NCBI GenBank assembly: GCA_018897435.1
Contig: JAHIKI010000063.1
Coordinates: 16-64,015 of the forward strand
From: Acidobacteriota bacterium
GTDB taxonomy: Bacteria; Acidobacteriota; Aminicenantia; UBA2199
Direction: 5' to 3'
DNA length: 64,000 nucleotides
Shown here piece by piece: positions 1-64,000 of this stretch (position 1 is its first letter; every line of letters begins with the position of its first letter). The position numbers and the translations under genes were made by a program. Below the pieces are notes generated by a model, which was given only the letters and a program-made list of their open reading frames with translations, was not told the origin of the DNA and ran no database searches.

Positions 1-320
1 AGCGGTTTTTTTGATACTATTTTAAAAACCGGTGAGATTGTTTATCAAAATTAAAAGCTATTTATACAAGCTTTACCTCATCCAGGAGGGATTTCTGCAG
101 ATCACTCCGCGCGGCCGCCTGGCCACCGAGAAGGCCTTTCGCTATTTCAAAAAAAAATTGCCGCCCCCGCAAAAACGATTGTTTTGAAAACGTAAAGACA
201 GGCCGCGGTCGGTCGGCACTAAATTCAGCCAGAAATTTATTACATGCAACATTCCTGCGCTTGATATCGTTTACTAAATCTGAAGCAATGGTAAATCCAT
301 GCTGGAGGTATACTGTGAAA

Positions 321-2531
321 ATGAGAAACATTTGGATCCTGAATGGTGCCATTTGGATGTTTTTGTTCAGTGGTCTGCTTTTACATGCTGATGAGGTTGT
401 TGACCTTGCCGCAGCAGCCGGTTCCGTTGCGATATACAAAACCGACAGCCCTCCGGTCATCGACGGTAAGCTGGATGACCCGGTATGGCAGAAAGCCACC
501 AGGTTCGACAATTTCATCACCTTCAAGCCTGATTACGGCAAACTTACGTCGGAAAAGACCGCAGTGCTGATGACTTATGACCGGGAATACATTTACTTTG
601 CCTTTGATTGCCAGGACAGCGAACCCTCCAAGATAAAAGCCGCGATGGCCAAAAGGGACGGCATCGACATGGATGATTGGATCGGCGTGGTCCTGGACAC
701 CTTCGGCGACCAGCAGGGCGGCTACCTGTTCGAAGTCAACCCGCTGGGAATCCAAATGGACGGCAGACTCGACTCCGACGGCAACGGCAACGCCAGTTTC
801 GACACGATCTGGGAAAGCAAGGGAAGGATCAACAGCCGGGGCTACAGCGCCGAGATGGCCGTGCCTTTCAAGAGCCTGCGTTATCCCTTCAAGAAAAAAA
901 TCATCATGGGCTTGCTGGTCTCCCGCTTTATCGGCCGCAAGTCCGAGCAGACGAGTTTTCCGGCACTCAGTCCCGAGGGTGGGGCCATCATGAGCCAGGC
1001 CCAGAAGATTGAACTCAATGATGTCAAGTTCGAGCGCCCGGTGGAATTCATCCCGGCACTGACATATGATCAGGGCAGCACCCACAGCGACGGCGAAATG
1101 AAATCAACCGGAAAAAACACCGATTTCAGCCTGACCGGCAAGGTGGGCCTCACTTCAAACCTGACCCTGGACGCGGCCTACAATCCCGATTTCAGCCAGG
1201 TCGAGACCGACGCCGGACAGATCGATGTCAATTTGCGCTATTCCATCTATTATTCCGAAAAGCGGCCTTTTTTTCTTGAAGGCATGGAAAATTTCGCTTT
1301 CGCTACCGCCATGGAAGCCAATACCGTGGGAGCGATCGTTTACACCCGCACCATTGTCGATCCCTTGCTGGGATTGAAGCTGACCGGTAAAATCGGCAGC
1401 CATAACGTGCTTTCCGGGATTTTTTCCCTCGACGAATATCCCGGAGATCTGGCGGCCGAGGCAGGCGACTCCGAACTGGCCGGCCGCAACGCTTCGTTCT
1501 CCATACTGCGCTACAAGCGGCAAATGGGCAAGGATAACTATGTCGGCGGCTTTTTTACCAATCGCAGTTTCGCCGGTGAAAGCAACAGCGTCGGCGGCAT
1601 CGACGGCCGCTGGCGGTTGAACAACACCAGCTATTTCGAATACAGCCTTTTCAAGTCTTTCAGCCGGGTCATGGCCGCCGCTGAAAGCAACCAGGGGCAC
1701 TCCCTGGGTTTGCGTTACAACTTCAGCAACCGGCACTGGAACGTGGACCTGGGCTTTTTCGATCTGAGTAAAGATTTCCGCATCGATACCGGTTACGTGA
1801 CCCGCACCGGCATCACCATGGCGCCGGCCTTATTCATGTACACGTTCTATCCCAAATCCAAATTCATCCAGAAAATCGACGCCTTCTGGTGGAGCTACCA
1901 CCTGCTGGACAAACCCAGCGATCTCTTTGAAACCTACAACCACCTGGTGCTGCGTCTCAATATGCCGCGCCAGTCGCAGGTCCGTTTCGACGCCATCCTG
2001 GGCAACGAAGTCTTCGCCGACCGGCGTTTCAGCCTGAGCGGTTGGCGCGTCCGCGGCTACACGCAGGTTATTAAGCAACTCTATCTCGAGGGCGGTTTGC
2101 GCCGGTCGAACCGGATTTATTACGACTTGGAGTCGCCGTTTCAAGGCCGCGGGGTCACCGCTGATCTGTATCTGCTGTTCCAGCCTTTCGACAAGTTGAG
2201 CACCTCCGTGGGGATCAGCTATTATGATTTTATCCGTTCCAGCGACGGCGAAAAAATATACGATTACACGATCTGGCGCAGCCGCACCACTTTCCAGGTG
2301 AACCGTTTCCTGTTTTTCCGCGGCATCATCGAGTACAACAACTACTGGAAACGGCTCAGTGCCGATCTGCTGGCCTCCTTCACTTACATCCCGGGAACGG
2401 TCATCTATCTCGGTTATGGTTCGATCAACGAGAAGATCCGCTGGCAGGATGACGGTTACGTCGCAGCCGATGATTACCTGCAGACCCGCAAGAGCTTTTT
2501 CTTCAAGGCGTCATATCTTTGGCGGTTCTGA
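321..2531 (+). CDS. secreted DUF5916 / CBM9-like domain protein
   Basis: ORF 261..2531. ATG at 321 follows GGAGGT (305-310). Hydrophobic signal-like N-terminus IWILNGAIWMFLFSGLLLHA. PPVIDGKLDDPVWQKA motif recalls the carbohydrate-binding family 9 / DUF5916 family (from memory). Confidence 0.6.
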   Translation: MRNIWILNGAIWMFLFSGLLLHADEVVDLAAAAGSVAIYKTDSPPVIDGKLDDPVWQKATRFDNFITFKPDYGKLTSEKTAVLMTYDREYIYFAFDCQDSEPSKIKAAMAKRDGIDMDDWIGVVLDTFGDQQGGYLFEVNPLGIQMDGRLDSDGNGNASFDTIWESKGRINSRGYSAEMAVPFKSLRYPFKKKIIMGLLVSRFIGRKSEQTSFPALSPEGGAIMSQAQKIELNDVKFERPVEFIPALTYDQGSTHSDGEMKSTGKNTDFSLTGKVGLTSNLTLDAAYNPDFSQVETDAGQIDVNLRYSIYYSEKRPFFLEGMENFAFATAMEANTVGAIVYTRTIVDPLLGLKLTGKIGSHNVLSGIFSLDEYPGDLAAEAGDSELAGRNASFSILRYKRQMGKDNYVGGFFTNRSFAGESNSVGGIDGRWRLNNTSYFEYSLFKSFSRVMAAAESNQGHSLGLRYNFSNRHWNVDLGFFDLSKDFRIDTGYVTRTGITMAPALFMYTFYPKSKFIQKIDAFWWSYHLLDKPSDLFETYNHLVLRLNMPRQSQVRFDAILGNEVFADRRFSLSGWRVRGYTQVIKQLYLEGGLRRSNRIYYDLESPFQGRGVTADLYLLFQPFDKLSTSVGISYYDFIRSSDGEKIYDYTIWRSRTTFQVNRFLFFRGIIEYNNYWKRLSADLLASFTYIPGTVIYLGYGSINEKIRWQDDGYVAADDYLQTRKSFFFKASYLWRF

Positions 2532-2566
2532 GTGCAATTTTCGAATTTGAATCGTAAGGGCACGGC

Positions 2567-2588
2567 GCGCCGTGCCCCTACCTGATAT
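2567..2588 (+). terminator. GC-rich perfect palindrome downstream of the DUF5916 gene
   Basis: AGGGCACGGCGCGCCGTGCCCT is a 22-nt perfect palindrome 36 nt after the stop. No T-tract follows, so intrinsic termination is uncertain. Confidence 0.35.
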
Positions 2589-2620
2589 TAGCGCCAACCC
2601 ATCCGCAAAACGGCTTTGGC

Positions 2621-2649
2621 TTTACTATTGCAGCTGAACTGCTTATAAT
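2621..2649 (+). promoter_or_regulatory. sigma70-like promoter of nadC (possibly leaderless transcript)
   Basis: TTTACT (2621-2626), 17-nt spacer, TATAAT (2644-2649). The nadC ATG at 2656 lies 7 nt after the -10 box and has no SD. Confidence 0.35.
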
Positions 2650-2655
2650 ACGGCC

Positions 2656-3495
2656 ATGGATCTCGAGCGGCAATGCCTTGAAAAGATCGTGCGCCTGGCC
2701 CTGGCCGAGGACCGGGTCCGCGACGACATCACCACTAACGCCCTGGCCGATCTGGACGGGCCGGCCCGGGCTGAAGTGCGGGCCAAGGCGGCCGGAATCA
2801 TTTCGGGCATCAATGCCTTCCTGATGACAATGCGCCTGGTGGATGCTGCGCTGCTCGTCACTGTCCACGCCGGCGACGGTTCTGCCGTCAAGGCCGGAGA
2901 CCTGATCCTGGAGATCAGCGGTTGCGAAAGCTCGATCCTGAAAGGGGAGAGGACGGCATTGAATTTCCTGCAGCGCTTGAGCGGCGTGGCTACCCTGACC
3001 CGGCAATTCGTCGAAAAACTCAAGCCCTACCGCTCCGTGTTACTGGACACGCGCAAGACCACGCCCGGCATGCGCTACCTGGAAAAAAAAGCGGTGCGCG
3101 ACGGCGGCGGCCGGAATCACCGTCTGAATCTGGAAGAAATGGCCATGGTCAAGGACAACCACATCGCCATGGCCGGCGGCATCGGGCCGGCAGTTGCAAG
3201 GGTCCGTGCCGCCTGCCCGGGCAAGAAGATCGAAGTAGAAGTGAAAGATCTCTCGGAACTTGAGGAAGCTTTGGCGCTGGGGGTGGAAATGATCATGCTC
3301 GATAATTTCCCCCCGGAGCAGGTTTGCCTTGCCGTTTCGCTCAACCGCGGCCGGGCCAAACTCGAGATCTCCGGCAATGTCACCCTGGAAAACATCGCTG
3401 AAAAAGCGGCAGCGGGAGTGGATTTTATTTCGGCCGGGGCCCTGACCCATTCTTTTTACTCCCTGGATCTGAGTTTAAAGATAGTGAGGTCATAA
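2656..3495 (+). CDS. nadC: nicotinate-nucleotide pyrophosphorylase (quinolinate phosphoribosyltransferase)
   Basis: 279 aa. RKTTPGMRYLEKKAVRDGGGRNHRLNLEEMAMVKDNH is the NadC signature region. Adjacent to nadB. Confidence 0.92.
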   Translation: MDLERQCLEKIVRLALAEDRVRDDITTNALADLDGPARAEVRAKAAGIISGINAFLMTMRLVDAALLVTVHAGDGSAVKAGDLILEISGCESSILKGERTALNFLQRLSGVATLTRQFVEKLKPYRSVLLDTRKTTPGMRYLEKKAVRDGGGRNHRLNLEEMAMVKDNHIAMAGGIGPAVARVRAACPGKKIEVEVKDLSELEEALALGVEMIMLDNFPPEQVCLAVSLNRGRAKLEISGNVTLENIAEKAAAGVDFISAGALTHSFYSLDLSLKIVRS

Positions 3496-5073
3496 ATGAA
3501 AGATTATATTGAAACCGATGTCCTGATCATCGGTAGCGGCATCGCCGGCTCCACGGCGGCTTTGCGACTAGCCGAACAGGGGATCGATGTGCTCTTGGTC
3601 TCCAAGGGCAAGGACTATACCCGGACCAACACCTATTACGCCCAGGGCGGCATCGCGACTTTGCCTGAAGGAGAGAATGCCGATGTTTTTGCCGCTGATA
3701 TCATCAAGGCCGGGGATGAATTCAATTACCGCCCGGCCGTCGACCAAGCGGTCCGGAACGCGCAACACTTGGTGCGGGAAATATTAATCGACAAGCTGCA
3801 GGTGCCTTTTTCAAAAAAGGACGAGCAGTACGACCTGGCCAAGGAAGGAGGTCATTCCTCGCGCCGGGTGCTGAACGTCAGGGACATGACCGGGCGCATT
3901 ATCCAGGATAAATATTACGAATATTTGCAAAAGCTGCCCAAATTGAAAATGCTCTTCAAGCATACGGCTGTCGACCTGCTGAGCTATCCCCACCATTCGC
4001 TTAATCCCATGCGCACCTACGAGGAACCCAAGATCATCGGTGCCTACATACTCGATCAGAAAAGCAAGAAAATATCCCGGGTATTCACCAAAAAAGTGGT
4101 GCTGGCCTCCGGAGGCTTAAGCAGCCTGTATCTGCATTCCACCAATCCCGAAGAGGCCATCGGCAACGGCATCGCCATGGCCTACCGTGCCGGGGCGCGG
4201 CTGGCCAACCTGGAATATGTGCAGTTCCATCCCACGTCGCTCTTCCACCGCGAGGCCGACAGTTTCCTGATCTCGGAGGCGGTGCGCGGCGAAGGGGCGC
4301 GCTTGATGAACCTCAAGGGCGAGTATTTCATGGAAAAATATTCACCGCTTAAGGACTTGGCCCCGCGCGACGAGGTATCGCGGGCCATTTACGAAGAGAT
4401 GATCAAGAACGGCAACGATTACGCCCTGCTCGACCTGGCTTCATTTACCACGATCAACATCCGCGAACGTTTCCCGACCATTTTCCAGACCTGCCTGAAA
4501 TTCGGCATCAACATCGAAGAGAAACCGATCCCGGTGGTGCCTGCCGCCCATTACAGCTGCGGCGGCGTGCTGTGCGACTTGAACGGCCGCAGCAGCATTC
4601 GCAACCTCTACGCCATCGGTGAAGTTTCGGCCACGGGTGTGCACGGGGCCAACCGCCTGGCCTCGGTTTCCCTGCTGGAAGCCCTGGTTTGGGGCGTCAA
4701 GGCGGCCGAGGACATCCTGGCCACGATCGCCGACGACCAGGATCCTTACGTCATTGCCGAGGTCCCGGCCTGGAAGTATCCCTATCCCCAGGAAAAACTT
4801 GACCCGGCCCTGGTCTGGCAGGACCTGGTGACCATCAAGACCATCATGTGGAACTATAACGGCATCATCCGCACCGTCAAGCGCATGGAGCGGGCCAAGG
4901 CCGACCTGGAATACCTCAAGCACCGCATCGAGAAATTCTATCAGCAGAGCGAGATCGGCAACCGCATCATCAACCTGCGCGACAGCGTGCAAGCGGCGCT
5001 GCTCATCGTTGAAGCTGCTTTGCGCAACCGCATCTCGCGCGGTGCCCATTTCATCAAGAGCGACGAAAAATAA
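3496..5073 (+). CDS. nadB: L-aspartate oxidase
   Basis: 525 aa. FAD-binding DVLIIGSGIAGSTAA at the N-terminus. HYSCGGV...GEVSATGVHGANRLASVSLLEALVWG matches the succinate dehydrogenase/aspartate oxidase family. Starts 1 nt after nadC. Confidence 0.92.
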   Translation: MKDYIETDVLIIGSGIAGSTAALRLAEQGIDVLLVSKGKDYTRTNTYYAQGGIATLPEGENADVFAADIIKAGDEFNYRPAVDQAVRNAQHLVREILIDKLQVPFSKKDEQYDLAKEGGHSSRRVLNVRDMTGRIIQDKYYEYLQKLPKLKMLFKHTAVDLLSYPHHSLNPMRTYEEPKIIGAYILDQKSKKISRVFTKKVVLASGGLSSLYLHSTNPEEAIGNGIAMAYRAGARLANLEYVQFHPTSLFHREADSFLISEAVRGEGARLMNLKGEYFMEKYSPLKDLAPRDEVSRAIYEEMIKNGNDYALLDLASFTTINIRERFPTIFQTCLKFGINIEEKPIPVVPAAHYSCGGVLCDLNGRSSIRNLYAIGEVSATGVHGANRLASVSLLEALVWGVKAAEDILATIADDQDPYVIAEVPAWKYPYPQEKLDPALVWQDLVTIKTIMWNYNGIIRTVKRMERAKADLEYLKHRIEKFYQQSEIGNRIINLRDSVQAALLIVEAALRNRISRGAHFIKSDEK

Positions 5074-5116
5074 TCCCCCGAGCGGAGTCCCTTTCCCGAG
5101 AATGCAGGAAAATGGA

Positions 5117-7117
5117 TTATAAATAGCCCAGTGTCTTCATTTCTTCGATCTCGCTGGCCGACAAATTCTTTAATGAGATTTCGGCGGCTTGTCCGCTGCC
5201 GTTGCGGAAGCGGCCGTACCAATCCAGGAAGCGGGCTTTGAAATAGCTGCGTACCTGCGGAAAGTGTTGGCCGACATCCTGCCTCGGGTCGCCCCCAAGC
5301 TGGAACAGTTGCTCTTCATTGTCGCCCAGGTCGATGAGGTAATACCAGTTCTTCCAGCGCATGCCGTATGTAGGGCAGCGGTTGAACGTGCGGGAAACGA
5401 CCATGCGCTCGTCCATCACTTCATTGGCGGCGGCAGCCAGCATGCTCCGGCCGTCCAGCGTCAACTGCTGCCCGAACAGGGAGGCGATGGTCGGAAAAAT
5501 GTCGGCGAGCTCGGTCAAAGGTTGTACCCGGCCCTTGATGTCCAGGCTTTTGGGGTATTTGACGATCAGCGGCACCCGGGTCGTCTCCTCGAACACGTTG
5601 CTGCCATGGCCCAGGACCCTATGTTCGCCCAGGGCTTCCCCATGATCGGACAGGAAGATGATCATGCTTTCGTCGTAGCGCTTTTTTTCCTTGAGCAGCG
5701 ACAGAATCTTGCCGAATTCGCCGTCCACCCAGGCAATGCTGGAGTCATAGGCGTCGGTGATCTCCTGCAGTTCCTCCGCAGTGGGCGGGACCCCGGTATT
5801 CTTATGCTTTCGCACCAGCTGCGCCATGCGTTCCAAGGTGGTTTTCTTTTTTCCCGGCCGGAAGGTAACGGGAAAATCAGCGGGGGGGACCTTGGGAAAG
5901 TGAGGATGGATGTAGTGCATGTAGGAGAACTGGGGGGAAGGGGCTTTTTCCACCCAGTCGCGCAGCTGGGTGTAAATGGACATATCTTTACGTGCCCAGT
6001 ATTTTTCGGGAATGCGGAAATAATCGTCCACTCCCTGCGTGAAGCCGAAATTGGGCGAAATGGCGAACGTGGACGTGATCACGCTGGTCGAGTATCCCTT
6101 GGCGTTGAGGTATTCGGGCAGGGTCAGCAGGTTTTGCGGCAGGAAGGTCTGCAGCAAGCGGACCTTGTGGGTGTCGGGGTAAAGTCCGGTGAATATCGTA
6201 GCCACGCTGGAGCGGGTGAACACGGCATTGGTGTAAGCGTTTTCGTAGACGACGGCGTCGGCGGCGAAAGCGTCGATATGCGGAGATGTATTGCGCTGAT
6301 AGCCGTATGTCCCCAGGTGGGAGGCCTGACAGGCGTCACTGAGAACGATATAGATATTGGGTTTATTTTTGAAGGTGATTTTTGGATTTGACTCTCTGGC
6401 CGGAGTCGCGGCGTAGGTGTAGGCGCTGATGTTGAAGTCGCCTTCACTGCTAGTGATGGTCAGTAGCCCGGGTTGGGCAAACTCGAGCGGCAGTGATATT
6501 TTTCGGGAAAGCCAGCCGCTTTTCACTGTCCTGTTTTTTGCCTTTAGGACATCGATGATGGCCTGCTGCTCTATGATCTCGATCTTGCCCCGGCCGCGGA
6601 GTTCCAGCCGCCCCTGGCCAGGAAGATAGAATAAGCTGAAGCTTTCTCCCGGTTGCAGATGGGGGGCGGCTTTTTTGGTAAACGGTCCGATGACGATGGA
6701 GCGGACACTCAGTTTGTCCTTGTTTTTTTTGCTGAACTGCAGGAAATTCATGCCGCAACTTAGCGGCATCTCGAATTTTTCCCACTTGAAATCCGCCGTC
6801 GGCGACAACATCCTTTTCTTTCTGACGTTCACCGAAAACTCGACCTTTCTTCCGCGAAGGGAATAATTGATCGATATCGGAATCCTTTCCGCTCGACTAC
6901 GCCAGAGGATGAATTGGCATGTATCGCGGTCGGCTACAAAGGCATCCTGGTCGACGCGGAATCCCTCCCACACGTTCATGGTACCGTCGGCCGGACTGAT
7001 CTGGTTCTGGTCCTTGTTCCACATCAGGGTCGGGGGCAGTTCCCGGCTAGGGGATTGGGAACATCCGGGAGACAGTAGCAGGAGGACCAGCAGAAAAAGC
7101 AGGAAATTTTTTTTCAT
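5117..7117 (-). CDS. sulfatase-like hydrolase/transferase lipoprotein with an uncharacterised ~270-aa N-terminal domain
   Basis: ORF 5117..7138. The ATG at 7117 gives MKKNFLLFLLVLLLLSPGC (lipobox). The alkaline-phosphatase-superfamily sulfatase core is IYIVLSDACQASHLGTYGYQRNTSPHID ... FLSDHGEALGEH. No clear C/S-x-P-x-R motif (FTRSS instead). Confidence 0.7.
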   Translation of the reverse strand: MKKNFLLFLLVLLLLSPGCSQSPSRELPPTLMWNKDQNQISPADGTMNVWEGFRVDQDAFVADRDTCQFILWRSRAERIPISINYSLRGRKVEFSVNVRKKRMLSPTADFKWEKFEMPLSCGMNFLQFSKKNKDKLSVRSIVIGPFTKKAAPHLQPGESFSLFYLPGQGRLELRGRGKIEIIEQQAIIDVLKAKNRTVKSGWLSRKISLPLEFAQPGLLTITSSEGDFNISAYTYAATPARESNPKITFKNKPNIYIVLSDACQASHLGTYGYQRNTSPHIDAFAADAVVYENAYTNAVFTRSSVATIFTGLYPDTHKVRLLQTFLPQNLLTLPEYLNAKGYSTSVITSTFAISPNFGFTQGVDDYFRIPEKYWARKDMSIYTQLRDWVEKAPSPQFSYMHYIHPHFPKVPPADFPVTFRPGKKKTTLERMAQLVRKHKNTGVPPTAEELQEITDAYDSSIAWVDGEFGKILSLLKEKKRYDESMIIFLSDHGEALGEHRVLGHGSNVFEETTRVPLIVKYPKSLDIKGRVQPLTELADIFPTIASLFGQQLTLDGRSMLAAAANEVMDERMVVSRTFNRCPTYGMRWKNWYYLIDLGDNEEQLFQLGGDPRQDVGQHFPQVRSYFKARFLDWYGRFRNGSGQAAEISLKNLSASEIEEMKTLGYL

Positions 7118-7121
7118 TGGG

Positions 7122-8915
7122 TTAATCCTCAAGCTCAAGGGCTGCCAGGAATGCCTCCTGGGGAATATCGATCTTGCCGATGCGCTTCATGCGTTTTTTG
7201 CCCTTTTTTTGCTTTTCCAACAGCTTCATCTTGCGGGAGATGTCCCCGCCGTAACACTTGGCCAGGACGTTCTTGCGCATGGCCTTGACCACGGTCTTGG
7301 CGATGACCCGCTTGTTGATCGCCGCCTGGATGACCACCTCGAACATCTGGCGTGGGATGACGGTCTTCATTTTGCTGGTCAGCAGGTTGCCGATGTTGTA
7401 GGCCTTGTCCTTATGGACGATAATGGCCAGGGCGTCGACCGGGTCCTGGTTGATCAGGATTTCCAGCTTGACCAGTGGCGATTCGCGATAATCCTTCAAT
7501 TCATAATCGAACGACGCGTATCCCTGCGAGAGCGATTTCAGCTTGTTGAAAAAATCGTACAGCACGTCGGCCAGGGGCAGGTCGTAGGTCAGGTAGACGC
7601 GGTGCGGTCCGATGTATTCCAGTTTTTTATGAATGCCGCGGCGGTTTTGCAACAATTTCAGGATGTTACCCAGGAATTCGTCTGGGGTGATGACGATGGC
7701 CTCAATATAGGGTTCTTCGATCTTCTTGTAATACTGCGGGTTGGGCAGCTGGGCCGGCGACTCGATCTCATAGGTCTCGTCCTTGTTCGAAGTGACGCGG
7801 TAACGCACCGAGGGGGCGGTGGTGATGATGGAGAGGAAATATTCGCGCTCCAAGCGCTCCTGGACGATCTCCTTGTGCAGCAGGCCCAGGAAACCGCAGC
7901 GGAAGCCGATGCCCAAAGCCGGTGACGTTTCCGGCTCGTAGGTTAGGGAGGAATCGTTCAAGGTGAGCTTTTCAATGGCTTCGCGCAGCTCTTCATGGCT
8001 GGAACCCTCGGAAGGGTAGAAGCCGGCAAACACCATGGGCAGTGGTTCTTTGAAACCCGGTAAGGGAAGCACCGTGGTTTCCTTGGCCAGGGTGACCGTG
8101 TCGCCGATCTTGACTTCCGAGATTTTCTTGATGCTGGCGATGATGTATCCGACCTCGCCGGCTTCCAGAGCCGCCAACGGCGTGGGTTTTGGAGTGTTGA
8201 CTCCCACTTCGTTGATCTCGTATTCGGCATTGTTGGACAAGAACTTGATCTTATCGCCTTTTTTCATGATGCCGTCGATAATCTTGATCAGGATGATCAC
8301 GCCGCGGTAGGAATCGAACCATGAGTCAAATATCATGGCCTGCAAAGGTTTCCGCGCATCTCCGGACGGAGGCGGAATGCGCTCGATGATAGCCGGGATG
8401 ATCTGCTCGATGTTCAATCCCGTCTTGGCAGATACCATCAGCGCTTCTTCGCGTGGGATACCAAGGATGTTTTCCATCTGCTCCAGCGATTTTTCCAGTT
8501 CGTTGTTCGGCAGATCGATCTTGTTCATTATCGGGATCAGGGTCAGGTCGTTCTCCATGGCCAGGTAGGTATTGGCTACGGTCTGGGCTTCCACTCCCTG
8601 CGTGGAATCGATGACCAGCAAGGCTCCCTCGCAGGCGGCCAGGGAGCGTGAAACCTCGTAAGTGAAGTCGATATGTCCGGGAGTATCGATCAGGTTAAGC
8701 AGGTATTTCTCGCCCTGGCTGTCGTGCCAGGTCAGGCGCACGAAGTGCGATTTGATGGTGATGCCGCGTTCGCGTTCCAGGTCCATGGAGTCGAGAACTT
8801 GCTCCTGCATGTCACGCTTGGCTATGGCATGGGTGATCTCTAGCAGGCGATCCGATAAGGTCGTCTTGCCATGATCGATATGGGCGATGATGGAAAAATT
8901 GCGTATATTTTTCAT
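7122..8915 (-). CDS. lepA: translation elongation factor 4
   Basis: [21 protein letters not shown]1 motif and DTPGH. Full-length LepA-like. The ATG at 8915 overlaps the upstream stop (ATGA). Confidence 0.95.
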
Positions 8916-9835
8916 GGCCGTCCCGCCCCGCATTGACGGGGCAGCAGCTCGACGGCCAAGGCGGCCGCCCCGGTCATGCCGGCGTTGTTTCCTAAGCGGG
9001 CCGGTTCGATGCGCGTGCAGGCCAGGGCTTTGGCGATGACCCGGCGCGACAATTCTTGCCGGGCGGGTCGGAGCAGTGCTTCCCCGGCCGCGGCCACCCC
9101 GCCGCCGATGGTGATCTGTTCCGGGTTGAGCGCGTAGACCAGCTGGTGAAGCAAAACGCCAAGGTACGCACCGGCGCGGTCATAGGCCCGGCGCGCCGGC
9201 TCAACGCCTTCTTGCCACAGTTGAAAAATATCTTTGGCACTGAATGCAGCCGTCGATCCCGAAAATTCCTGGAAACTTGTGACGATTCCCGCCTCCGAGC
9301 TTTCGGTCTCGGCGCAGCCATGGTTGCCGCAGCCGCAGACACGTCCCTGGCTGTTGACCAGCAGGTGGCCCAACTCGGCGGCAAAGCCGCAGGCGCCGTG
9401 CCAGATGTTTCCACCCAGGATAATACCCGATCCGATGCCGCTGCCCAGGGTCAGGTGCACAAAGCTGGCTGGGCGCGGTTCATTTAAACTCAGGAACTCT
9501 CCCAGTGCGGCGGCGTTGGCGTCGTTTTCCATCTGCAGCGGCAGGTCAAGGCCGGAGGCGATCTCCTTTTCCAGGGCCATGCCATTGAGAAAAAGCATGT
9601 TGGGGGATATTTCGATGGTGCGCTCATCTCGGGAGATGAACCCGGGAATGCCGATGCCGGAGGCCCGCAGATCATGGGCCTTCTTCAATCCGGTGATGAT
9701 GTCGAAAATCTGGATTTTCAATGCCGGGTATGAGCCGGCTGTTTTTTCTTCAGCTGAAAAAAGCGGACGCAGCTCTTTGGAAAACACCCCGTATTTGATG
9801 GTACCGGCGCCGATATCCATACCCAGAACATTCAT
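8912..9835 (-). CDS. ROK family sugar kinase (glucokinase-like)
   Basis: [16 protein letters not shown]-binding N-terminus and the ROK zinc motif [14 protein letters not shown]. The start at 9835 (MNVLGMDIG) overlaps the upstream stop by 4 nt. Confidence 0.85.
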
Positions 9836-10944
9836 GGTCGAACGCCTTTGACGGCGTATTCGCAAGGAGAAAAAAGCAGCTGGTTCAAGCGGTCGACGTT
9901 GCTGTTGATCGGCCTGGCCAGAGGGTCGCTGGGCCCGATCTCTTCAAGCTTTTCCCCTTCGGGTTCGGCGCTGTAGATGATCTCCACGGCTGAAAAACCG
10001 GAATTTTCCAGCAAATAGCGCATGTATTCAGGATGCAGGGGATTGCGGTGGGTGGGGTCGAGAAAATATATCCGGCTCAGGGCGAAAACGCTGAGCGGGT
10101 TTATGGTCTCCAGCAGCAGGACCCCCTGCGGGCGCAGGACGCGGAAACACTCACTGATGACGCGGCGCAGGTAGTCGGGCTGGAAATGCTCGATGACCTG
10201 GGAGGAAAATATGCCGTCCAGGGAGGCGCCGGGCCGGCTTTTTAAAAAATGCAGGGCGTCGGTTTTAAGGCAGTTCAAGCCCTTGGCACGCGCTTCTTCC
10301 AGCATGGAATCGGAAAGGTCCAGGCCCAGGCTTTGCTGACCGTTGCTTTTCAGCAAAGCCAGGAATTCGCCGCGGCCGCAACCGATATCCAGTATCTCCT
10401 GGCGTCCGGAAAATAAGGACAAGTATTTTTCCAACCGGCCGCTGATTTCTTCGCTGCTGCCGCGGAAGCGCTTTTCAAAATCGGCATACTGGATGGGAGA
10501 GAGTTGTTCTTTGATTGAGTACAGTTCAGCGGCGGTTTCCGGGGCGGCTTTGCCATCAAGAGTTTCAAGCAGGCGGTCCAGTTTGTTTTCCAGCTGGGCG
10601 AAATGGATCAATAGGGTCTTGAGGTTGGAGTATTCAGCCTCCAACTTTTCGATCTTCCACTGCAGCGACTTGAAAACCGTGGTGGCGTGGTTGTTGGCGT
10701 AGGCATCCCATTCCTTGTCCTGGGCGCTGACGTAGGCCTCCAGTGCGTCCTGAAAGCAGGCAAAACCTTCGCGGATCTTCCGGCGGTTCTTTTTAAGAAA
10801 GCTGCGCTTTTCAAGGGCTTCAGCCAGCCCGTTCAAGCTCGTTTTCAGCTCATCCTGCCGGTTTTTTCTCCGCTCGATCAGATCTTCAATTACCCTTCTC
10901 ATCCTTCGGTGTTTCTTCGTCCTTGTCCGTTCCCATGACGGCAT
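9832..10944 (-). CDS. class I SAM-dependent methyltransferase with a coiled-coil N-terminal half
   Basis: [11 protein letters not shown] (motif I) and [13 protein letters not shown]. Start uncertain, since it overlaps the tatA 3' end. Confidence 0.75.
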
Positions 10945-11068
10945 TCTTGAAATTCTTGATGCCCTGGCCCAGGCCTTTGCCCAGTTCAGGAAGTTTTTTG
11001 CCGCCGAAAAGCAGCGCCACGACGACCACTATCAGCAATATTTCCCAGATTCCTAGGCTTCCAAACAT
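10886..11068 (-). CDS. tatA: twin-arginine translocase subunit TatA/E
   Basis: 60 aa. [41 protein letters not shown] is the canonical TatA TM helix plus amphipathic helix. Confidence 0.9.
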
Positions 11069-11146
11069 GATGATCTCCTTATGTCGATATTGTAAGCGTT
11101 TGGCCTCGTGCTGTCAAGCGGAAACAGCTGAGACCTGCTCCGAGTT

Positions 11147-11256
11147 CAGTGAATAGTAAATAGTGATTCGTGATTAGAAAAGACAAGGCCAACGAATATT
11201 TCGTTTATTTTCTTAACCAATCACTATTCACCAATCACCAATCACCAATCACTGAG
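11147..11256. repeat. heptamer-array hairpin element, copy A
   Basis: Left arm is GTGAATA GTAAATA GTGATTC GTGATTA (11149-11176). Right arm (11217-11256) is the complement of a GTGATTG x3 / GTGAATA / GTGATTG array. A 39-nt spacer separates them. Lies between divergent tatA and the DUF4234 gene. Confidence 0.8.
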
Positions 11257-11311
11257 TTTGCTTTTTGCTTTTAGTTCATTTATAGTGCCAGTGATCGACA
11301 AGGAGGTGGCT

Positions 11312-11680
11312 ATGAGCGAAGTGACCCAGGATGCCCGGCGCATTCCCTATTTCAAGAACGATCCTTTCATCGTTCTGCTTTTGGGTTTTGTCACCTGCGG
11401 CCTATACCTGATCTATTGGAACATCAAGATGGCCGAGGTGGTCAATGCCTTGGTGGAAAAAGAGGTGATCACCCCGCCCGTCGCCATTTTTTCCGGCTGC
11501 TGCTTCCCGGTCAACCTTTATTTTTATTACCTGGTCGGCCAGAATCTGGAGGTGATCGGCCGCAAGGTCGGCAACCCCACGCTGCAGGACCAGTCGGTGC
11601 TGCTGATCGTCCTCGGTTTTTTCGCCCCCATGGTCTCGGCCATGATCGTCCAGGGTGAAATTAACAAACTTTATAGCTGA
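11312..11680 (+). CDS. DUF4234 family membrane protein
   Basis: ATG at 11312 follows AAGGAGG. GLYLIYWNIKMAEVVN is typical of DUF4234 (from memory). Two or three TM segments. Confidence 0.6.
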   Translation: MSEVTQDARRIPYFKNDPFIVLLLGFVTCGLYLIYWNIKMAEVVNALVEKEVITPPVAIFSGCCFPVNLYFYYLVGQNLEVIGRKVGNPTLQDQSVLLIVLGFFAPMVSAMIVQGEINKLYS

Positions 11681-12149
11681 GAGCCGGCACAGCTTTTACT
11701 GGCCGCGGCTGCTGGCCCTGGCCCTGCTGGCCGGGGTGCTGCTACTGCCCCTGCTGGCCTTCGATTGGGTGACTGAGCCTGGTTCCCAAGTCCTGTGTCC
11801 GCTGCGGGCCGTGACCGCCATTCCCTGCCCTTCCTGCGGCCTGACCCGCGCCTTGGCCCACCTGGAGCGCGGCCATTGGGCCGAGGCCGTACGATTCCAT
11901 CCCTTCGCGCCTTTGGTTTTTTTGCTGGTTCTGGCTTTGGTCATCATGCTGGTTTTCGAGCTGGCCACCGGCAGAACCATTATCGGCAACCCCCTGAAGA
12001 AGCGGCGCGACGTTTTCCTGGTTTTCGCCGGCTTGGTCGTTTTCCAGGTGGTGCGCACGGTCATTTTCTTCCTCGACGGCGGCTGGGACGTGTTCCGGCA
12101 CGAGAACCTTTTTGCCCGTTTGCTGGCATTGGCAAATTCTGTTTTTTAA
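11655..12149 (+). CDS. DUF2752 family membrane protein
   Basis: CPLRAVTAIPCPSCGLTRA zinc-ribbon-like motif followed by TM helices. GTG start overlaps the previous gene. Confidence 0.6.
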   Translation: MKLTNFIAESRHSFYWPRLLALALLAGVLLLPLLAFDWVTEPGSQVLCPLRAVTAIPCPSCGLTRALAHLERGHWAEAVRFHPFAPLVFLLVLALVIMLVFELATGRTIIGNPLKKRRDVFLVFAGLVVFQVVRTVIFFLDGGWDVFRHENLFARLLALANSVF

Positions 12150-12197
12150 TAAATATTGCTAAATTTCTTAAAATATGTTATTTTCTTGAATAGGAAA

Positions 12198-13301
12198 ATG
12201 AAACAATACAGGAAAATGCCAACCCAGAAAGAAATGCTCGACCAGTTGCGGCGAGGTTTGGTTGTTTTGACTCCGCTATCTTTTCGATTTTTGGAAGAAA
12301 CCTCATCTGTGAGCGGGAACCGGCATTTTGATGCACTGATAGAGGTGTGTTGGAATCAGAATATGGCAAAATTCGCTGTCGAATGCAAAGCCTTGTCGAC
12401 GCCCAAGGCATTTTGGGACGGGATCAACCTGCTGAAATCACAATCAATTCCAAAAGGCTGCTATACGATGCTTTTCCGGCCATTCTTCAGTGAACGACAA
12501 TTACAGGATCTGGAACAGGAAAGGATTAGCGGAATTGACCTGTGCGGCAATGGTGTGGTGATAATTCCCGGGAAATATGCCGTCTTCCGCAGCGGTGGCA
12601 GGAATAAATTTTCCACCTCGGCACCGATAAAGAACATCTACCGGAAAAATAGTTCAATGGTGAGCAGGGTCTTTTGTCTCCGCTCCAGCTATGCCACTGT
12701 TCAAGAAATTTACCTGGAGATCAACCGGCGCAACCTTCTGGTGAACCGTTGGAATAAGAAACCCATAAGCCTCTCTACTGTATCGAAGGCATTGAAGACA
12801 CTGGAAGAGGATTTGATTGTGGCGCGAAAAGAGATCATCCGCTTGCTGCAGCCCGATAAGCTGTTGGAAAAACTTAGTCAATACTATGATCCTCCGGCTG
12901 TTAAGAAGAAGGTCCGTCTCAAGGTTTCAGTGGATGGTAAAGCACTCCGCGAATTGCTGATGAAGCTGGCGGACACGATGGATCTGCCCATTATTGCTAC
13001 TGGTATATCATCGGTTAATCAATATGCCGTAATGCAGCGGGAAGATATTTTATCTATCTATTGCCCGCGATTGGAAATGTTGTTAAAGCAGCTTCCCGGA
13101 AATGAAACGGATCGATTTCCAAATCTCGAACTACTCGAGACAGAGGATGAAGTGCTCTATTTTGATGCCAGGCAGGAGGGCGATTTCTGCTGGGCTTCCC
13201 CGCTGCAGGTTTATCTGGAACTGATGGCTGGGGACAAGCGAGACCAGGAAACTGCAGGTCAAGTACTTTTACTGCTTCTAAAGGAACTTGAGCAGGTATA
13301 A
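12198..13301 (+). CDS. PD-(D/E)xK-like nuclease / winged-helix / AbiEi-like C-terminal domain protein (putative antitoxin-regulator)
   Basis: ORF 12156..13301, with ATG at 12198. FDALIEV...FAVECKAL fits D...E-x-K. ISLSTVSKALKTLEEDLIV looks like a wHTH. The C-terminus LYFDARQEGDFCWASPLQVYLELMAG resembles the AbiEi C-terminal domain. Ends 2 nt before the NTase gene. Confidence 0.45.
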   Translation: MKQYRKMPTQKEMLDQLRRGLVVLTPLSFRFLEETSSVSGNRHFDALIEVCWNQNMAKFAVECKALSTPKAFWDGINLLKSQSIPKGCYTMLFRPFFSERQLQDLEQERISGIDLCGNGVVIIPGKYAVFRSGGRNKFSTSAPIKNIYRKNSSMVSRVFCLRSSYATVQEIYLEINRRNLLVNRWNKKPISLSTVSKALKTLEEDLIVARKEIIRLLQPDKLLEKLSQYYDPPAVKKKVRLKVSVDGKALRELLMKLADTMDLPIIATGISSVNQYAVMQREDILSIYCPRLEMLLKQLPGNETDRFPNLELLETEDEVLYFDARQEGDFCWASPLQVYLELMAGDKRDQETAGQVLLLLLKELEQV

Positions 13302-13303
13302 AC

Positions 13304-14197
13304 ATGATTATGATTACCCAACTGCAAACGGCGTTGCTCGACTTGCTCTACAGCGTGCAAGACACGGATATCAAGTTCATCATCGGCGGTGGCTTCGGCA
13401 TCTATCTTAAAACTGAGCTTGTACGTCAAAGGGGATTGCGGACCCTCTTTCAGGAATGGCCAAAAGTGCGTTCCACCAACGATCTTGACTTGTTTCTGCG
13501 ACCTGAGCTTCTCATTGACTCGGTTAAATTGAAACCGTTGTCGGAAGCAATATTCAGATTGGGTTATCGGGTTATTCCCGGTGCAGAGAAATACCAATTT
13601 GTAAAACCCGGGCCGGGTGGCGCAGATGCGGGCAGCATCAAGATCGATATCCTCACCGGGCCACAGAGCCACTTTGCAGGCACAAGGGTTAAAGTGGACG
13701 CCCGCCGGGCCCGACCCAATCCTTCCGTTGGCATGCACGCTCATCCAGTGAACGAAGCCTCAACACTGGAGAAAGGGTTGTTGCCGGAAACGGTGGCGGG
13801 CAATCTCAGTTCGGGCGAGGCATGGCAGGCAGAAGTTTTTCTGCCGCATCCATACACGTTATCAATGATGAAGCTCTTCGCTTTCAAAGACCGGTTGAAC
13901 GATACCAATAAGGAATTCGGCCGTTACCACGCCCTGGATATATATACTATACTGGCGACGACCACAGAAGCGGAGTGGGGACATGCCCTCGAGATGCGTG
14001 ACCAACATAGGAATGAGCCGTCTGTTATTGAGGCGGGTGACCTGGTCGCGAAATATTTTTCCTCCCTTGAATGTTTGGGCATGATCCGGCTGCGGGAAAG
14101 TCGATACTATCGGCCGGAATTACAGCTTATTGATTTTATATCTGCCCTGCAGGAGCTGTTTCCCGCTGGGGCAAAAACCACTGCGCAGGAAAAATGA
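13304..14197 (+). CDS. nucleotidyltransferase, AbiEii/DUF1814-like (putative toxin)
   Basis: 297 aa. Pol-beta NTase signature IIGGGFGIYL...STNDLDLFL (G-G/S ... D-x-D). Tightly coupled to the upstream gene. Confidence 0.5.
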   Translation: MIMITQLQTALLDLLYSVQDTDIKFIIGGGFGIYLKTELVRQRGLRTLFQEWPKVRSTNDLDLFLRPELLIDSVKLKPLSEAIFRLGYRVIPGAEKYQFVKPGPGGADAGSIKIDILTGPQSHFAGTRVKVDARRARPNPSVGMHAHPVNEASTLEKGLLPETVAGNLSSGEAWQAEVFLPHPYTLSMMKLFAFKDRLNDTNKEFGRYHALDIYTILATTTEAEWGHALEMRDQHRNEPSVIEAGDLVAKYFSSLECLGMIRLRESRYYRPELQLIDFISALQELFPAGAKTTAQEK

Positions 14198-14314
14198 TCT
14201 AACCCGTTATTCCGCGCTTTGATCAATTTTTTATTCAACGGCGGCTGGACCATTTTCTGGCACGAGTATCTTTTCGCCCGCCTACTGGCACTGGTCAAAA
14301 TGGTTTTTAATTGA
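14198..14314 (+). pseudogene. relic copy of the DUF2752 gene 3' end
   Basis: The in-frame translation SNPLFRALINFLFNGGWTIFWHEYLFARLLALVKMVFN* aligns with the C-terminus of the 11655..12149 product (VRTVIFFLDGGWDVFRHENLFARLLALANSVF*). Confidence 0.75.
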
Positions 14315-14369
14315 CTTTTGCTTTTTTTTGGAGTATCTATATTTTTTATAATACCCACAGGAGGAAAAG

Positions 14370-14972
14370 ATGAATTTGGTTGAAAGAGCGAAAAACATTC
14401 TGCTGACGCCGGCCAAGGAATGGGAAGTGATCAAAGGCGAGAACCTGACCATTGCCGATATGTTCACCAAGTATGCCATGATCCTGGCCGCCATCCCGGC
14501 TGTTGCCGGTTTTATCGGTTATGTAGTGATCGGTGTTTCCTTCGGTTTCGGCACTTTCCGCATGCCCTTCAGCACAGCCCTGATCTGGGCCATTCTGACT
14601 TACATCCTTTCGCTGGGTGGAATCTTCCTGCTGGCTTTCATCATCGACACCCTGGCGCCCACGTTCGGCTGCACCAAGGACTTGACCGCCGCGGTCAAGA
14701 TCGTGGTCTTCTCTTATACCGCGGCCTGGGTGGCGGGCATTTTGAACATTATCCCCGCCCTGGCCATACTGGTCAGCCTGGCCAGCATTTATTCGCTGTA
14801 CCTTATGTACATGGGTATGCAGAAGATCAAGGATGTCCCCAAGGACAAAATGATGGGATACTTCGTGGTGACCATCATTGCCGCCATTGTGGTGTTCTTT
14901 ATCATCGGTTTTCTCGTGAGCCGCGTGGCTTTCGGCAGCATGGCCGGCCTGGCGGGGTTGAGCGTTTTTTAA
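14370..14972 (+). CDS. Yip1-family integral membrane protein
   Basis: 200 aa. N-terminus ILLTPAKEWEVIKGE followed by 5 TM helices, as in the Yip1/DUF1282 family. GGAGGA SD 6 nt upstream. Confidence 0.6.
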   Translation: MNLVERAKNILLTPAKEWEVIKGENLTIADMFTKYAMILAAIPAVAGFIGYVVIGVSFGFGTFRMPFSTALIWAILTYILSLGGIFLLAFIIDTLAPTFGCTKDLTAAVKIVVFSYTAAWVAGILNIIPALAILVSLASIYSLYLMYMGMQKIKDVPKDKMMGYFVVTIIAAIVVFFIIGFLVSRVAFGSMAGLAGLSVF

Positions 14973-15000
14973 TTCCATCTTTCTGATCGTCTCATCATGA

Positions 15001-15031
15001 CCGGGCCGGCGTCAGTCCGGCCCGGTTTTTC
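15001..15031 (+). terminator. intrinsic terminator after the Yip1 gene
   Basis: ACCGGGCCGG-CGTCAGT-CCGGCCCGGT forms a 10-bp perfect stem and is followed by TTTTT. Confidence 0.8.
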
Positions 15032-15175
15032 ATTTCCCTTTTTCATCCGCATTGGAAGGTCTATCCCCGCCGCGATGGGCCGCCATTTTATGTTTTCCTC
15101 AGCCCAAAATTTAACTTTGGCGGTTGAAATTCATTTTCTTTTATCTTGGCATATCCTCTGAACTGGCAGCAAAGG

Positions 15176-16960
15176 TCAGAATTTAAAAAACACCGGCAGC
15201 AGGACCAGCGTGATCACGCTGTAAATCACCGCCAACGGCAGGCCAGCTTTCATATAATCACTGAATTTGTAATTCCCGGGTCCGTATACCATCAGGTTGG
15301 TCTGGTAGCTGTGCGGGGTGAGAAAAGAGGCGCTGGCCCCGTAGGCGACGGCCATGACGAACGGCAGGGGGTCGACCTGCAGGGAGAGCGCCGTGGAATA
15401 AGCCAGGGGAAAGGCCAGCGCTGCCGCGGCGTTATTGGTCACCAACTGGGTGAGCAGCATGGTCAGGAAATAAATTCCGGCCAGGTTGGCGAATGCGCCA
15501 TAGTCCTTGAAGAAGAAGAGAATGCCCTTGGCGATGAGCGCGGAGGCGCCGCTGTCGAGCATGACCTTGGAAATGCCCAGGGCCGAACCCACCAGGACGA
15601 TGATATCAAAATTCGAATTAGCTCGAACATCCTCGAAGCGAAAAAAGCCCATCAGGATATAGATGAACATCAATATCGCCAATGATTTGAGCAGCGGCAT
15701 CAGGTTCAGGGCACTGGCCGCGATAGCGGTGGCAAACAGCGCCATCGCCAGGGCGCTGTTTCTACTGGATAGAAATTTTTGCAGGCGGATCCTGTTGATC
15801 AGAAAAAAATTATTGCGCAGATTTTCCCTTTTGCCGAAATCGGAACCGACAGCCAATAGCAGCGTGTCGCCGGCCTCCAGCCGGATCGAGCCGATCTTTC
15901 CCGAGAGCTTTTTATTGCCGCGCCGAACCGCGACCACCGCGGCGTCGAATTTGGCTCGGAAATCCGCAGTTTTTACCTTTTTGCCCAGCAGCGATGAGGA
16001 AGGGGACAAAACCACTTCCCGTAGGTTTTTCCTGAGCATGGCGATGTTTTCTTCCTTGAAAATGGCCAGGCGGTCGAAATTTTGAATGTCCTTCACCTTG
16101 TGCACGTCACCGACAAAAACCAGGATGTCTCCGGCCTGGATGATCTCTTCCGGGTTGACCGGTGACAACAGCCGGTCGTTGCGGATAAGTTCGGCCAGGA
16201 AAAGGCTTTGCAGGTTGCGGAACCTGTTTGCGGCCACGCTTTTGCCGATGTGGACCGAATTTTCCAGCACCTGTGCTTCCAGGAAATAATTTTCACGGCT
16301 GATCTTCGTCGCCGTCCCGTTCACCGGCAGCAGCCACCTGGAAAAAAAGACGATATAAATGAAGCCCCCCAGGCAGAGGGGGATGCCCACGTAGGCGAAC
16401 TGGAAAATGCCCAGTCCTTTCATTCCGGCTTCCAGCGCCAAACCGTTGACCACCAAGTTGGTCGAGGTGCCGACCAAGGTGATGGTGCCGCCGAGGATCG
16501 CGGCGTATGAAAGCGGCAGCAGCAGTTTGGAGGGGGGGAAATGGCGGTTATTTTTTAGCGGTCCCAGGAGCGAGGCCGCCACGGCGGTATTGTTCATCAG
16601 GGCGGAGAGTGGAAAGACCCCCAGACACATGCGGGCCAGCGATTTGTTCAGTGAATGGGAGTGAAAAACCATCCGGCTCATCCAGGCGGTAAGTGGAGTT
16701 TTCTCGATCACCGCCGCAGCCTGCAGGACCAGTACCAAGGTCACCAGGGCCGGATTAATGAATTGCATGAGCAATTCCCCGGCCGATATCATTCCGGTCA
16801 GGAAGAAAAGAAAGAGCGTGGCCGCGAAAAGAAAGGCCGGATGGGTCCGGATCCTGATCAGCAGTATGAACAGCAGAACGATCACAGCGATGACAAAGGT
16901 TGCGATGGGGCCTCCCGCTAGAAACATAGTTTTACTAAAAAAAAAGTTTTTTTGCAACAA
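15176..16960 (-). CDS. SLC13/DASS-type anion permease with two central TrkA-C domains
   Basis: 594 aa and polytopic. A central soluble region carries two TrkA-C-like repeats (GKSVAANRFRNLQ..., LLGKKVKTADFRAKFDAAVVAVRRG). Start may be the downstream ATG (MFLAGG). Confidence 0.75.
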   Translation of the reverse strand: MLQKNFFFSKTMFLAGGPIATFVIAVIVLLFILLIRIRTHPAFLFAATLFLFFLTGMISAGELLMQFINPALVTLVLVLQAAAVIEKTPLTAWMSRMVFHSHSLNKSLARMCLGVFPLSALMNNTAVAASLLGPLKNNRHFPPSKLLLPLSYAAILGGTITLVGTSTNLVVNGLALEAGMKGLGIFQFAYVGIPLCLGGFIYIVFFSRWLLPVNGTATKISRENYFLEAQVLENSVHIGKSVAANRFRNLQSLFLAELIRNDRLLSPVNPEEIIQAGDILVFVGDVHKVKDIQNFDRLAIFKEENIAMLRKNLREVVLSPSSSLLGKKVKTADFRAKFDAAVVAVRRGNKKLSGKIGSIRLEAGDTLLLAVGSDFGKRENLRNNFFLINRIRLQKFLSSRNSALAMALFATAIAASALNLMPLLKSLAILMFIYILMGFFRFEDVRANSNFDIIVLVGSALGISKVMLDSGASALIAKGILFFFKDYGAFANLAGIYFLTMLLTQLVTNNAAAALAFPLAYSTALSLQVDPLPFVMAVAYGASASFLTPHSYQTNLMVYGPGNYKFSDYMKAGLPLAVIYSVITLVLLPVFFKF

Positions 16961-17054
16961 AGCAGTTTTTGACCGCCCGGCAAGCCCCTTTTGTTTCCAG
17001 GCGGCAGCCAGGTTAAGAGTTGACCGCAGGGGCTTTTTCTGTTACAAAATAGCC

Positions 17055-18113
17055 ATGACAGTCGAACAGTTCCTGCCGGCTTTGCATTACGGCGACGCGA
17101 TTGGCAATTCTGCCCTGGCTTTGCACCGTTTTTTACATGGGCGCGGCATCGAAAGCCGGCTGGTGGCCATAACCTGCGATGAGAGTCTCCACGACCAGAC
17201 CGTATTGTTTAATGACTACTGTCTCGATGCCAAGTCCGTCAAAATCATGCATTTCGCCGTCGCTTCGCAGCTAACTGATTTTTTTCTGGGATTGAAGGGG
17301 AAGAAGGTGATGATTTACCACAACATCACTCCGGCGAACTTTTTTTTCGATTTTTCAGAGTTTTTGACGCGCTTCACCAGCGCCGGCCGTGAACACCTGC
17401 AGCGCTTGCATGACTGTTTCGATTTGTCCCTGGGCGATTCCACGTACAACGCCAATGAACTTCGTGAACTGGGTTTTGCCAATGTGCAGGTCTTCCCACT
17501 GCTGGTCAATTTGGACGATTACGGTGGGGAATACAGTCGCTCTTATTTACACCTGTTGAAAAACGAGAGGAAAAACATCGTTTTCACCGGCCGTATAATG
17601 CCCAATAAAAAAATTGAAGACCTGATCAAGGTGGTTTTCTTCTACAAAAAATATATTTCACCGGCCGTTCGCTTGATCGTGGTAGGCAACACCAAAACCC
17701 TGCCCAAATATTACCTGGCCGTCCAGGATTTGGCGGCGCGTTTTTATTTGACAGCCGAGGATGTTTTTTTCACCGGCCATCTGCCCGCAGACGAATTTCT
17801 TGCCGTTTACCGGATGGCTGACGTTTTTCTTTCCATGAGCGAGCATGAAGGTTTTTGTCTGCCGCTGCTGGAAAGTTGTTACTTCCGTCTCCCGGTTGTG
17901 GCTTTCGAAGCCGGAGCCGTGGCCGAAACCCTGGATGGGGCCGGGATTTTGTTTAATGACAAAAATTCGGCCCTGGTGGCCGGTCTAGTGGAGCAAACAC
18001 TGGAAAATAAGCCATTGCGGCGGCAACTGCAAGCCAGGGCCGGAGCCAGGATCGAAAGCTACCGCCGCCAAGCCGATCCGGAAACCCTGCTGACCATGTT
18101 GAGGCAATTGTAA
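17055..18113 (+). CDS. glycosyltransferase family 4
   Basis: ORF 16758..18113, but the ATG at 17055 (MTVEQFLPALHYGDAIG) avoids overlap with the permease gene. GT-B C-terminal motif SEHEGFCLPLLES. Confidence 0.8.
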   Translation: MTVEQFLPALHYGDAIGNSALALHRFLHGRGIESRLVAITCDESLHDQTVLFNDYCLDAKSVKIMHFAVASQLTDFFLGLKGKKVMIYHNITPANFFFDFSEFLTRFTSAGREHLQRLHDCFDLSLGDSTYNANELRELGFANVQVFPLLVNLDDYGGEYSRSYLHLLKNERKNIVFTGRIMPNKKIEDLIKVVFFYKKYISPAVRLIVVGNTKTLPKYYLAVQDLAARFYLTAEDVFFTGHLPADEFLAVYRMADVFLSMSEHEGFCLPLLESCYFRLPVVAFEAGAVAETLDGAGILFNDKNSALVAGLVEQTLENKPLRRQLQARAGARIESYRRQADPETLLTMLRQL

Positions 18114-18165
18114 TGCAATGATGGGACGCTGAAACCAGGGATTCCGCGGCCCGCTTGGAGAAAAT

Positions 18166-19335
18166 ATGATAAATATCGGCATTGTGGTACAGCGCTACGG
18201 CAGCGACGTGATCGGCGGGGCCGAAACCCTGGCCCGCAACGTCGCTGAGAGACTGCTCCGCCAAGGCTTCCGCGTCACCGTATTCACCACCTGTGCCAAG
18301 GATTACCTGACCTGGCGCAATGAGTATCCTGCCGGCGAGTCGATCCTGAAAGGGGTCCGGATCAAACGTTTCCCGGTGACACGTGAACGCGATATCAAAA
18401 AATTCAACAGTTTTTCCGAAGAATTTTTTCCGGCCGCCGCGGCGGGCCGCGATGAAACCAAATGGTTTGCGGAACAGGGACCTTTCTGCCCCGACCTGAT
18501 CCAGGAATTGGCTGCGGCGCAAAAGGGCATTGATCTTTTTTTCTTTTTCACCTACCTTTATTATCCGACCGTAGAGGGGATCAAAGCGGTCAGCAAGCCG
18601 GTAATCCTTTTTCCCACTGCCCACGACGAGCCACCGATTCACCTGCGGGCCATGGGCGAGGTCTTCCGCCGTCCCCAGGCTTTGTTTTTTTTGACCAGGG
18701 CCGAAATGGACCTGGTGAGCCGGCTGTTCGCCCCGCCGGGACGGATGCGCTTGGTGCGTACCGGTTTGGATATCCATCCCGATGTCGATGACAAGCCATT
18801 TCGCCGCCGCTACCTGCTAATCGCTCCCTACCTGCTTTATGCCGGCCGCATCGAAAAGGGCAAGGGCCTGGAAGAAGTTTATAAGTATTATTCTGCATTG
18901 AAGAATGAGGCATATGTGGACCTGGTCCTGATCGGCAAAAAGCTGATGGATATCCCCGCCAGCCAAGGGTTGAAATATCTGGGCTATGTATCTGAAAGCG
19001 ATAAGCTGGCCGCATTCAAAGGCGCTGTATGCTCTTTGCAGCCTTCGCCGCTGGAAAGCCTCTCCATCACCACCCTGGAATCATTTTCCGTGCAGACGCC
19101 GGTGCTGGTCAATCGCCGCTGTCCGGCTCTGCTGGAGCATGTCACCGCCTCCAGCGGCGGCTTGGCTTATGACAATGAAGAGGAATTTTTGGCAGGGTTC
19201 CGCCAACTATACCGGCGGCCGGGACTTAGGAAGCGCATGGGGGCCAAAGGGCTGGAATACGTGCGCAGCTATTACTCGTGGGATGCGGTATTGGCCGAGA
19301 TCAAGAAAGGCATAGACGAAATTTTGGCTGAGTGA
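18166..19335 (+). CDS. glycosyltransferase (GT-B fold, family 1/4)
   Basis: 389 aa. VVQRYGSDVIGGAETLAR N-terminus and a C-terminal E-x7-E-like region PSPLESLSITTLES. Confidence 0.8.
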   Translation: MINIGIVVQRYGSDVIGGAETLARNVAERLLRQGFRVTVFTTCAKDYLTWRNEYPAGESILKGVRIKRFPVTRERDIKKFNSFSEEFFPAAAAGRDETKWFAEQGPFCPDLIQELAAAQKGIDLFFFFTYLYYPTVEGIKAVSKPVILFPTAHDEPPIHLRAMGEVFRRPQALFFLTRAEMDLVSRLFAPPGRMRLVRTGLDIHPDVDDKPFRRRYLLIAPYLLYAGRIEKGKGLEEVYKYYSALKNEAYVDLVLIGKKLMDIPASQGLKYLGYVSESDKLAAFKGAVCSLQPSPLESLSITTLESFSVQTPVLVNRRCPALLEHVTASSGGLAYDNEEEFLAGFRQLYRRPGLRKRMGAKGLEYVRSYYSWDAVLAEIKKGIDEILAE

Positions 19336-19474
19336 TTAGTGATTGGTGAGAAGTGATTGGTGAAGAAGAAGGCATAAGCAATACATAGACCTTGCATCTG
19401 CGGTGAAAAGCAGTTTCAGAAAGATTTCGAGAAATTTCCTAACTAATCACGAATCACTATTTACTATTCACTAC
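19332..19474. repeat. heptamer-array hairpin element, copy B
   Basis: GTGATTA GTGATTG GTGAGAA GTGATTG GTGAAGA (19332-19366) starts inside the glycosyltransferase stop codon. The right arm at 19443-19472 is the perfect 30/30 reverse complement of 11148-11177. Confidence 0.85.
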
Positions 19475-19489
19475 TAGGTCGTTCCTGAT

Positions 19490-20755
19490 CTACATGCCCT
19501 TGGACATCATGTTGATGAATTCGGCGTTGGATTTGGTCTTGGACAACTTTTCCACCAGCAATTCCATGGCTTCCACTTCCGACATCTGCGAAAGCACTTT
19601 GCGCAGGACCCAGATCTTGCTCAATTCCTCGCGTTCAATCAGCAGTTCTTCCTTGCGGGTCCCGGAACGGAAAAGATCGATGGCCGGGAAGACGCGCTTG
19701 TCCACCAGCCGGCGGTCGAGATTGATTTCCATATTGCCTGTGCCTTTGAATTCCTCGAAAATGACCTCGTCCATGCGGCTGCCGGAGTCGACTATGGCCG
19801 TGGCCAGGATGGTCAGGCTGCCGCCGCCTTCGATGTTCCTGGCGGCGCCGAAGAACTTTTTCGGTTTGTTCAGCGCGTTGGCGTCGATGCCGCCCGATAA
19901 CACCTTGCCCGAAGCCGGGGTGATGGCATTGTGGGCCCGGGCCAGGCGGGTGATCGAATCCAGGAGGATCACTACGTCTTTGCCCATTTCCACCATGCGT
20001 TTGGCTTTTTCCAGCACGATGTCGGCCACCTTGGTGTGGCGTAGGGGTATTTCATCAAAAGTCGAGGCGATGACTTCGCCCTTGACGTTGCGGCTCATAT
20101 CGGTGACTTCCTCGGGCCTTTCATCGATCAGCAGGACGATCAGGTTGATCTCTGGATGGTTGACCTCGATGGATTTGGCGATGCTCTGCAGGATCATGGT
20201 CTTGCCGGTGCGGGGAGCGGCCACGATCAATCCGCGCTGCCCCTTGCCCAGTGGGGTGAGCAGGTTCATCACCCGGCCGGACATGTTCTCGAGACCGGTT
20301 TCCAGGTTAATCTTTTCGTCGGGATACAAAGGAGTCAATTTTTCGAACCTGATGTTGCGGCGCTTTTCCGTCACCGATTCCGGATCCTCATTGTTGACCG
20401 CTTCCACACTCAGCAGGGCGAAATATTTTTCTCCGGTCTTGGGCGGGCGAACCGAGCCTGAAACCGTGTCGCCAGTACGCAGGTCGAACTTGTTCACCTG
20501 GGAAGGAGAAACGTAGATATCTTCGGGGCTGGTCAGGTAAGCGTATTCCTGGAAGCGCAGAAAACCGTAACCCTCACTGTGCACTTCAATGACCCCTTCA
20601 GCGAACAGTTTGCCGTTGGCGCGGGCCTGGACGTCCAGGATCTTGAAAAACAGAGAATTTTTATCGATGATGTCTTTTTCGTCTATTTCCAGTTCCTTGA
20701 CCAGTTTTTTCAATTCCAGCGCTTTCATGTTTTGCAGATCTTTCAATGAATACAT
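19490..20755 (-). CDS. rho: transcription termination factor Rho
   Basis: 421 aa. Rho N-terminal and CSD-like RNA-binding domains (GYGFLR). Walker [16 protein letters not shown]. Confidence 0.95.
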
Positions 20756-20757
20756 AT

Positions 20758-21330
20758 TTACTCCTTAATGGCCTCTTTAATATATTTCCAAATTTCATTC
20801 TTTCCCGCTTGCGATTTGATTGAGAAAAAAACGGCCTGCAAGCCGAAATTTTTTATGAGTTGCGTGTTGAGTTTTTTTTGTTCAGAAAACGATAGTTTAT
20901 CACTTTTGGTCAGGATTGTCAAGATGCGAAAATTATTTTCGACGATTTGCGCCAGGGTGTCTAGGTCGGGCGGCAGAAAGCCCCGTCGGGAGTCGATGAG
21001 CAGGGCGGCCAAGCGGACGTTTTCCACCTGGTTTAAAAAATCTGTGATCAGCTGGCGCACTCGGGCGCTTTCGCTTTTCGCTACCTTGGCGAATCCGTAA
21101 CCGGGCATGTCGGCGAAAAGCAGTTTGCTGTCTATCAGGTAGTAATTGATACTCAGGGTTTTTCCGGGCGTGGAGCTTGTCTTGGCCAGCTTGTGCTCGA
21201 GCAGGGCATTGATCAGCGATGATTTGCCCACATTGGAGCGGCCGAAGAACAGGATCTTCGGGCGGTTGTCTCTGGGCAATTGGCTTTGATTGAAGAAAGT
21301 CCCGGCAAGTTCTGATTTTTTTATGTTCAT
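20758..21330 (-). CDS. engB: ribosome biogenesis GTP-binding protein YihA/EngB
   Basis: [17 protein letters not shown]1, DMPGYGF G3 and TKSDK G4 motifs. Confidence 0.9.
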
Positions 21331-21346
21331 TTGGGCGAACTAGTGC

Positions 21347-23677
21347 TTACTGTAAATTTGCTTCTTGCAACGGTCTGATGATCTTGCTCTTGATGTTTTT
21401 TATTTTGATGGGATCTTCCAGGACGATATCCAGAAGTTCATCCATGGTGTTGACCGGGTGGATTTGGATGTCATTTTTCAGTTCTTCGGGAATATCTTCC
21501 TGGAAATCCTTTTCATTTTCCGCCGGGATCAGGATGTGCTTGATGCCATAGCGGTGGGCGGCGATGATCTTTTCCTTGATGCCGCCGACCGGCAGGATCT
21601 TGCCGCGCAGGGTGATCTCACCGGTCATGGCGTAATCGGACCTGACCGGAATACCGGTCAGCAGGGAGAGCAGTGATACGGCCAGGGTGACGCCCGCTGA
21701 TGGTCCCTCTTTGGGCACAGCGCCTTCGGGGATATGAAGGTGAATGTCGTAATTTTTCAGTTCTTCGGTGTCCATCTCCAGCTCGAAAAGTTTCAGTTTA
21801 GTGTAGCTGAAAGCGGCTGACGACGACTCCTTCATCACTTCACCCAAGCGGCCGGTCAGGATCAATTCCCCCTTGCCTTTCAGCATGCGGGATTCCACCA
21901 CCAGGATATCACCACCGGCCGCGGTCCAGGCCAGCCCTATGGCCACGCCAATTTCGTTGCTGTGGAATATCTTCTGGTTGTTGTATTTGGCGATGCCCAG
22001 GTATTTCCGCAACAAAGCCTGATCGATGATCTTGTTTCCCTTTTCCTTGCGCTTTTTGCCTGTTTCGATTATGCTGCGGGCGGTTTTTCTCATGATGACC
22101 GCGATTTCCCGTTCCAGATTGCGCACCCCGGCTTCGCGCGTATATTCGTTGATGATGCTCAGCAGGACGTCATCGCTGATCTGGATTTCGGCCGGGGAAA
22201 AACCGTTTTTTTTCGCCTGCTTTTTCAGCAGAAAATTCTTGGCGATCTGCAGTTTCTCCCTTTCGGTATAGCCCGGGAGCTCGATTACTTCCATGCGGTC
22301 AAGCAGGGCCGGAGGAATGTTGTCGGCAAAGTTGGCCGTGGTGATAAAAAAGACCTGGGACAGGTCCAGCTCCAGGTCCAGGTAATGGTCGGTGAATTCA
22401 GCATTCTGTTCGGGATCGAGAGCTTCGAGCAGTGCGGAAGCCGGGTCGCCGCGGAAATCCGAATTCAGTTTGTCAATCTCGTCGAGCAAAAAAACCGGGT
22501 TCATGCTGGCGGCTTTTCTCAGGCCTTTTACGATCTGGCCGGGATAGGAACCGATATAGGTGCGACGGTGGCCGCGGATTTCCGCTTCATCCTTGACCCC
22601 GCCCAGCGAAACGCGGACGAATTTGCGGTCCAGGGCCCGGGCGATGGATTTGGAAAGGGAACTCTTGCCCACCCCCGGTGGTCCGACAAAGCAGAGGATC
22701 TCTCCTTGCGATTTCTTAACCAGCAGCCGTACGGCCAGGTAGTCCAGTATCCGGTCCTTGACCTTGAGCAGTCCGTAATGATCCTCGTTAAGAATCTGAG
22801 CCGCCAGCCGAATATCCCTGTTTTCCTTTTTGAATTTTTTCCAGGGGATGGCCAGCAGCCAGTCCAGATAATATCGGGAAACCGTGCCTTCGGCTGAAAA
22901 CGGCGGCATGGCAGCCAGGCGTTCCAACTCCTCGTCGGCTCTGATCTTGACATACTCGGGTAACTGGGCCGCCGCGATCTTTTTTTTATATTCTTCGTAA
23001 TCGGTTTCCTGGCCTTCCTCGCGCTTCAGCTTGGGTTCGATGTCCCGCTGACTTCTGAGCTGCAGGACCTCCTTTTTCAATATGTTGTAAACCCGGACGG
23101 CGCGGGCATAGGTATTCAGCTCCTCCAGCAGCGATTGCTTGATCTTCAGGGGGATGTTGATGATGGAGATAATGATGTCCGAGGCATCGGCCAATTGGCT
23201 GGGCCTGAGCCGGGTCATGATGCCTGGCAGGCGGACCCGTTTCAAATTGATATATTCTTCGAACAGAGCGATAAGGTTGCGCGAAAGTTCCAGCAGGTCT
23301 TTGCCGCTATCAGTGTGCTCCTCCAAAATGTCCAGCCGTACAAGGTGAAAATCGCTGTTGTCGGCATAATTGAGAACCTGCCCTCTTTTCAAGCCCTGAA
23401 CAACGATACGGTAACTGCCGTTGTTCTGTTCGGCCGATTTTTCGATCTTGGCAATGGTTCCGATTTCATACATTTCTTCGGGCAGTGGCGCTTCGGTGAC
23501 CTGGTTTTTCTGAGCGGCCAGGAATATATAACCGCCGTAGGTGTTCAACGATGCTTTCAGGGCGTTGACCGATTTGTCGCGGCCCACCAGGATCGGCACG
23601 ATGACGTTGGGGAAGGACACCAGCTCCCGCAGGGGGATCAGCGGCAGAATCAGTTCCTTGGAATTCAGGCGATCCAT
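21347..23677 (-). CDS. lon: ATP-dependent Lon protease (copy 1)
   Basis: 776 aa. [10 protein letters not shown] Walker A and the catalytic [10 protein letters not shown] motif. Sits in a tig-clpP-clpX-lon cluster. Confidence 0.95.
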
Positions 23678-24879
23678 TTTTTATCTTTGATGAAATCACC
23701 ATCGATCAGCACTTTGCTAAGCTGATCTTTTTTGGATGGGATTTCGAACATGAGATCAAGCATGATCTCTTCAAAAATGGCGCGCAGTCCCCTGGCGCCG
23801 ACGCCGCGGGCGCTGGCTTGCTCGGTGATCTTTTCTAAAGCTTCCTTGGAGAATTCCAGATCCACTCCGTCCATCTTGAAGAGGGCCTTGAACTGCTTGG
23901 TGATGGCGTCCTTTGGTTCCAGAAGGATGCGGTACAGTTGTTCATTGTCGAGCTCATTGAGAACGCCGACCACCGAAAAACGGCCGACCAGCTCGGGGAT
24001 CAGGCCGTAGCGGATCAGGTCGTCGGTCTGAACCTGTTCGCAGATGTCGGAGCGAAACTGGCGGTTCTTTTCCTTGCTGTTGCTGAAACCGATCAGGTTT
24101 TTTTTCAGTCGCCGCGTAATGATCTTTTCCAAGCCTACGAAAGCGCCGCCGGCTATGAACAATATGTTCCTGGTATCGATCTTTAAAAATTCCTGATATG
24201 GGTGCTTGCGCCCACCCAAGGGGGGGACATTGGCCACGGTACCTTCGACGATCTTTAGCAGCGCCTGTTGCACACCTTCGCCGGAGACATCGCGGGTGAT
24301 GGAGGGGTTTTCACTTTTGCGCGAGATCTTGTCCAGTTCGTCGATATATATGATGCCCTTTTCCGCCAGCTCTTTGTTCTCGCCAGCGGCCTGATAGAGC
24401 TTCAACAGGATATTTTCAACATCTTCGCCTACATATCCGGCTTCGGTGAGAGTGGTGGCGTCGGCCATGGCGAACGGGACATCAAGGATCTTGGCCAGGG
24501 TTTCAGCCAGCAGGGTTTTGCCGGTGCCGGTCGGTCCAATAAGCAGGACATTGCTCTTGCGGATATCAACTTTGGCCAGGTTCTGGTTGTGGCTGATCCG
24601 CTTGTAATGGTTGTAAACGGCCACGGCCAGCTTCTTTTTCGCCGTGTCCTGGGAAATAATGTATTCGTCAAGCTTGCCTTTGATCTCGACCGGGGTCAAC
24701 AACTTTATTTTTTTTCCGCTGATTGGGGGCTTCGGCGTTTCGCCGCCGCTGAAGATCAGGTTGTAGGCGGTTTTGGTGCATTCGTCGCAGATGTATACCC
24801 CGGGGCCGGCGATCAGTTTCATGGACCGCGATTGGGGGATACCGCAAAAGCTGCAACGGGCTTCTTTCTCTTCCTTCAT
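23665..24879 (-). CDS. clpX: ATP-dependent Clp protease ATP-binding subunit ClpX
   Basis: N-terminal zinc finger CSFCG...CDEC and Walker A GPTGTGKT. Confidence 0.95.
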
Positions 24880-25481
24880 TTGGATCCCTTTTTCTCCTTT
24901 TTGCGGTCACTGATCACCGAGTCGATGATTCCGTATTTCAGGGCTTCATCCGGGGACATGATGCAGTCCCTTTCTATGTCTTGGGCGATCTTTTCGTTTT
25001 TCTGGCCGGTGTGCAGCGACAGGATCTCGATGGTTTTTTCCTTGACTTTGCGGATCTCCTCGGCCTGGATCAATATGTCGGTGGCCTGGCCTTCAAAACC
25101 GCCCAGGGGCTGATGGATGATGATTTTGGAGTTGGGCAGGGCGAAACGCTTGCCCTTGGTGCCGGCCGCGAGCAGAATGGCGGCCATAGATGCCGCCTGC
25201 CCGATGCAAATGGTCACAACATCGTTCTTGATGAAACGCATGGTGTCATATATGGCCATGCCGGAACTGATCACGCCACCCGGGGAATTGATGTAGATGG
25301 ACACATCTTTCTCCGCGTCCTCGGCTTCCAGAAACAGCAGTTGGGCGATGGTGACGTTGGCTACGTTGTCGTCGATGGCCGAACCGAGGAAAATGACCGA
25401 GTCTTTCAGCAGCCGGGAATATATATCGTAAGCCCTTTCGACATTTCCCGATTGTTCGATGACCATGGGAATGAGTGGCAT
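24876..25481 (-). CDS. clpP: ATP-dependent Clp protease proteolytic subunit
   Basis: 201 aa. [13 protein letters not shown] and the catalytic-Ser region GQAASMAA. Confidence 0.95.
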
Positions 25482-25482
25482 G

Positions 25483-26820
25483 CTATACCTCTTTAATTTT
25501 TATTTTATCCCTGATGAACGCGTTGATCTTGACGTTGAGCAGGTGGTCGCGAAGTTCCGTCGCCTTTTTTTCTTCGCTGTAATATTTCCTGATCTCTTTT
25601 TCCGGCAGTGAATGGTGTTGGGACAGGTGGGCGTATTCCTTTTCCAGATCCTGGTCGGTTACCGCGATATGATGCTGCCGGTGCACTTGTTCCAAAATCA
25701 AGGACAGACGGACCGCTTTTTCGGCCTGAGCGAACATCATCTCCTTAAACTTGGCTTTCTCTCCGTCATCTTTAAAATTCAGGGGGCGGTGGTTCTGTGA
25801 CAGTTGGCGTGCCACTTCCTGTTCCAGCAGCGAGTTTGGGACCGGAAATTGGCTTGTTTCCAGAAGTTTTTCGTAAATGCCATCCATGACTTTTTCGTCC
25901 TTTTGATGCTCCTGGCGGTGTTCGTATTCCTCTTTCAGCTTGATTTTGAAATCTTCGGCGTTTTTCATGCCCAGAGATTTGAGGAAATTTTCATCCAGTT
26001 CCGGTTTTTTTAATTCATAGATGGCTTTGATCTCCACCTGGTGTTCGATATCCTTGCCTGCCCAGGCCTTTTTCGGTGCAGCGGTCGGGTAGGATCTCTG
26101 GATGGTGAATTTTTCTTCGCTTTTTTTCCCCAGCAGCTCATCGTGCAGTCCGACGATTTCCGCTTCCTTTTCCTTGTTCATCATGAAATAAATTTCTTGG
26201 CGCGGCCATTTTCTCTTGCCTGCCGTGTCTGCGGATTGCACCAGCAGCAACACCATGTCGTTTTCGGTGATGGCGCGGTCCTTAACCGGCAGTGATCTTT
26301 TGTTGGCTTCCAGGACCTTTTCGATCTGCTTGGTTTCGTCGAAAGTTTCCCCTTTCAAATCGGGGGCCGCTATTCTGACTTGCAGGGTCTCCAGATCGGG
26401 AAGCTTGATTTCCGGGAGAGTCTCGACCGCGATGTCGGCTTGAAAATCCTCGCCTTCCGGATTGTCCATTTTTTCCACGTACGGTTCACTGGCCACGGCG
26501 ATCTTGTCTTTTTCGATCTGGGCAAAGGCTAGTTTGCTGACGGCCTGTTGAATGACCTCTTCTTTCAGGGCCTGTTTGTACACTTTTTTAACCACATCAA
26601 CCGGGACTTTTCCCTGGCGGAAACCAGGCATTTTTACTTTCTGGCTGTATTGCACGGCCAGGGCATCGATCTCGCGGGCGATATCCTCCTTGCTCATGGA
26701 GATTTTAAAACGCCGGATCAGGACATTGTCATCCTTGTCCTGGGCCGCTGGCTGCAAATTCCCCGTGTCATCGGCTTCGGAAACGGACTTTGTTTCGGCA
26801 TCCGCGTTTTTGTGATTCAT
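25483..26820 (-). CDS. tig: trigger factor
   Basis: 445 aa. GFRQGKVP ribosome-binding signature. Sits upstream of clpP. Carries a ~30-aa acidic N-terminal extension. Confidence 0.9.
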
Positions 26821-26885
26821 GATGGTAGCTCCTGAATGGTACAGTGTGAGGTGTGATCAAACTTTAGCAAAAAAGCGTTCTCTTG

Positions 26886-27785
26886 TCAAATGCCCAGAAA
26901 GGCGATGTCCTGGCGGATCTGTTCAACCAGGTCCTGGACCGAAGTGAATTCTTTTTCCTCGCGGATCTTATCGATAAAAAAGAGGCGAATCCTTTTGCCG
27001 TAGACCGTACGCTGGAAACCGGGAATATGGGTTTCGATCTTCTGAGGAACCGCCGCAACAATATGAAACGTTGGAGCGAAACCGATATTGGTGACCGAGG
27101 CGAACTGGCGCTTGCCGATCTCGGCCAGGGTATGGAAAACGCCGCTGGGAAGGATCTGATTCTTGGTCGCGATGTTGATGGTCGGGAAACCCAGTTTTTT
27201 TCCTCTTCCCGCCCCTCTTTCCACGATACCGTCGATGTAATATGGCTTTTCCAGCATGTGGTTGGCCTCGCGGACGGCTCCCGCAGCTAGTTTTTTGCGT
27301 ATCAGGGAGCTGGCCACCCGGCAGCCGTCGATTTTCACGGTCGCAGATTGGATGATCTTGAAATGCGCTGTTGTCGCTTCCCGGTGCAGGTGGGCCAGGT
27401 CGCCTTCGCGGTTGCGGCCGAAGCGGAAATCCTCGCCGACGACCAGCACCTTCATGCGCAAAGTGTTTAAAAGGAGATCCCTGACAAACTCACGGGCCGG
27501 GAGAGCCACCACTATGCCAAAATCGATGAAAAAAAGATAGTCCGGCTGCTGGCGGCTTAAGGTTTCGCGACGCTGGCGGTCGGTGCTGATCAGCTGGATG
27601 GGGTGGTTAAAATAAAGGCGGGGATGGGGATGAAAGGTGAGGACAACGGCAAGCAGTTTTTCGTGCCGGGCGGTTTTATGCAAGGTTTCGATGATCGTTT
27701 TGTGGCCAGCATGAAATCCATCGAAATTGCCGATGGCCACAGCGCTGGGGCCGGGGAGTTTTTCCAGGCGGCTGCGAAATTTCAT
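26886..27785 (-). CDS. ribF: bifunctional riboflavin kinase / FAD synthetase
   Basis: AIGNFDGFHAGH nucleotidyltransferase motif. C-terminal riboflavin kinase motif GFPTINI...E. Confidence 0.92.
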   Translation of the reverse strand: MKFRSRLEKLPGPSAVAIGNFDGFHAGHKTIIETLHKTARHEKLLAVVLTFHPHPRLYFNHPIQLISTDRQRRETLSRQQPDYLFFIDFGIVVALPAREFVRDLLLNTLRMKVLVVGEDFRFGRNREGDLAHLHREATTAHFKIIQSATVKIDGCRVASSLIRKKLAAGAVREANHMLEKPYYIDGIVERGAGRGKKLGFPTINIATKNQILPSGVFHTLAEIGKRQFASVTNIGFAPTFHIVAAVPQKIETHIPGFQRTVYGKRIRLFFIDKIREEKEFTSVQDLVEQIRQDIAFLGI

Positions 27786-27788
27786 TGT

Positions 27789-28769
27789 TCAGCGTGCGGG
27801 CAGAGTCGATGAAAGATTGAGGCGGTAAAGCTGCGTCTTCAGCAGCATGTTTTTTTTGTGAAAAGGCCGCAGCGGCGTGAAAAAGGTAAACAGCAGCAAG
27901 AGGGCCAGCAGGATCAAGAGCAATTGATTCAGGCGGCTGAGCTTTCGGGCATTTTCATGTTCCAGATCTTCGAAAACCTTCTTTTCCTGGATCTCCTGGA
28001 TTTCGGTTTTCTCCTTTTTTTTCATCAGCCCCTTGTTAGCGAGGTTGAAAAGATTTTTGTAGATCTTGTACTCGGTGAAAAGGCCCATTTCGACTATGTC
28101 TTGGACCGTGTTTTTGCCGTTGATGTACTTGAGCAGGTTGACTTCGGTCTCGGTCAGATAAAGGGTGTTGCTGTCCTTGGATTGCAGATCGTCATCATAT
28201 TCGGAGATCATTGATATTTTTTTGTTGCCCAGAAAAACCGGCTCGAAAATAATGCCCTCGGAAGGGATAACTTTTTTGATCAGCGGCCATTCATCGAGCA
28301 TCTGCACCCCTTCCATGATCAGGTTGTCCACGGCGATGGGGCTGAGCAGGCGCAGCTCCTTGTCGACATAATCCAGCACTTTGAAATTGTACTCGCCTTT
28401 TTTCCAGTTGAACAACGACAGCACGATCTGGGTGGCCTGGATCTTGAGCACTTCGGGAATAATCTTCTCGTCGATCAGACCCATGCCGATCAGGATCTCG
28501 CCGACCTTCTGATTGGTCCTTTTCTGAATGGACAAAGCCCTTTGCAGCATCTCTTCGCTGATGATCTCTTGCTTAACGAAGACGTTGCCCACGCGCATCT
28601 CCAGCTTCTTGGGAAAGGCGTCGATGCCGATGATGAAGCCGTCCTCGAATATCAGGGTGATAAAGCCTTCCTGGCTATTGAAGGTCAGGATGCCGGTTTT
28701 TTTTTGCAGGGAGATCAACTGCAGGATATCCGGGACTTTAAACTCTCTCAGGGTTCCTTTAAAAGCCAT
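27789..28769 (-). CDS. DUF4388 domain protein with a C-terminal TM segment
   Basis: N-terminus KGTLREFKVPDILQLISLQKKTGILTF is typical of DUF4388 (from memory). Hydrophobic LLLILLALLLLFTFF near the C-terminus. Confidence 0.6.
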   Translation of the reverse strand: MAFKGTLREFKVPDILQLISLQKKTGILTFNSQEGFITLIFEDGFIIGIDAFPKKLEMRVGNVFVKQEIISEEMLQRALSIQKRTNQKVGEILIGMGLIDEKIIPEVLKIQATQIVLSLFNWKKGEYNFKVLDYVDKELRLLSPIAVDNLIMEGVQMLDEWPLIKKVIPSEGIIFEPVFLGNKKISMISEYDDDLQSKDSNTLYLTETEVNLLKYINGKNTVQDIVEMGLFTEYKIYKNLFNLANKGLMKKKEKTEIQEIQEKKVFEDLEHENARKLSRLNQLLLILLALLLLFTFFTPLRPFHKKNMLLKTQLYRLNLSSTLPAR

Positions 28770-30519
28770 TGTGGTTCCCCTTCAGTGCATAGGCATTGAT
28801 GGCCAGGTACAAAACAATGGCTACGATGCCGATGATATTCAGGAACATGGGAATGGTGCCGAAAATGCTTTTGAAAGCCAGGGCGGTGAAAAGGAAAAAA
28901 CCGAAAACATTGAAAAACAGCAGGAACAAGAAAGTGAATGCTCTGCTTTTGTCTTCGAAGTTCAGGGAAAATCCGGGGATGATAAGGGAAACCAGAAGGA
29001 TTAGGGACTTCTTTAGACGGAACTGCCGGTTGATATCCTTCTCCATGAGGATTTTTGCATCCAGAAAAATGGGATCCTTGATCAAAAACAGCTGGTAGCA
29101 GCCTTCGCACAAGGCGTGGGCCTGTTCAATCGACAATTTTTTGATGATCCTGGCGCATTTGCTGCAAAATGTGCTTTGCCCCAGGGCAAGGGAAAATCTT
29201 TTCAACAGAGTGATATAAACCGCCATGATCAGGATGGCCAGCAGTACCGGAAATTTAATAAATTCGATGGCAACGATTTCCAAAAAATTCCAGACATGAA
29301 AATTTTGCCAGGAAAATTTCAGCAGTCTATTCCATAATATTTTTTCCGGGAATTTGGTTTTCTGCAAGGCCGTGACCTTGTCCTTGAGGCTTTGGATCTG
29401 CGGGTAGCTTTTACTGTAAAAAAGGAATAGTTCCGGATCATTGTTTTTCAGCAAGGCCATGGTGAAATTTTTCAAAGTACTCTGGTTCTGGTTGTCCAGG
29501 CTCAGTGATTGGCGGTAATATTGAATGCTCTGGAGCACGTTTCCTTTTTCATAGTAAATATTACCGAGTAGGTTGAATTTGAGCATGGAATTGTAATTGT
29601 TGCCCGTAGCCTGCAGGATGTCCAAGGCCTCATTCGTATGATTGCGGTTGTAATAAGCGTAGGCCTGCATGATCTTCATCTCATTGTCAAAGTGATTGTA
29701 AGTGCTTTCCGGAAAAAGCTGTTCGGCATAAATCTTTTGTACGGTTTGAAATCCGGGAGTTTGCAAACTTTTTTCCAGGTATTGGCCAAGGCTGTGCAAG
29801 AAGACCAAAACCAGGAGAATAACCACGATGCGCTTGATATTGACCTGGTCGTCGTGGTTGAAATAATCCCAGAGAAATCCGCAGAAAAGAAATGGATAGA
29901 ATCCCCAACCGCCTGTCAGGGCCAGGGGCCAAAGCAGAAGCAGTAGCAATAGGAGGAGCTTGTGAATCTTGAAACGGGGATTGCTCCCCATGATGAAGTC
30001 ATGGGCGGCAAGTTTAAAGTACTTGATGAACATGACGGTTGTGACCAGGTAAAAAAGGAGCAGACCTGAAAAAAGCAGGATGTTAAAGAAGCTGTTTAAC
30101 AGGATGAATGAGCTGTTGAACCCACGCGTCAATAGTCCGAATTGCCGCCCGATATAATTCAAGTTCCACAGGAAATTTCCCCGGCGCCGGGAGATCTTTT
30201 CCAACTTGTTGTACATGGGCCAGGCGTCCTGGGGGGAAATGTTCAGAATCTTTTTAAAAAATGTTTCGGCCAGCTGATAATCACCTTTTTGATAATAGCG
30301 GTCGCCCAATTCCGCCAATTTGTTCATCAGCTCGATTTTATCGGAATGGGGCAGAGTCTGGGCGTTAATTTTGTCCAGGTTTTTCTTTACTTCGGCCAGG
30401 TTGCCGATGGAGTTGTAGAAATAGATTTTTTTCAGATCGCCCCAGGGGTTGGTCGCCGCCGGGGATAGTGAAGCCATTAGGGCCAGGACGATCAGGGGCA
30501 TAATTATTTTATTAGCCAT
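28759..30519 (-). CDS. polytopic membrane protein with TPR-like repeats
   Basis: 586 aa with a signal/TM N-terminus. TPR-like segments (YYQKGDYQLAETFFKKIL; YYEKGNVLQSIQYYRQSL). Multiple TM helices and a CSKC...CEGC zinc-ribbon-like motif. Confidence 0.5.
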   Translation of the reverse strand: MANKIIMPLIVLALMASLSPAATNPWGDLKKIYFYNSIGNLAEVKKNLDKINAQTLPHSDKIELMNKLAELGDRYYQKGDYQLAETFFKKILNISPQDAWPMYNKLEKISRRRGNFLWNLNYIGRQFGLLTRGFNSSFILLNSFFNILLFSGLLLFYLVTTVMFIKYFKLAAHDFIMGSNPRFKIHKLLLLLLLLLWPLALTGGWGFYPFLFCGFLWDYFNHDDQVNIKRIVVILLVLVFLHSLGQYLEKSLQTPGFQTVQKIYAEQLFPESTYNHFDNEMKIMQAYAYYNRNHTNEALDILQATGNNYNSMLKFNLLGNIYYEKGNVLQSIQYYRQSLSLDNQNQSTLKNFTMALLKNNDPELFLFYSKSYPQIQSLKDKVTALQKTKFPEKILWNRLLKFSWQNFHVWNFLEIVAIEFIKFPVLLAILIMAVYITLLKRFSLALGQSTFCSKCARIIKKLSIEQAHALCEGCYQLFLIKDPIFLDAKILMEKDINRQFRLKKSLILLVSLIIPGFSLNFEDKSRAFTFLFLLFFNVFGFFLFTALAFKSIFGTIPMFLNIIGIVAIVLYLAINAYALKGNHNGF

Positions 30520-30826
30520 TTTTCACTCGTGTTTTTTTTAAGAAAATTTTTTGCATGTTTTCTAAAACATCGCTTAAAAAAGCGGCCTCATCAGGGAGCA
30601 GGTTGCCGCTAGTTTTGAGTTGCAGTTCTATAAGAAGATCGATGAAGAATTCTGCCCCGACTGCATCGAGAATGGCTTGTCCGTTCAAGGGGTCGGGGAT
30701 TTCTCCCAAACGGATCATGCCCTGGGTGGCCAGAAGAATGACGATGGCGCGGATGTCCCTTTTTTCCGGATACGTCTTACCTTTTCCCATCCTGATAACT
30801 ATACCATAAGCATGGCGGTTCTTCAA
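30512..30826 (-). CDS. DUF1844 domain protein
   Basis: LATQGMIRLGEIPDPLNGQAILDAVGAEFFIDLLIELQLKTSGNLLPDEAAFLSDVL matches my recollection of DUF1844. Start uncertain (30826 or 30790). Confidence 0.55.
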   Translation of the reverse strand: MKNRHAYGIVIRMGKGKTYPEKRDIRAIVILLATQGMIRLGEIPDPLNGQAILDAVGAEFFIDLLIELQLKTSGNLLPDEAAFLSDVLENMQKIFLKKTRVKNG

Positions 30827-30941
30827 ACGTCAATACGCGGTCGGCAGAAAAAAATATTTGCCGCCCTGTTGCCAGCGCTTGCGCATGATGTGGATTGCCG
30901 CTATGATGTCATTTGCATCGCAGGCCCCGGAGAAAAATGAT

Positions 30942-31706
30942 ATGAAAGAATTCAGCCGGCTGGTCAGGATCATAAAGAAGCTTCGCCACCCCCTACGGGG
31001 TTGCCCCTGGGACCTGAAGCAATCCCCTGCATCATTGAAGGAATACGTTCTGGAAGAAACCCACGAATTGATAGGAGCTATTGACAGCGGCGATGCCGAA
31101 GCGATCAGGGAAGAGTTGGGCGACCTGCTGCTGCAGGTCGTTTTTCTTGCCCGGCTGGCCGAGGAAGATAAAAAATTCTCTATTCGCGAAGTGATTGCGA
31201 CCATCTCGGAGAAACTGGTCCGCCGCCATCCGCATATCTTCGGATCGGTAAAAGTCAACGGGGCCGATGATGTCAAAGTTAACTGGGAAAAAATCAAGAT
31301 CGCTGAAAAAAACAAACAAAGCGTCATTTCCGACTATCCGCCCGCCATGCCCTCATTGCTTCTGGCCAACCGCATCGCTTCCCAGGCCTCGGGCGTCGGC
31401 TTCGATTGGAACGATGCCGGCAAGGCCTTTGCCAAAGTTGCCGAGGAAATAGAGGAATTGCGGGTGGAAATCAATGAAAACCGGCTTCATGAAGCCGAAA
31501 ATGAGATCGGTGACCTGCTTTTTGCCGTGGCCAACGTGGCCCGGCTGCTGAAGATCAATCCCGAATTCGCTCTGGCGCGTACCAATAAAAAATTTACCAG
31601 CCGCTTTCGCCATATCGAAGTGGAATTAAAAAAACAGGGCAAGGATATCGGCAATGCTTCATTGGCAGAAATGGAAACGCTTTGGAACCAGGCCAAAGAC
31701 AAATAA
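30942..31706 (+). CDS. mazG: nucleoside triphosphate pyrophosphohydrolase MazG
   Basis: ORF 30858..31706, with a likely ATG at 30942 (MKEFSRLV). CPWDLKQSPASLKEYVLEETHELIGAI and a second EEIEEL...GDLLFAVAN repeat. Confidence 0.9.
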   Translation: MKEFSRLVRIIKKLRHPLRGCPWDLKQSPASLKEYVLEETHELIGAIDSGDAEAIREELGDLLLQVVFLARLAEEDKKFSIREVIATISEKLVRRHPHIFGSVKVNGADDVKVNWEKIKIAEKNKQSVISDYPPAMPSLLLANRIASQASGVGFDWNDAGKAFAKVAEEIEELRVEINENRLHEAENEIGDLLFAVANVARLLKINPEFALARTNKKFTSRFRHIEVELKKQGKDIGNASLAEMETLWNQAKDK

Positions 31707-31709
31707 TTC

Positions 31710-32204
31710 TTATTGTTCGATTTCGCCGAAGTCGTCGGCCGAAAGGGAATTGAACCAATTGTCGATCTTGTCCTCGCCGCTGAGGAAATTGCTGAAAACG
31801 TCAGCCAGGACCGATGTTTCCAGCACCTGTTTGGAAACGTAAATTTTGGCCCTGTTTTTCAGGGCCAGGGCCACCGCATCCGACGGGCGGCAATCGATGA
31901 TCCTCTGTTCGCCGTTTATTTCGATGACCAGTTCGGCGTAATAGGTATTTTGGACGATGTTGGTGATGATCACCTTGGCCAGCACGGCTTCCAGGTTGCA
32001 CATGATGCTTTTCATCAGGTCATGGGTCATGGGACGGGGCGAAGAGACGTTCTCCAGTTCCAGGGCGATGGCATTGGCTTCGTTCAAGCCGATCCAGATG
32101 GGGATGATCTTTTTTTCGTTCAGGGCTTTAAGCACCATGACCGGGGATTTGGATATCTGATCCATGATCAGGCCGACTATATTCACTTCGACGAATTTTT
32201 CCAT
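31710..32204 (-). CDS. bifunctional nuclease family protein (DUF151)
   Basis: PIWIGLNEANAIALELENVSSPRPMTHDL is the DUF151/BFN signature. Confidence 0.8.
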   Translation of the reverse strand: MEKFVEVNIVGLIMDQISKSPVMVLKALNEKKIIPIWIGLNEANAIALELENVSSPRPMTHDLMKSIMCNLEAVLAKVIITNIVQNTYYAELVIEINGEQRIIDCRPSDAVALALKNRAKIYVSKQVLETSVLADVFSNFLSGEDKIDNWFNSLSADDFGEIEQ

Positions 32205-32299
32205 TCTCAGAACTTATATAATATCAAAACCGGGTTTTGTCAATTCCATAAACCACAAAACGAACTTTTGTGAAAAGTGACTAGAAATATGCGAGATCA

Positions 32300-32524
32300 G
32301 TGTACGGTATATGGTTGACGGTGAACGGTGAAGAGATTAAACAAATTCCAAATCACAAATCCCAAATTCCAAATAAATTCAAGTTCCAAATTCCAATGTC
32401 CCAAACTAAAGCCTTGAAAAGAGTCTGCTCTTTGTTTTGGTCATTGTGTCATTGGAATTTGGTGCTTGTTTGTTGCTTGGATCTTAGGATTTTTATTTCT
32501 TACCGTGTACCGTCCACCTTACAC
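32300..32524. repeat. nested heptamer-array hairpin element, copy C
   Basis: Outer arms are GTGTACG GTATATG GTTGACG GTGAACG GTGAAGA (32300-32334) and CTTACCGTGTACCGTCCACCTTACAC (32499-32524). Inner arms are an AAATTCC-type array (32343-32406) and GTCATTG/GAATTTG-type units (32434-32480). Confidence 0.8.
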
Positions 32525-32538
32525 CGAGTCTTGTGCTA

Positions 32539-33288
32539 TCAGTGCACGTAGCTGGCGGCATTGATGTCGATGGTGCAGCCGGTAGCGTGATCAGCCAGGC
32601 CGCTGGCCAGGAAGGCGACCATGGGGGCGATGTCTTGCGGTTCGGTTAGCCTTTTCAGCGCAATATCCTTGAGCACCAGCTCCTCGCCGTGGATGTCGAT
32701 GAACTGCTGGGCCATCTTGGTGCGGGTGAAGCCGGGGGCGATGATGAAGGCCTGGATGTTGTCCTTGCCGAAAGCCCGGGCCAGGGAGCGGGTCAAGGCG
32801 ACCATGCCCCCCTTGGAGGCAGCATAGGCCAGGTATGCTGAGATGTCGCCGCGGAAAGCGGCCCGCGAGGCGATGTTGATGATGCGGCCGCCGCCCCGGT
32901 CCTGGAAGTGGCGTACCGCTTCCCGGCAGAGAATGCCGCAGGCGTCAAGGTTGACGGCCATGATCTTGCGCCAGTCGGTCAGCCAGCGCTCGTCATCCAG
33001 GCCAAGCGGCGAATCGATGGTCAAGCCGGCGTTGTTGACCAGGATGTCCAGGCGGCCGAACGCATCCAGCACCGTTCTGAACATTTGCCGGCTTTGCGTC
33101 GGGGATTCAAGGTCGGCCGCAAAAGGCTGGACCTGCCCGGGAAAGTCCCTGACTTCGATAGTGTGGCTGAAATGATGGGCTGCCACCCGGGCGCCGGCCC
33201 GGGCAAGTTCCATAGCGATGGCCTGGCCGATGCCCTGACTGGCTCCAGTGACCAGCGCGTTCTTACCGCTAAGATCGATCTTGAGCAT
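32539..33288 (-). CDS. SDR family oxidoreductase (FabG-like)
   Basis: TGASQGIGQAIA cofactor motif and the catalytic Y-x3-K in YAASKGG. Confidence 0.88.
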   Translation of the reverse strand: MLKIDLSGKNALVTGASQGIGQAIAMELARAGARVAAHHFSHTIEVRDFPGQVQPFAADLESPTQSRQMFRTVLDAFGRLDILVNNAGLTIDSPLGLDDERWLTDWRKIMAVNLDACGILCREAVRHFQDRGGGRIINIASRAAFRGDISAYLAYAASKGGMVALTRSLARAFGKDNIQAFIIAPGFTRTKMAQQFIDIHGEELVLKDIALKRLTEPQDIAPMVAFLASGLADHATGCTIDINAASYVH

Positions 33289-33341
33289 GAGGTCTCCCGT
33301 TTTAATGGTCTTGAATCAAATCGAATGGGCTCCGAAAGGGG

Positions 33342-33806
33342 CTATGATCTTTTGTTGATCACTGTGGCCCGGTCATCGCCGTTGACCTTCAGTTCTGCAA
33401 AGCGCACGCTGAAGTAGCCTTCCACTTTGAAGGGCAGGGAATAGCCTGCTTCCCTGTGCAAAATAAAAAAATCGCTGCCGCCTCCGCGCGCCAGCCGCCG
33501 GCAGCCGCTGGTATTGGGTGACACAGGAAGTTCGATCTCTTCTATCCGGGTCGTTGTATCCGGACGGTGTCCCAGGTATCTCTTCAAGGACTCGGCCTCT
33601 TCGCGGCTGAATTGTTCATTGACATATTCCTCGGGGAAAACACGTTCTTTTTCGTTTAATTGGCCGTAGTCCAGGATTGCTGTTTCATAAGGTGCGAGCG
33701 GATTGCTTCGTTCCAGGACGAACCAGGTGATCTTCACTTCCTCGTATTGCTTGCCATCGTATAGAAAGTTTCGCGCCAGGGAATGGACGCTGAAAATGCT
33801 GCTCAC
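33342..33806 (-). CDS. hypothetical protein
   Basis: ORF 33342..33893. An in-frame GTG at 33806 follows AGGAGG. I recognise no family. Confidence 0.4.
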   Translation of the reverse strand: MSSIFSVHSLARNFLYDGKQYEEVKITWFVLERSNPLAPYETAILDYGQLNEKERVFPEEYVNEQFSREEAESLKRYLGHRPDTTTRIEEIELPVSPNTSGCRRLARGGGSDFFILHREAGYSLPFKVEGYFSVRFAELKVNGDDRATVINKRS

Positions 33807-34268
33807 TGCTCCTCCTGTTTCCGGATATAGTAATAACAAAGAGGAATTTAATTTGCAAGGGTAGGGGCGCCTCGTTTCCATATTGCGCCTCAATATGGAG
33901 ATGATATACCCAAAATTAATAAAATAACAAGCGCTTGTCGACAGTTACAATTAGGGTAAATTAAGCTAAATTGTAATTATACGTCATAATTATACGCCAT
34001 ATTTCGTGTACTCTGAGTTATACGCAAGGCGGAGCGCCAAAATTTCGGTAAAGATATAGATGCGGAAGAAAGCAGGAGAGGTAATAGAATGAACTATTCA
34101 GCCATAAGGGCCAATCATGCTCATGGCGCTGTCGGTGATTTTCTCAAGCAGGATGTTGCAAATAATTCTGAAGTCTCAGGGATAAAGTGATGAACTTGAT
34201 TTTAATCTATCAAACTGAAGGTTTAAATATGGCGATTTTGCCATAATTAGAGAAAAACAGGAGAACAG

Positions 34269-34352
34269 ATGAATAATCCTAATTTTAAAGAGGTCGAATT
34301 CGACAATTTTAAAATGCAGGCAGGTCTTTCAAGTTTGATATTTGATATTTGA
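34269..34352 (+). pseudogene. fragment of a KilA-N-type gene
   Basis: MNNPNFKEVEFDNFKMQAGLSSLIFDI* aligns with [25 protein letters not shown] of the 36668..37489 product (about 15 of 22 identical). Confidence 0.55.
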
Positions 34353-34412
34353 ATGAGTTTTATCTAAAATGCTTTTATTGAAACGTAATTTTTAAGATAG
34401 GCGAGGAGATTC

Positions 34413-36671
34413 ATGCCAAAACTGACTGATCAGGAACAACGGGAAATCATCCGTTATATTGAGGCGGGCAAGCCATTGCCGGACAAGTTTCGCTTCCTGT
34501 TGTTTGAGGAGAAGCGTGAAGTCGAGTTGGTCTGGAATGGCAAAACCAGTGAGGTTTGCAATATTGTCCTTCCTTTTCAGGTGATTGAACAAATAGATGA
34601 GCCTCGTTCAGAAGGAAAAAAGGAAAAGCAATACAAAATGTTCGAAGCCATGGGTTTCAGCCTCGATAATCGTGGCAGGCAGCTCAAGGGCTGGACCAAT
34701 AAGCTCATCTGGGGCGACAATAAGCTTATCCTCTCCTCACTGAAAAATGGCCCGCTTCGCGAAGAGATCGAAAAGCAGGGCGGCCTAAAGCTGATTTACA
34801 TTGACCCGCCGTTTGATGTGGGCGCAGATTTTTCCATGGACATCGAGATCGGTGATGACACCTTCACCAAGAAGCCCAACATCCTCGAAGAGATCGCCTA
34901 CCGCGACACCTGGGGCAAGGGGGCCGATTCCTTCATCACCATGATCTACGAACGGCTGGTGCTTATGCGTGATTTGCTGTCCGATGATGGCAGTATTTAT
35001 GTGCATTGTGATTGGCGGGTGAATGGGTATATACGACTTGTACTTGATGAAATCTTTGGGGCAAACAACTTTTTAAATCAAATTTCATGGAAAAGAACGC
35101 CTTTTGCTGGGAGTAGTAAAGCTCGTGCAAATAAATTTCCAATAAATCAGGATACACTTTTTTTTTATGCTAAGGATGAAAACAAATACATCTTTACCCA
35201 ACAGTATATTGACTATTCGGATGATTACAAGGAGAGATTTCAGTATGAAGACAAAAGAGGGTTCTATAGAAAGACATTGCTAAAAACATATTCTTTAGAA
35301 ACCGAGGAAAGATTAAAAAGAGAAGATAGATGGATTGATTCTATCAGACCGGGCGCATATCCATCCTATAAACAATACTTGCATGAGTCAAAAGGCAAGC
35401 AAATCGAAGATATTTGGACAGATGTAAATTCTGCAAATCCAATGGCGAATGAACGTGTGGATTACCCAACCCAAAAACCTGAAGCACTGCTTGAACGCAT
35501 AATCAAAGCTTCATCTAACGAAAACGACTTGGTAGCCGATTTTTTTTGTGGTTCCGGGACGACGGCGGTGGTGGCGGAGAAGTTGGGGCGGAAGTGGATT
35601 GTTAGCGATCTTGGCAAGTTCGCCATTCACACCACTCGCAAGCGATTGATTGGTGTGCAACGGCAGCTCAAGGCTGAAGGGAAAAACTATCGCGCTTTCG
35701 AAATCCTCAACATGGGAAGATATGAACGCCAGCATTATATTGGAGTTAATCCTAATTTACGTGAAATTGAACAACAAAAACAACTTGACGAAAAGGAAAA
35801 TGCTTTTATCGACTTGATCTTGCGCGCGTATCGTGCTGAAAGGACTGCAGGATTTCATACTTTCTCGGGGAAAAAAGCAGGGCGCTTGGTTGCGGTTGGC
35901 CCGGTCAATATGCCGGTGACACGCCTGTTTGTGGAAGAGGTCATTATCGAATGCCGCCAGAATCATATCACGCGGGTTGATATTCTTGGCTTTGAGTTTG
36001 AAATGGGATTGTTCCCCTTCGCGCTGGATGAAGCCAAAGCCAAGGGAATTGATATTGCCCCCAAGTACATTCCGGCTGATGTATTTGATAAACGAGCGGT
36101 TGAAAAGAACCAAGTTGTTTTCCATGATGTGGCTGCAATCGAAATCAAGCCGCATATCAAAAAAAATAGTGTGGCTGTAGAGCTGACCGATTTTTCGGTT
36201 TTCTATTCACAGGACTCTATTGCCAACGCCGAGGCAACTCTAAAAAATAAATCCAGCAAAATTGTGGTTGAGAGAGGTCAGATAGTTAAAGTGAGCAAAG
36301 ACAAAGACGGTATTGTTAGCCGCGAAGTCCTTACCAAACATTGGACCGACTGGATCGATTACTGGTCGGTGGATTTTAATTTTGAAAGCAAAAAAGAGAT
36401 CGTACGGGTGCCGGTAAATTCGCCCGAACCCTCACCCCCGACCCCTCTCCCAGAGGGCGAGGGGAGATTCGAGGAAGTCTGGACCGGGGAATACATCTTT
36501 GAAAACGAGTGGCAATCTTTCCGTACCAAAAAGGATCGTTTACTGGAACTGACCAGCAGCTTCTGCGAATGTGAGCCGGGACGACGAAAACTGGGCGTAA
36601 AAGTTGTGGATATTTTCGGCAATGACACAATGATGATCATTGAAATCAATGTGGGAGGGCAAAAACAGTGA
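34413..36671 (+). CDS. mod: Type III restriction-modification DNA methyltransferase (Mod, beta-class N6A/N4C)
   Basis: 752 aa. Motif [15 protein letters not shown] precedes motif [22 protein letters not shown] (beta-class order). Followed by res. Confidence 0.85.
36429..36468. repeat. 40-bp GC-rich repeat inside mod (inverted partner at 37730)
   Basis: CCCTCACCCCCGACCCCTCTCCCAGAGGGCGAGGGGAGAT is read in frame as [13 protein letters not shown]. It matches the reverse complement of 37730-37769 at 37/40 positions. Confidence 0.9.
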
Positions 36672-37489
36672 AAAAGATTAACGTGTTGGAAAAAGAGATA
36701 GCCCTCTACAAGAAAGATGATGAGGATTATATCTGCATAACCGATATCGCCAGATATAAAAACCCGGATAGAACGGATGACTTGATCAGAAACTGGCTTA
36801 GAAACAGGAATACGATTGAATTCTTGGGGGTTTGGGAGCATTTGAACAATCCGGATTTTAAAGCCGTCGAATTCGACGGGTTTAAAAAACAGGCGGGCCT
36901 TAATAGCTTTACATTGACTCCCAAGCAATGGATTGAAAAGACAAACGCCATTGGGTTGATATCCAAGGCGGGAAGATACGGCGGAACCTATGCCCACAAA
37001 GACATTGCTTTCGAGTTTGCGTCTTGGATTTCCGTTGAATTCAAGTTATACCTGATCAAGGAGTTCCAGCGCTTAAAGGACGAAGAGCACAAGCAGCTCG
37101 GCTGGGATATTCGGCGGAATCTGACCAAAATCAACTACCGGATTCATACCGGCGCCATCAAAGAGAACCTGATCCCGCCGGAACTCACTTTACGCCAGAC
37201 AAACCTAATCTACGCCTCGGAGGCGGATATTCTGAACATGGCCTTATTCGGCATAACCGCAAAGGAATGGCGTGACAGCCATCCGGGCGATAAGGGCAAT
37301 ATTCGAGACTACGCGAATGTGTCGCAGCTCGTTTGCCTCTCCAATCTGGAAAACCTGAATGCCCTTTTTATTCGGGAAAAGACACTACAGGCGGAGCGAC
37401 TCCGCAAATTGAACCAGATCGCAATCCAGCAGATGAGACTGCTGACGAATGACACTGGAATCAAGCGTCTTGAAGCGGGGGACAAATAA
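36668..37489 (+). CDS. KilA-N domain protein embedded between mod and res
   Basis: 273 aa. [34 protein letters not shown]...[21 protein letters not shown] matches the KilA-N family seen in R-M loci. GTGA overlap with mod and TAATG overlap with res. Confidence 0.75.
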
Positions 37490-40239
37490 TGGCGCTCCAT
37501 CCCAATTTCCCCGAATCGCCCTATGCCATCCTCGACCCGGCTATCCGCTGGTTTCCCGCCGATGAAGCCTTGCGCGAGACCAGTATGGAAAAGTTGATGC
37601 CGCCGTTGGTTTCGCAACTGCGCAAGAAAGTAAAAGAGTGGCGGGACAGTGGCTATGCCGGAGCGACAAACACCAGCAAGAGCCTGCTTAACTGGTGGTT
37701 TAACACCCCGCACCTGTTGCCCCAGGCTTATCTCCCCTCGCCTTCTGGGAGAGGGGTTGGGGGTGAAGGCTTGGCTGAGTTCCAATATTATTTTGCCCAA
37801 CGTGAAGCTCTGGAGACAATCATTTTTTTATACGATGTAGTGGGTGTCAAAGACAAATTCGACATGATGCGTTTTGACAGCTCCGGCCTGGTTTCGGCGA
37901 ATATGTTTGATGAAACCTGGCGACGCTTTGTGGTAAAAATGGCGACCGGTTCCGGGAAAACCAAAGTGTTGAGCCTGGTGCTGGCTTGGAGTTTTTTCCA
38001 TAAGCTGTATGAGGCGGGTTCAGAACTGGCGCGTAATTTCCTGGTGATCGCTCCCAACATCATTGTCCTGGACCGCATCTACAAGGATTTTCAGGGCTTG
38101 CGCATTTTTATTAAAGACGACCCGATTCTACCTGAAAACGGAGTGGACGGACACAACTGGCGCGATGATTTTCAAATGACTCTCCATGTGCAGGACGAAG
38201 TGAAGATCACCCGTCCCACGGGAAACATCTTCCTGACCAATATCCACCGCGTCTATGCCGGTGATGATATTCCAGCTTCGCCAAGCGACGAAAATACAAT
38301 GGATTATTTTTTGGGCAAAAAGCCAAGTGGGGCAACTATTGATTCCAAAGTGGATTTGGGCATGATTGTCCGCGATATTGATGAACTGATGGTTCTCAAT
38401 GATGAAGCCCATCATATTCACGACCCCCGCATGGCCTGGTTCAAGTCCATTGAGGATATCCATAACCGCCTGAAACAAAAGGGGGCCGCCCTTTCCATGC
38501 AGGTTGATACCACTGCAACCCCCAGGCATAACAATGGAGCGATATTCGTGCAAACGGTGGCCGATTATCCATTGGTTGAAGCCATCTCTCAGAATGTGGT
38601 CAAGCATCCAGTGCTTCCTGATCAACCGAGTCGTGCCAAATTGGATGAACGGCAGAGTGCCAAATATACCGAGAAATACGCTGACTATATTCACCTCGGA
38701 GTGATTGAGTGGCGCAAGGCGTATGCCGAACATGAAAAGATGGGTAAGAAAGCCATCTTGTTTGTCATGACCGACGATACCCGGAATTGCGATGATGTTG
38801 CCGAATATCTTGAAAGTAATTATCAGGATCTGAAAGATGCGGTACTGGTCATTCATACAAAAAAGAATGGTGAAATATCTGAATCAAGCACAGGCAAGGA
38901 CAAAGAGGAATTGGATAAGCTGCGCAAACAAGCCAATGATATTGATAGTCTGGACAGCCCTTACAAGGCCATCATTTCCGTAATGGTGCTTAAAGAGGGC
39001 TGGGATGTACGCAATGTCACCACTATTGTGGGATTACGCCCTTATGCCGCTCAAAGCAATATTCTGCCGGAACAGACATTGGGACGCGGTCTGCGCAAGA
39101 TGTATCCTGGTTTCATTGAAGAATATGTCAGTGTGGTTGGGACAAATGCGTTCATGGAATTCGTTGAATCGATCCAGGCAGAAGGCGTGGTGTTGGAGCG
39201 AAAGCCGATGGGGGAGGGAACTCAACCTAAAACCCCATTGGTTGTTGAAGTTGACAAAGAAAATGTCAAGAAAGATATTGATTCGTTGGACATTGAAATC
39301 CCGGTGCTGACTCCCCGTGTTTATCGGGAATATAAAAATCTGGGCGACCTTGATATTCACTCCTTAGGACATCAACGTGTGATCTATCGCCAGTTTTCAG
39401 AAGAGGAACAGCGTGAGATTGTATTCAAGGATATCACCACGGGCCAAGTAACACATACGACCATCCTTGATTCCGTTGGTGTTGCTGACTATAGCAGTGT
39501 AATCGGATATTTTACCCAGACAATCATGAAAGATTTAAGGTTGGTCAGCGGCTACAATGTGCTTTATGGAAAGGTAAAGGATTTTGTCAAAAATGAACTT
39601 TTCGATCACCCAGTGGAACTGGAAATTCCCAACACCCTGCGCAACTTGTCTGAATTGGCGGCAACAAAAACCCTGGTCGAGACGTTGAAAAAAGCAATTA
39701 ATGCCCTTACCGTAAAAGAAAAAGGCGACCTGTCTGCGTGCGGCCACGCACAGGCAGGCGCGGAAATTCGGGATTCAATAAAGCTTAGACAAACCCGCCC
39801 CTTTGTGGCCAAGGATCAGGGATATCTAATCCCGAAAAAAAGTGTCTTTAACCGGATCATTGGTGATAGCCATTTAGAGTTGTTGTTCGCCCGCTTCCTG
39901 GAAGATTGTGATGATGTGGTCTCCTACGCCAAGAATTATATGGCGGTACATTTCAAGCTGGATTATGTCAAGGCTGATGGCGACATCTCCAACTATTATC
40001 CTGATTTTATGGTCAAGCTGACTGACAAGCGAATTTTTATTGTTGAAACAAAAGGCATTGAAGACCTGGACGTCCCGCTCAAGATGGAGAGACTTCGGCA
40101 ATGGTGCATTGATATCAACCATATACAAACAGCCATAAAATACGACTTCGTCTATGTGGACCAGGAAAGCTTTGAAAAATTCCGGCCATCGTCCTTCAAA
40201 CAGTTGATTGATGGTTTCAGAATGTACAAAAAGAAATAA
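37489..40239 (+). CDS. res: Type III restriction enzyme Res subunit (SF2 helicase plus C-terminal PD-(D/E)xK nuclease)
   Basis: 916 aa. Motif I MATGSGKT, motif II LNDEAHH, and the C-terminal nuclease motif YYPDF...FIVETKG. Confidence 0.88.
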   Translation: MALHPNFPESPYAILDPAIRWFPADEALRETSMEKLMPPLVSQLRKKVKEWRDSGYAGATNTSKSLLNWWFNTPHLLPQAYLPSPSGRGVGGEGLAEFQYYFAQREALETIIFLYDVVGVKDKFDMMRFDSSGLVSANMFDETWRRFVVKMATGSGKTKVLSLVLAWSFFHKLYEAGSELARNFLVIAPNIIVLDRIYKDFQGLRIFIKDDPILPENGVDGHNWRDDFQMTLHVQDEVKITRPTGNIFLTNIHRVYAGDDIPASPSDENTMDYFLGKKPSGATIDSKVDLGMIVRDIDELMVLNDEAHHIHDPRMAWFKSIEDIHNRLKQKGAALSMQVDTTATPRHNNGAIFVQTVADYPLVEAISQNVVKHPVLPDQPSRAKLDERQSAKYTEKYADYIHLGVIEWRKAYAEHEKMGKKAILFVMTDDTRNCDDVAEYLESNYQDLKDAVLVIHTKKNGEISESSTGKDKEELDKLRKQANDIDSLDSPYKAIISVMVLKEGWDVRNVTTIVGLRPYAAQSNILPEQTLGRGLRKMYPGFIEEYVSVVGTNAFMEFVESIQAEGVVLERKPMGEGTQPKTPLVVEVDKENVKKDIDSLDIEIPVLTPRVYREYKNLGDLDIHSLGHQRVIYRQFSEEEQREIVFKDITTGQVTHTTILDSVGVADYSSVIGYFTQTIMKDLRLVSGYNVLYGKVKDFVKNELFDHPVELEIPNTLRNLSELAATKTLVETLKKAINALTVKEKGDLSACGHAQAGAEIRDSIKLRQTRPFVAKDQGYLIPKKSVFNRIIGDSHLELLFARFLEDCDDVVSYAKNYMAVHFKLDYVKADGDISNYYPDFMVKLTDKRIFIVETKGIEDLDVPLKMERLRQWCIDINHIQTAIKYDFVYVDQESFEKFRPSSFKQLIDGFRMYKKK
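37730..37769. repeat. 40-bp GC-rich repeat inside res (inverted partner of 36429)
   Basis: ATCTCCCCTCGCCTTCTGGGAGAGGGGTTGGGGGTGAAGG is read in frame as [13 protein letters not shown]. Confidence 0.9.
39729..39760. repeat. 32-bp imperfect palindromic element inside res
   Basis: CCTGTCTGCGTGCGGCCACGCACAGGCAGGCG encodes LSACGHAQAGA in frame. It matches 60501-60532 at 31/32 positions. Confidence 0.9.
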
Positions 40240-40244
40240 AAGAA

Positions 40245-41423
40245 GTGACTACTTCACGAATTGTTAATATTTCGGAAAATCTAGTAGCTCAAATAAATTC
40301 TAATATTTTTTTTCAAGAATTCACTTTTCAGAAAAACGAATTCTACCCTCCTGATACAAAAATTGAACTTCAATTAGCTGATAATGTTGTTTGGATTGAT
40401 GACTTACTTTTTATTTTTCAGATAAAAGATAGAAATAAAGATAGCTTATGTGATTCATCTAGTGAGTCAAAATGGTATCAAAATAAAGTAATAAAAAAGG
40501 GAGTTAGTCAGATAAAAGATACATTAGAATATTTTTCTAAGTACCCTCAAATTATTATCCAAAATGAAAGAGGATATAAAATAGATGTAGCAAAAGCAAA
40601 ACAAACTTTCATAAAAAATATTATTATTTTTAACCCAAATGAAAAATTTCCAGACGATCTTAGGTTCAACAAATTTCATGAAAGTAGAACAGCAGGGATA
40701 ATTCATCTTTTTCATATTGAAGATTATTTTAATATTTGTAAATATTTGATTACTCCATCTGAAATCAACGAATATCTTGAGTTCAGAGAAAAAATATATC
40801 TTAAACATAAATGTATTATAAACAATTTTCCTGAACAATACGTTTTGGGTCATTTTCTTGAAACGAGTGATATTTCTTTCATTAAACCTGAATATGTTGA
40901 AACTCTTAAGAGATTTAAACAAGAGTATTCAAATGATATTTTATTTTCAATTATTAAAATTTTTCGTGATAATACTGAAACTTATGAAAAAAAAGATGAT
41001 TATTTTTATATCCTAAAAGAAATAGCAAAACTTAAAAGAAATGAGTTTAAAGAATTTCAAAAACGATTTTTTATTTCTATTGAAAAATGTAATGAACAGA
41101 ATATCGTAGTTCCATATAGAATTTCTTTTCCAAGGATCAATTGTGGTTTTGTGTTTATCCCTTTAGCAAAAAAAAATTCAAATAATTGGAAAATAGCATT
41201 GCATAACTACACCATGGTTCACAAGTATGATCAAAAGCTTTCCAAATGTATTGGAATAATCTTTTTTAAAAGTTCTAACTCAAGATTGTCTTATGAAGTA
41301 TTCTGGGAATATGTTGAGATCGACTGGACTTATAATGAAGAAATGGAAAAAGTAATAAAGGAAAAATTTCCTTTTAGAGAAATACATGAGCACGAATTAG
41401 AAAGATATGAATTTGATAAATAA
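40245..41423 (+). CDS. hypothetical protein, very AT-rich, possible PD-(D/E)xK-like motif
   Basis: 392 aa. GTG start 5 nt after the res stop. IELQLADNVVWIDDLLFIFQIKDR could be a D...(E/Q)-x-K nuclease core. Composition differs strikingly from mod/res. Confidence 0.5.
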   Translation: MTTSRIVNISENLVAQINSNIFFQEFTFQKNEFYPPDTKIELQLADNVVWIDDLLFIFQIKDRNKDSLCDSSSESKWYQNKVIKKGVSQIKDTLEYFSKYPQIIIQNERGYKIDVAKAKQTFIKNIIIFNPNEKFPDDLRFNKFHESRTAGIIHLFHIEDYFNICKYLITPSEINEYLEFREKIYLKHKCIINNFPEQYVLGHFLETSDISFIKPEYVETLKRFKQEYSNDILFSIIKIFRDNTETYEKKDDYFYILKEIAKLKRNEFKEFQKRFFISIEKCNEQNIVVPYRISFPRINCGFVFIPLAKKNSNNWKIALHNYTMVHKYDQKLSKCIGIIFFKSSNSRLSYEVFWEYVEIDWTYNEEMEKVIKEKFPFREIHEHELERYEFDK

Positions 41424-41597
41424 GACATCAAGATCAGATTTTTCATTATATCGGATTATGCTTAAATGACAAGTTTAGCTGGACAAAATAGAAGAAAATT
41501 AAACCATTTGCTACGAGTGTGGTAGGTCGGGATTCAATTGTTGCATTATTTACAATGGTTCAAAAAAATGATCCCGTCGCGGTTGCTGAAATAAAGT

Positions 41598-43040
41598 TCA
41601 AGCCAGGTTTTTTAGATATTCGATCAGCAGGCGCACGCCGAAGCCGGTCGCCCCTTCAGCGGCTAGACAGAAATTTGGCTTGCTCAGGAAAGCTGTGCCG
41701 GCGATATCCAAATGGGCGAAGGGAATATTGCCGACAAATTCATGTAAAAACAGGCCGGCCTTGATCGAGGAGGCGCCTTTATAGTTGGCGTTTTTCAGGT
41801 CGGCGATCTTGGAAGTGATGCTTTCCCGGTATTCAATGGGCAGCGGCATTTGCCAGAGCAGCTCCCCGCAGTTTTCGGCCGCCTGCAGCAGCCCGGCGTT
41901 CAGTTTCTTGTTGCGGCAGAACAGCCCGGCATAGGAGTCGCCCAGGGCGGTGATGATGGCCCCGGTCAAAGTGGAGAGTTCGATGATCATATCCGGCTTC
42001 TGCCGGGAGGCCATGATCAGGGCGTCGGCCAGGATCAGGCGGCCTTCGGCGTCGGTGTTGACGATCTCAACGGTTTTCTTGTTGGCGTAAGTGATGATGT
42101 CTCCCGGTTTGTAGGCCCGGCGTCCGGGCATATTTTCGGCCAGGGCCGCGAATCCGATCACCCTGATTGGCAGTTCCAGTGCGGCCACAGTGTTCAGGAT
42201 ACCCAATACGGCGGCGGCGCCAGCCATGTCGCTTTTCATTTCCTCCATGCTGTTTCCCGGTTTCAGGTTCAAACCGCCGGCATCGAATGTGATCCCCTTG
42301 CCGACCAGGGCCACGGTCCGCGTATAACTTTTCGGGATATGGGACAGGGTGAGCAGGGCCGGAGAACAGCATGAGGAGGCGCCCACGGCGAGCAAGCCGT
42401 TCAGACCCAGTTCCTCCAGTTCCTTTTTACGATAAACTGCCAGTTGCAGATGATTTTTTCCGGCGCTGTCGCTAAAAACCTGCACCAGTGAATCCGGGGT
42501 AATCTTGGCCGGAATCTCGTTGACCAGGTCGCGGGCCAGGGTCACCTGGCGCTGAATGATCTCCCGGGCCTTAAGGTCATTGTTGCTCAAAGCAGCCGGT
42601 TTTTTCAATACCAACTGGATCCTGTCGACAGCCTTGTTTTTTTTTCTTTTATAGCGGTCGAAGCGGTAATTGTTCAGGTGCAGATAATCGACAAGGTTGA
42701 CCAGGTAGCCATGGGAGTACGGACCAGGCGGGATAAAATAAACCAGGGCCTTGCTGACGCGGTTTTCCCGCAAAAGGGTCATGGTTTTGCAGGCCAGTTT
42801 CCGGGCGTCGGGCAGTGAACCGCGGCGTCCGGCCCCGACCAGCAGGAACAGCCGCTGCTGCTGCAGCGAGTGGCAAACCTGCGCTTCGCTGGACGCGCCC
42901 TTGATTTTTTTGTCGCGGTCGAGAAATTTCAATTCGGGAAATTCCTGCCAAATCGCTGCCAGAGTCGTTCCCTGGAAAACGGGAATGACCACGGCGGCAT
43001 GCTCTTCCGGTTTGTAGTTGTTCTTTTTTACGATCTTCAT
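41598..43040 (-). CDS. pepA: leucyl aminopeptidase (M17)
   Basis: 480 aa. The NTDAEGRL signature and VGKGITFDAGG. Confidence 0.92.
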   Translation of the reverse strand: MKIVKKNNYKPEEHAAVVIPVFQGTTLAAIWQEFPELKFLDRDKKIKGASSEAQVCHSLQQQRLFLLVGAGRRGSLPDARKLACKTMTLLRENRVSKALVYFIPPGPYSHGYLVNLVDYLHLNNYRFDRYKRKKNKAVDRIQLVLKKPAALSNNDLKAREIIQRQVTLARDLVNEIPAKITPDSLVQVFSDSAGKNHLQLAVYRKKELEELGLNGLLAVGASSCCSPALLTLSHIPKSYTRTVALVGKGITFDAGGLNLKPGNSMEEMKSDMAGAAAVLGILNTVAALELPIRVIGFAALAENMPGRRAYKPGDIITYANKKTVEIVNTDAEGRLILADALIMASRQKPDMIIELSTLTGAIITALGDSYAGLFCRNKKLNAGLLQAAENCGELLWQMPLPIEYRESITSKIADLKNANYKGASSIKAGLFLHEFVGNIPFAHLDIAGTAFLSKPNFCLAAEGATGFGVRLLIEYLKNLA

Positions 43041-43996
43041 TTTTTTTCTCTTTTTTTGTCACTTGGGTCCACGAAGTGATCGAAACCGAGATGGGAAATT
43101 TTAAGCGGGCGCCCTTTTTCAAGGACGCGCAGGCGGCGCTGCTTGGTGGTTTTCCCGATCAGGTGGTAGGTCATCCCGGTTTGTCGCAAGCGGCTTTCCT
43201 GGATCGGGGATATGGCGAACAGCAGCTGGTAGTCTTCCCCGCCGGCCAGAACCAGTTCTTTCTCCGCATAATTTTTTTGCCGGCACAGACGCTGGAAGCG
43301 CCGGGAAACCGGAAGCTTCTCATAATCGATCTCGGCACCCACGCCCGAGGCCTGGAGCAGCCGGGAAAGATCGAGCAGCAGGCCGTCGGAAAGGTCGATC
43401 ATAGCGTGGGCGTACTTGGCCAGCAGCAGCCCTTTCTCACATTGGGGTTCGGGACGTTTGTGGAGGCGGATGAAGGGGGAATCTTTTTCGCCCGCCAGCA
43501 GCAATTTCAGGCCCAGGGCCGATCCCCCGGTTGGGCCGGTAATGGCGATCCAGTCGCCGGGTCGGGCGCCGCTGCGCAAAACCGGTTTTTCACTTTGGCC
43601 GACAATGGTGACGGCAATGACCATTTTTTTTGAACGCGAATAATCGCCGCCGGCCAGATCCACCTGCCATTTTTTTGCGGCCCTGCTCAGACCTGAAAAA
43701 AAAGCGTGCAATTTTTCGGAGCGCAGTCCATCCGGAAAACCCAGGCCAATGTAAAAATATTGTGCCTGTCCGCCCATGGCCGCGATGTCGGAGATGTTCA
43801 CCGCCAGGGACTTTTCAGCCAATTCGGCCAGAGATAGATCCTGCAGACGGAAGTGGATGTCTTCGATCAAAATGTCGGTGCTAATCAGCTGGAAATATTT
43901 GCCGAGCTTGACCACCGACGCGTCGTCGCCGATACCCAGACCGCTGTGGAATGGGAATTTGTCTTTCAGGTAGGCGACGAATTGTCTCTCATCCAT
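43037..43996 (-). CDS. thiL: thiamine-monophosphate kinase
   Basis: GIGDDASVV N-terminal motif with an AIR-synthase-related fold. ATGA overlap with pepA. Confidence 0.88.
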   Translation of the reverse strand: MDERQFVAYLKDKFPFHSGLGIGDDASVVKLGKYFQLISTDILIEDIHFRLQDLSLAELAEKSLAVNISDIAAMGGQAQYFYIGLGFPDGLRSEKLHAFFSGLSRAAKKWQVDLAGGDYSRSKKMVIAVTIVGQSEKPVLRSGARPGDWIAITGPTGGSALGLKLLLAGEKDSPFIRLHKRPEPQCEKGLLLAKYAHAMIDLSDGLLLDLSRLLQASGVGAEIDYEKLPVSRRFQRLCRQKNYAEKELVLAGGEDYQLLFAISPIQESRLRQTGMTYHLIGKTTKQRRLRVLEKGRPLKISHLGFDHFVDPSDKKREKK

Positions 43997-46380
43997 TAAA
44001 ATATTTTTTTGACCAGGGCGGCGTTAACCGCCTCTTTGAAGTCATGGATAAATATAAAATTCATTAATCGGATGTGGCCGTCCTTGAGTTCGCTCAAGTC
44101 CTTTTTGTTTTTCTCCGGCAGGATAATTGTCTTGATCCCGGCCCGGCGCGCGGACAGCACTTTTTCCTTGATGCCGCCCACCGGCAGTACTTTGCCGCGC
44201 AGGGTGATCTCTCCGGTCATGGCGATCTCGCGGTTCACGGCGATACCGGTAAACGCCGAGATTAGCGCCGTGGTCAGGGTGATTCCGGCCGAAGGTCCGT
44301 CCTTGGGAATGCCTCCCTCAGGAATGTGAATGTGGATATCGTTCTTTTCGAACTTTTCGGGAGCGAGCTGCAGCTGGGCGGATGAGGCCTTGATCAGGCT
44401 CAAAGCGGCGCTGGCCGATTCCTTCATGACGTCGCCGAGGGATCCGGTCAGGATCAGGGTCCCTTTGCCCGGGATCAGCTTGACCTCAATGAAAAGGATG
44501 TCCCCGCCATAGGGCGTCCAGGCCATGCCTGTGGCCACGCCCACCGAGTTTTCCTCCAGCAGTTGGTCGCGGAACAGCTTGGGGATGCCGGCGTATTTTT
44601 CCAGGTTGCGGATGGTGATCTTATATAGTTTCTTTTCACCCAGAGCCACTTTGTGAGCCACTTTGCGGCAGATGCCGCCGATTTCCCTTTCCAGGTTGCG
44701 CACCCCCGCTTCCCGCGTGTACAGGGCGATGATGTTTTTCAGCGCCCCGGCGGTGAATTCGATCAAATGCGAGTTCAAGCCGTTGGTTTCGACCTGGCGC
44801 GGGATCAGGTGGCGGCGGGCGATCTCGATTTTTTCTTCCTCTGTATAGCCGTGGATTTCGATGACCTCCATGCGGTCGCGGAAAGCGGGCTGGATTGGCT
44901 CCAGAAGGTTGGCTGTGGTGATGAACAGGACCTTGGAAAGGTCGAACGGCACCCCCAGGTAGTGGTCGGTGAAGGAGTTGTTCTGCTCGGGGTCCAAGAC
45001 TTCCAGAAGGGCCGAGGAGGGGTCGCCGCGGAAATCCATGCCGATCTTGTCCACTTCATCCATCATGAACACAGGGTTGTTGCTGGCGGCATTTTTCAAT
45101 TCCTGGATGATCTTGCCGGGCAGGGCTCCGACGTAGGTGCGCCGGTGGCCGCGGATTTCGGCTTCGTCGCGCACCCCGCCCAGTGAAATGCGCACGAACT
45201 TTTTGTTCAGGGCGCGGGCGATGGACTTGCCCAGGGAAGTTTTTCCCACTCCGGGCGGGCCGACGAAACACAGGATCGGCCCGTGGGCCTTGGAGGTCAG
45301 CTTACGGACAGCCAGATATTCCAATATCCTTTCCTTTACTTTTTCCAGTCCGTAGTGGTCCTGGTTCAATATGCTCTTGGCTCGTTTCAAGTTCATGTTG
45401 TCTTTGCTGGCGGTCCCCCAGGGCAGTTCGAACATCCAGTCCAGATAGGTCCGGGTTACGGTGCTTTCGGCAGATTCCGGATGCATTTTTTTCAGACGGT
45501 CGATATTTTTCTCGGTTTCCTTGCGGGCAGCTTCCGGCATTTTCACTTCTTCCAGCTTTTTCAGGTAACTGTTGATCTCGTCGATATTCTCGGCCTCTTC
45601 ACCCAATTCTTTTTTGATGGCCTTCAATTGCTGGCGCAGGAAATACTCTTTTTGATTCTTGTCCATCTCGCCCTGGGCTTTGATGTTGATCTGGTTCTGC
45701 ACGTTCAGCATTTCGATTTCATAATTCAGATATTCGTGGATCTTGGCCAGTCTTTTAAGTGAATTCTTCTCTGCCAGGATTTTCTGGGATTCCTCGATCT
45801 TCAATTCCAGGTTGGAGGCGATGATATCAGCCAGTTTGCCCGGTTCTTCTATGTTTTCGGCTATGATCAGGATCTCGTTGGAGATCTGTTTTCCCAGCTT
45901 GCTGACCTGTTCGAATTTTTGGCGTACATTCTTGATCATGGCTTTGTTTTCCAGCGTCAGCTCGGCCGGTTCTTCGTCTTCCACTTGCATGACCTCGGCC
46001 TGCATAATTTTGCCGTCGTCGATCAGTGTCCGTACTTTGACCCGGGAAACACCCTGGATGAGCACGCGCATGCGGCCGTCGGGGAGCTTGAGCATGCGCA
46101 CGATCAGGGCCACGGTCCCGGATTGATACAATTGCTCTTCACTGGGGTCTTCCACGTTCATGTCTTTCTGGGTCAGCAGCAGGATCAAGCGGTCGCTGTT
46201 CAGGGCCGCATCGACGGCCTTTTTGGATTTGGCGCGCCCGACATAAAGGGGTACGATCATATAGGGGAAAACCACGATATCGCGTAAAACCAGCACGGAC
46301 AGGCTTTCAGGGACCTTGATTTTATCCAATTTCTCCTCTTGTTCCTGCCCGGCATGGATGTTTTTTTGTTCTTCGGCCAT
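43996..46380 (-). CDS. lon: ATP-dependent Lon protease (copy 2)
   Basis: 794 aa. [10 protein letters not shown] and the catalytic [10 protein letters not shown] motif. Sits downstream of hsp20. Confidence 0.95.
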
Positions 46381-46391
46381 GCGCCACCTCG

Positions 46392-46793
46392 TTACTTGAT
46401 TTCAACCGAAATCTTGGACACGACTTTCTTGCTGACTTCTATGGTCAGAACCCCGTTTTCCATGAGCGATTTGATCTTGCTGGTATCGAGCGGGAAATCA
46501 ATGACGATCTTTTTGAAAAAAGTGCCGAACTCACGCTCGAACAGATAGTAGGTCACGGAGTCGTGTTCCAGACGCGGTTGGTTTTTCACTCCCTTGACGA
46601 TCAGCTCCTGGTTGTTAAGCAGGGTGATGGCCACATCGCTTTTGTTGACTCCGGGCAGCTCCATTTCGATAATCAGTGAATCGCGGGTTTCGATGATATT
46701 GGTATTGGGCTTCCAGTCGATATGGGTGCTGATCCCCGAAGGATAGTTCTTGCTGATCTCTATCTCAAAAAAAGGATAATTTTTTTTTGCCAT
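46392..46793 (-). CDS. Hsp20/alpha-crystallin family small heat-shock protein
   Basis: 133 aa. ELPGVNKSDVAITL ... GVLTIEV alpha-crystallin domain. Confidence 0.85.
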   Translation of the reverse strand: MAKKNYPFFEIEISKNYPSGISTHIDWKPNTNIIETRDSLIIEMELPGVNKSDVAITLLNNQELIVKGVKNQPRLEHDSVTYYLFEREFGTFFKKIVIDFPLDTSKIKSLMENGVLTIEVSKKVVSKISVEIK

Positions 46794-47249
46794 TCACTCC
46801 TCCTTTTTCAAAAGGCTGTGCAATTCGGTCAGGAACTCCTCCAGGCTTTTGAATTCCAGATAAACAGAAGCAAAGCGTACGTAAGCCACCTTGTCCAGTT
46901 TTTTTAATTTTTCCATGATCATGGCCCCGATCTTGAAGGTGGGGATCTCGCGGTCCGAGCGCGAGAAAAATTCCTCGACCTGACGGGCCAGCTGCTCGAT
47001 CTGCTTGGTCTGGACCGGCCTTTTTTCCAGGGCCCGGTACAATCCTTTGCGGATCTTATCCATGTCGAACGGTTCGCGCCGATCGTCCTTTTTGACCACC
47101 ATCAACGGGATATCCTCGATCTTTTCGTAGGTGGTGAATCTCTTGCCGCAATGGAGGCATTCGCGGCGGCGCCTGATATATCCCCCGTCCTTACTTTCAC
47201 GGGTTTCGATCACCTTATCGTTGATTTCAGTGCATTGCGGACAGTTCAT
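46794..47249 (-). CDS. nrdR: transcriptional repressor NrdR
   Basis: MNCPQCTEINDKVIETRES...RRRRECLHCGKRFTTYE zinc ribbon plus an ATP-cone. Confidence 0.95.
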   Translation of the reverse strand: MNCPQCTEINDKVIETRESKDGGYIRRRRECLHCGKRFTTYEKIEDIPLMVVKKDDRREPFDMDKIRKGLYRALEKRPVQTKQIEQLARQVEEFFSRSDREIPTFKIGAMIMEKLKKLDKVAYVRFASVYLEFKSLEEFLTELHSLLKKEE

Positions 47250-48252
47250 CTTTTTTCCTCAATTGGCCAATGATTTTGAAACTCAGGCCTTCACGCCAGA
47301 AGGCGATCAGGCCAAGAACGATCGGAGGCAGCAGCAGCAGGAAATGGAACAGGAGGGTGAACGCCACAGCTGTTTTGGCCGTGACTCCGAAAAGCCCCAG
47401 CAAAGCATATTTTGATGCCAGGTCCAGGCTGCCGGCCATGCCCGGTGTGGGTATGGCCGCGGCGACAAAGATAACGGCCAAGAAAGGGATGGTGGATGGC
47501 AGGTCCAGGCCGATGCCGGCGAATCCCTGCATCAGCAGCCAATACGAAACGAGGATGATGATCCAGTGCAGCAGGGAGAAAAAAAACACTTGCGCCATGC
47601 TCACCCAACCCAAGTTCAAATGCAGGGCTTTGACAAAATGAACAACCGCAGCGCTCGCCTTGGCGCGAAACCCGGAGGGCAGGATTCGCGATAGCCAATG
47701 GATGAGCTTTTCGGTCTTGGGGAAGAATTTTTCAGAATTGGCCAGGGTGATAAGGAGGAAGATCAAAAAAACCAGTGGCAGGAGCAGAAAGGCTATTGTT
47801 TTTAATTTGATCAGGACGGGTGATGGTTTTCCCAGACCGGAAACCAGATAGAGAACCAGCAGCAGCAGGACTGTGAGCAGGTCGAACAGCCGTTCATTGA
47901 TAATGGTGGCGATGGCCTGACTCTTTTTGATTTTTTCCTTTTCGGCCAACATCACCGGCCGGGCTATTTCTCCCAGCCGGCCCGGTAGCAAATAGGAGAT
48001 CATGAACCCGATCAGGGAAAAATTCCATAGGCTACGGAAGGCGATACGTTTCTTGAATGGCTTCAGCAGCAGCCCCCAGCGGTAAGAGCGTACGTAAAAT
48101 TGCGGCAGGGACAAGAGTATGAACATCAGCGGGTAGCGGACGGGGATTGCCCGCCAGATACTTTTTATTTCGTTAAAGTTGATACGATTTATGAAAAGCC
48201 AGATGAAAAACACCGACAGGGCGCTGATTAGTAACAGTTTCCAAAGTTTCAT
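47227..48252 (-). CDS. UPF0104 / lysylphosphatidylglycerol-synthase-TM-region-like (flippase-like) membrane protein
   Basis: 341 aa with ~8 TM helices. LPGRLGEIARP motif typical of this family. Confidence 0.7.
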   Translation of the reverse strand: MKLWKLLLISALSVFFIWLFINRINFNEIKSIWRAIPVRYPLMFILLSLPQFYVRSYRWGLLLKPFKKRIAFRSLWNFSLIGFMISYLLPGRLGEIARPVMLAEKEKIKKSQAIATIINERLFDLLTVLLLLVLYLVSGLGKPSPVLIKLKTIAFLLLPLVFLIFLLITLANSEKFFPKTEKLIHWLSRILPSGFRAKASAAVVHFVKALHLNLGWVSMAQVFFFSLLHWIIILVSYWLLMQGFAGIGLDLPSTIPFLAVIFVAAAIPTPGMAGSLDLASKYALLGLFGVTAKTAVAFTLLFHFLLLLPPIVLGLIAFWREGLSFKIIGQLRKKDELSAMH

Positions 48253-48323
48253 ATGCCCGTAATACTAATATGAAGCATTGGGAATGTCAATCGGAATTGT
48301 CCTTGTCAAAAGCCGGGGGCGAA

Positions 48324-50438
48324 CTAGGCGCCGTGCTCGGGCAGGAACAGGATGAAGGTCGTGCCCTTGCCTTTTTTTACATCGATTTCGATCCAGCCGG
48401 AATTCTCCTCGATGGTCTCCTTGACTGTGGTCAGACCTAGACCGGTCCCTTTTTCGCCCTTGGTGGTGAAATAGGGTTCAAATATCTTGTTGATGATCCT
48501 TTCATCGATGCCGGTACCGTTGTCGGAAATTTTGATACGGACAAAGTTGTTTTCCGCCTTGGAAATAAAAATGCGGTCGACCGTGATGCCGATCAAACCT
48601 TTTTCGCGCTGGGCCGTCCATATGGTGTCCTTAGCGTTGATGAGCACGTTGAACAGCGCCAGCAGAAATTTTTCCTTGTTCATTAAAACGGTCAGTGAGC
48701 TATCTGCGAAATATTTTTCAACCTCTATGCTTTTCAGAACGGTTTTCCCCAGCAGATTGAGTACGGTTTCAATTGCGTCCCTTACATTCATGCTCTCTTT
48801 CTTCAGCTTCTCCTTTTTCGAAAAATCAAGAATGTCCTTGCCCAGGTTGTGAGCGCGCAGGGCCACATCCTCGATCAGAAGAGTGCGCTTGAAATTGGGG
48901 TGGCCTGTCCCCATCTCTTTTTTGAGAATGCTCAAATGGCCCAAAAGGCTGGTCATTAAATTGTTGAATTCATGGGTAAAGCGGCTGAGCAGTTCTCCGA
49001 GCGTTCCGAGTTTTTTGGCATGGAGCAGTTTTTCTTCCAGTTCGAATTTTTCGCTGATGTCCTCCATCTGCAGCACTTCGGCCGGGGCTCCGGGCAGGGG
49101 GATCTTGTAAAGGGTTAAACGCAGGATTTTTTCGCCACCCTGCTCATGAACCACCGAAAAGTTGTCATAAAAACATGGATTGCCGCTCAACAAGACCTTG
49201 AAATAGTCCTCTTTCAAGGGTTTGAACAAAGGTTGGCATTCAAAAAACTGTTTGTCCTTAAGCATAGACAGCGGCATTTGCAACAACTTTTCGGCAGCAG
49301 GGTTCATGGCGATCACTTCGGTGCTTTCGTTGCCGATGACGATGGCGGACGGGGAATGTTCGACAATCTTGGCGAAAAACTGCTGCAGTTCCCGGATCTC
49401 GTCGCGCTGGATCTTCAGTGAATCTGTCATTTTGTTGAAGACATTGGCCAGTTCTCCGATCTCATCCTTGGACTCAAGCTTCATACGGATATCGTAGTTG
49501 CCGCCAGCGATGGCTTCGGCACCTTGGGCCAGGTTGACGATGGGAGAAGTAAGCTTTTTACCCAGCAGGATACTGGTCAATATGACGAAAAAGCCAATTA
49601 ACAACGATACGGTAAGCAGGCTGGAAATGCCGACCTTTTTGGCCGCCATGATCTTTTCAATATTAACCGCGACAAAAATTTCCCCGACTTTTTGCTTGTG
49701 AAAATCTTCCACGTTGAAGACGTCGAGAAGATAACGGTCGCCGCCCGGTTGGAAACGGATCATTTCATCGGGATTGGCCTTGGCCAGACGCGGGAAAATC
49801 ATTTCGCCGTTGCTGTCGGTCAGGGTGGAAGTGAGGGGTCGGCCCAGGACATAGACCATGATGTCGGTTTTTGATTTTTCCTTGATCTGGTCTGTGAATT
49901 CCAAATTGAAGGGAATTTCCAGCATCAGGAACCCTTTGAGTCCGAAGGTTTCCTGGTCTATGATCGGGGATATGGCGGCCATGCAAAGGCTGTCGTCGAT
50001 CAGAAAAACTCCTGCTTCACGGATTAGCGGGTCTCTTTTTTTGTTTAAAAACGTAATTTTATCAAGATTCTTTTCCGTAATGTGACTGACCGATGAATTG
50101 TCATGGATCAGGACGATCCTTTCCGCCGGATCGAGTATTTTGATGTTGATATTGGAAAAAAAGAAACTCTTGAATTCCAGGGCCATGGCCAACTCATCCT
50201 GGTTGTCCGTGTTTTCGATGATCTCTTTCAATTCGGACAGGAATAACGCCTTGCGTACCAGGTCGCCGAGATTTTCCAGGAACACGCTTTCTGCCACTTT
50301 TTTGGCGGCGGCGATCTCCTCTTTGGCCATTTTTTCATACCTTTTGGAAATGGACAAGATAGAGAAATTCAGAGAGATGACCATGGAGAGGATGGCAATG
50401 AAAATAAGGGACAGAAAGAGTTTTGTTTTTATTTTCAT
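48324..50438 (-). CDS. sensor histidine kinase (periplasmic domain-HAMP-PAS-HisKA-HATPase)
   Basis: 704 aa with two TM segments flanking a ~250-aa extracytoplasmic domain. HAMP region IVNLAQGAEAIAGGNYD, H-box FTHEFNNLMTSLLGH, and ISDNGTGID / GTGLGL. Confidence 0.9.
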   Translation of the reverse strand: MKIKTKLFLSLIFIAILSMVISLNFSILSISKRYEKMAKEEIAAAKKVAESVFLENLGDLVRKALFLSELKEIIENTDNQDELAMALEFKSFFFSNINIKILDPAERIVLIHDNSSVSHITEKNLDKITFLNKKRDPLIREAGVFLIDDSLCMAAISPIIDQETFGLKGFLMLEIPFNLEFTDQIKEKSKTDIMVYVLGRPLTSTLTDSNGEMIFPRLAKANPDEMIRFQPGGDRYLLDVFNVEDFHKQKVGEIFVAVNIEKIMAAKKVGISSLLTVSLLIGFFVILTSILLGKKLTSPIVNLAQGAEAIAGGNYDIRMKLESKDEIGELANVFNKMTDSLKIQRDEIRELQQFFAKIVEHSPSAIVIGNESTEVIAMNPAAEKLLQMPLSMLKDKQFFECQPLFKPLKEDYFKVLLSGNPCFYDNFSVVHEQGGEKILRLTLYKIPLPGAPAEVLQMEDISEKFELEEKLLHAKKLGTLGELLSRFTHEFNNLMTSLLGHLSILKKEMGTGHPNFKRTLLIEDVALRAHNLGKDILDFSKKEKLKKESMNVRDAIETVLNLLGKTVLKSIEVEKYFADSSLTVLMNKEKFLLALFNVLINAKDTIWTAQREKGLIGITVDRIFISKAENNFVRIKISDNGTGIDERIINKIFEPYFTTKGEKGTGLGLTTVKETIEENSGWIEIDVKKGKGTTFILFLPEHGA

Positions 50439-51970
50439 TTAATCTGCAGGTCATACAGGGAAAATTTGCCCAAGGGATTGGGTTGGATGGTGCCGAGTTT
50501 GCGGTTGAAGATAATGACCAGCTTGTCCTGGTACAGTGGAATGACCAGGCCATCGGCTATGATGGTGCGGTTCAGATTTTGGTACAGGGCCTGACGCTTT
50601 TTCGCATCGCTTTCGCGCCGGGCTTGGATCAACTGGGCCTGCAGATCCTTGCGCTTGCTGCCCGCAATAGTGGCGAAACCCTGTTTTTGCAGTTCTTCTG
50701 ACAGCAAAGGGAAAATCATACTGTCGGGATCGGGGAAATCGGCGATCCAGCCCGAATTGGCCAGATCGTAATCGCCCCGGGCGATCCTCTGCTCGTATGC
50801 GTTCGGCTCCAGGCGCGTGAGTTTCAGTTTGATGCCGATCTGTTTCAGGTTCTTGGCGTACATGGAAAGCAGCTGGAAGAGCAGCCCGGCATCTTTTTGC
50901 AAAAGCATTTCAAGCTGGATCTCACGGCCAAGGCCCTCTTTTTTCAGCAGGGCCTGGGCTTTGGCGATGGAAAAATCGATTGGCCGCTCTTCGGGTTCAT
51001 CGGCCATCAAGCCTTTGGGCAGTAACGTATGGATGGGCAGCACGTAATCCTGGAAAACCAATTTCAAAGCCCGCGGGTCCCAGGCGTGGCTCAGAGCCTG
51101 TCGCACTCCTTTGCGGCTCAGCGGCGGCCTGGCGGCGTTGAGCACGGCGTATGTTACCGATAAACAAGGCGTGGCGATGACCTTGACCCAGTCCTGTTTT
51201 TTGTAGCTGACCATCTTCGATATCGAATACGTATAGAGGATGTCCAGCATGCCTTCCTTGAAGTAGTTGTTCAGTATTTCACTCCGGGGTTCGATGGTGT
51301 CGATGTATTCGTCGATGCCTGGCCGGCCGCGCCAGTATTCCTTGTTGGCCGTCAGTACCAAGCGCTTGTTTTTCTGCCAGGAGCTCAACTTGAAAGGGCC
51401 TGTGCCGACCGGCTGGCGCGCGAAGTTGGCGCCGTATTTTTTGACGGCAGTCGGGGAAACGATGGCGGCGCAGTCGACGGTCAGCGTGGCCAGAAAAGGG
51501 AAGAATGGCTCGGAGAGGATGAATTGCACCTGGTGGGTGCCGATCTTTTTAACTGCTTGCAAATAGGTGAATATGTCGGCGAAGAGGGGGAAATCGTGCT
51601 GGCGGTTGGGGTTGGCCGGGTCCATTTGCCGGAAGAAGGTGAAGACCACGGCGTCGGCGCCAAATGGGGTGCCGTCGTGAAAGCGGATGCCGCGGCGCAA
51701 ATTGAAGGTCCAGGTCCGGCCGTCCTTGCTGGTCTCCCAGCTTGTGGCCAGAGAGGGTTCGATTTTCATGGTTTGTGGGTTCAGCTGCACCAGGGTGTCG
51801 AAAATGTTGCAGACATAAAAAGACGAAGTGTCGTCCCAGACCTGGGCGGGATCGATCCCGGTCGGCTCGAAGAGGCTGCCGGACCGCACCACGCGGTCAG
51901 CCATCAGCGGGGCCGCCGTGAGCAGAAAAAGCAGGGTCAGGACTGCTGGCCCTTTCATTTTTATTTTCAT
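50435..51970 (-). CDS. ABC-transporter family 5 (peptide/nickel type) substrate-binding protein
   Basis: 511 aa with a signal peptide. Family-5 SBP motifs (VGTGPFKL). Its stop overlaps the kinase start (ATGA). Confidence 0.85.
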   Translation of the reverse strand: MKIKMKGPAVLTLLFLLTAAPLMADRVVRSGSLFEPTGIDPAQVWDDTSSFYVCNIFDTLVQLNPQTMKIEPSLATSWETSKDGRTWTFNLRRGIRFHDGTPFGADAVVFTFFRQMDPANPNRQHDFPLFADIFTYLQAVKKIGTHQVQFILSEPFFPFLATLTVDCAAIVSPTAVKKYGANFARQPVGTGPFKLSSWQKNKRLVLTANKEYWRGRPGIDEYIDTIEPRSEILNNYFKEGMLDILYTYSISKMVSYKKQDWVKVIATPCLSVTYAVLNAARPPLSRKGVRQALSHAWDPRALKLVFQDYVLPIHTLLPKGLMADEPEERPIDFSIAKAQALLKKEGLGREIQLEMLLQKDAGLLFQLLSMYAKNLKQIGIKLKLTRLEPNAYEQRIARGDYDLANSGWIADFPDPDSMIFPLLSEELQKQGFATIAGSKRKDLQAQLIQARRESDAKKRQALYQNLNRTIIADGLVIPLYQDKLVIIFNRKLGTIQPNPLGKFSLYDLQIK

Positions 51971-53478
51971 TGCTTTGACTCCTTGGTAACATCGCGGAAC
52001 AAGACATGTCCCAGGGGGGTGAACCCCAGGCCGTTGATTTTTTTGCTGCAGGCCATGGTATCGATCAGGTGGAACAGGGGGATCCAGGGCACGTCTTTTT
52101 TCAGGATGACCAGGGCCTCCAGGTAGATCTGGTTTCGTTTCTGCACGTCCAGGGTGGTCTTTCCCAGGTCCAGCAATCGGGTCAATTCGGGGTTTTCATA
52201 AAAAAAGCGGTTGCTGTTGCCGGCGGAAAAGGTGAAAAGGGGATACAGGAAAAAATCGGGATCGGGGCCGGTCGACCAGCCCATGATCAGCAGGTCGTGT
52301 TCGCCCCGTTCGGAGATCTTTATGAGTTCGGCGAACGGAAGCTTGATTTTTTTTATGTTGATCTTGATCTTTTTGGCGAAGACAGCCAGCCGGTCGGCGA
52401 TTTCCTGGATGCCCTCCTGGCCGGCGGCGAAATAGAGCGAGCAGGTGAAGCCGTTTTCCATGCCGGCCGTTTTCAGCAGGGCGCGGGCGGCTTCCAGATT
52501 GAAAGCATTCGGCAGCGTTGTCTTTGCGGCTGGGAAGAGAGGCTGGGGCAGGGGACCGTAGGCCGGAACGGCCAGTTTTTGGAAGATCTGCTTGATCATT
52601 TTTTCCTTGTTGATGATATGCAGGAAAGCGGCGCGGATCTCCTTGCGGTCGAACGGCTTTTTCTTGGTGTTGAAAGCCAGATAGTGGGTGGTTATGGAAG
52701 GGTTTCTCAGAATGGCGATCTCATTGCGGCGTGACAATTCCTCGTATTCCTTGCCCGATTGGATGAGAGCCATGTCGGCGCTGCCGTTCTTGATCTGCAG
52801 CAGCCGGCCCAGCGAGTCGGGCATGACCTTGAAGATGATTTTCTCCAGGCTGACCCTGCCGGCCCAGTAATCGGGGTTGCGGGTCAATATCAGCGACCTG
52901 CCTTTCGACCAGCTGGAGAAACGGAAGGGCCCGGTGCCGACCGGGTGGTACGGAGAGGATTTGCCGGCGGCCGGGGGGGATTGGATGAAAGCGGCGGAAT
53001 CGGCCAGAGCGATGAGAAAGGGAGCATACGGACGGTCCAGGGTGATCTCCACACTGTAGGGATCGCTGCTGCGGATATCGGTTATAAAAGAAAAAAGAAA
53101 ACTCAGCCGCTGATAGAGGGTCTGCTTTTTTTCCAGCCGGCTCTGAAAAGAATAGAGGACGGCCTGGGCGTTGAAAGGGCTGTTGTCATGGAATTTTACG
53201 CCGCGGCGCAGGACAAAGTGCCAACACTTGCCATTTTCCCTGACGCTCCACGAAGTGGCCAGGCAAGGCTCGACACTTGTGGAATTTTTTTTGAAGCGCA
53301 CCAGCCCTTCGAAAATATTGTCCGCGATCTCATTGGAGTAAAAGTCGTCGGCCTGCCAGGGATTGAGGTTAATAGCGTCGGTCGGGCGCAGGTAAATGAT
53401 GGAGTTGTATTCCGCTGCGCACAGGCAATTCCCGGCAATCAAAAAAACAAACAGCAGAGTCACAAATCTCATTATCAA
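51967..53478 (-). CDS. ABC-transporter family 5 substrate-binding protein (paralogue)
   Basis: 503 aa with a signal peptide and VGTGPFRF. Its stop overlaps the start of the next SBP gene (ATGA). Confidence 0.85.
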   Translation of the reverse strand: MIMRFVTLLFVFLIAGNCLCAAEYNSIIYLRPTDAINLNPWQADDFYSNEIADNIFEGLVRFKKNSTSVEPCLATSWSVRENGKCWHFVLRRGVKFHDNSPFNAQAVLYSFQSRLEKKQTLYQRLSFLFSFITDIRSSDPYSVEITLDRPYAPFLIALADSAAFIQSPPAAGKSSPYHPVGTGPFRFSSWSKGRSLILTRNPDYWAGRVSLEKIIFKVMPDSLGRLLQIKNGSADMALIQSGKEYEELSRRNEIAILRNPSITTHYLAFNTKKKPFDRKEIRAAFLHIINKEKMIKQIFQKLAVPAYGPLPQPLFPAAKTTLPNAFNLEAARALLKTAGMENGFTCSLYFAAGQEGIQEIADRLAVFAKKIKINIKKIKLPFAELIKISERGEHDLLIMGWSTGPDPDFFLYPLFTFSAGNSNRFFYENPELTRLLDLGKTTLDVQKRNQIYLEALVILKKDVPWIPLFHLIDTMACSKKINGLGFTPLGHVLFRDVTKESKQ

Positions 53479-53645
53479 TAATAATAAACTAATATATTCA
53501 AATTTTCAATTGTGAAAGCAAGGAGGGCGGGTTGCGCGACCGGATTTCAGAAAAGTCAATTCCCCGCTGAAAGATACATGAACTAGATACTTTTCTTTGA
53601 TTCTTGATAAAGAGAACCGGGAATAGTATTTTTTAAAAAGGATTT

Positions 53646-54200
53646 TTATGATTTTTCAGTTTGCCAACAGCGGCTTTGTACGATCCGGGCCAGTGTGTAC
53701 AGAAAAATGTCGCTACGCCGGGTGCGGCGAATGTCCTCGCGCTTGACTTCGAACCAGAACTGGCACAGCTGTTCCAATACCTGGCACAAAGTGGCAATGG
53801 TGCCGGCCACGCCTTTTTCGTCTTTGACGACCAATTCCTTCATTTCCCGGTTCATGGTGATGATCCGCTCCTGGTAATCCCAGACATTGCCGCCGTTTGA
53901 AGGGCTTTTGTGGTTGGTTTCCTGAAAAATCGCATTCTTGACATCTTCTTCCAAAAGCAGGTCCGCCTCATAGCGGATGAATTCGCGGAACTGTTCGGCC
54001 GGATTGAGCGGTTCGTCGCCGATTTCATCGTTTCCGGGAATATGGGTCATGAAGCTGAGCAGGTATTGCAAGATCTGGCAGACTTTTTCGGACCGTTCTT
54101 TGTGCCGGAAAAATTGTTCCAGGTTGGCCGGGGACAAGACCGGCCCGGACCGCTCCGCCAGCACATCGTCCTGGATGGCCTTCATCGTACACTTCCTCAA
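53646..54200 (-). CDS. hypothetical protein
   Basis: 184-aa ORF with no recognised family. Diverges from a 460-bp palindrome-rich intergenic region. Confidence 0.45.
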   Translation of the reverse strand: MRKCTMKAIQDDVLAERSGPVLSPANLEQFFRHKERSEKVCQILQYLLSFMTHIPGNDEIGDEPLNPAEQFREFIRYEADLLLEEDVKNAIFQETNHKSPSNGGNVWDYQERIITMNREMKELVVKDEKGVAGTIATLCQVLEQLCQFWFEVKREDIRRTRRSDIFLYTLARIVQSRCWQTEKS

Positions 54201-54355
54201 ACAACAATTCTTTTTCGTCGCACGGACAATAAAAAAGAGTTTTGGTTTTCATGCGAATAATAGAGCAAAACATGTGCCAAATAACGGGGGGTCTTGAAAG
54301 TGTTGTCTGCAAAGGGTTCTTGCTTTTCCAAGTTCCGGACCGCTGGCAGCAATGG

Positions 54356-54372
54356 TGTCCCAAATTGGGACA
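54356..54372. promoter_or_regulatory. 17-bp palindromic operator candidate, site 1
   Basis: TGTCCCA-AAT-TGGGACA, a perfect inverted repeat. Confidence 0.5.
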
Positions 54373-54428
54373 TCGGCCGGGGCTGGTGACGAAATCTTTA
54401 TCGGAAAAGCCTCTTCAAGCCCGAGCTC

Positions 54429-54445
54429 TGTCTTATTTTGGGACA
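54429..54445. promoter_or_regulatory. 17-bp palindromic operator candidate, site 2 (degenerate)
   Basis: TGTCTTA-TTT-TGGGACA, with two mismatches in the left half-site. Confidence 0.4.
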
Positions 54446-54496
54446 GTAAGCGATTTTTTAGCAAATGCCCATTTGGATTGGTTTTGCGACCCGCGC

Positions 54497-54513
54497 TGTC
54501 CCATTTTGGGACA
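54497..54513. promoter_or_regulatory. 17-bp palindromic operator candidate, site 3
   Basis: TGTCCCA-TTT-TGGGACA, a perfect inverted repeat flanked by CCGCG/CCGCGG. Confidence 0.5.
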
Positions 54514-54692
54514 ACCGCGGCGAGATGATTTGCCGCCCGATTTGCTTTTTTAAAAAAAAGGTAGTAAGATTAAACTAATTGTGAGATATTAATGAAATCA
54601 GGAATTCTTTTTTATATATATAAATCAATTCTCCCTGAAATTGATTTTTTTGAAACGATTGGTTGTCAGGAGGGCGCGTGATATTTTTTAAG

Positions 54693-56084
54693 ATGCCAAA
54701 GTTGACCATCGGCGGTCGCAGCGCTTCCCTGCCCATAGTCCAGGGTGGCATGGGGGTGGGAATTTCCCTTTCCGGCCTCGCGTCTTCCGTGGCCGCGCAA
54801 GGTGGCATCGGAGTCATCGCCGCCAACGGTATCGGTATGATTGAACCCGACTACTACGAAGACGGCCGGGCGGCCAACATCAAGGCCCTGCGCAGCGAGA
54901 TCCGCAAGGCCCGGAAAAAGACATCGGGCCTGATTGGGGTCAATATCATGGTGGCGGCCAATGATTTCCAGCAACTCCTGGACGTGGCCATTGAAGAAAA
55001 AGCCGACGCCCTGTTCATGGGGGCCGGCTTGCCGATCAAGAACATCCCGGTGGCCAAGATCCGCGCCGCCAACGTTCTAGTGATCCCCATAGTTTCATCT
55101 GGCCGCGCCGCCGAGCTGATTTTCAAATATTGGGATAAAAACTACGGCGATATCCCCGATGCGGTAGTGGTCGAAGGGCCTCTGGCCGGGGGGCATCTGG
55201 GCTTCAAAGTTGACCAGCTGGAAAATCCCGCCCAGGCGCTGGAAATTCTTGTGCCGCAGGTCGTTGCCGCCGTCGCTGGTTTTCAGGAAACCTTTCACAA
55301 AAAAATTCCGGTCATCGCCGCCGGCGGCATCTTCAGTGGTGAAGATATCCTTCGTTTCCTGCATCTGGGCGCGCAGGGCGTACAGATGGCGACCCGCTTT
55401 GTGGCCACCGATGAATGTGACGCCGATCCCCGTTTCAAGGAAGCATATCTCGAATGCCGCCCGCAGGATATCGTCATCATCAAGAGCCCGGTCGGGCTCC
55501 CCGGGAGGGCTATCCGTAATCACTTCCTGGACAATTCAGCCGCCGGAGTGCGTAACGTCAACCGCTGTGCCTGGCGCTGCCTGGACCAGTGTGACATCAA
55601 ACACGCCGACTATTGCATCTCGGCCGCCCTGGACAACGCCCGCCAGGGCTTGCTTGACCAGGGCTTCGCTTTTTGCGGTGCCAACGCCTACCGCGTAAAC
55701 AAGATCGTTCCCGTGGCCGAATTGCTGGAAAGTTTGAAATATGAATATGAAGAAGCCTTTGTCCAGAGCCTGGTCACACTGAAGGACGAATACCTGAAGA
55801 CGATCGAAAAAAAATTCGCCGCCCTGCGTCAGGATTACCTGCAGGCTCGGCAGCGCTTGATCAGCCTGAGCCATGAAGCTGGGAAGGCCTGGGAGGTTCG
55901 CCGGGACTCGCTGCGCGAAGATTATGAACGGGCGCAAAGGATGGCCAACATGCTGAAACATGAATATGAGACCACCCTGGAAAAAATAAACGTCCTCAAG
56001 GAGCGCTTCCCGGAAAAATTGGCCGAATTGCAGGCCCTGGCCCAGCGTTTTCAGGCCGATCTGGCCCTGAACCCGGTGGGCTGA
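54693..56084 (+). CDS. nitronate monooxygenase / FabK-like FMN oxidoreductase with a C-terminal coiled-coil extension
   Basis: ORF 54663..56084, with ATG at 54693 (MPKLTIGG). PIVQGGMGVGIS and AAGGIFSGEDI match the NMO family. The last ~115 aa are heptad-like and charged. Confidence 0.8.
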   Translation: MPKLTIGGRSASLPIVQGGMGVGISLSGLASSVAAQGGIGVIAANGIGMIEPDYYEDGRAANIKALRSEIRKARKKTSGLIGVNIMVAANDFQQLLDVAIEEKADALFMGAGLPIKNIPVAKIRAANVLVIPIVSSGRAAELIFKYWDKNYGDIPDAVVVEGPLAGGHLGFKVDQLENPAQALEILVPQVVAAVAGFQETFHKKIPVIAAGGIFSGEDILRFLHLGAQGVQMATRFVATDECDADPRFKEAYLECRPQDIVIIKSPVGLPGRAIRNHFLDNSAAGVRNVNRCAWRCLDQCDIKHADYCISAALDNARQGLLDQGFAFCGANAYRVNKIVPVAELLESLKYEYEEAFVQSLVTLKDEYLKTIEKKFAALRQDYLQARQRLISLSHEAGKAWEVRRDSLREDYERAQRMANMLKHEYETTLEKINVLKERFPEKLAELQALAQRFQADLALNPVG

Positions 56085-56217
56085 ATAATGGTTTTTTAGA
56101 GCGCTGCCGCTGAAAGCGGCAACTGCCAGAGATCGAAGAGCGGCCGGAAATTGCTGAACAGATGATCAGGGCCGCGGCCGTGAATTCCCCCCCGCTTCTT
56201 TTCAGCGGATTGCCCTC

Positions 56218-56595
56218 ATGCATGTCCTTTTCATCGCCGGTCTGGCCTTGGAAGCCTACCCCTGGAATATGCCGCTCGATTTTCTAACCATTTTTTGCCT
56301 GGCGGTTTTGGCCGTGTTGCAGGCGGGACGCTGGTGGTGCATGGCGACTTTGGGAGAAAACTGGAATGTGCGCATCATCGTGGTGCCGGGAGAAGGGCTC
56401 AAGCGTTCCGGGCCTTACCGCTGGCTCCGGCATCCCAATTACCTGCTGCTGGTCCTGGAATTCGTCTTCCTGCCGCTGCTGATGCGCGCTTTCATCACCC
56501 TGGCCGTTTTTTCAATGGCCAACCTGCTGCTGCGCCAGCGCATCCAACTGGAGGAAAAGGCCTTGGCGCAGGATGTGGCTCGCTCCGGGGATTAA
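56218..56595 (+). CDS. isoprenylcysteine carboxyl methyltransferase (ICMT) family protein, short form
   Basis: 125 aa. LKRSGPYRWLRHPNYLLLVLEFVFLPLL is the ICMT/PEMT-like motif. Confidence 0.65.
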   Translation: MHVLFIAGLALEAYPWNMPLDFLTIFCLAVLAVLQAGRWWCMATLGENWNVRIIVVPGEGLKRSGPYRWLRHPNYLLLVLEFVFLPLLMRAFITLAVFSMANLLLRQRIQLEEKALAQDVARSGD

Positions 56596-56729
56596 AAACG
56601 CATCCCTCCGAAAAAGAGGGACGCAATGGCTGGCAAGTGACGAGTTTATGCCATGATGCCATCCGTCCGCAAATGTTGACGTAGGCGCTAAAAAGCGCTT
56701 GCGAAATAGTACACTGAGGAGAGGAGGCT

Positions 56730-56757
56730 TTGATTTATTTTTTTACATTGCTATAAT
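56730..56757 (+). promoter_or_regulatory. near-consensus sigma70-like promoter facing the cassette array
   Basis: TTGATT (56730-56735), 16-nt spacer, TATAAT (56752-56757). Confidence 0.4.
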
Positions 56758-56782
56758 GGAACCAGTTTTATGAAAGGAGGAT

Positions 56783-56929
56783 GGGATTTTTCCAACAGCG
56801 TCGCATTTCCCCGCGCGCCGGACACCGGCGGCAGCTTGGGCGGCCGGGAACAAGACCACCGAGATATATACCCATGTTTCCATGAAAAACATAGGGAAAA
56901 TAAGGAGTCCATTTGATGAGCTCGACTAA
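56783..56929 (+). pseudogene. C-terminal remnant of a tyrosine recombinase/integrase
   Basis: The in-frame translation ends ...AAGNKTTEIYTHVSMKNIGKIRSPFDELD*. TTEIYTHV carries the catalytic Tyr box and ...SPFD is a typical integrase tail. Upstream sequence is degenerate and lacks a start. Confidence 0.6.
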
Positions 56930-56955
56930 CACATTCAAGGTAGACAAAACATGCC

Positions 56956-57085
56956 GGTTATCAAGTTATCATCTACCAGAGGTGGACATACCATACCGTC
57001 AGAGTGGTTATCATCTACTTTTAAGTGGAGCTGTTAAAGTGAAAATATCACTACCAGGTAGTGTTAGCGAGTAGTTGTGCGAAAT
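56956..57085 (+). other. attI-like recombination site region
   Basis: Direct repeats GGTTATCA-AGTTATCATCTAC (56956-56976) and GGTTATCATCTAC (57006-57018). Palindrome CACTACCAGGTAGTG (57049-57063). Core-like GTTAGCG (57063) and GTTGTGCGAAAT (57074-57085); the latter is identical to the end of the attC at 62629-62640. Confidence 0.45.
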
Positions 57086-58174
57086 ATGCTTCACTATTTT
57101 ACAAAGATAAAGATGCCGAGTAGGATAGAAATGAAAGGTAAACTGAATAAATCATATTTAAATCAACTAGTAAAAAATGTTATTACAAAAAAATATATTT
57201 ACGGAGCTGTTTTTTATGTATCATCTGATGACAACAGCATCGATTTAATCAGTGCATCCGGAAATATGAAAGAAGATAGTCAATACTATATCGCCAGCAT
57301 AAATAAGTTTTTTGTTTCTGCAATCATCCTGAAATTGTATACAGAAAACAAATTAGACCTGCAGGATAAAATCTCAAAATACCTTCCGCAAGAGGTAGTT
57401 CGGGGATTACATTTACATAAGGGAAAGGAATTTTCTAATGACCTTTCCATTGCCCATCTGATGTCTCATACCTCGGGGCTCCCCTGTTATCTGACCGATA
57501 AACAAGCCAACGGAAAAACAGCGATGAAAGAGCTTGAAGCAGGCATTGATCAACCCTGGCCAATTCACAAAGTAATTCAAGAGGTAAAAAGGATGAAAAC
57601 ACACTTTCCTCCCGGGAAAGAAGGCAGGGCTAAATATATTGATACAAACCATCTAATTTTGGGCTTAATCATAGAAAACATTACAGGAGAGCCTGTAAAT
57701 ATTGTCCTGAAAAATCTGTTTCAAGAACTGAACCTAACTAAAACTTATGTGTGTGAAGATGCAAATGATAAAAATTTTGTTCCCATCCGTTATAAATCGG
57801 AAACAAGACATATTCCGCTTTTTCTCACCTCTACACAAAATGATATTATTTCCACTGCAAAGGACCAAATGACATTTTTAAAAGCATTCTTCAGCGGTTA
57901 TTTTTTCCCAAAGGAAAGACTGAACGAATTGGAGAAGTGGAATGACATTTTCTTTCCTTTTAAATATGGTATCGGCATACAAAAATTCTATATGCCCCGC
58001 ATTCTTTCGCCTTTTCATCCCGTACCCGATATGGTCGGTCATTGTGGTTCTACCGGTTCAGCGGCTTTTTATGTGCCTGATATGGATCTCTACATAACGG
58101 GATCTATAAACCAGCAAGCAAGGCCTAATATCGCGTTTCAGACCATGATAAAAATTATTAATAAATTGAGTTAA
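57086..58174 (+). CDS. serine hydrolase, beta-lactamase/esterase (class C-related) family; cassette 1
   Basis: S-x-x-K nucleophile motif in YYIASINKF and HTSGLP further on. Start uncertain (57086, 57113 or 57131). Confidence 0.75.
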   Translation: MLHYFTKIKMPSRIEMKGKLNKSYLNQLVKNVITKKYIYGAVFYVSSDDNSIDLISASGNMKEDSQYYIASINKFFVSAIILKLYTENKLDLQDKISKYLPQEVVRGLHLHKGKEFSNDLSIAHLMSHTSGLPCYLTDKQANGKTAMKELEAGIDQPWPIHKVIQEVKRMKTHFPPGKEGRAKYIDTNHLILGLIIENITGEPVNIVLKNLFQELNLTKTYVCEDANDKNFVPIRYKSETRHIPLFLTSTQNDIISTAKDQMTFLKAFFSGYFFPKERLNELEKWNDIFFPFKYGIGIQKFYMPRILSPFHPVPDMVGHCGSTGSAAFYVPDMDLYITGSINQQARPNIAFQTMIKIINKLS

Positions 58175-58210
58175 TAAAATGGTTGTTAAGGAAGAAATAA
58201 GGAAGCATAC

Positions 58211-58283
58211 TTCATACAACAGCGGCTATGCGGTTTCGCTCCCTTCGGTCGCAACTTCGGGTAGCCGCCACCGTTATCTGACA
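58211..58283 (+). other. attC-like site 1
   Basis: The inverse-core-like box CATACAAC (58213) plus AGCGGCTATGCGG pairs imperfectly with GTAGCCGCCACC plus the core-like box GTTATCT (58273-58279). Confidence 0.6.
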
Positions 58284-58341
58284 TTCGGCTTATGATCGAA
58301 ACAAGTTATCGAAGATAAATCTATTAGGAGGTGTGTATAAA

Positions 58342-59019
58342 ATGACAAGATATATGTCAAAGGGAAAATGTAGTTTTTGTAATGAAACCTTCGGTAAGGC
58401 AGCAATGACTAAACACTTGAAGTCATGCAAACAAAAAAAATCTGCGGCGGAGACAATAGCGGAGAAGCGAAAGTTACAGAGAACAGAGATTTTACATCTT
58501 GTAGTTGAGGGGCGCGATTTGCCTGAGTATTGGATGCATCTTTCTGTGCCAGCTAATGCAACTCTTAAAGACTTGGACGGCTTCCTCAGAGATATCTGGT
58601 TGGAGTGCTGTGGGCACCTAAGTGCGTTCACAATCGAAGGGAAGAGATACTCTATACACCCGATGAAAGAGTATGACGAAAGAAGCATGAAGGGTGCGCT
58701 GGGGGATGTAGTTGGCCTTGGAATGAAGTTTTATCATGAGTATGACTTCGGCACTACTACGGAGCTTTCCCTGCGAGTTATGTCAGGACAGGAACGTGAA
58801 GCTAAGGGTAAATCCATTCAGCTTCTGGCTAGGAATAACCCTCCATCGATAGCCTGTGAATCGTGTGGAAAAATTGCTACACAAGTGTGCACTGAATGTA
58901 TCTGGCCGGACAAAGGATGGCTTTGCGATAAATGTGGTCGCAAACATGAGTGTGGCGAAGATATGCTCTTGCCCGTAGTTAATTCTCCACGAGTTGGGAT
59001 GTGTGGATATACAGGATAG
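58342..59019 (+). CDS. pRiA4b ORF-3-like (PF07929-type) domain protein with zinc-ribbon termini; cassette 2
   Basis: ATG at 58342 lies 11 nt after AGGAGG. LHLVVEG...WMHLSVPANATLKDLDGFLRDIWLECCGHLSAF...YHEYDFGTTTEL resembles PF07929. CSFC...C and CESCG...CTEC...CDKCG clusters. Confidence 0.55.
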   Translation: MTRYMSKGKCSFCNETFGKAAMTKHLKSCKQKKSAAETIAEKRKLQRTEILHLVVEGRDLPEYWMHLSVPANATLKDLDGFLRDIWLECCGHLSAFTIEGKRYSIHPMKEYDERSMKGALGDVVGLGMKFYHEYDFGTTTELSLRVMSGQEREAKGKSIQLLARNNPPSIACESCGKIATQVCTECIWPDKGWLCDKCGRKHECGEDMLLPVVNSPRVGMCGYTG

Positions 59020-59037
59020 GAACATGATGCGTGGCGA

Positions 59038-59118
59038 ACGTCAGATAACAGCGTGTTTGCGGTTCGCTTCGCTCACCCAAATGCTTCGGCATTTCGCAAA
59101 CACGCACTCGTTAGGAAA
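59038..59118 (+). other. attC-like site 2
   Basis: CAGATAAC (59041) plus AGCGTGTTTGCG pairs with CGCAAACACGCACT (59094), which is followed by GTTAGGA (59109-59115). Confidence 0.65.
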
Positions 59119-59171
59119 AATTGCAAGCCCGCTACAAGAAACTTTATTGAAGGAAGGAGGTAACTAAAATT

Positions 59172-60284
59172 ATGATGACCAAGAAAATCTTAATAATTGG
59201 AACAATATTTTTGATTGTTTTGTCATTTGGTTTCATCAACTGCAATAATATTGATGTTGATGAAAGCGGAAACCCGTGCGATGGAGCCGATTCAATATAC
59301 AAGGCAAAATGCAACGAACTCAACTCATGGCTCGACCAGAGATTGGTTGAATGGAAACCTGCGGAATACAAACCGATGAATTTCTGTGTGTATCACGTAT
59401 ATGCAAGCGACAATATGTTTGTAAAATCAAATGCAGATTTTGACATTAAAATGCTGGATGCTATCGAGGGAGTGAACCCGGATACTGTCGTGCTGTACAT
59501 CCGGCCTGGAGGTTACTTCTCGCAAAAAGAAAGATATGATGCGCTTATAAACAGAATACGGGATGACGGCAAAAAGCTGTTTATAGGCGCCCGCTTCGAT
59601 GATGTAAATATGGACTTCAACGGATACGGCAACGCATTGGAGAATTATACGAAAAACATCATTGCACTGATAAAGCCGGATTATTATGGAATTGTCTTAG
59701 AGCCTATGACCATGGAGCAAAAATACAATTTTGATGCAACCGATGAGCAATGGGTGGCGTTGGTTGACCGGATAGCGAAATTATCAAAACAGCTAAGTCC
59801 TGCTACGAAAACAGTTGCTGATGGGCACAAAGAGGAGCTTAATTTTTTGCAAATGGCTTCTGCTCTTGCATCCGTGGATATTATCGCGTTTAACATATAC
59901 GAAACGCAAGGGATTTATTCTGAATACTCGGGGTATTTGGGAAACGGCGATGTTGTCGGAAACTCCATTGACTTTGCAAACTCAAAAGGAAAAGAAACAT
60001 GGATGCTGGAGACATGGACGTCAGCAAATATAGGGGCTTTTCAGACATCTATGAGCACAAAAGAATTCATGAAGCCGATTGACGCCAAATGGGTGAGGGT
60101 CCTGACATATTATGCACAAAGACATAACATGAATGCGATTGTTCCGTTTTATACTGGAAAATTTGTGTATTATGGAACAGATCCGAACGAACTTCTGTCA
60201 GCGATTAATGCTGGAAGCAGAACGCCTGTGTTTTATGCTTACAAATCAATCATAGAAGAAGTTAGAAAGAATATGGGGAAATAA
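59172..60284 (+). CDS. lipoprotein, possible clan GH-A-like glycoside hydrolase; cassette 3
   Basis: MMTKKILIIGTIFLIVLSFGFINC signal/lipobox. Candidate catalytic Glu contexts are GIVLEPM and ETWMLETW. Strong SD GGAGG upstream. Confidence 0.45.
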   Translation: MMTKKILIIGTIFLIVLSFGFINCNNIDVDESGNPCDGADSIYKAKCNELNSWLDQRLVEWKPAEYKPMNFCVYHVYASDNMFVKSNADFDIKMLDAIEGVNPDTVVLYIRPGGYFSQKERYDALINRIRDDGKKLFIGARFDDVNMDFNGYGNALENYTKNIIALIKPDYYGIVLEPMTMEQKYNFDATDEQWVALVDRIAKLSKQLSPATKTVADGHKEELNFLQMASALASVDIIAFNIYETQGIYSEYSGYLGNGDVVGNSIDFANSKGKETWMLETWTSANIGAFQTSMSTKEFMKPIDAKWVRVLTYYAQRHNMNAIVPFYTGKFVYYGTDPNELLSAINAGSRTPVFYAYKSIIEEVRKNMGK

Positions 60285-60447
60285 AATTTTGAGGAGGTAT
60301 ATTGTATGGTCAAAACAATGATTAGAAAGATGCTGGTGCCAAGACGCGTGAGCGTAGTTTCTACCTATCTTTAGGAATTTCGTTTGGTCTACATGGAAAA
60401 TTGTTTAAGTAAAATGCTATTGAAATCCAGTAAAGCAACGTCATACT

Positions 60448-60564
60448 TCGCATGACAGCGGATAAAAGGGGGAAATTTCATTTCCCCAAAAAATTGCCTT
60501 CCTGTCTGCGTGCGGACACGCACAGGCAGGCGGCAACTTCTTTATCCGCATACGTTATATGACA
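60448..60564 (+). other. attC-like site 3 (long, with nested hairpins)
   Basis: CATGAC (60451) plus AGCGGATAAAAG pairs with CTTTATCCGCATAC, followed by GTTATAT (60554-60560). The flanks are homologous to attC-like site 1 (CATACTTC...AGCGG / GTTATNTGACATTC). Confidence 0.55.
60501..60532. repeat. 32-bp imperfect palindromic element inside attC-like site 3
   Basis: CCTGTCTGCGTGCGGACACGCACAGGCAGGCG matches the copy inside res (39729-39760) at 31/32 positions. Confidence 0.9.
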
Positions 60565-60632
60565 TTCCGCCCCTTCACCACAGGGAAATATATAAAAAGT
60601 TGCTAAAATAAGTATGGAATACTGAGGAAAAA

Positions 60633-61148
60633 ATGACAACAATAGAAGAAATACTCCATTCAAAAAAGAAACCAAAAGAAATTATTACTCTTTTGGCTGA
60701 AAAGTTAAAGAGTGATAAAAAATCAGTAGCAGAACTTATCAAATGCTTTGATAGGGGATCTGATACTGAAAAAGGAAATTGTATGGAAGCAATAGAATAT
60801 GTCACCAAGGAAGATCCGGAATTTGCAAAAAACTGCCTTGACTTTGTTATTGAACATATCAATGACAAAGCTCCGAGAGTAAAATGGGAAACTGCAAGGA
60901 TAATCGGTAATGTTGCCCAAAGATTTCTAGATAAAGTTGAAGAAGCTGTCCCTAAGCTTTTAGTAAACACCAATGATAAAGGCACAGTTGTGAAATGGAG
61001 TGCGGCCTTTGCTTTAACTGAAATCGCAAGAAATAATCCTGAACTTAAGAAAGAACTTACTACTAAGTTTAATGAAATAATGAAAATAGAGTCTAACAAA
61101 GGTGTAAAGAACATTTACTTAAAATATCTGGAGGAAGTTGAACAATGA
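60633..61148 (+). CDS. HEAT/ARM-like repeat protein; cassette 4, gene 1
   Basis: 171 aa and all-helical. Repeat pattern ...DKAPRVKWETARIIGNVA... / ...DKGTVVKWSAAFALTEIA... Confidence 0.5.
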   Translation: MTTIEEILHSKKKPKEIITLLAEKLKSDKKSVAELIKCFDRGSDTEKGNCMEAIEYVTKEDPEFAKNCLDFVIEHINDKAPRVKWETARIIGNVAQRFLDKVEEAVPKLLVNTNDKGTVVKWSAAFALTEIARNNPELKKELTTKFNEIMKIESNKGVKNIYLKYLEEVEQ

Positions 61149-61630
61149 TAGATGATGTGAGAGGAATAATTGAAAAAGGCATTCATTCCTTAAGTGATGC
61201 TCTCCCTGAAATCAGGAAACTGGCTATGGATGAGGATTGGAAAAAGCGTGAAGATGCAGCTACTGCTTTGGTGGAAATTAGTAAAAAGAGAGAGGATGAG
61301 GTTATTCAGGAAATGATAATCTGGGCCGGGGACGTTGATCCTAATATCAGGAGGGTTGCCAGCGAGGGCTTGAGAGGTGTTGCACGAAGAAATCCAGAAA
61401 AGATTTTACCTGTAATTGATAAATTAAAGGCTGATGATAGCATCTATGTTAAGAAATCTATTGCTGCTCTTTTTAGGGCAATAAGCAAGAGAAATGCGGA
61501 ATTCGTCTTGGATTTATGCAGAAAATGGACAAAGTCAAAGAACAAAAATATACAATGGATTATTAAAGATGGTATGAAGAAACTATCTTTGGGACAACAG
61601 GAAGAATTAAAATCTTTATTAAGTGAATAA
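61145..61630 (+). CDS. HEAT-repeat protein, DNA-alkylation-repair (AlkC/AlkD, PF08713)-like; cassette 4, gene 2
   Basis: 161 aa. DEDWKKREDAATAL and DPNIRRVASEGLRGVARRNPE are reminiscent of PF08713 (from memory). ATGA overlap with gene 1. Confidence 0.45.
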   Translation: MIDDVRGIIEKGIHSLSDALPEIRKLAMDEDWKKREDAATALVEISKKREDEVIQEMIIWAGDVDPNIRRVASEGLRGVARRNPEKILPVIDKLKADDSIYVKKSIAALFRAISKRNAEFVLDLCRKWTKSKNKNIQWIIKDGMKKLSLGQQEELKSLLSE

Positions 61631-61631
61631 A

Positions 61632-62519
61632 ATGCTCAATGAAATCCAAGTAAAATCAATCTTGAACAAGCACAAAAAGAGAGACGATTGGTTTTTGGAC
61701 GATTACTCAGTAAACCCTTATTCGGGTTGCTCATTCAATTGTATTTATTGCTATGTCAGAGGAAGTAAATATGGGGAAAACAGGGCAAATACATTATCAG
61801 TAAAAATAAATGCCCCAGAACTATTAGAGAAACAACTTTTCGGAAGGGCAAAGAAAGGAGAATATGGAATTATTGCTTTGTCTTCCTCAACAGAACCTTA
61901 CATGCCAATTGAAGAAAAATTGAAACTAACAAGAAGATTACTTGAGATAATTTTAAAATATAGATTTCCTGTTGAGATATCAACAAAATCAAGTCTTGTT
62001 TTAAGAGATTTGGATTTATTGAAAGAGATTGATAAAAATGCAATTTTGCCAAGCGATCTGAAACCCAAACTAAAGCGAGGAGTAATTATTTCTTTTTCAA
62101 TCTCAACTTTTGATGAAAAGCTAGCAAAGATTCTTGAGCCAGGAGCGCCTACGGCGAAAGAAAGATTAGAAACAATGCAAAAATGTAAAGAGGAGGGGTT
62201 TTTTGCTGGAGTATGTCACATTCCAGTATTGCCTTTTTTATCAGACGCAGAAGAAGAACTTGATAGGACGATAAAAACCATAAAAAATTATGGAGCAGAC
62301 TTTATTTTTATCGGTGGATTAACTTTGTTTGGTAAAGGTCCTGCGGATTGTAAGACATTCTACTATAAATTCTTGGAGAAATATTATCCTGAACTTGTGC
62401 CAAAATACAAAAGTTTGTATAGAATATTTTTTGCACCGTCAAAAGAATATCAAAAAGAACTTGAAGAAAAATTAAAAAGGTTGTGTGAGAAATATGGAAT
62501 CAAAAACGGGATCATTTAA
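61632..62519 (+). CDS. radical SAM protein, SplB/DNA-repair-photolyase (COG1533)-like; cassette 4, gene 3
   Basis: NPYSGCSFNCIYCYVR carries the CxxxCxxC cluster in the context typical of the SPL family. ATG at 61632 lies 1 nt after the gene 2 stop (the ORF track starts at a GTG at 61623). Confidence 0.7.
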   Translation: MLNEIQVKSILNKHKKRDDWFLDDYSVNPYSGCSFNCIYCYVRGSKYGENRANTLSVKINAPELLEKQLFGRAKKGEYGIIALSSSTEPYMPIEEKLKLTRRLLEIILKYRFPVEISTKSSLVLRDLDLLKEIDKNAILPSDLKPKLKRGVIISFSISTFDEKLAKILEPGAPTAKERLETMQKCKEEGFFAGVCHIPVLPFLSDAEEELDRTIKTIKNYGADFIFIGGLTLFGKGPADCKTFYYKFLEKYYPELVPKYKSLYRIFFAPSKEYQKELEEKLKRLCEKYGIKNGII

Positions 62520-62549
62520 TAGCGGCTTCGGGGCGGAACGCTTCATTCG

Positions 62550-62638
62550 GGTCATATAACACGGGCTATACGGCTCGTTTCACTCGCCCAAATTCCGCCA
62601 AAGGCGGAACTTCGTATAGCCCGAAACCGTTGTGCGAA
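62550..62638 (+). other. attC-like site 4
   Basis: CATATAAC (62553) plus ACGGGCTATACG pairs with CGTATAGCCCGAAAC (62613), followed by GTTGTGC (62629-62635). The central TTCACTCGCCCAAAT is homologous to TTCGCTCACCCAAAT in site 2. Confidence 0.65.
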
Positions 62639-62667
62639 ATTGAGGGCAAGGATAAGGAGATGTAGTA

Positions 62668-63258
62668 ATGAAACACTTTTTATTATATCCATTAATTGGG
62701 GTGCTATTCTTATTTGGCGGATGTGGTAACAATCCGCCATGGCAAGGCGATTATTTCTTCTCTTTCGAACATGACATGGAAGGATGGGTAGCAAAGGGGA
62801 CGGATTTAGATAATCCACCCGTGGAATGGTCTATTCAACGAACTCAGGAGATAGTGAAGGATGGGAATACTGCCTTAAAATTTTATCTGTCAAATTTAAA
62901 TGATGCAGGTAAAATTTGGATTGAACGATCATTTGATGTAAAATCTGATAGCCTGTATCAAGTTAATGTGAGGTATTCTTTTGCAAGCGCTGATTTTGGT
63001 GATCTAAATCTTTGGACAATCATTACAGGTGTTATTCAGGAACCACCACAGTCAAGAGATGACCTTATTTATCAAGGGGATACTGGAAATGGTTCCAAAG
63101 CAGACACCGGTTATAAGTGGCTGGAAAAAAGTTACGATTTTACTGTGCAGTCGAGTTCGTCAGGCAAGCTCTATGTTATTATCGGCATTTGGGGAACATG
63201 GGAAACAACTCGTACATACTATGTAGATGTAGTCCAAGTATCTTTCATCGAAAAATAG
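62668..63258 (+). CDS. hypothetical lipoprotein; cassette 5
   Basis: MKHFLLYPLIGVLFLFGGC lipobox. AAGGAG SD upstream. No family recognised. Confidence 0.6.
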   Translation: MKHFLLYPLIGVLFLFGGCGNNPPWQGDYFFSFEHDMEGWVAKGTDLDNPPVEWSIQRTQEIVKDGNTALKFYLSNLNDAGKIWIERSFDVKSDSLYQVNVRYSFASADFGDLNLWTIITGVIQEPPQSRDDLIYQGDTGNGSKADTGYKWLEKSYDFTVQSSSSGKLYVIIGIWGTWETTRTYYVDVVQVSFIEK

Positions 63259-63261
63259 CAG

Positions 63262-64000
63262 GGATATAACCAAATGTTGTGTATGGAGTAAAAAAAAGAT
63301 ATGGCGTATGCTGAACCTTTCAAATTCAGTTTAGCAACAAAATCAAAAGGAGGCATACGCCACATGGAAGATTTTACCAGAGAGTTCATTGCAAGTCTAA
63401 TCGGAAAGCCGTTGAGAGAAATCGTGCAGGTAGGAGCCCAGAAAATAGTGGAGGAAGCGGTATTGGCCGAGTTTGAGATATTTATGCGCCAGTATTCGGC
63501 TTTATTGGACGGCAGAGGCAGGCAAGGGGTGGTACGCAACGGCAGCCATCGCGAGCGGGCGATCATAACCGCAGCCGGAGAGTTGAACGTAAAAGTTCCC
63601 CGCGTTCGTGACCGCCGGGAGGGGGACGTGGAAAAAGCGCAATTCCGCAGTTCGATTTTACCGCCATATCTGCGCCGGGCCAAGGAAATGGATGAGTTCA
63701 TTCCGTATCTTTATTTAAAGGGCATTTCGACCGGTGATTTTTCCGGGGTGTTGAGCCACTTGCTGGGAAAGGAAACGTTCATTTCGGCCAATACGGTCGT
63801 GCGCTTGAAGGAGATCTGGGAGGAAGAATACCTGGCCTGGAACCAAACGGATTTGGCAGAGAAGCAGTACCTGTACTGGTGGGTGGACGGGGTGCATTTT
63901 AATGTCCGTTTGGAAAATGATCGAAGCTGCATATTGGTTATTATCGGGGTGACCGAAGATGGCAAAAAGGAACTGCTGGCAGTGGCCGACGGTCTGCGGG
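63262..64000 (+). mobile_element. IS256-family insertion sequence (left end; continues beyond the window)
   Basis: GGATATAACCAAATGTTGTGTATGGAGTAAAAAAAAG resembles the IS256-type terminal repeat (GATAAAGTCCGTATAATTGTGTAAAA, from memory). A transposase ORF follows. Confidence 0.7.
63364..64000 (+). CDS. IS256-family (Mutator-like) transposase, 5' partial at the window edge
   Basis: Absent from the ORF track because it is open at the window end. I translated it as MEDFTREFIASLIGKPLREIV...ILPPYLRRAKEMDEFIPYLYLKGISTGDF...YLYWWVDGVHFNVRLENDRSCILVIIGVTEDGKKELLAV, typical of IS256 transposases up to the first catalytic D region. An in-frame upstream ATG lies at 63301. Confidence 0.85.
   Translation, partial: MEDFTREFIASLIGKPLREIVQVGAQKIVEEAVLAEFEIFMRQYSALLDGRGRQGVVRNGSHRERAIITAAGELNVKVPRVRDRREGDVEKAQFRSSILPPYLRRAKEMDEFIPYLYLKGISTGDFSGVLSHLLGKETFISANTVVRLKEIWEEEYLAWNQTDLAEKQYLYWWVDGVHFNVRLENDRSCILVIIGVTEDGKKELLAVADGLR

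What the first reader, a model, noticed from the sequence alone, without database searches (positions are those of the whole stretch)
60555..62629. A three-gene cassette: two HEAT-repeat proteins plus an SplB-like radical SAM enzyme
Integron cassettes usually carry one ORF. The unit bounded by the core boxes at 60554 and 62629 instead carries three translationally coupled genes (ATGA overlap at 61145; gene 3 ATG 1 nt after the gene 2 stop). They encode a 171-aa HEAT/ARM-like protein, a 161-aa protein reminiscent of AlkC/AlkD-type DNA-alkylation-repair HEAT proteins, and a radical SAM protein whose CSFNCIYCY cluster context matches spore-photoproduct-lyase / COG1533 DNA-repair-photolyase-like enzymes. 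A mobile module that couples DNA-binding HEAT scaffolds to a radical SAM lyase would be a candidate DNA-lesion or DNA-modification processing system. It could also act against modified phage DNA. I know of no characterised system with this composition.
Basis: inference. Interest (0 to 1): 0.65.

Follow-up and report, generated by a model that had tools for sequence, protein, structure and literature searches.

The report
Mobile three-gene HEAT–radical SAM cassette
A 2,075-base integron cassette carries two small HEAT-repeat proteins and a spore-photoproduct-lyase-like radical SAM enzyme as one unit; it moves between bacteria and archaea and is most likely an uncharacterised DNA-damage repair module.

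Summary
Window 60555-62629 is a single integron cassette bounded by two folding attC sites. It holds three coupled genes: HEAT1 (171 aa), HEAT2 (161 aa) and a radical SAM enzyme (295 aa). No recombination site lies between them.

A 99.5% identical copy sits in another groundwater bacterium. Identity begins and ends at the cassette borders. Diverged copies (rSAM 78-88% identical) occur in Archaea and Bacteria with at least 8 different downstream contexts. All three genes are under purifying selection.

HEAT2 belongs to the AlkC/AlkD DNA-alkylation-repair family (PF08713). The enzyme is a COG1533 (SplB-like) relative but is not a true spore photoproduct lyase. HEAT1 is a generic four-repeat ARM/HEAT solenoid.

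The conserved core is the pair PF08713 protein plus rSAM. They are adjacent in 40 of 80 species-level genomes, in either gene order, sometimes with an O6-methylguanine methyltransferase in between. HEAT1 is an accessory that also occurs alone.

The best reading is an oxygen-independent DNA-lesion repair module. That function is inferred, not shown. I found no support for anti-phage defence and no published description of this pairing.

The parts
60443..60560 (+). Upstream attC site. Formally it is the 3' end of the preceding cassette. Its R' core GTTATAT (60554-60560) supplies the G|TT crossover that starts the triad cassette. It carries an embedded 31-nt palindrome at 60501-60531.
   Evidence: The bottom strand folds at -29.6 kcal/mol, z = -6.3. 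It has the same arm motifs as the attC at 58195-58285 (families D10 and D18).
60555..62629 (+). The complete three-gene integron cassette (2,075 bp).
   Evidence: L087 and L090 are 99.5% identical over 60552-62635 and unrelated outside that span. The same 5' end (TTATATGACATTCCGCCCC) and the same 3' attC are seen behind unrelated sequence in L001 and L007.
60555..62632 (+). Placeholder removed; see the rows below.
   Evidence: Not a separate feature. It repeats the cassette span and is kept only so that the coordinates stay explicit.
60555..60632 (+). Conserved 78-nt cassette leader with an A/T-rich stretch (AAATATATAAAAAG) and a GAGGA ribosome-binding site.
   Evidence: The leader is conserved between the window, L001 and L007. 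The sigma-70 scan called no promoter inside it.
60633..61148 (+). HEAT1, a 171-aa four-repeat ARM/HEAT solenoid and accessory subunit.
   Evidence: Pfam HEAT_EZ and ARM_TBCD_2nd. AlphaFold2 pLDDT is 96.2, and the best natural Foldseek match is CpcF, TM 0.74. dN/dS is 0.14-0.17.
61145..61630 (+). HEAT2, a 161-aa PF08713 (AlkC/AlkD-type) HEAT protein corresponding to the C-terminal two thirds of AlkD-like proteins.
   Evidence: PF08713 scores 26.6 bits against a gathering score of 21. AlkC is the best solved relative at E 1.2e-9. hhalign against the 250-aa AlkD-like partner family gives probability 99.2%, E 1.8e-19. dN/dS is 0.07-0.11.
61632..62519 (+). Radical SAM enzyme, 295 aa, with CSFNCIYC cluster motif (C33, C37, C40). 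It belongs to a COG1533 / SplB-like clade.
   Evidence: PF04055 at E 3e-17. NCBIfam Rv2578c at 1.6e-51 and PA0069 at 1e-45, both below their cutoffs. The only solved relatives by profile search are spore photoproduct lyases, E 0.06. dN/dS is 0.05-0.06.
62520..62635 (+). The cassette's own attC. The conserved left arm is GGCGGAACGCTTC..TTCGGGTCATATAAC, the imperfect inverted repeat is ACGGGCTATACG / CGTATAGCCCG, and the R' core is GTTGTGC at 62629-62635.
   Evidence: The bottom strand folds at z = -4.0. The same attC follows the triad in L001, L006, L008 and L007, with different sequence after GTT. The left arm is shared by an attC family in 43 metagenome contigs.
56826..56929 (+). Context: remnant of the 3' end of an integron-type tyrosine recombinase gene (..TTEIYTHVSMKNIGKIRSPFDELD*), about 145 nt upstream of the first core site GTTGTGC at 57074.
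   Evidence: Translation. The 32-aa peptide matches the last 24 positions of TIGR02249 integron integrase, E 2.5e-4.

Best explanation
**What it is (shown).** The unit is one integron gene cassette that carries a three-gene operon and moves as a block by attC recombination at G|TT. It has spread between Bacteria and Archaea.

**What it most likely does (inferred).** It is a DNA-damage repair module.
- HEAT2 is an AlkC/AlkD-type HEAT solenoid. It probably pairs with HEAT1 to form a two-chain solenoid that binds the DNA backbone and recognises a lesion without flipping the base.
- The solenoid would recruit or orient the basic, SplB-like radical SAM enzyme on the lesion.
- The enzyme would cleave S-adenosylmethionine reductively, abstract a hydrogen atom from the damaged nucleotide, and reverse or process the lesion.
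- The lesion is probably an alkyl or cross-link type adduct. The chemistry needs no oxygen, which suits the anaerobic groundwater and sediment hosts.

**How it is expressed.** As a cassette it is expressed from the array or from its own A/T-rich leader. It would give whichever host captures it extra tolerance to a genotoxic agent.

**Core and accessory.** The conserved functional core is the PF08713 protein plus the rSAM enzyme. HEAT1 is an accessory acquired in the mobile lineage.
For: **Mobility and unity of the cassette**
- A 99.5% identical copy has borders exactly at the core sites.
- The cassette ends are conserved in L001, L007, L006 and L008 behind unrelated flanks.
- There are at least 8 different downstream contexts.
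- The flanking attC sites fold, and no hairpin lies between the genes.
- rSAM homologues 78-88% identical occur in Syntrophoarchaeum, Methanoperedenaceae, Thermoplasmatales, Bathyarchaeota, Caldisericia, Dehalococcoidia and Latescibacterota.

**The genes are functional**
- dN/dS is 0.05-0.17 with saturated dS.
- Metatranscriptome contigs lie in HEAT1, across the HEAT1/HEAT2 junction, and in the rSAM gene.

**Link to DNA**
- HEAT2 is in PF08713. Its best solved relatives are AlkC and AlkD2.
- In 40 of 80 species-level genomes, a PF08713 gene lies on the same strand within 700 nt of the rSAM gene, usually within 10 nt. It is upstream in some lineages and downstream in Bacteroidota.
- Those partners score 1e-22 to 1e-27 against PF08713. 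The 250-aa upstream form aligns to AlkD at E 1.8e-12 and keeps its W109/D113/W187 motif.
- Three operon neighbours of the rSAM gene match PF01035. In two of these loci, L027 and L030, the protein has an intact PCHR active site and lies directly upstream of the rSAM gene; in L030 it lies between the HEAT gene and the rSAM gene.
- HEAT2 and the rSAM enzyme are basic, pI 9.1 and 9.0.
- The only solved relatives of the enzyme are spore photoproduct lyases.
- The wider COG1533 family is LexA/SOS-regulated in Bacteroidetes (PMC8565304) and M. tuberculosis (PMC3381160). It sits in SOS-linked repair operons (PMC3765255).

**HEAT1-HEAT2 pairing**
- The genes overlap as ATGA.
- The best natural structural match to HEAT1 is CpcF, one chain of the two-chain HEAT lyase CpcE/CpcF.
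Against: - No biochemical or genetic test exists for any member of this rSAM clade, so the substrate is unknown.
- HEAT2 has lost two AlkD catalytic-site identities. Glu36 aligns with Asp113 and Ile68 with Trp187, so it may only bind DNA.
- HEAT1 is a generic solenoid with neutral pI. Its homologues at 51-65% identity occur without HEAT2 or the rSAM gene. HEAT2-like proteins at about 50% identity also occur alone.
- Half of the 80 genomes have no adjacent HEAT gene.
- No Bacteroidetes SOS box lies upstream of the Bacteroidota members of this clade.
- The rSAM structure model is poor (pLDDT 56). Its fold matches are generic radical SAM enzymes.
Confidence: 0.5

Rival explanations
1. Anti-phage defence or DNA-modification cassette. 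The HEAT proteins would target foreign or modified DNA, and the radical SAM enzyme would damage or modify it, or make a toxic nucleotide analogue as viperins do.
For: - Integron arrays often hold defence genes and toxin-antitoxin pairs. MNT/HepT and MazE-like genes neighbour the triad in L001, L006 and L008.
- The window has a restriction-type island at 34-41 kb.
- A phage protein family, phrog_13321, is related to the enzyme at E 5e-56.
- Both HEAT proteins give a weak PADLOC OloA match, E 1e-4 to 3e-3.
Against: - The rSAM enzyme has no PADLOC match, and the HEAT proteins have only marginal ones.
- In Bacteroidota the pair sits in ordinary chromosomal contexts, next to GldD, DUF3109 and housekeeping genes.
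- The co-operonic partners are repair-type: MGMT and AP-endonuclease-fold proteins.
- Viral contigs hold only relatives at 31% identity or less, and none has a HEAT neighbour.
Confidence: 0.12
2. Self-protection against a specific DNA-alkylating natural product, analogous to AlkD-family resistance proteins such as YtkR2. The cassette would be a mobile resistance determinant to an environmental genotoxin. This is a narrower version of the repair reading.
For: - HEAT2 and its partners belong to PF08713.
- Glyoxalase/bleomycin-resistance-fold genes occur in 4 of the putative operons.
- Carriage on an integron is typical of resistance determinants.
Against: - No biosynthetic gene cluster was seen next to any locus.
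- The pair is conserved in many lineages as a chromosomal gene pair, which fits general repair better.
Confidence: 0.15
3. The module acts on RNA, on a protein or on a cofactor. HEAT solenoids would serve as a scaffold or chaperone for a radical SAM maturase or an RNA-modifying enzyme. Examples are the HEAT domain of QueG and the two-chain HEAT lyase CpcE/CpcF.
For: - HEAT1 is a generic solenoid whose best natural structural match is CpcF. It also matches NCBIfam phycobilin-lyase models weakly.
- HEAT2 has lost AlkD catalytic identities.
- Cysteine-rich DUF3795, DUF3109 and a membrane protein sometimes sit in the operon.
Against: - The conserved partner is specifically PF08713. All characterised members of that family bind DNA (established knowledge of AlkC, AlkD and YtkR2).
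- No tRNA-modification or peptide-precursor gene recurs in the neighbourhoods.
- MGMT is co-operonic.
Confidence: 0.13
4. The three genes are functionally unrelated and were joined by loss of attC sites between formerly separate cassettes. On this view there is no system.
For: - HEAT1-like and HEAT2-like genes exist as stand-alone genes in mobile contexts.
- Variants carry an extra gene between HEAT2 and the rSAM gene in L007, L175 and L176.
- L009 has a truncated HEAT2 plus a DUF3795 gene.
Against: - The genes overlap or nearly abut (-4 and +1 nt).
- All three are co-inherited under purifying selection across domains.
- PF08713-rSAM adjacency is independent of integrons and occurs in either gene order in 40 of 80 genomes.
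Confidence: 0.1

Closest known systems
Spore photoproduct lyase (SplB; TIGR04070 / PF20903; PDB 4FHC)
   Same: Both are radical SAM enzymes with an N-terminal CX3CX2C motif in the context Y..GC...C.YCY, and both carry the EPG..s...RL motif. SPL is the only solved relative found by profile search. It gives the highest TM-score to the model, 0.48-0.50. SPL acts directly on a DNA lesion.
   Different: The similarity is marginal: E 0.06 by profile, and 20 bits against a cutoff of 400 for TIGR04070. The protein is shorter (295 vs about 340 aa). The hosts do not form spores and many are archaea. SPL works without a HEAT partner.
Rv2578c-family and PA0069-family radical SAM proteins (COG1533, 'DNA repair photolyase'; NF038135, NF033668)
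   Same: These are the best curated matches, at 1.6e-51 and 1e-45, aligned over nearly the full length. That family is uncharacterised but SOS/LexA-linked (PMC3381160, PMC8565304, PMC3765255).
   Different: The scores are far below the family cutoffs (175 vs 430 bits; 156 vs 360 bits). No SOS box was found for this clade. The published partners of those families are ImuB-C, SRAP and UDG, not HEAT proteins.
AlkD / AlkC / AlkD2 HEAT-repeat alkylpurine DNA glycosylases (PF08713)
   Same: HEAT2 passes the PF08713 gathering score, and AlkC and AlkD2 are its best solved relatives. The 250-aa partners of related rSAM genes align to AlkD with the W/D/W catalytic motif intact.
   Different: HEAT2 covers only profile positions 87-213. 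It has Glu for the catalytic Asp and Ile for the second Trp. It is encoded with a second HEAT protein and a radical SAM enzyme. Known AlkC and AlkD act alone as glycosylases.
ada-alkB type alkylation-repair operons (a methyltransferase plus a direct-reversal enzyme)
   Same: In L030 the operon order is AlkD-like protein, MGMT-type methyltransferase (PCHR site), rSAM enzyme; in L027 the MGMT-type gene directly precedes the rSAM gene with no HEAT gene detected. That is a suicide methyltransferase next to a candidate direct-reversal enzyme.
   Different: This is an analogy only. AlkB is an Fe/2-oxoglutarate dioxygenase that needs O2. Nothing shows that this rSAM enzyme dealkylates bases. The window cassette has no methyltransferase.
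CpcE/CpcF two-chain HEAT lyase (PDB 5N3U)
   Same: CpcF is the best natural full-length structural match to HEAT1 (TM 0.74 both ways, rmsd 3.1). In both cases two small HEAT proteins are encoded side by side.
   Different: Sequence identity is 19%. There is no bilin context. The match is structural and does not indicate function.
Integron gene cassettes, including archaeal integrons (Ghaly et al. 2022, PMC9668308)
   Same: The cassette is bounded by attC sites, has a G|TT crossover, occurs in different arrays, and is found in both Archaea and Bacteria. An integron-type recombinase precedes the array in L001.
   Different: It holds three coupled genes instead of the usual one. In the window only a 3' remnant of the recombinase gene remains. 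The papers I checked do not mention this cassette.

Membership tests
Integron gene cassette | Bounded by attC sites whose bottom strand folds into an imperfect hairpin with R''/L''-L'/R' boxes | tested here: met
   Window 62553-62637 folds at z = -4.0 and window 60443-60562 at z = -6.3, with 0 of 200 shuffles as good. The boxes ATATAAC..ACGGGCTATACG / CGTATAGCCCG..GTTGTGC are readable.
Integron gene cassette | Recombination crossover at G|TT of the R' core: the same cassette appears in different arrays with identity ending at the cores | tested here: met
   L087 and L090 are 99.5% identical over 60552-62635 only. The cassette ends are conserved in L001, L007, L006 and L008 with unrelated flanks. 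More contexts appear.
Integron gene cassette | An integron integrase (IntI) is associated with the array | tested here: inconclusive
   The window holds only a 32-aa C-terminal remnant that matches the end of TIGR02249, E 2.5e-4. L001 has an intact recombinase upstream on the same strand. It passes NF040815 'tyrosine recombinase/integron integrase' (253 vs 220 bits) but scores below the TIGR02249 cutoff (237 vs 265 bits).
Integron gene cassette | No recombination site inside the unit (it is a single cassette, not three) | tested here: met
   The intergenic distances are -4 and +1 nt. The junctions do not fold, z = -0.7 and -0.07.
Radical SAM superfamily (PF04055) | CX3CX2C cluster motif and a match to PF04055 above the gathering score | tested here: met
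   C33, C37 and C40 are invariant. PF04055 scores 63.7 bits against 29.5.
Spore photoproduct lyase (TIGR04070 / PF20903) | Score above the curated family cutoff | tested here: not met
   TIGR04070 scores 20.2 bits against 400, and PF20903 scores 14.5 against 27. The profile search against SPL chains gives E 0.06.
Rv2578c-family radical SAM (NF038135) | Score above the curated equivalog cutoff | tested here: not met
   The score is 175.2 bits against a cutoff of 430. PA0069 scores 156.3 against 360. The enzyme is a related clade, not a member.
PF08713 DNA_alkylation (AlkC/AlkD family), for HEAT2 | Score above the Pfam gathering score | tested here: met
   The score is 26.6 bits against 21, with residues 20-147 on profile positions 87-213. 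Precomputed PF08713 hits are listed for nearly all homologues.
PF08713 DNA_alkylation (AlkC/AlkD family), for HEAT2 | AlkD catalytic residues Trp109, Asp113 and Trp187. The roles of these residues come from published AlkD work that I recall; I did not re-read it here. | tested here: not met
   HEAT2 has W32 (aligned with Trp109), E36 (with Asp113) and I68 (with Trp187). This follows from the hhalign alignment to the AlkD-like partner family and that family's alignment to AlkD. The 250-aa partners of related rSAM genes keep all three.
PF08713 DNA_alkylation (AlkC/AlkD family), for HEAT1 | A detectable specific relationship to the family | tested here: inconclusive
   There is no Pfam PF08713 hit. 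hhalign against the AlkD-like partner family gives probability 84.5%, E 7e-6, on its N-terminal/middle part. The Foldseek top matches are generic ARM/HEAT proteins, with no AlkC or AlkD among the top 50.
Known anti-phage defence systems (PADLOC-DB 2.0) | A significant match of any component to a defence-system model | tested here: not met
   The rSAM enzyme has no hit. The HEAT proteins match only OloA, at E 1.5e-4 and 2.6e-3, 15-19 bits.
DNA repair enzyme (function) | Binds DNA and removes a lesion | not testable with these tools
   Only indirect evidence exists: homology, conserved adjacency, MGMT neighbours and basic pI.

The most novel reading that the evidence does not exclude
The PF08713 HEAT protein and the COG1533 radical SAM enzyme form a previously unrecognised, oxygen-independent direct-reversal DNA repair system. 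It would be an anaerobic counterpart of oxidative dealkylation: a non-base-flipping HEAT lesion sensor hands an alkylated or cross-linked nucleotide to a radical enzyme. Integrons have packaged this system as a three-gene cassette that is exchanged between Archaea and Bacteria.
Probability: 0.3. Interest if true: 0.85.

Novelty: new variant of a known kind. Interest (0 to 1): 0.62.

Why it matters
**An unassigned enzyme family.** COG1533 'SplB-like' radical SAM proteins are widespread and tied to the SOS response, yet none outside spore photoproduct lyase has a known substrate. This clade comes with a built-in clue. Its partner belongs to the AlkC/AlkD family, and in a few loci an O6-methylguanine methyltransferase is also present. 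That makes its chemistry directly testable with damaged-DNA substrates.

**Repair without oxygen.** If the enzyme repairs alkyl or cross-link lesions without O2, it would fill a gap in how strict anaerobes, including methane-cycling archaea, cope with lesions that aerobes repair oxidatively.

**Cross-domain transfer.** The cassette is a clear case of a multi-gene unit shuttled across the bacterial-archaeal divide by integrons. A 99.5% identical copy in a second host shows recent movement.

Tried and rejected
1. **SOS regulation.** I searched 21 Bacteroidota loci for the published Bacteroidetes LexA boxes (CTAA-N5-TTAG, GGA-N5-TCC) within 250 nt upstream of the rSAM gene. There were no CTAA boxes and one GGA box, so there is no support.
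2. **Defence.** PADLOC gave nothing significant.
3. **Phage carriage.** IMG/VR holds only relatives at 31% identity or less, with no HEAT neighbour. PHROGs does contain a related family of unknown function.
4. **rSAM structure.** The alignment allowed was shallow (sequences 77% identical or more). The model was poor (pLDDT 56), and Foldseek gave generic radical SAM matches. I treat this as inconclusive.
5. **HEAT1 plus HEAT2 as a split AlkD.** HEAT2 clearly equals the C-terminal part. HEAT1 aligns only weakly to the N-terminal/middle part, and its fold matches are generic. I keep this as a possibility, not a conclusion.
6. **Source of the window's own rSAM protein.** An exact look-up found nothing on record. 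The host could be placed only roughly. Its housekeeping proteins cluster with uncultured groundwater bacteria that carry inconsistent labels: Chrysiogenia, Aminicenantes and Patescibacteria.
7. **A cassette-specific 3' DNA pattern.** The pattern turned out to be the left arm of a whole attC family shared by unrelated cassettes. It cannot be used to count triads.
8. **Literature.** Searches for radical SAM with AlkD/HEAT, for COG1533, for Rv2578c and for archaeal integrons found no description of this pairing or cassette.


Full report
**1. The observation.**
- HEAT1 is 60633-61148 (171 aa).
- HEAT2 is 61145-61630 (161 aa). Its ATG overlaps the HEAT1 stop as ATGA.
- The radical SAM (rSAM) gene starts at the ATG at 61632, one base after the HEAT2 TAA, and ends at 62519 (295 aa).
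- An in-frame GTG at 61623 would give 298 aa. Most homologues are 295 aa and begin MVNEI, so the ATG is the likelier start.

The core sites GTTATAT (60554-60560) and GTTGTGC (62629-62635) are present.

The region is part of a low-GC cassette array, 35-44% GC against about 52% for the rest of the window. Further attC-like sites lie near 58.2, 59.1 and 63.27 kb. The other cassettes each hold a single gene:
- a PF00144 serine hydrolase / beta-lactamase-family gene;
- a PRiA4_ORF3-like gene;
- two genes of unknown function.

**2. Is it one cassette?**
As bottom-strand DNA, the two flanking attC regions fold much better than shuffled controls. The z-scores are -4.0 and -6.3, and 0 of 200 shuffles fold as well. 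The HEAT1/HEAT2 and HEAT2/rSAM junctions do not fold (z = -0.7 and -0.07). With gaps of -4 and +1 nt there is also no room for a site.

The strongest evidence is comparative. Contigs from a different groundwater bacterium (L087, L088, L090) have different genes on both sides. They carry a copy that is 99.5% identical over window 60552-62635, and the similarity stops at the two core sites.

Diverged copies at about 77% DNA identity occur in Candidatus Syntrophoarchaeum (L001), Methanoperedenaceae (L006, L008) and Thermoplasmatales (L007).
- L001 and L007 keep the same 5' end, G|TTATATGACATTCCGCCCC.
- L001, L006, L007 and L008 keep the same attC at the 3' end.
- The sequence before the first G|TT and after the second is unrelated in each case.
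- Together with the metagenome contigs, the triad is seen with at least eight different downstream contexts.
- In Caldisericia (L002-L005) the attC has decayed and the triad looks fixed in the chromosome.

The unit is therefore a genuine three-gene integron cassette.

**3. Integron context.**
In the window only the last 30 or so codons of a tyrosine recombinase gene survive (..TTEIYTHVSMKNIGKIRSPFDELD*, about 56826-56929). They lie on the same strand as the cassettes, about 145 nt before the first core site at 57074. The peptide matches the end of the integron-integrase model TIGR02249.

An IS256-family transposase gene starts near 63355 and runs off the window.

In L001 an intact 351-aa recombinase precedes the array on the same strand. 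It passes NCBIfam NF040815, 'tyrosine recombinase/integron integrase'. This fits the archaeal integrons described by Ghaly et al. (PMC9668308). That paper and a later functional survey (PMC10661359) do not mention this cassette.

**4. The proteins.**

*The rSAM enzyme.*
- It matches PF04055 (E 3e-17) and has the CSFNCIYC motif.
- Its best curated matches are the Rv2578c and PA0069 families of COG1533 (1.6e-51 and 1e-45). Both scores are far below the family cutoffs.
- Spore photoproduct lyase proper scores 20 bits against a cutoff of 400.
- A profile built from 32 clade members finds only spore photoproduct lyase chains in the PDB, at E about 0.06. The alignment covers the cluster motif and the EPG...RL motif.
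- The AlphaFold2 model was poor because only close homologues could be supplied (pLDDT 56).
- Foldseek returned generic radical SAM enzymes. Spore photoproduct lyase had the highest TM-score, 0.48-0.50.
- The enzyme is therefore 'SplB-like' at superfamily level only.

*HEAT2.*
- It passes the PF08713 DNA_alkylation gathering score, covering profile positions 87-213.
- Its best solved relatives are AlkC (E 1.2e-9) and AlkD2.

*HEAT1.*
- It is a confident four-repeat solenoid (pLDDT 96).
- Its fold matches are generic ARM/HEAT proteins.
- The best natural match is CpcF of the two-chain CpcE/CpcF lyase (TM 0.74).

*All three.*
- All three genes are under purifying selection against the archaeal and Caldisericia copies. 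dN/dS is 0.14-0.17 for HEAT1, 0.07-0.11 for HEAT2 and 0.05-0.06 for the rSAM gene, with dS above 1.
- HEAT2 and the rSAM enzyme are basic (pI 9.1 and 9.0). HEAT1 is neutral.

**5. What is conserved beyond the cassette.**
Close rSAM homologues (78-88% identity) are spread across very distant archaeal and bacterial phyla. That pattern indicates horizontal transfer.

A scan of species-representative genomes returned 80 loci at 45-86% identity. A profile of the HEAT2-like neighbours finds such a gene on the same strand within 700 nt of the rSAM gene in 40 of the 80 loci. The gap is usually 10 nt or less, or the genes overlap.
- The HEAT gene is upstream in WOR-3, Aminicenantes, Patescibacteria, Archaeoglobi and Thermoproteota. 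That form is about 250 aa.
- It is downstream in Bacteroidota, where the form is 189 aa.
- These partners are clear PF08713 members, E 1e-22 to 1e-27.
- The 250-aa form aligns to AlkD (E 1.8e-12) and keeps the WxxxD and NxW motifs that hold AlkD's Trp109, Asp113 and Trp187.

Profile-profile comparison puts HEAT2 on the C-terminal part of that family (probability 99.2%). Glu36 stands where the Asp is and Ile68 where the second Trp is.

HEAT1 aligns only weakly to the N-terminal/middle part (probability 84.5%).

Three putative operons contain a PF01035 protein. In two of them, L027 and L030, an O6-methylguanine-DNA methyltransferase domain protein with an intact PCHR site lies directly upstream of the rSAM gene. 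In L030 it sits between the HEAT gene and the rSAM gene; no HEAT gene was detected in L027.

Other recurrent operon neighbours across the 80 loci are few: DUF3795 (4), glyoxalase fold (4), DUF3109 (3) and AP-endonuclease fold (2).

HEAT1 is confined to the closest, mobile clade. Its homologues at 51-65% identity occur without the other two genes. HEAT2-like proteins at about 50% identity also occur alone in mobile contexts.

The conserved functional core is therefore PF08713 protein plus rSAM. HEAT1 is an accessory.

**6. Expression and ecology.**
The near-identical cassette is present in at least 20 groundwater or biofilm metagenome runs from more than ten studies.

One groundwater metatranscriptome holds contigs inside HEAT1, across the HEAT1/HEAT2 junction (61116-61335) and inside the rSAM gene. 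This is weak evidence for transcription, because DNA carry-over cannot be excluded.

**7. Interpretation.**

*Shown:*
- The unit is a mobile three-gene cassette that crosses domains.
- All three genes are constrained.
- A PF08713 protein and this rSAM clade are genetically coupled, independently of integrons and of gene order.

*Inferred:*
- HEAT2, probably as a two-chain solenoid with HEAT1, binds DNA at a lesion as AlkC and AlkD do.
- The solenoid positions the rSAM enzyme.
- The enzyme processes the lesion by hydrogen abstraction without oxygen.

*Supporting context from the literature:*
- COG1533 genes are SOS-regulated in Bacteroidetes (PMC8565304).
- Rv2578c has a LexA site (PMC3381160).
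- SplB-like rSAM genes sit in SOS-linked operons (PMC3765255).
- None of these papers reports a HEAT or PF08713 partner.

*Against:*
- There is no assay for any member of the clade.
- HEAT2 lacks two AlkD catalytic identities.
- Half of the clade has no adjacent HEAT gene.
- My SOS-box test on the Bacteroidota members was negative.

**8. Rivals.**
- *Anti-phage defence* is not supported. PADLOC gave nothing significant, viral contigs hold no close relatives and no HEAT neighbours, and the neighbours are repair-type. A related phage family of unknown function does exist.
- *An RNA, protein or cofactor role* cannot be excluded, but it fits the specific PF08713 link poorly.
- *A chance fusion of unrelated cassettes* is contradicted by the coupling, the selection and the integron-independent pairing.

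**9. Verdict.**
This is an uncharacterised variant of SplB-like radical SAM repair modules. It is distinguished by an AlkC/AlkD-type HEAT partner and by being packaged as a multi-gene cassette that crosses domains.
- Confidence that it is a single mobile three-gene cassette: about 0.95.
- Confidence that it acts in DNA-lesion repair: about 0.5.

Noticed in passing
window 60501-60531 and 39729-39759: The 31-nt palindrome CCTGTCTGCGTGCGGACACGCACAGGCAGGC sits inside the unusually long (about 120 nt) attC upstream of the triad. It recurs with one mismatch inside the 916-aa ORF 37489-40239. In one groundwater metagenome it has about 45 times the local depth and is flanked by many different sequences. 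It therefore looks like a dispersed short palindromic repeat of this community.
   Followed up: partly
window 56826-56929 and 57074: Only the last 30 or so codons of an integron-type tyrosine recombinase gene remain, on the same strand as the cassettes. The first core site GTTGTGCGAAAT (57074) repeats the sequence found after the triad's attC (62629). The array is a decayed integron (CALIN-like).
   Followed up: partly
window 63355-64000: An IS256-family transposase gene starts just after a short attC-like remnant (63258-63290) and runs off the window. It probably interrupts the cassette array.
   Followed up: partly
window 57077-58174, 58333-59019, 59172-60284, 62668-63258: The other cassettes each hold a single gene: a PF00144 beta-lactamase-family serine hydrolase, a PRiA4_ORF3-like protein with a zinc finger, and two proteins of 370 and 196 aa with N-terminal hydrophobic stretches resembling signal peptides and no Pfam match.
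   Followed up: partly
window 34413-41423: A low-GC island falls to 28% GC at 40-41 kb. It holds a 916-aa helicase-like ORF (37489-40239) that resembles a restriction-enzyme subunit by eye, followed by a 392-aa AT-rich ORF (40245-41423) of unknown function. It may be a restriction or defence island; I ran no family search on it.
   Followed up: no
window 54356-54518: Three copies of the palindrome TGTCCCAAATTGGGACA lie within 160 nt in the intergenic region before the nitronate-monooxygenase-like gene. They may be an operator array.
   Followed up: no
L141-L183 (metagenome contigs): The attC left arm CGGAACGCTTC(..)TTCGGGTCATATAACA is shared by 43 contigs. Most carry unrelated cassettes, so a homogeneous attC family spans many arrays. 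Some attCs have a 27-nt insertion (GTCGCTTCGCTCCTCGCCCTCACTTCG) that the window copy lacks.
   Followed up: partly
L007 7121-7645; L175, L176; L009 7289-7995: Variant cassettes exist. One form has a cysteine-rich membrane protein (174 aa) inserted between HEAT2 and the rSAM gene. Another has a truncated HEAT2 followed by a DUF3795 protein.
   Followed up: partly
L006/L008 about 4566-5000; L009; L134 4512-5000: In archaeal contigs a MazE/AbrB-like gene and a 42-aa cysteine-rich ORF (PTCKDCKFYEPIDE..) precede HEAT1, whether or not HEAT2 and the rSAM gene follow. This suggests that HEAT1 has its own partners.
   Followed up: no
L032, L033, L035, L045, L060, L077: In Methanobacteria the rSAM gene lies next to a second, divergently transcribed radical SAM gene of about 355-360 aa, and an F420-dependent-oxidoreductase-like gene lies downstream. 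This is probably lineage synteny.
   Followed up: no
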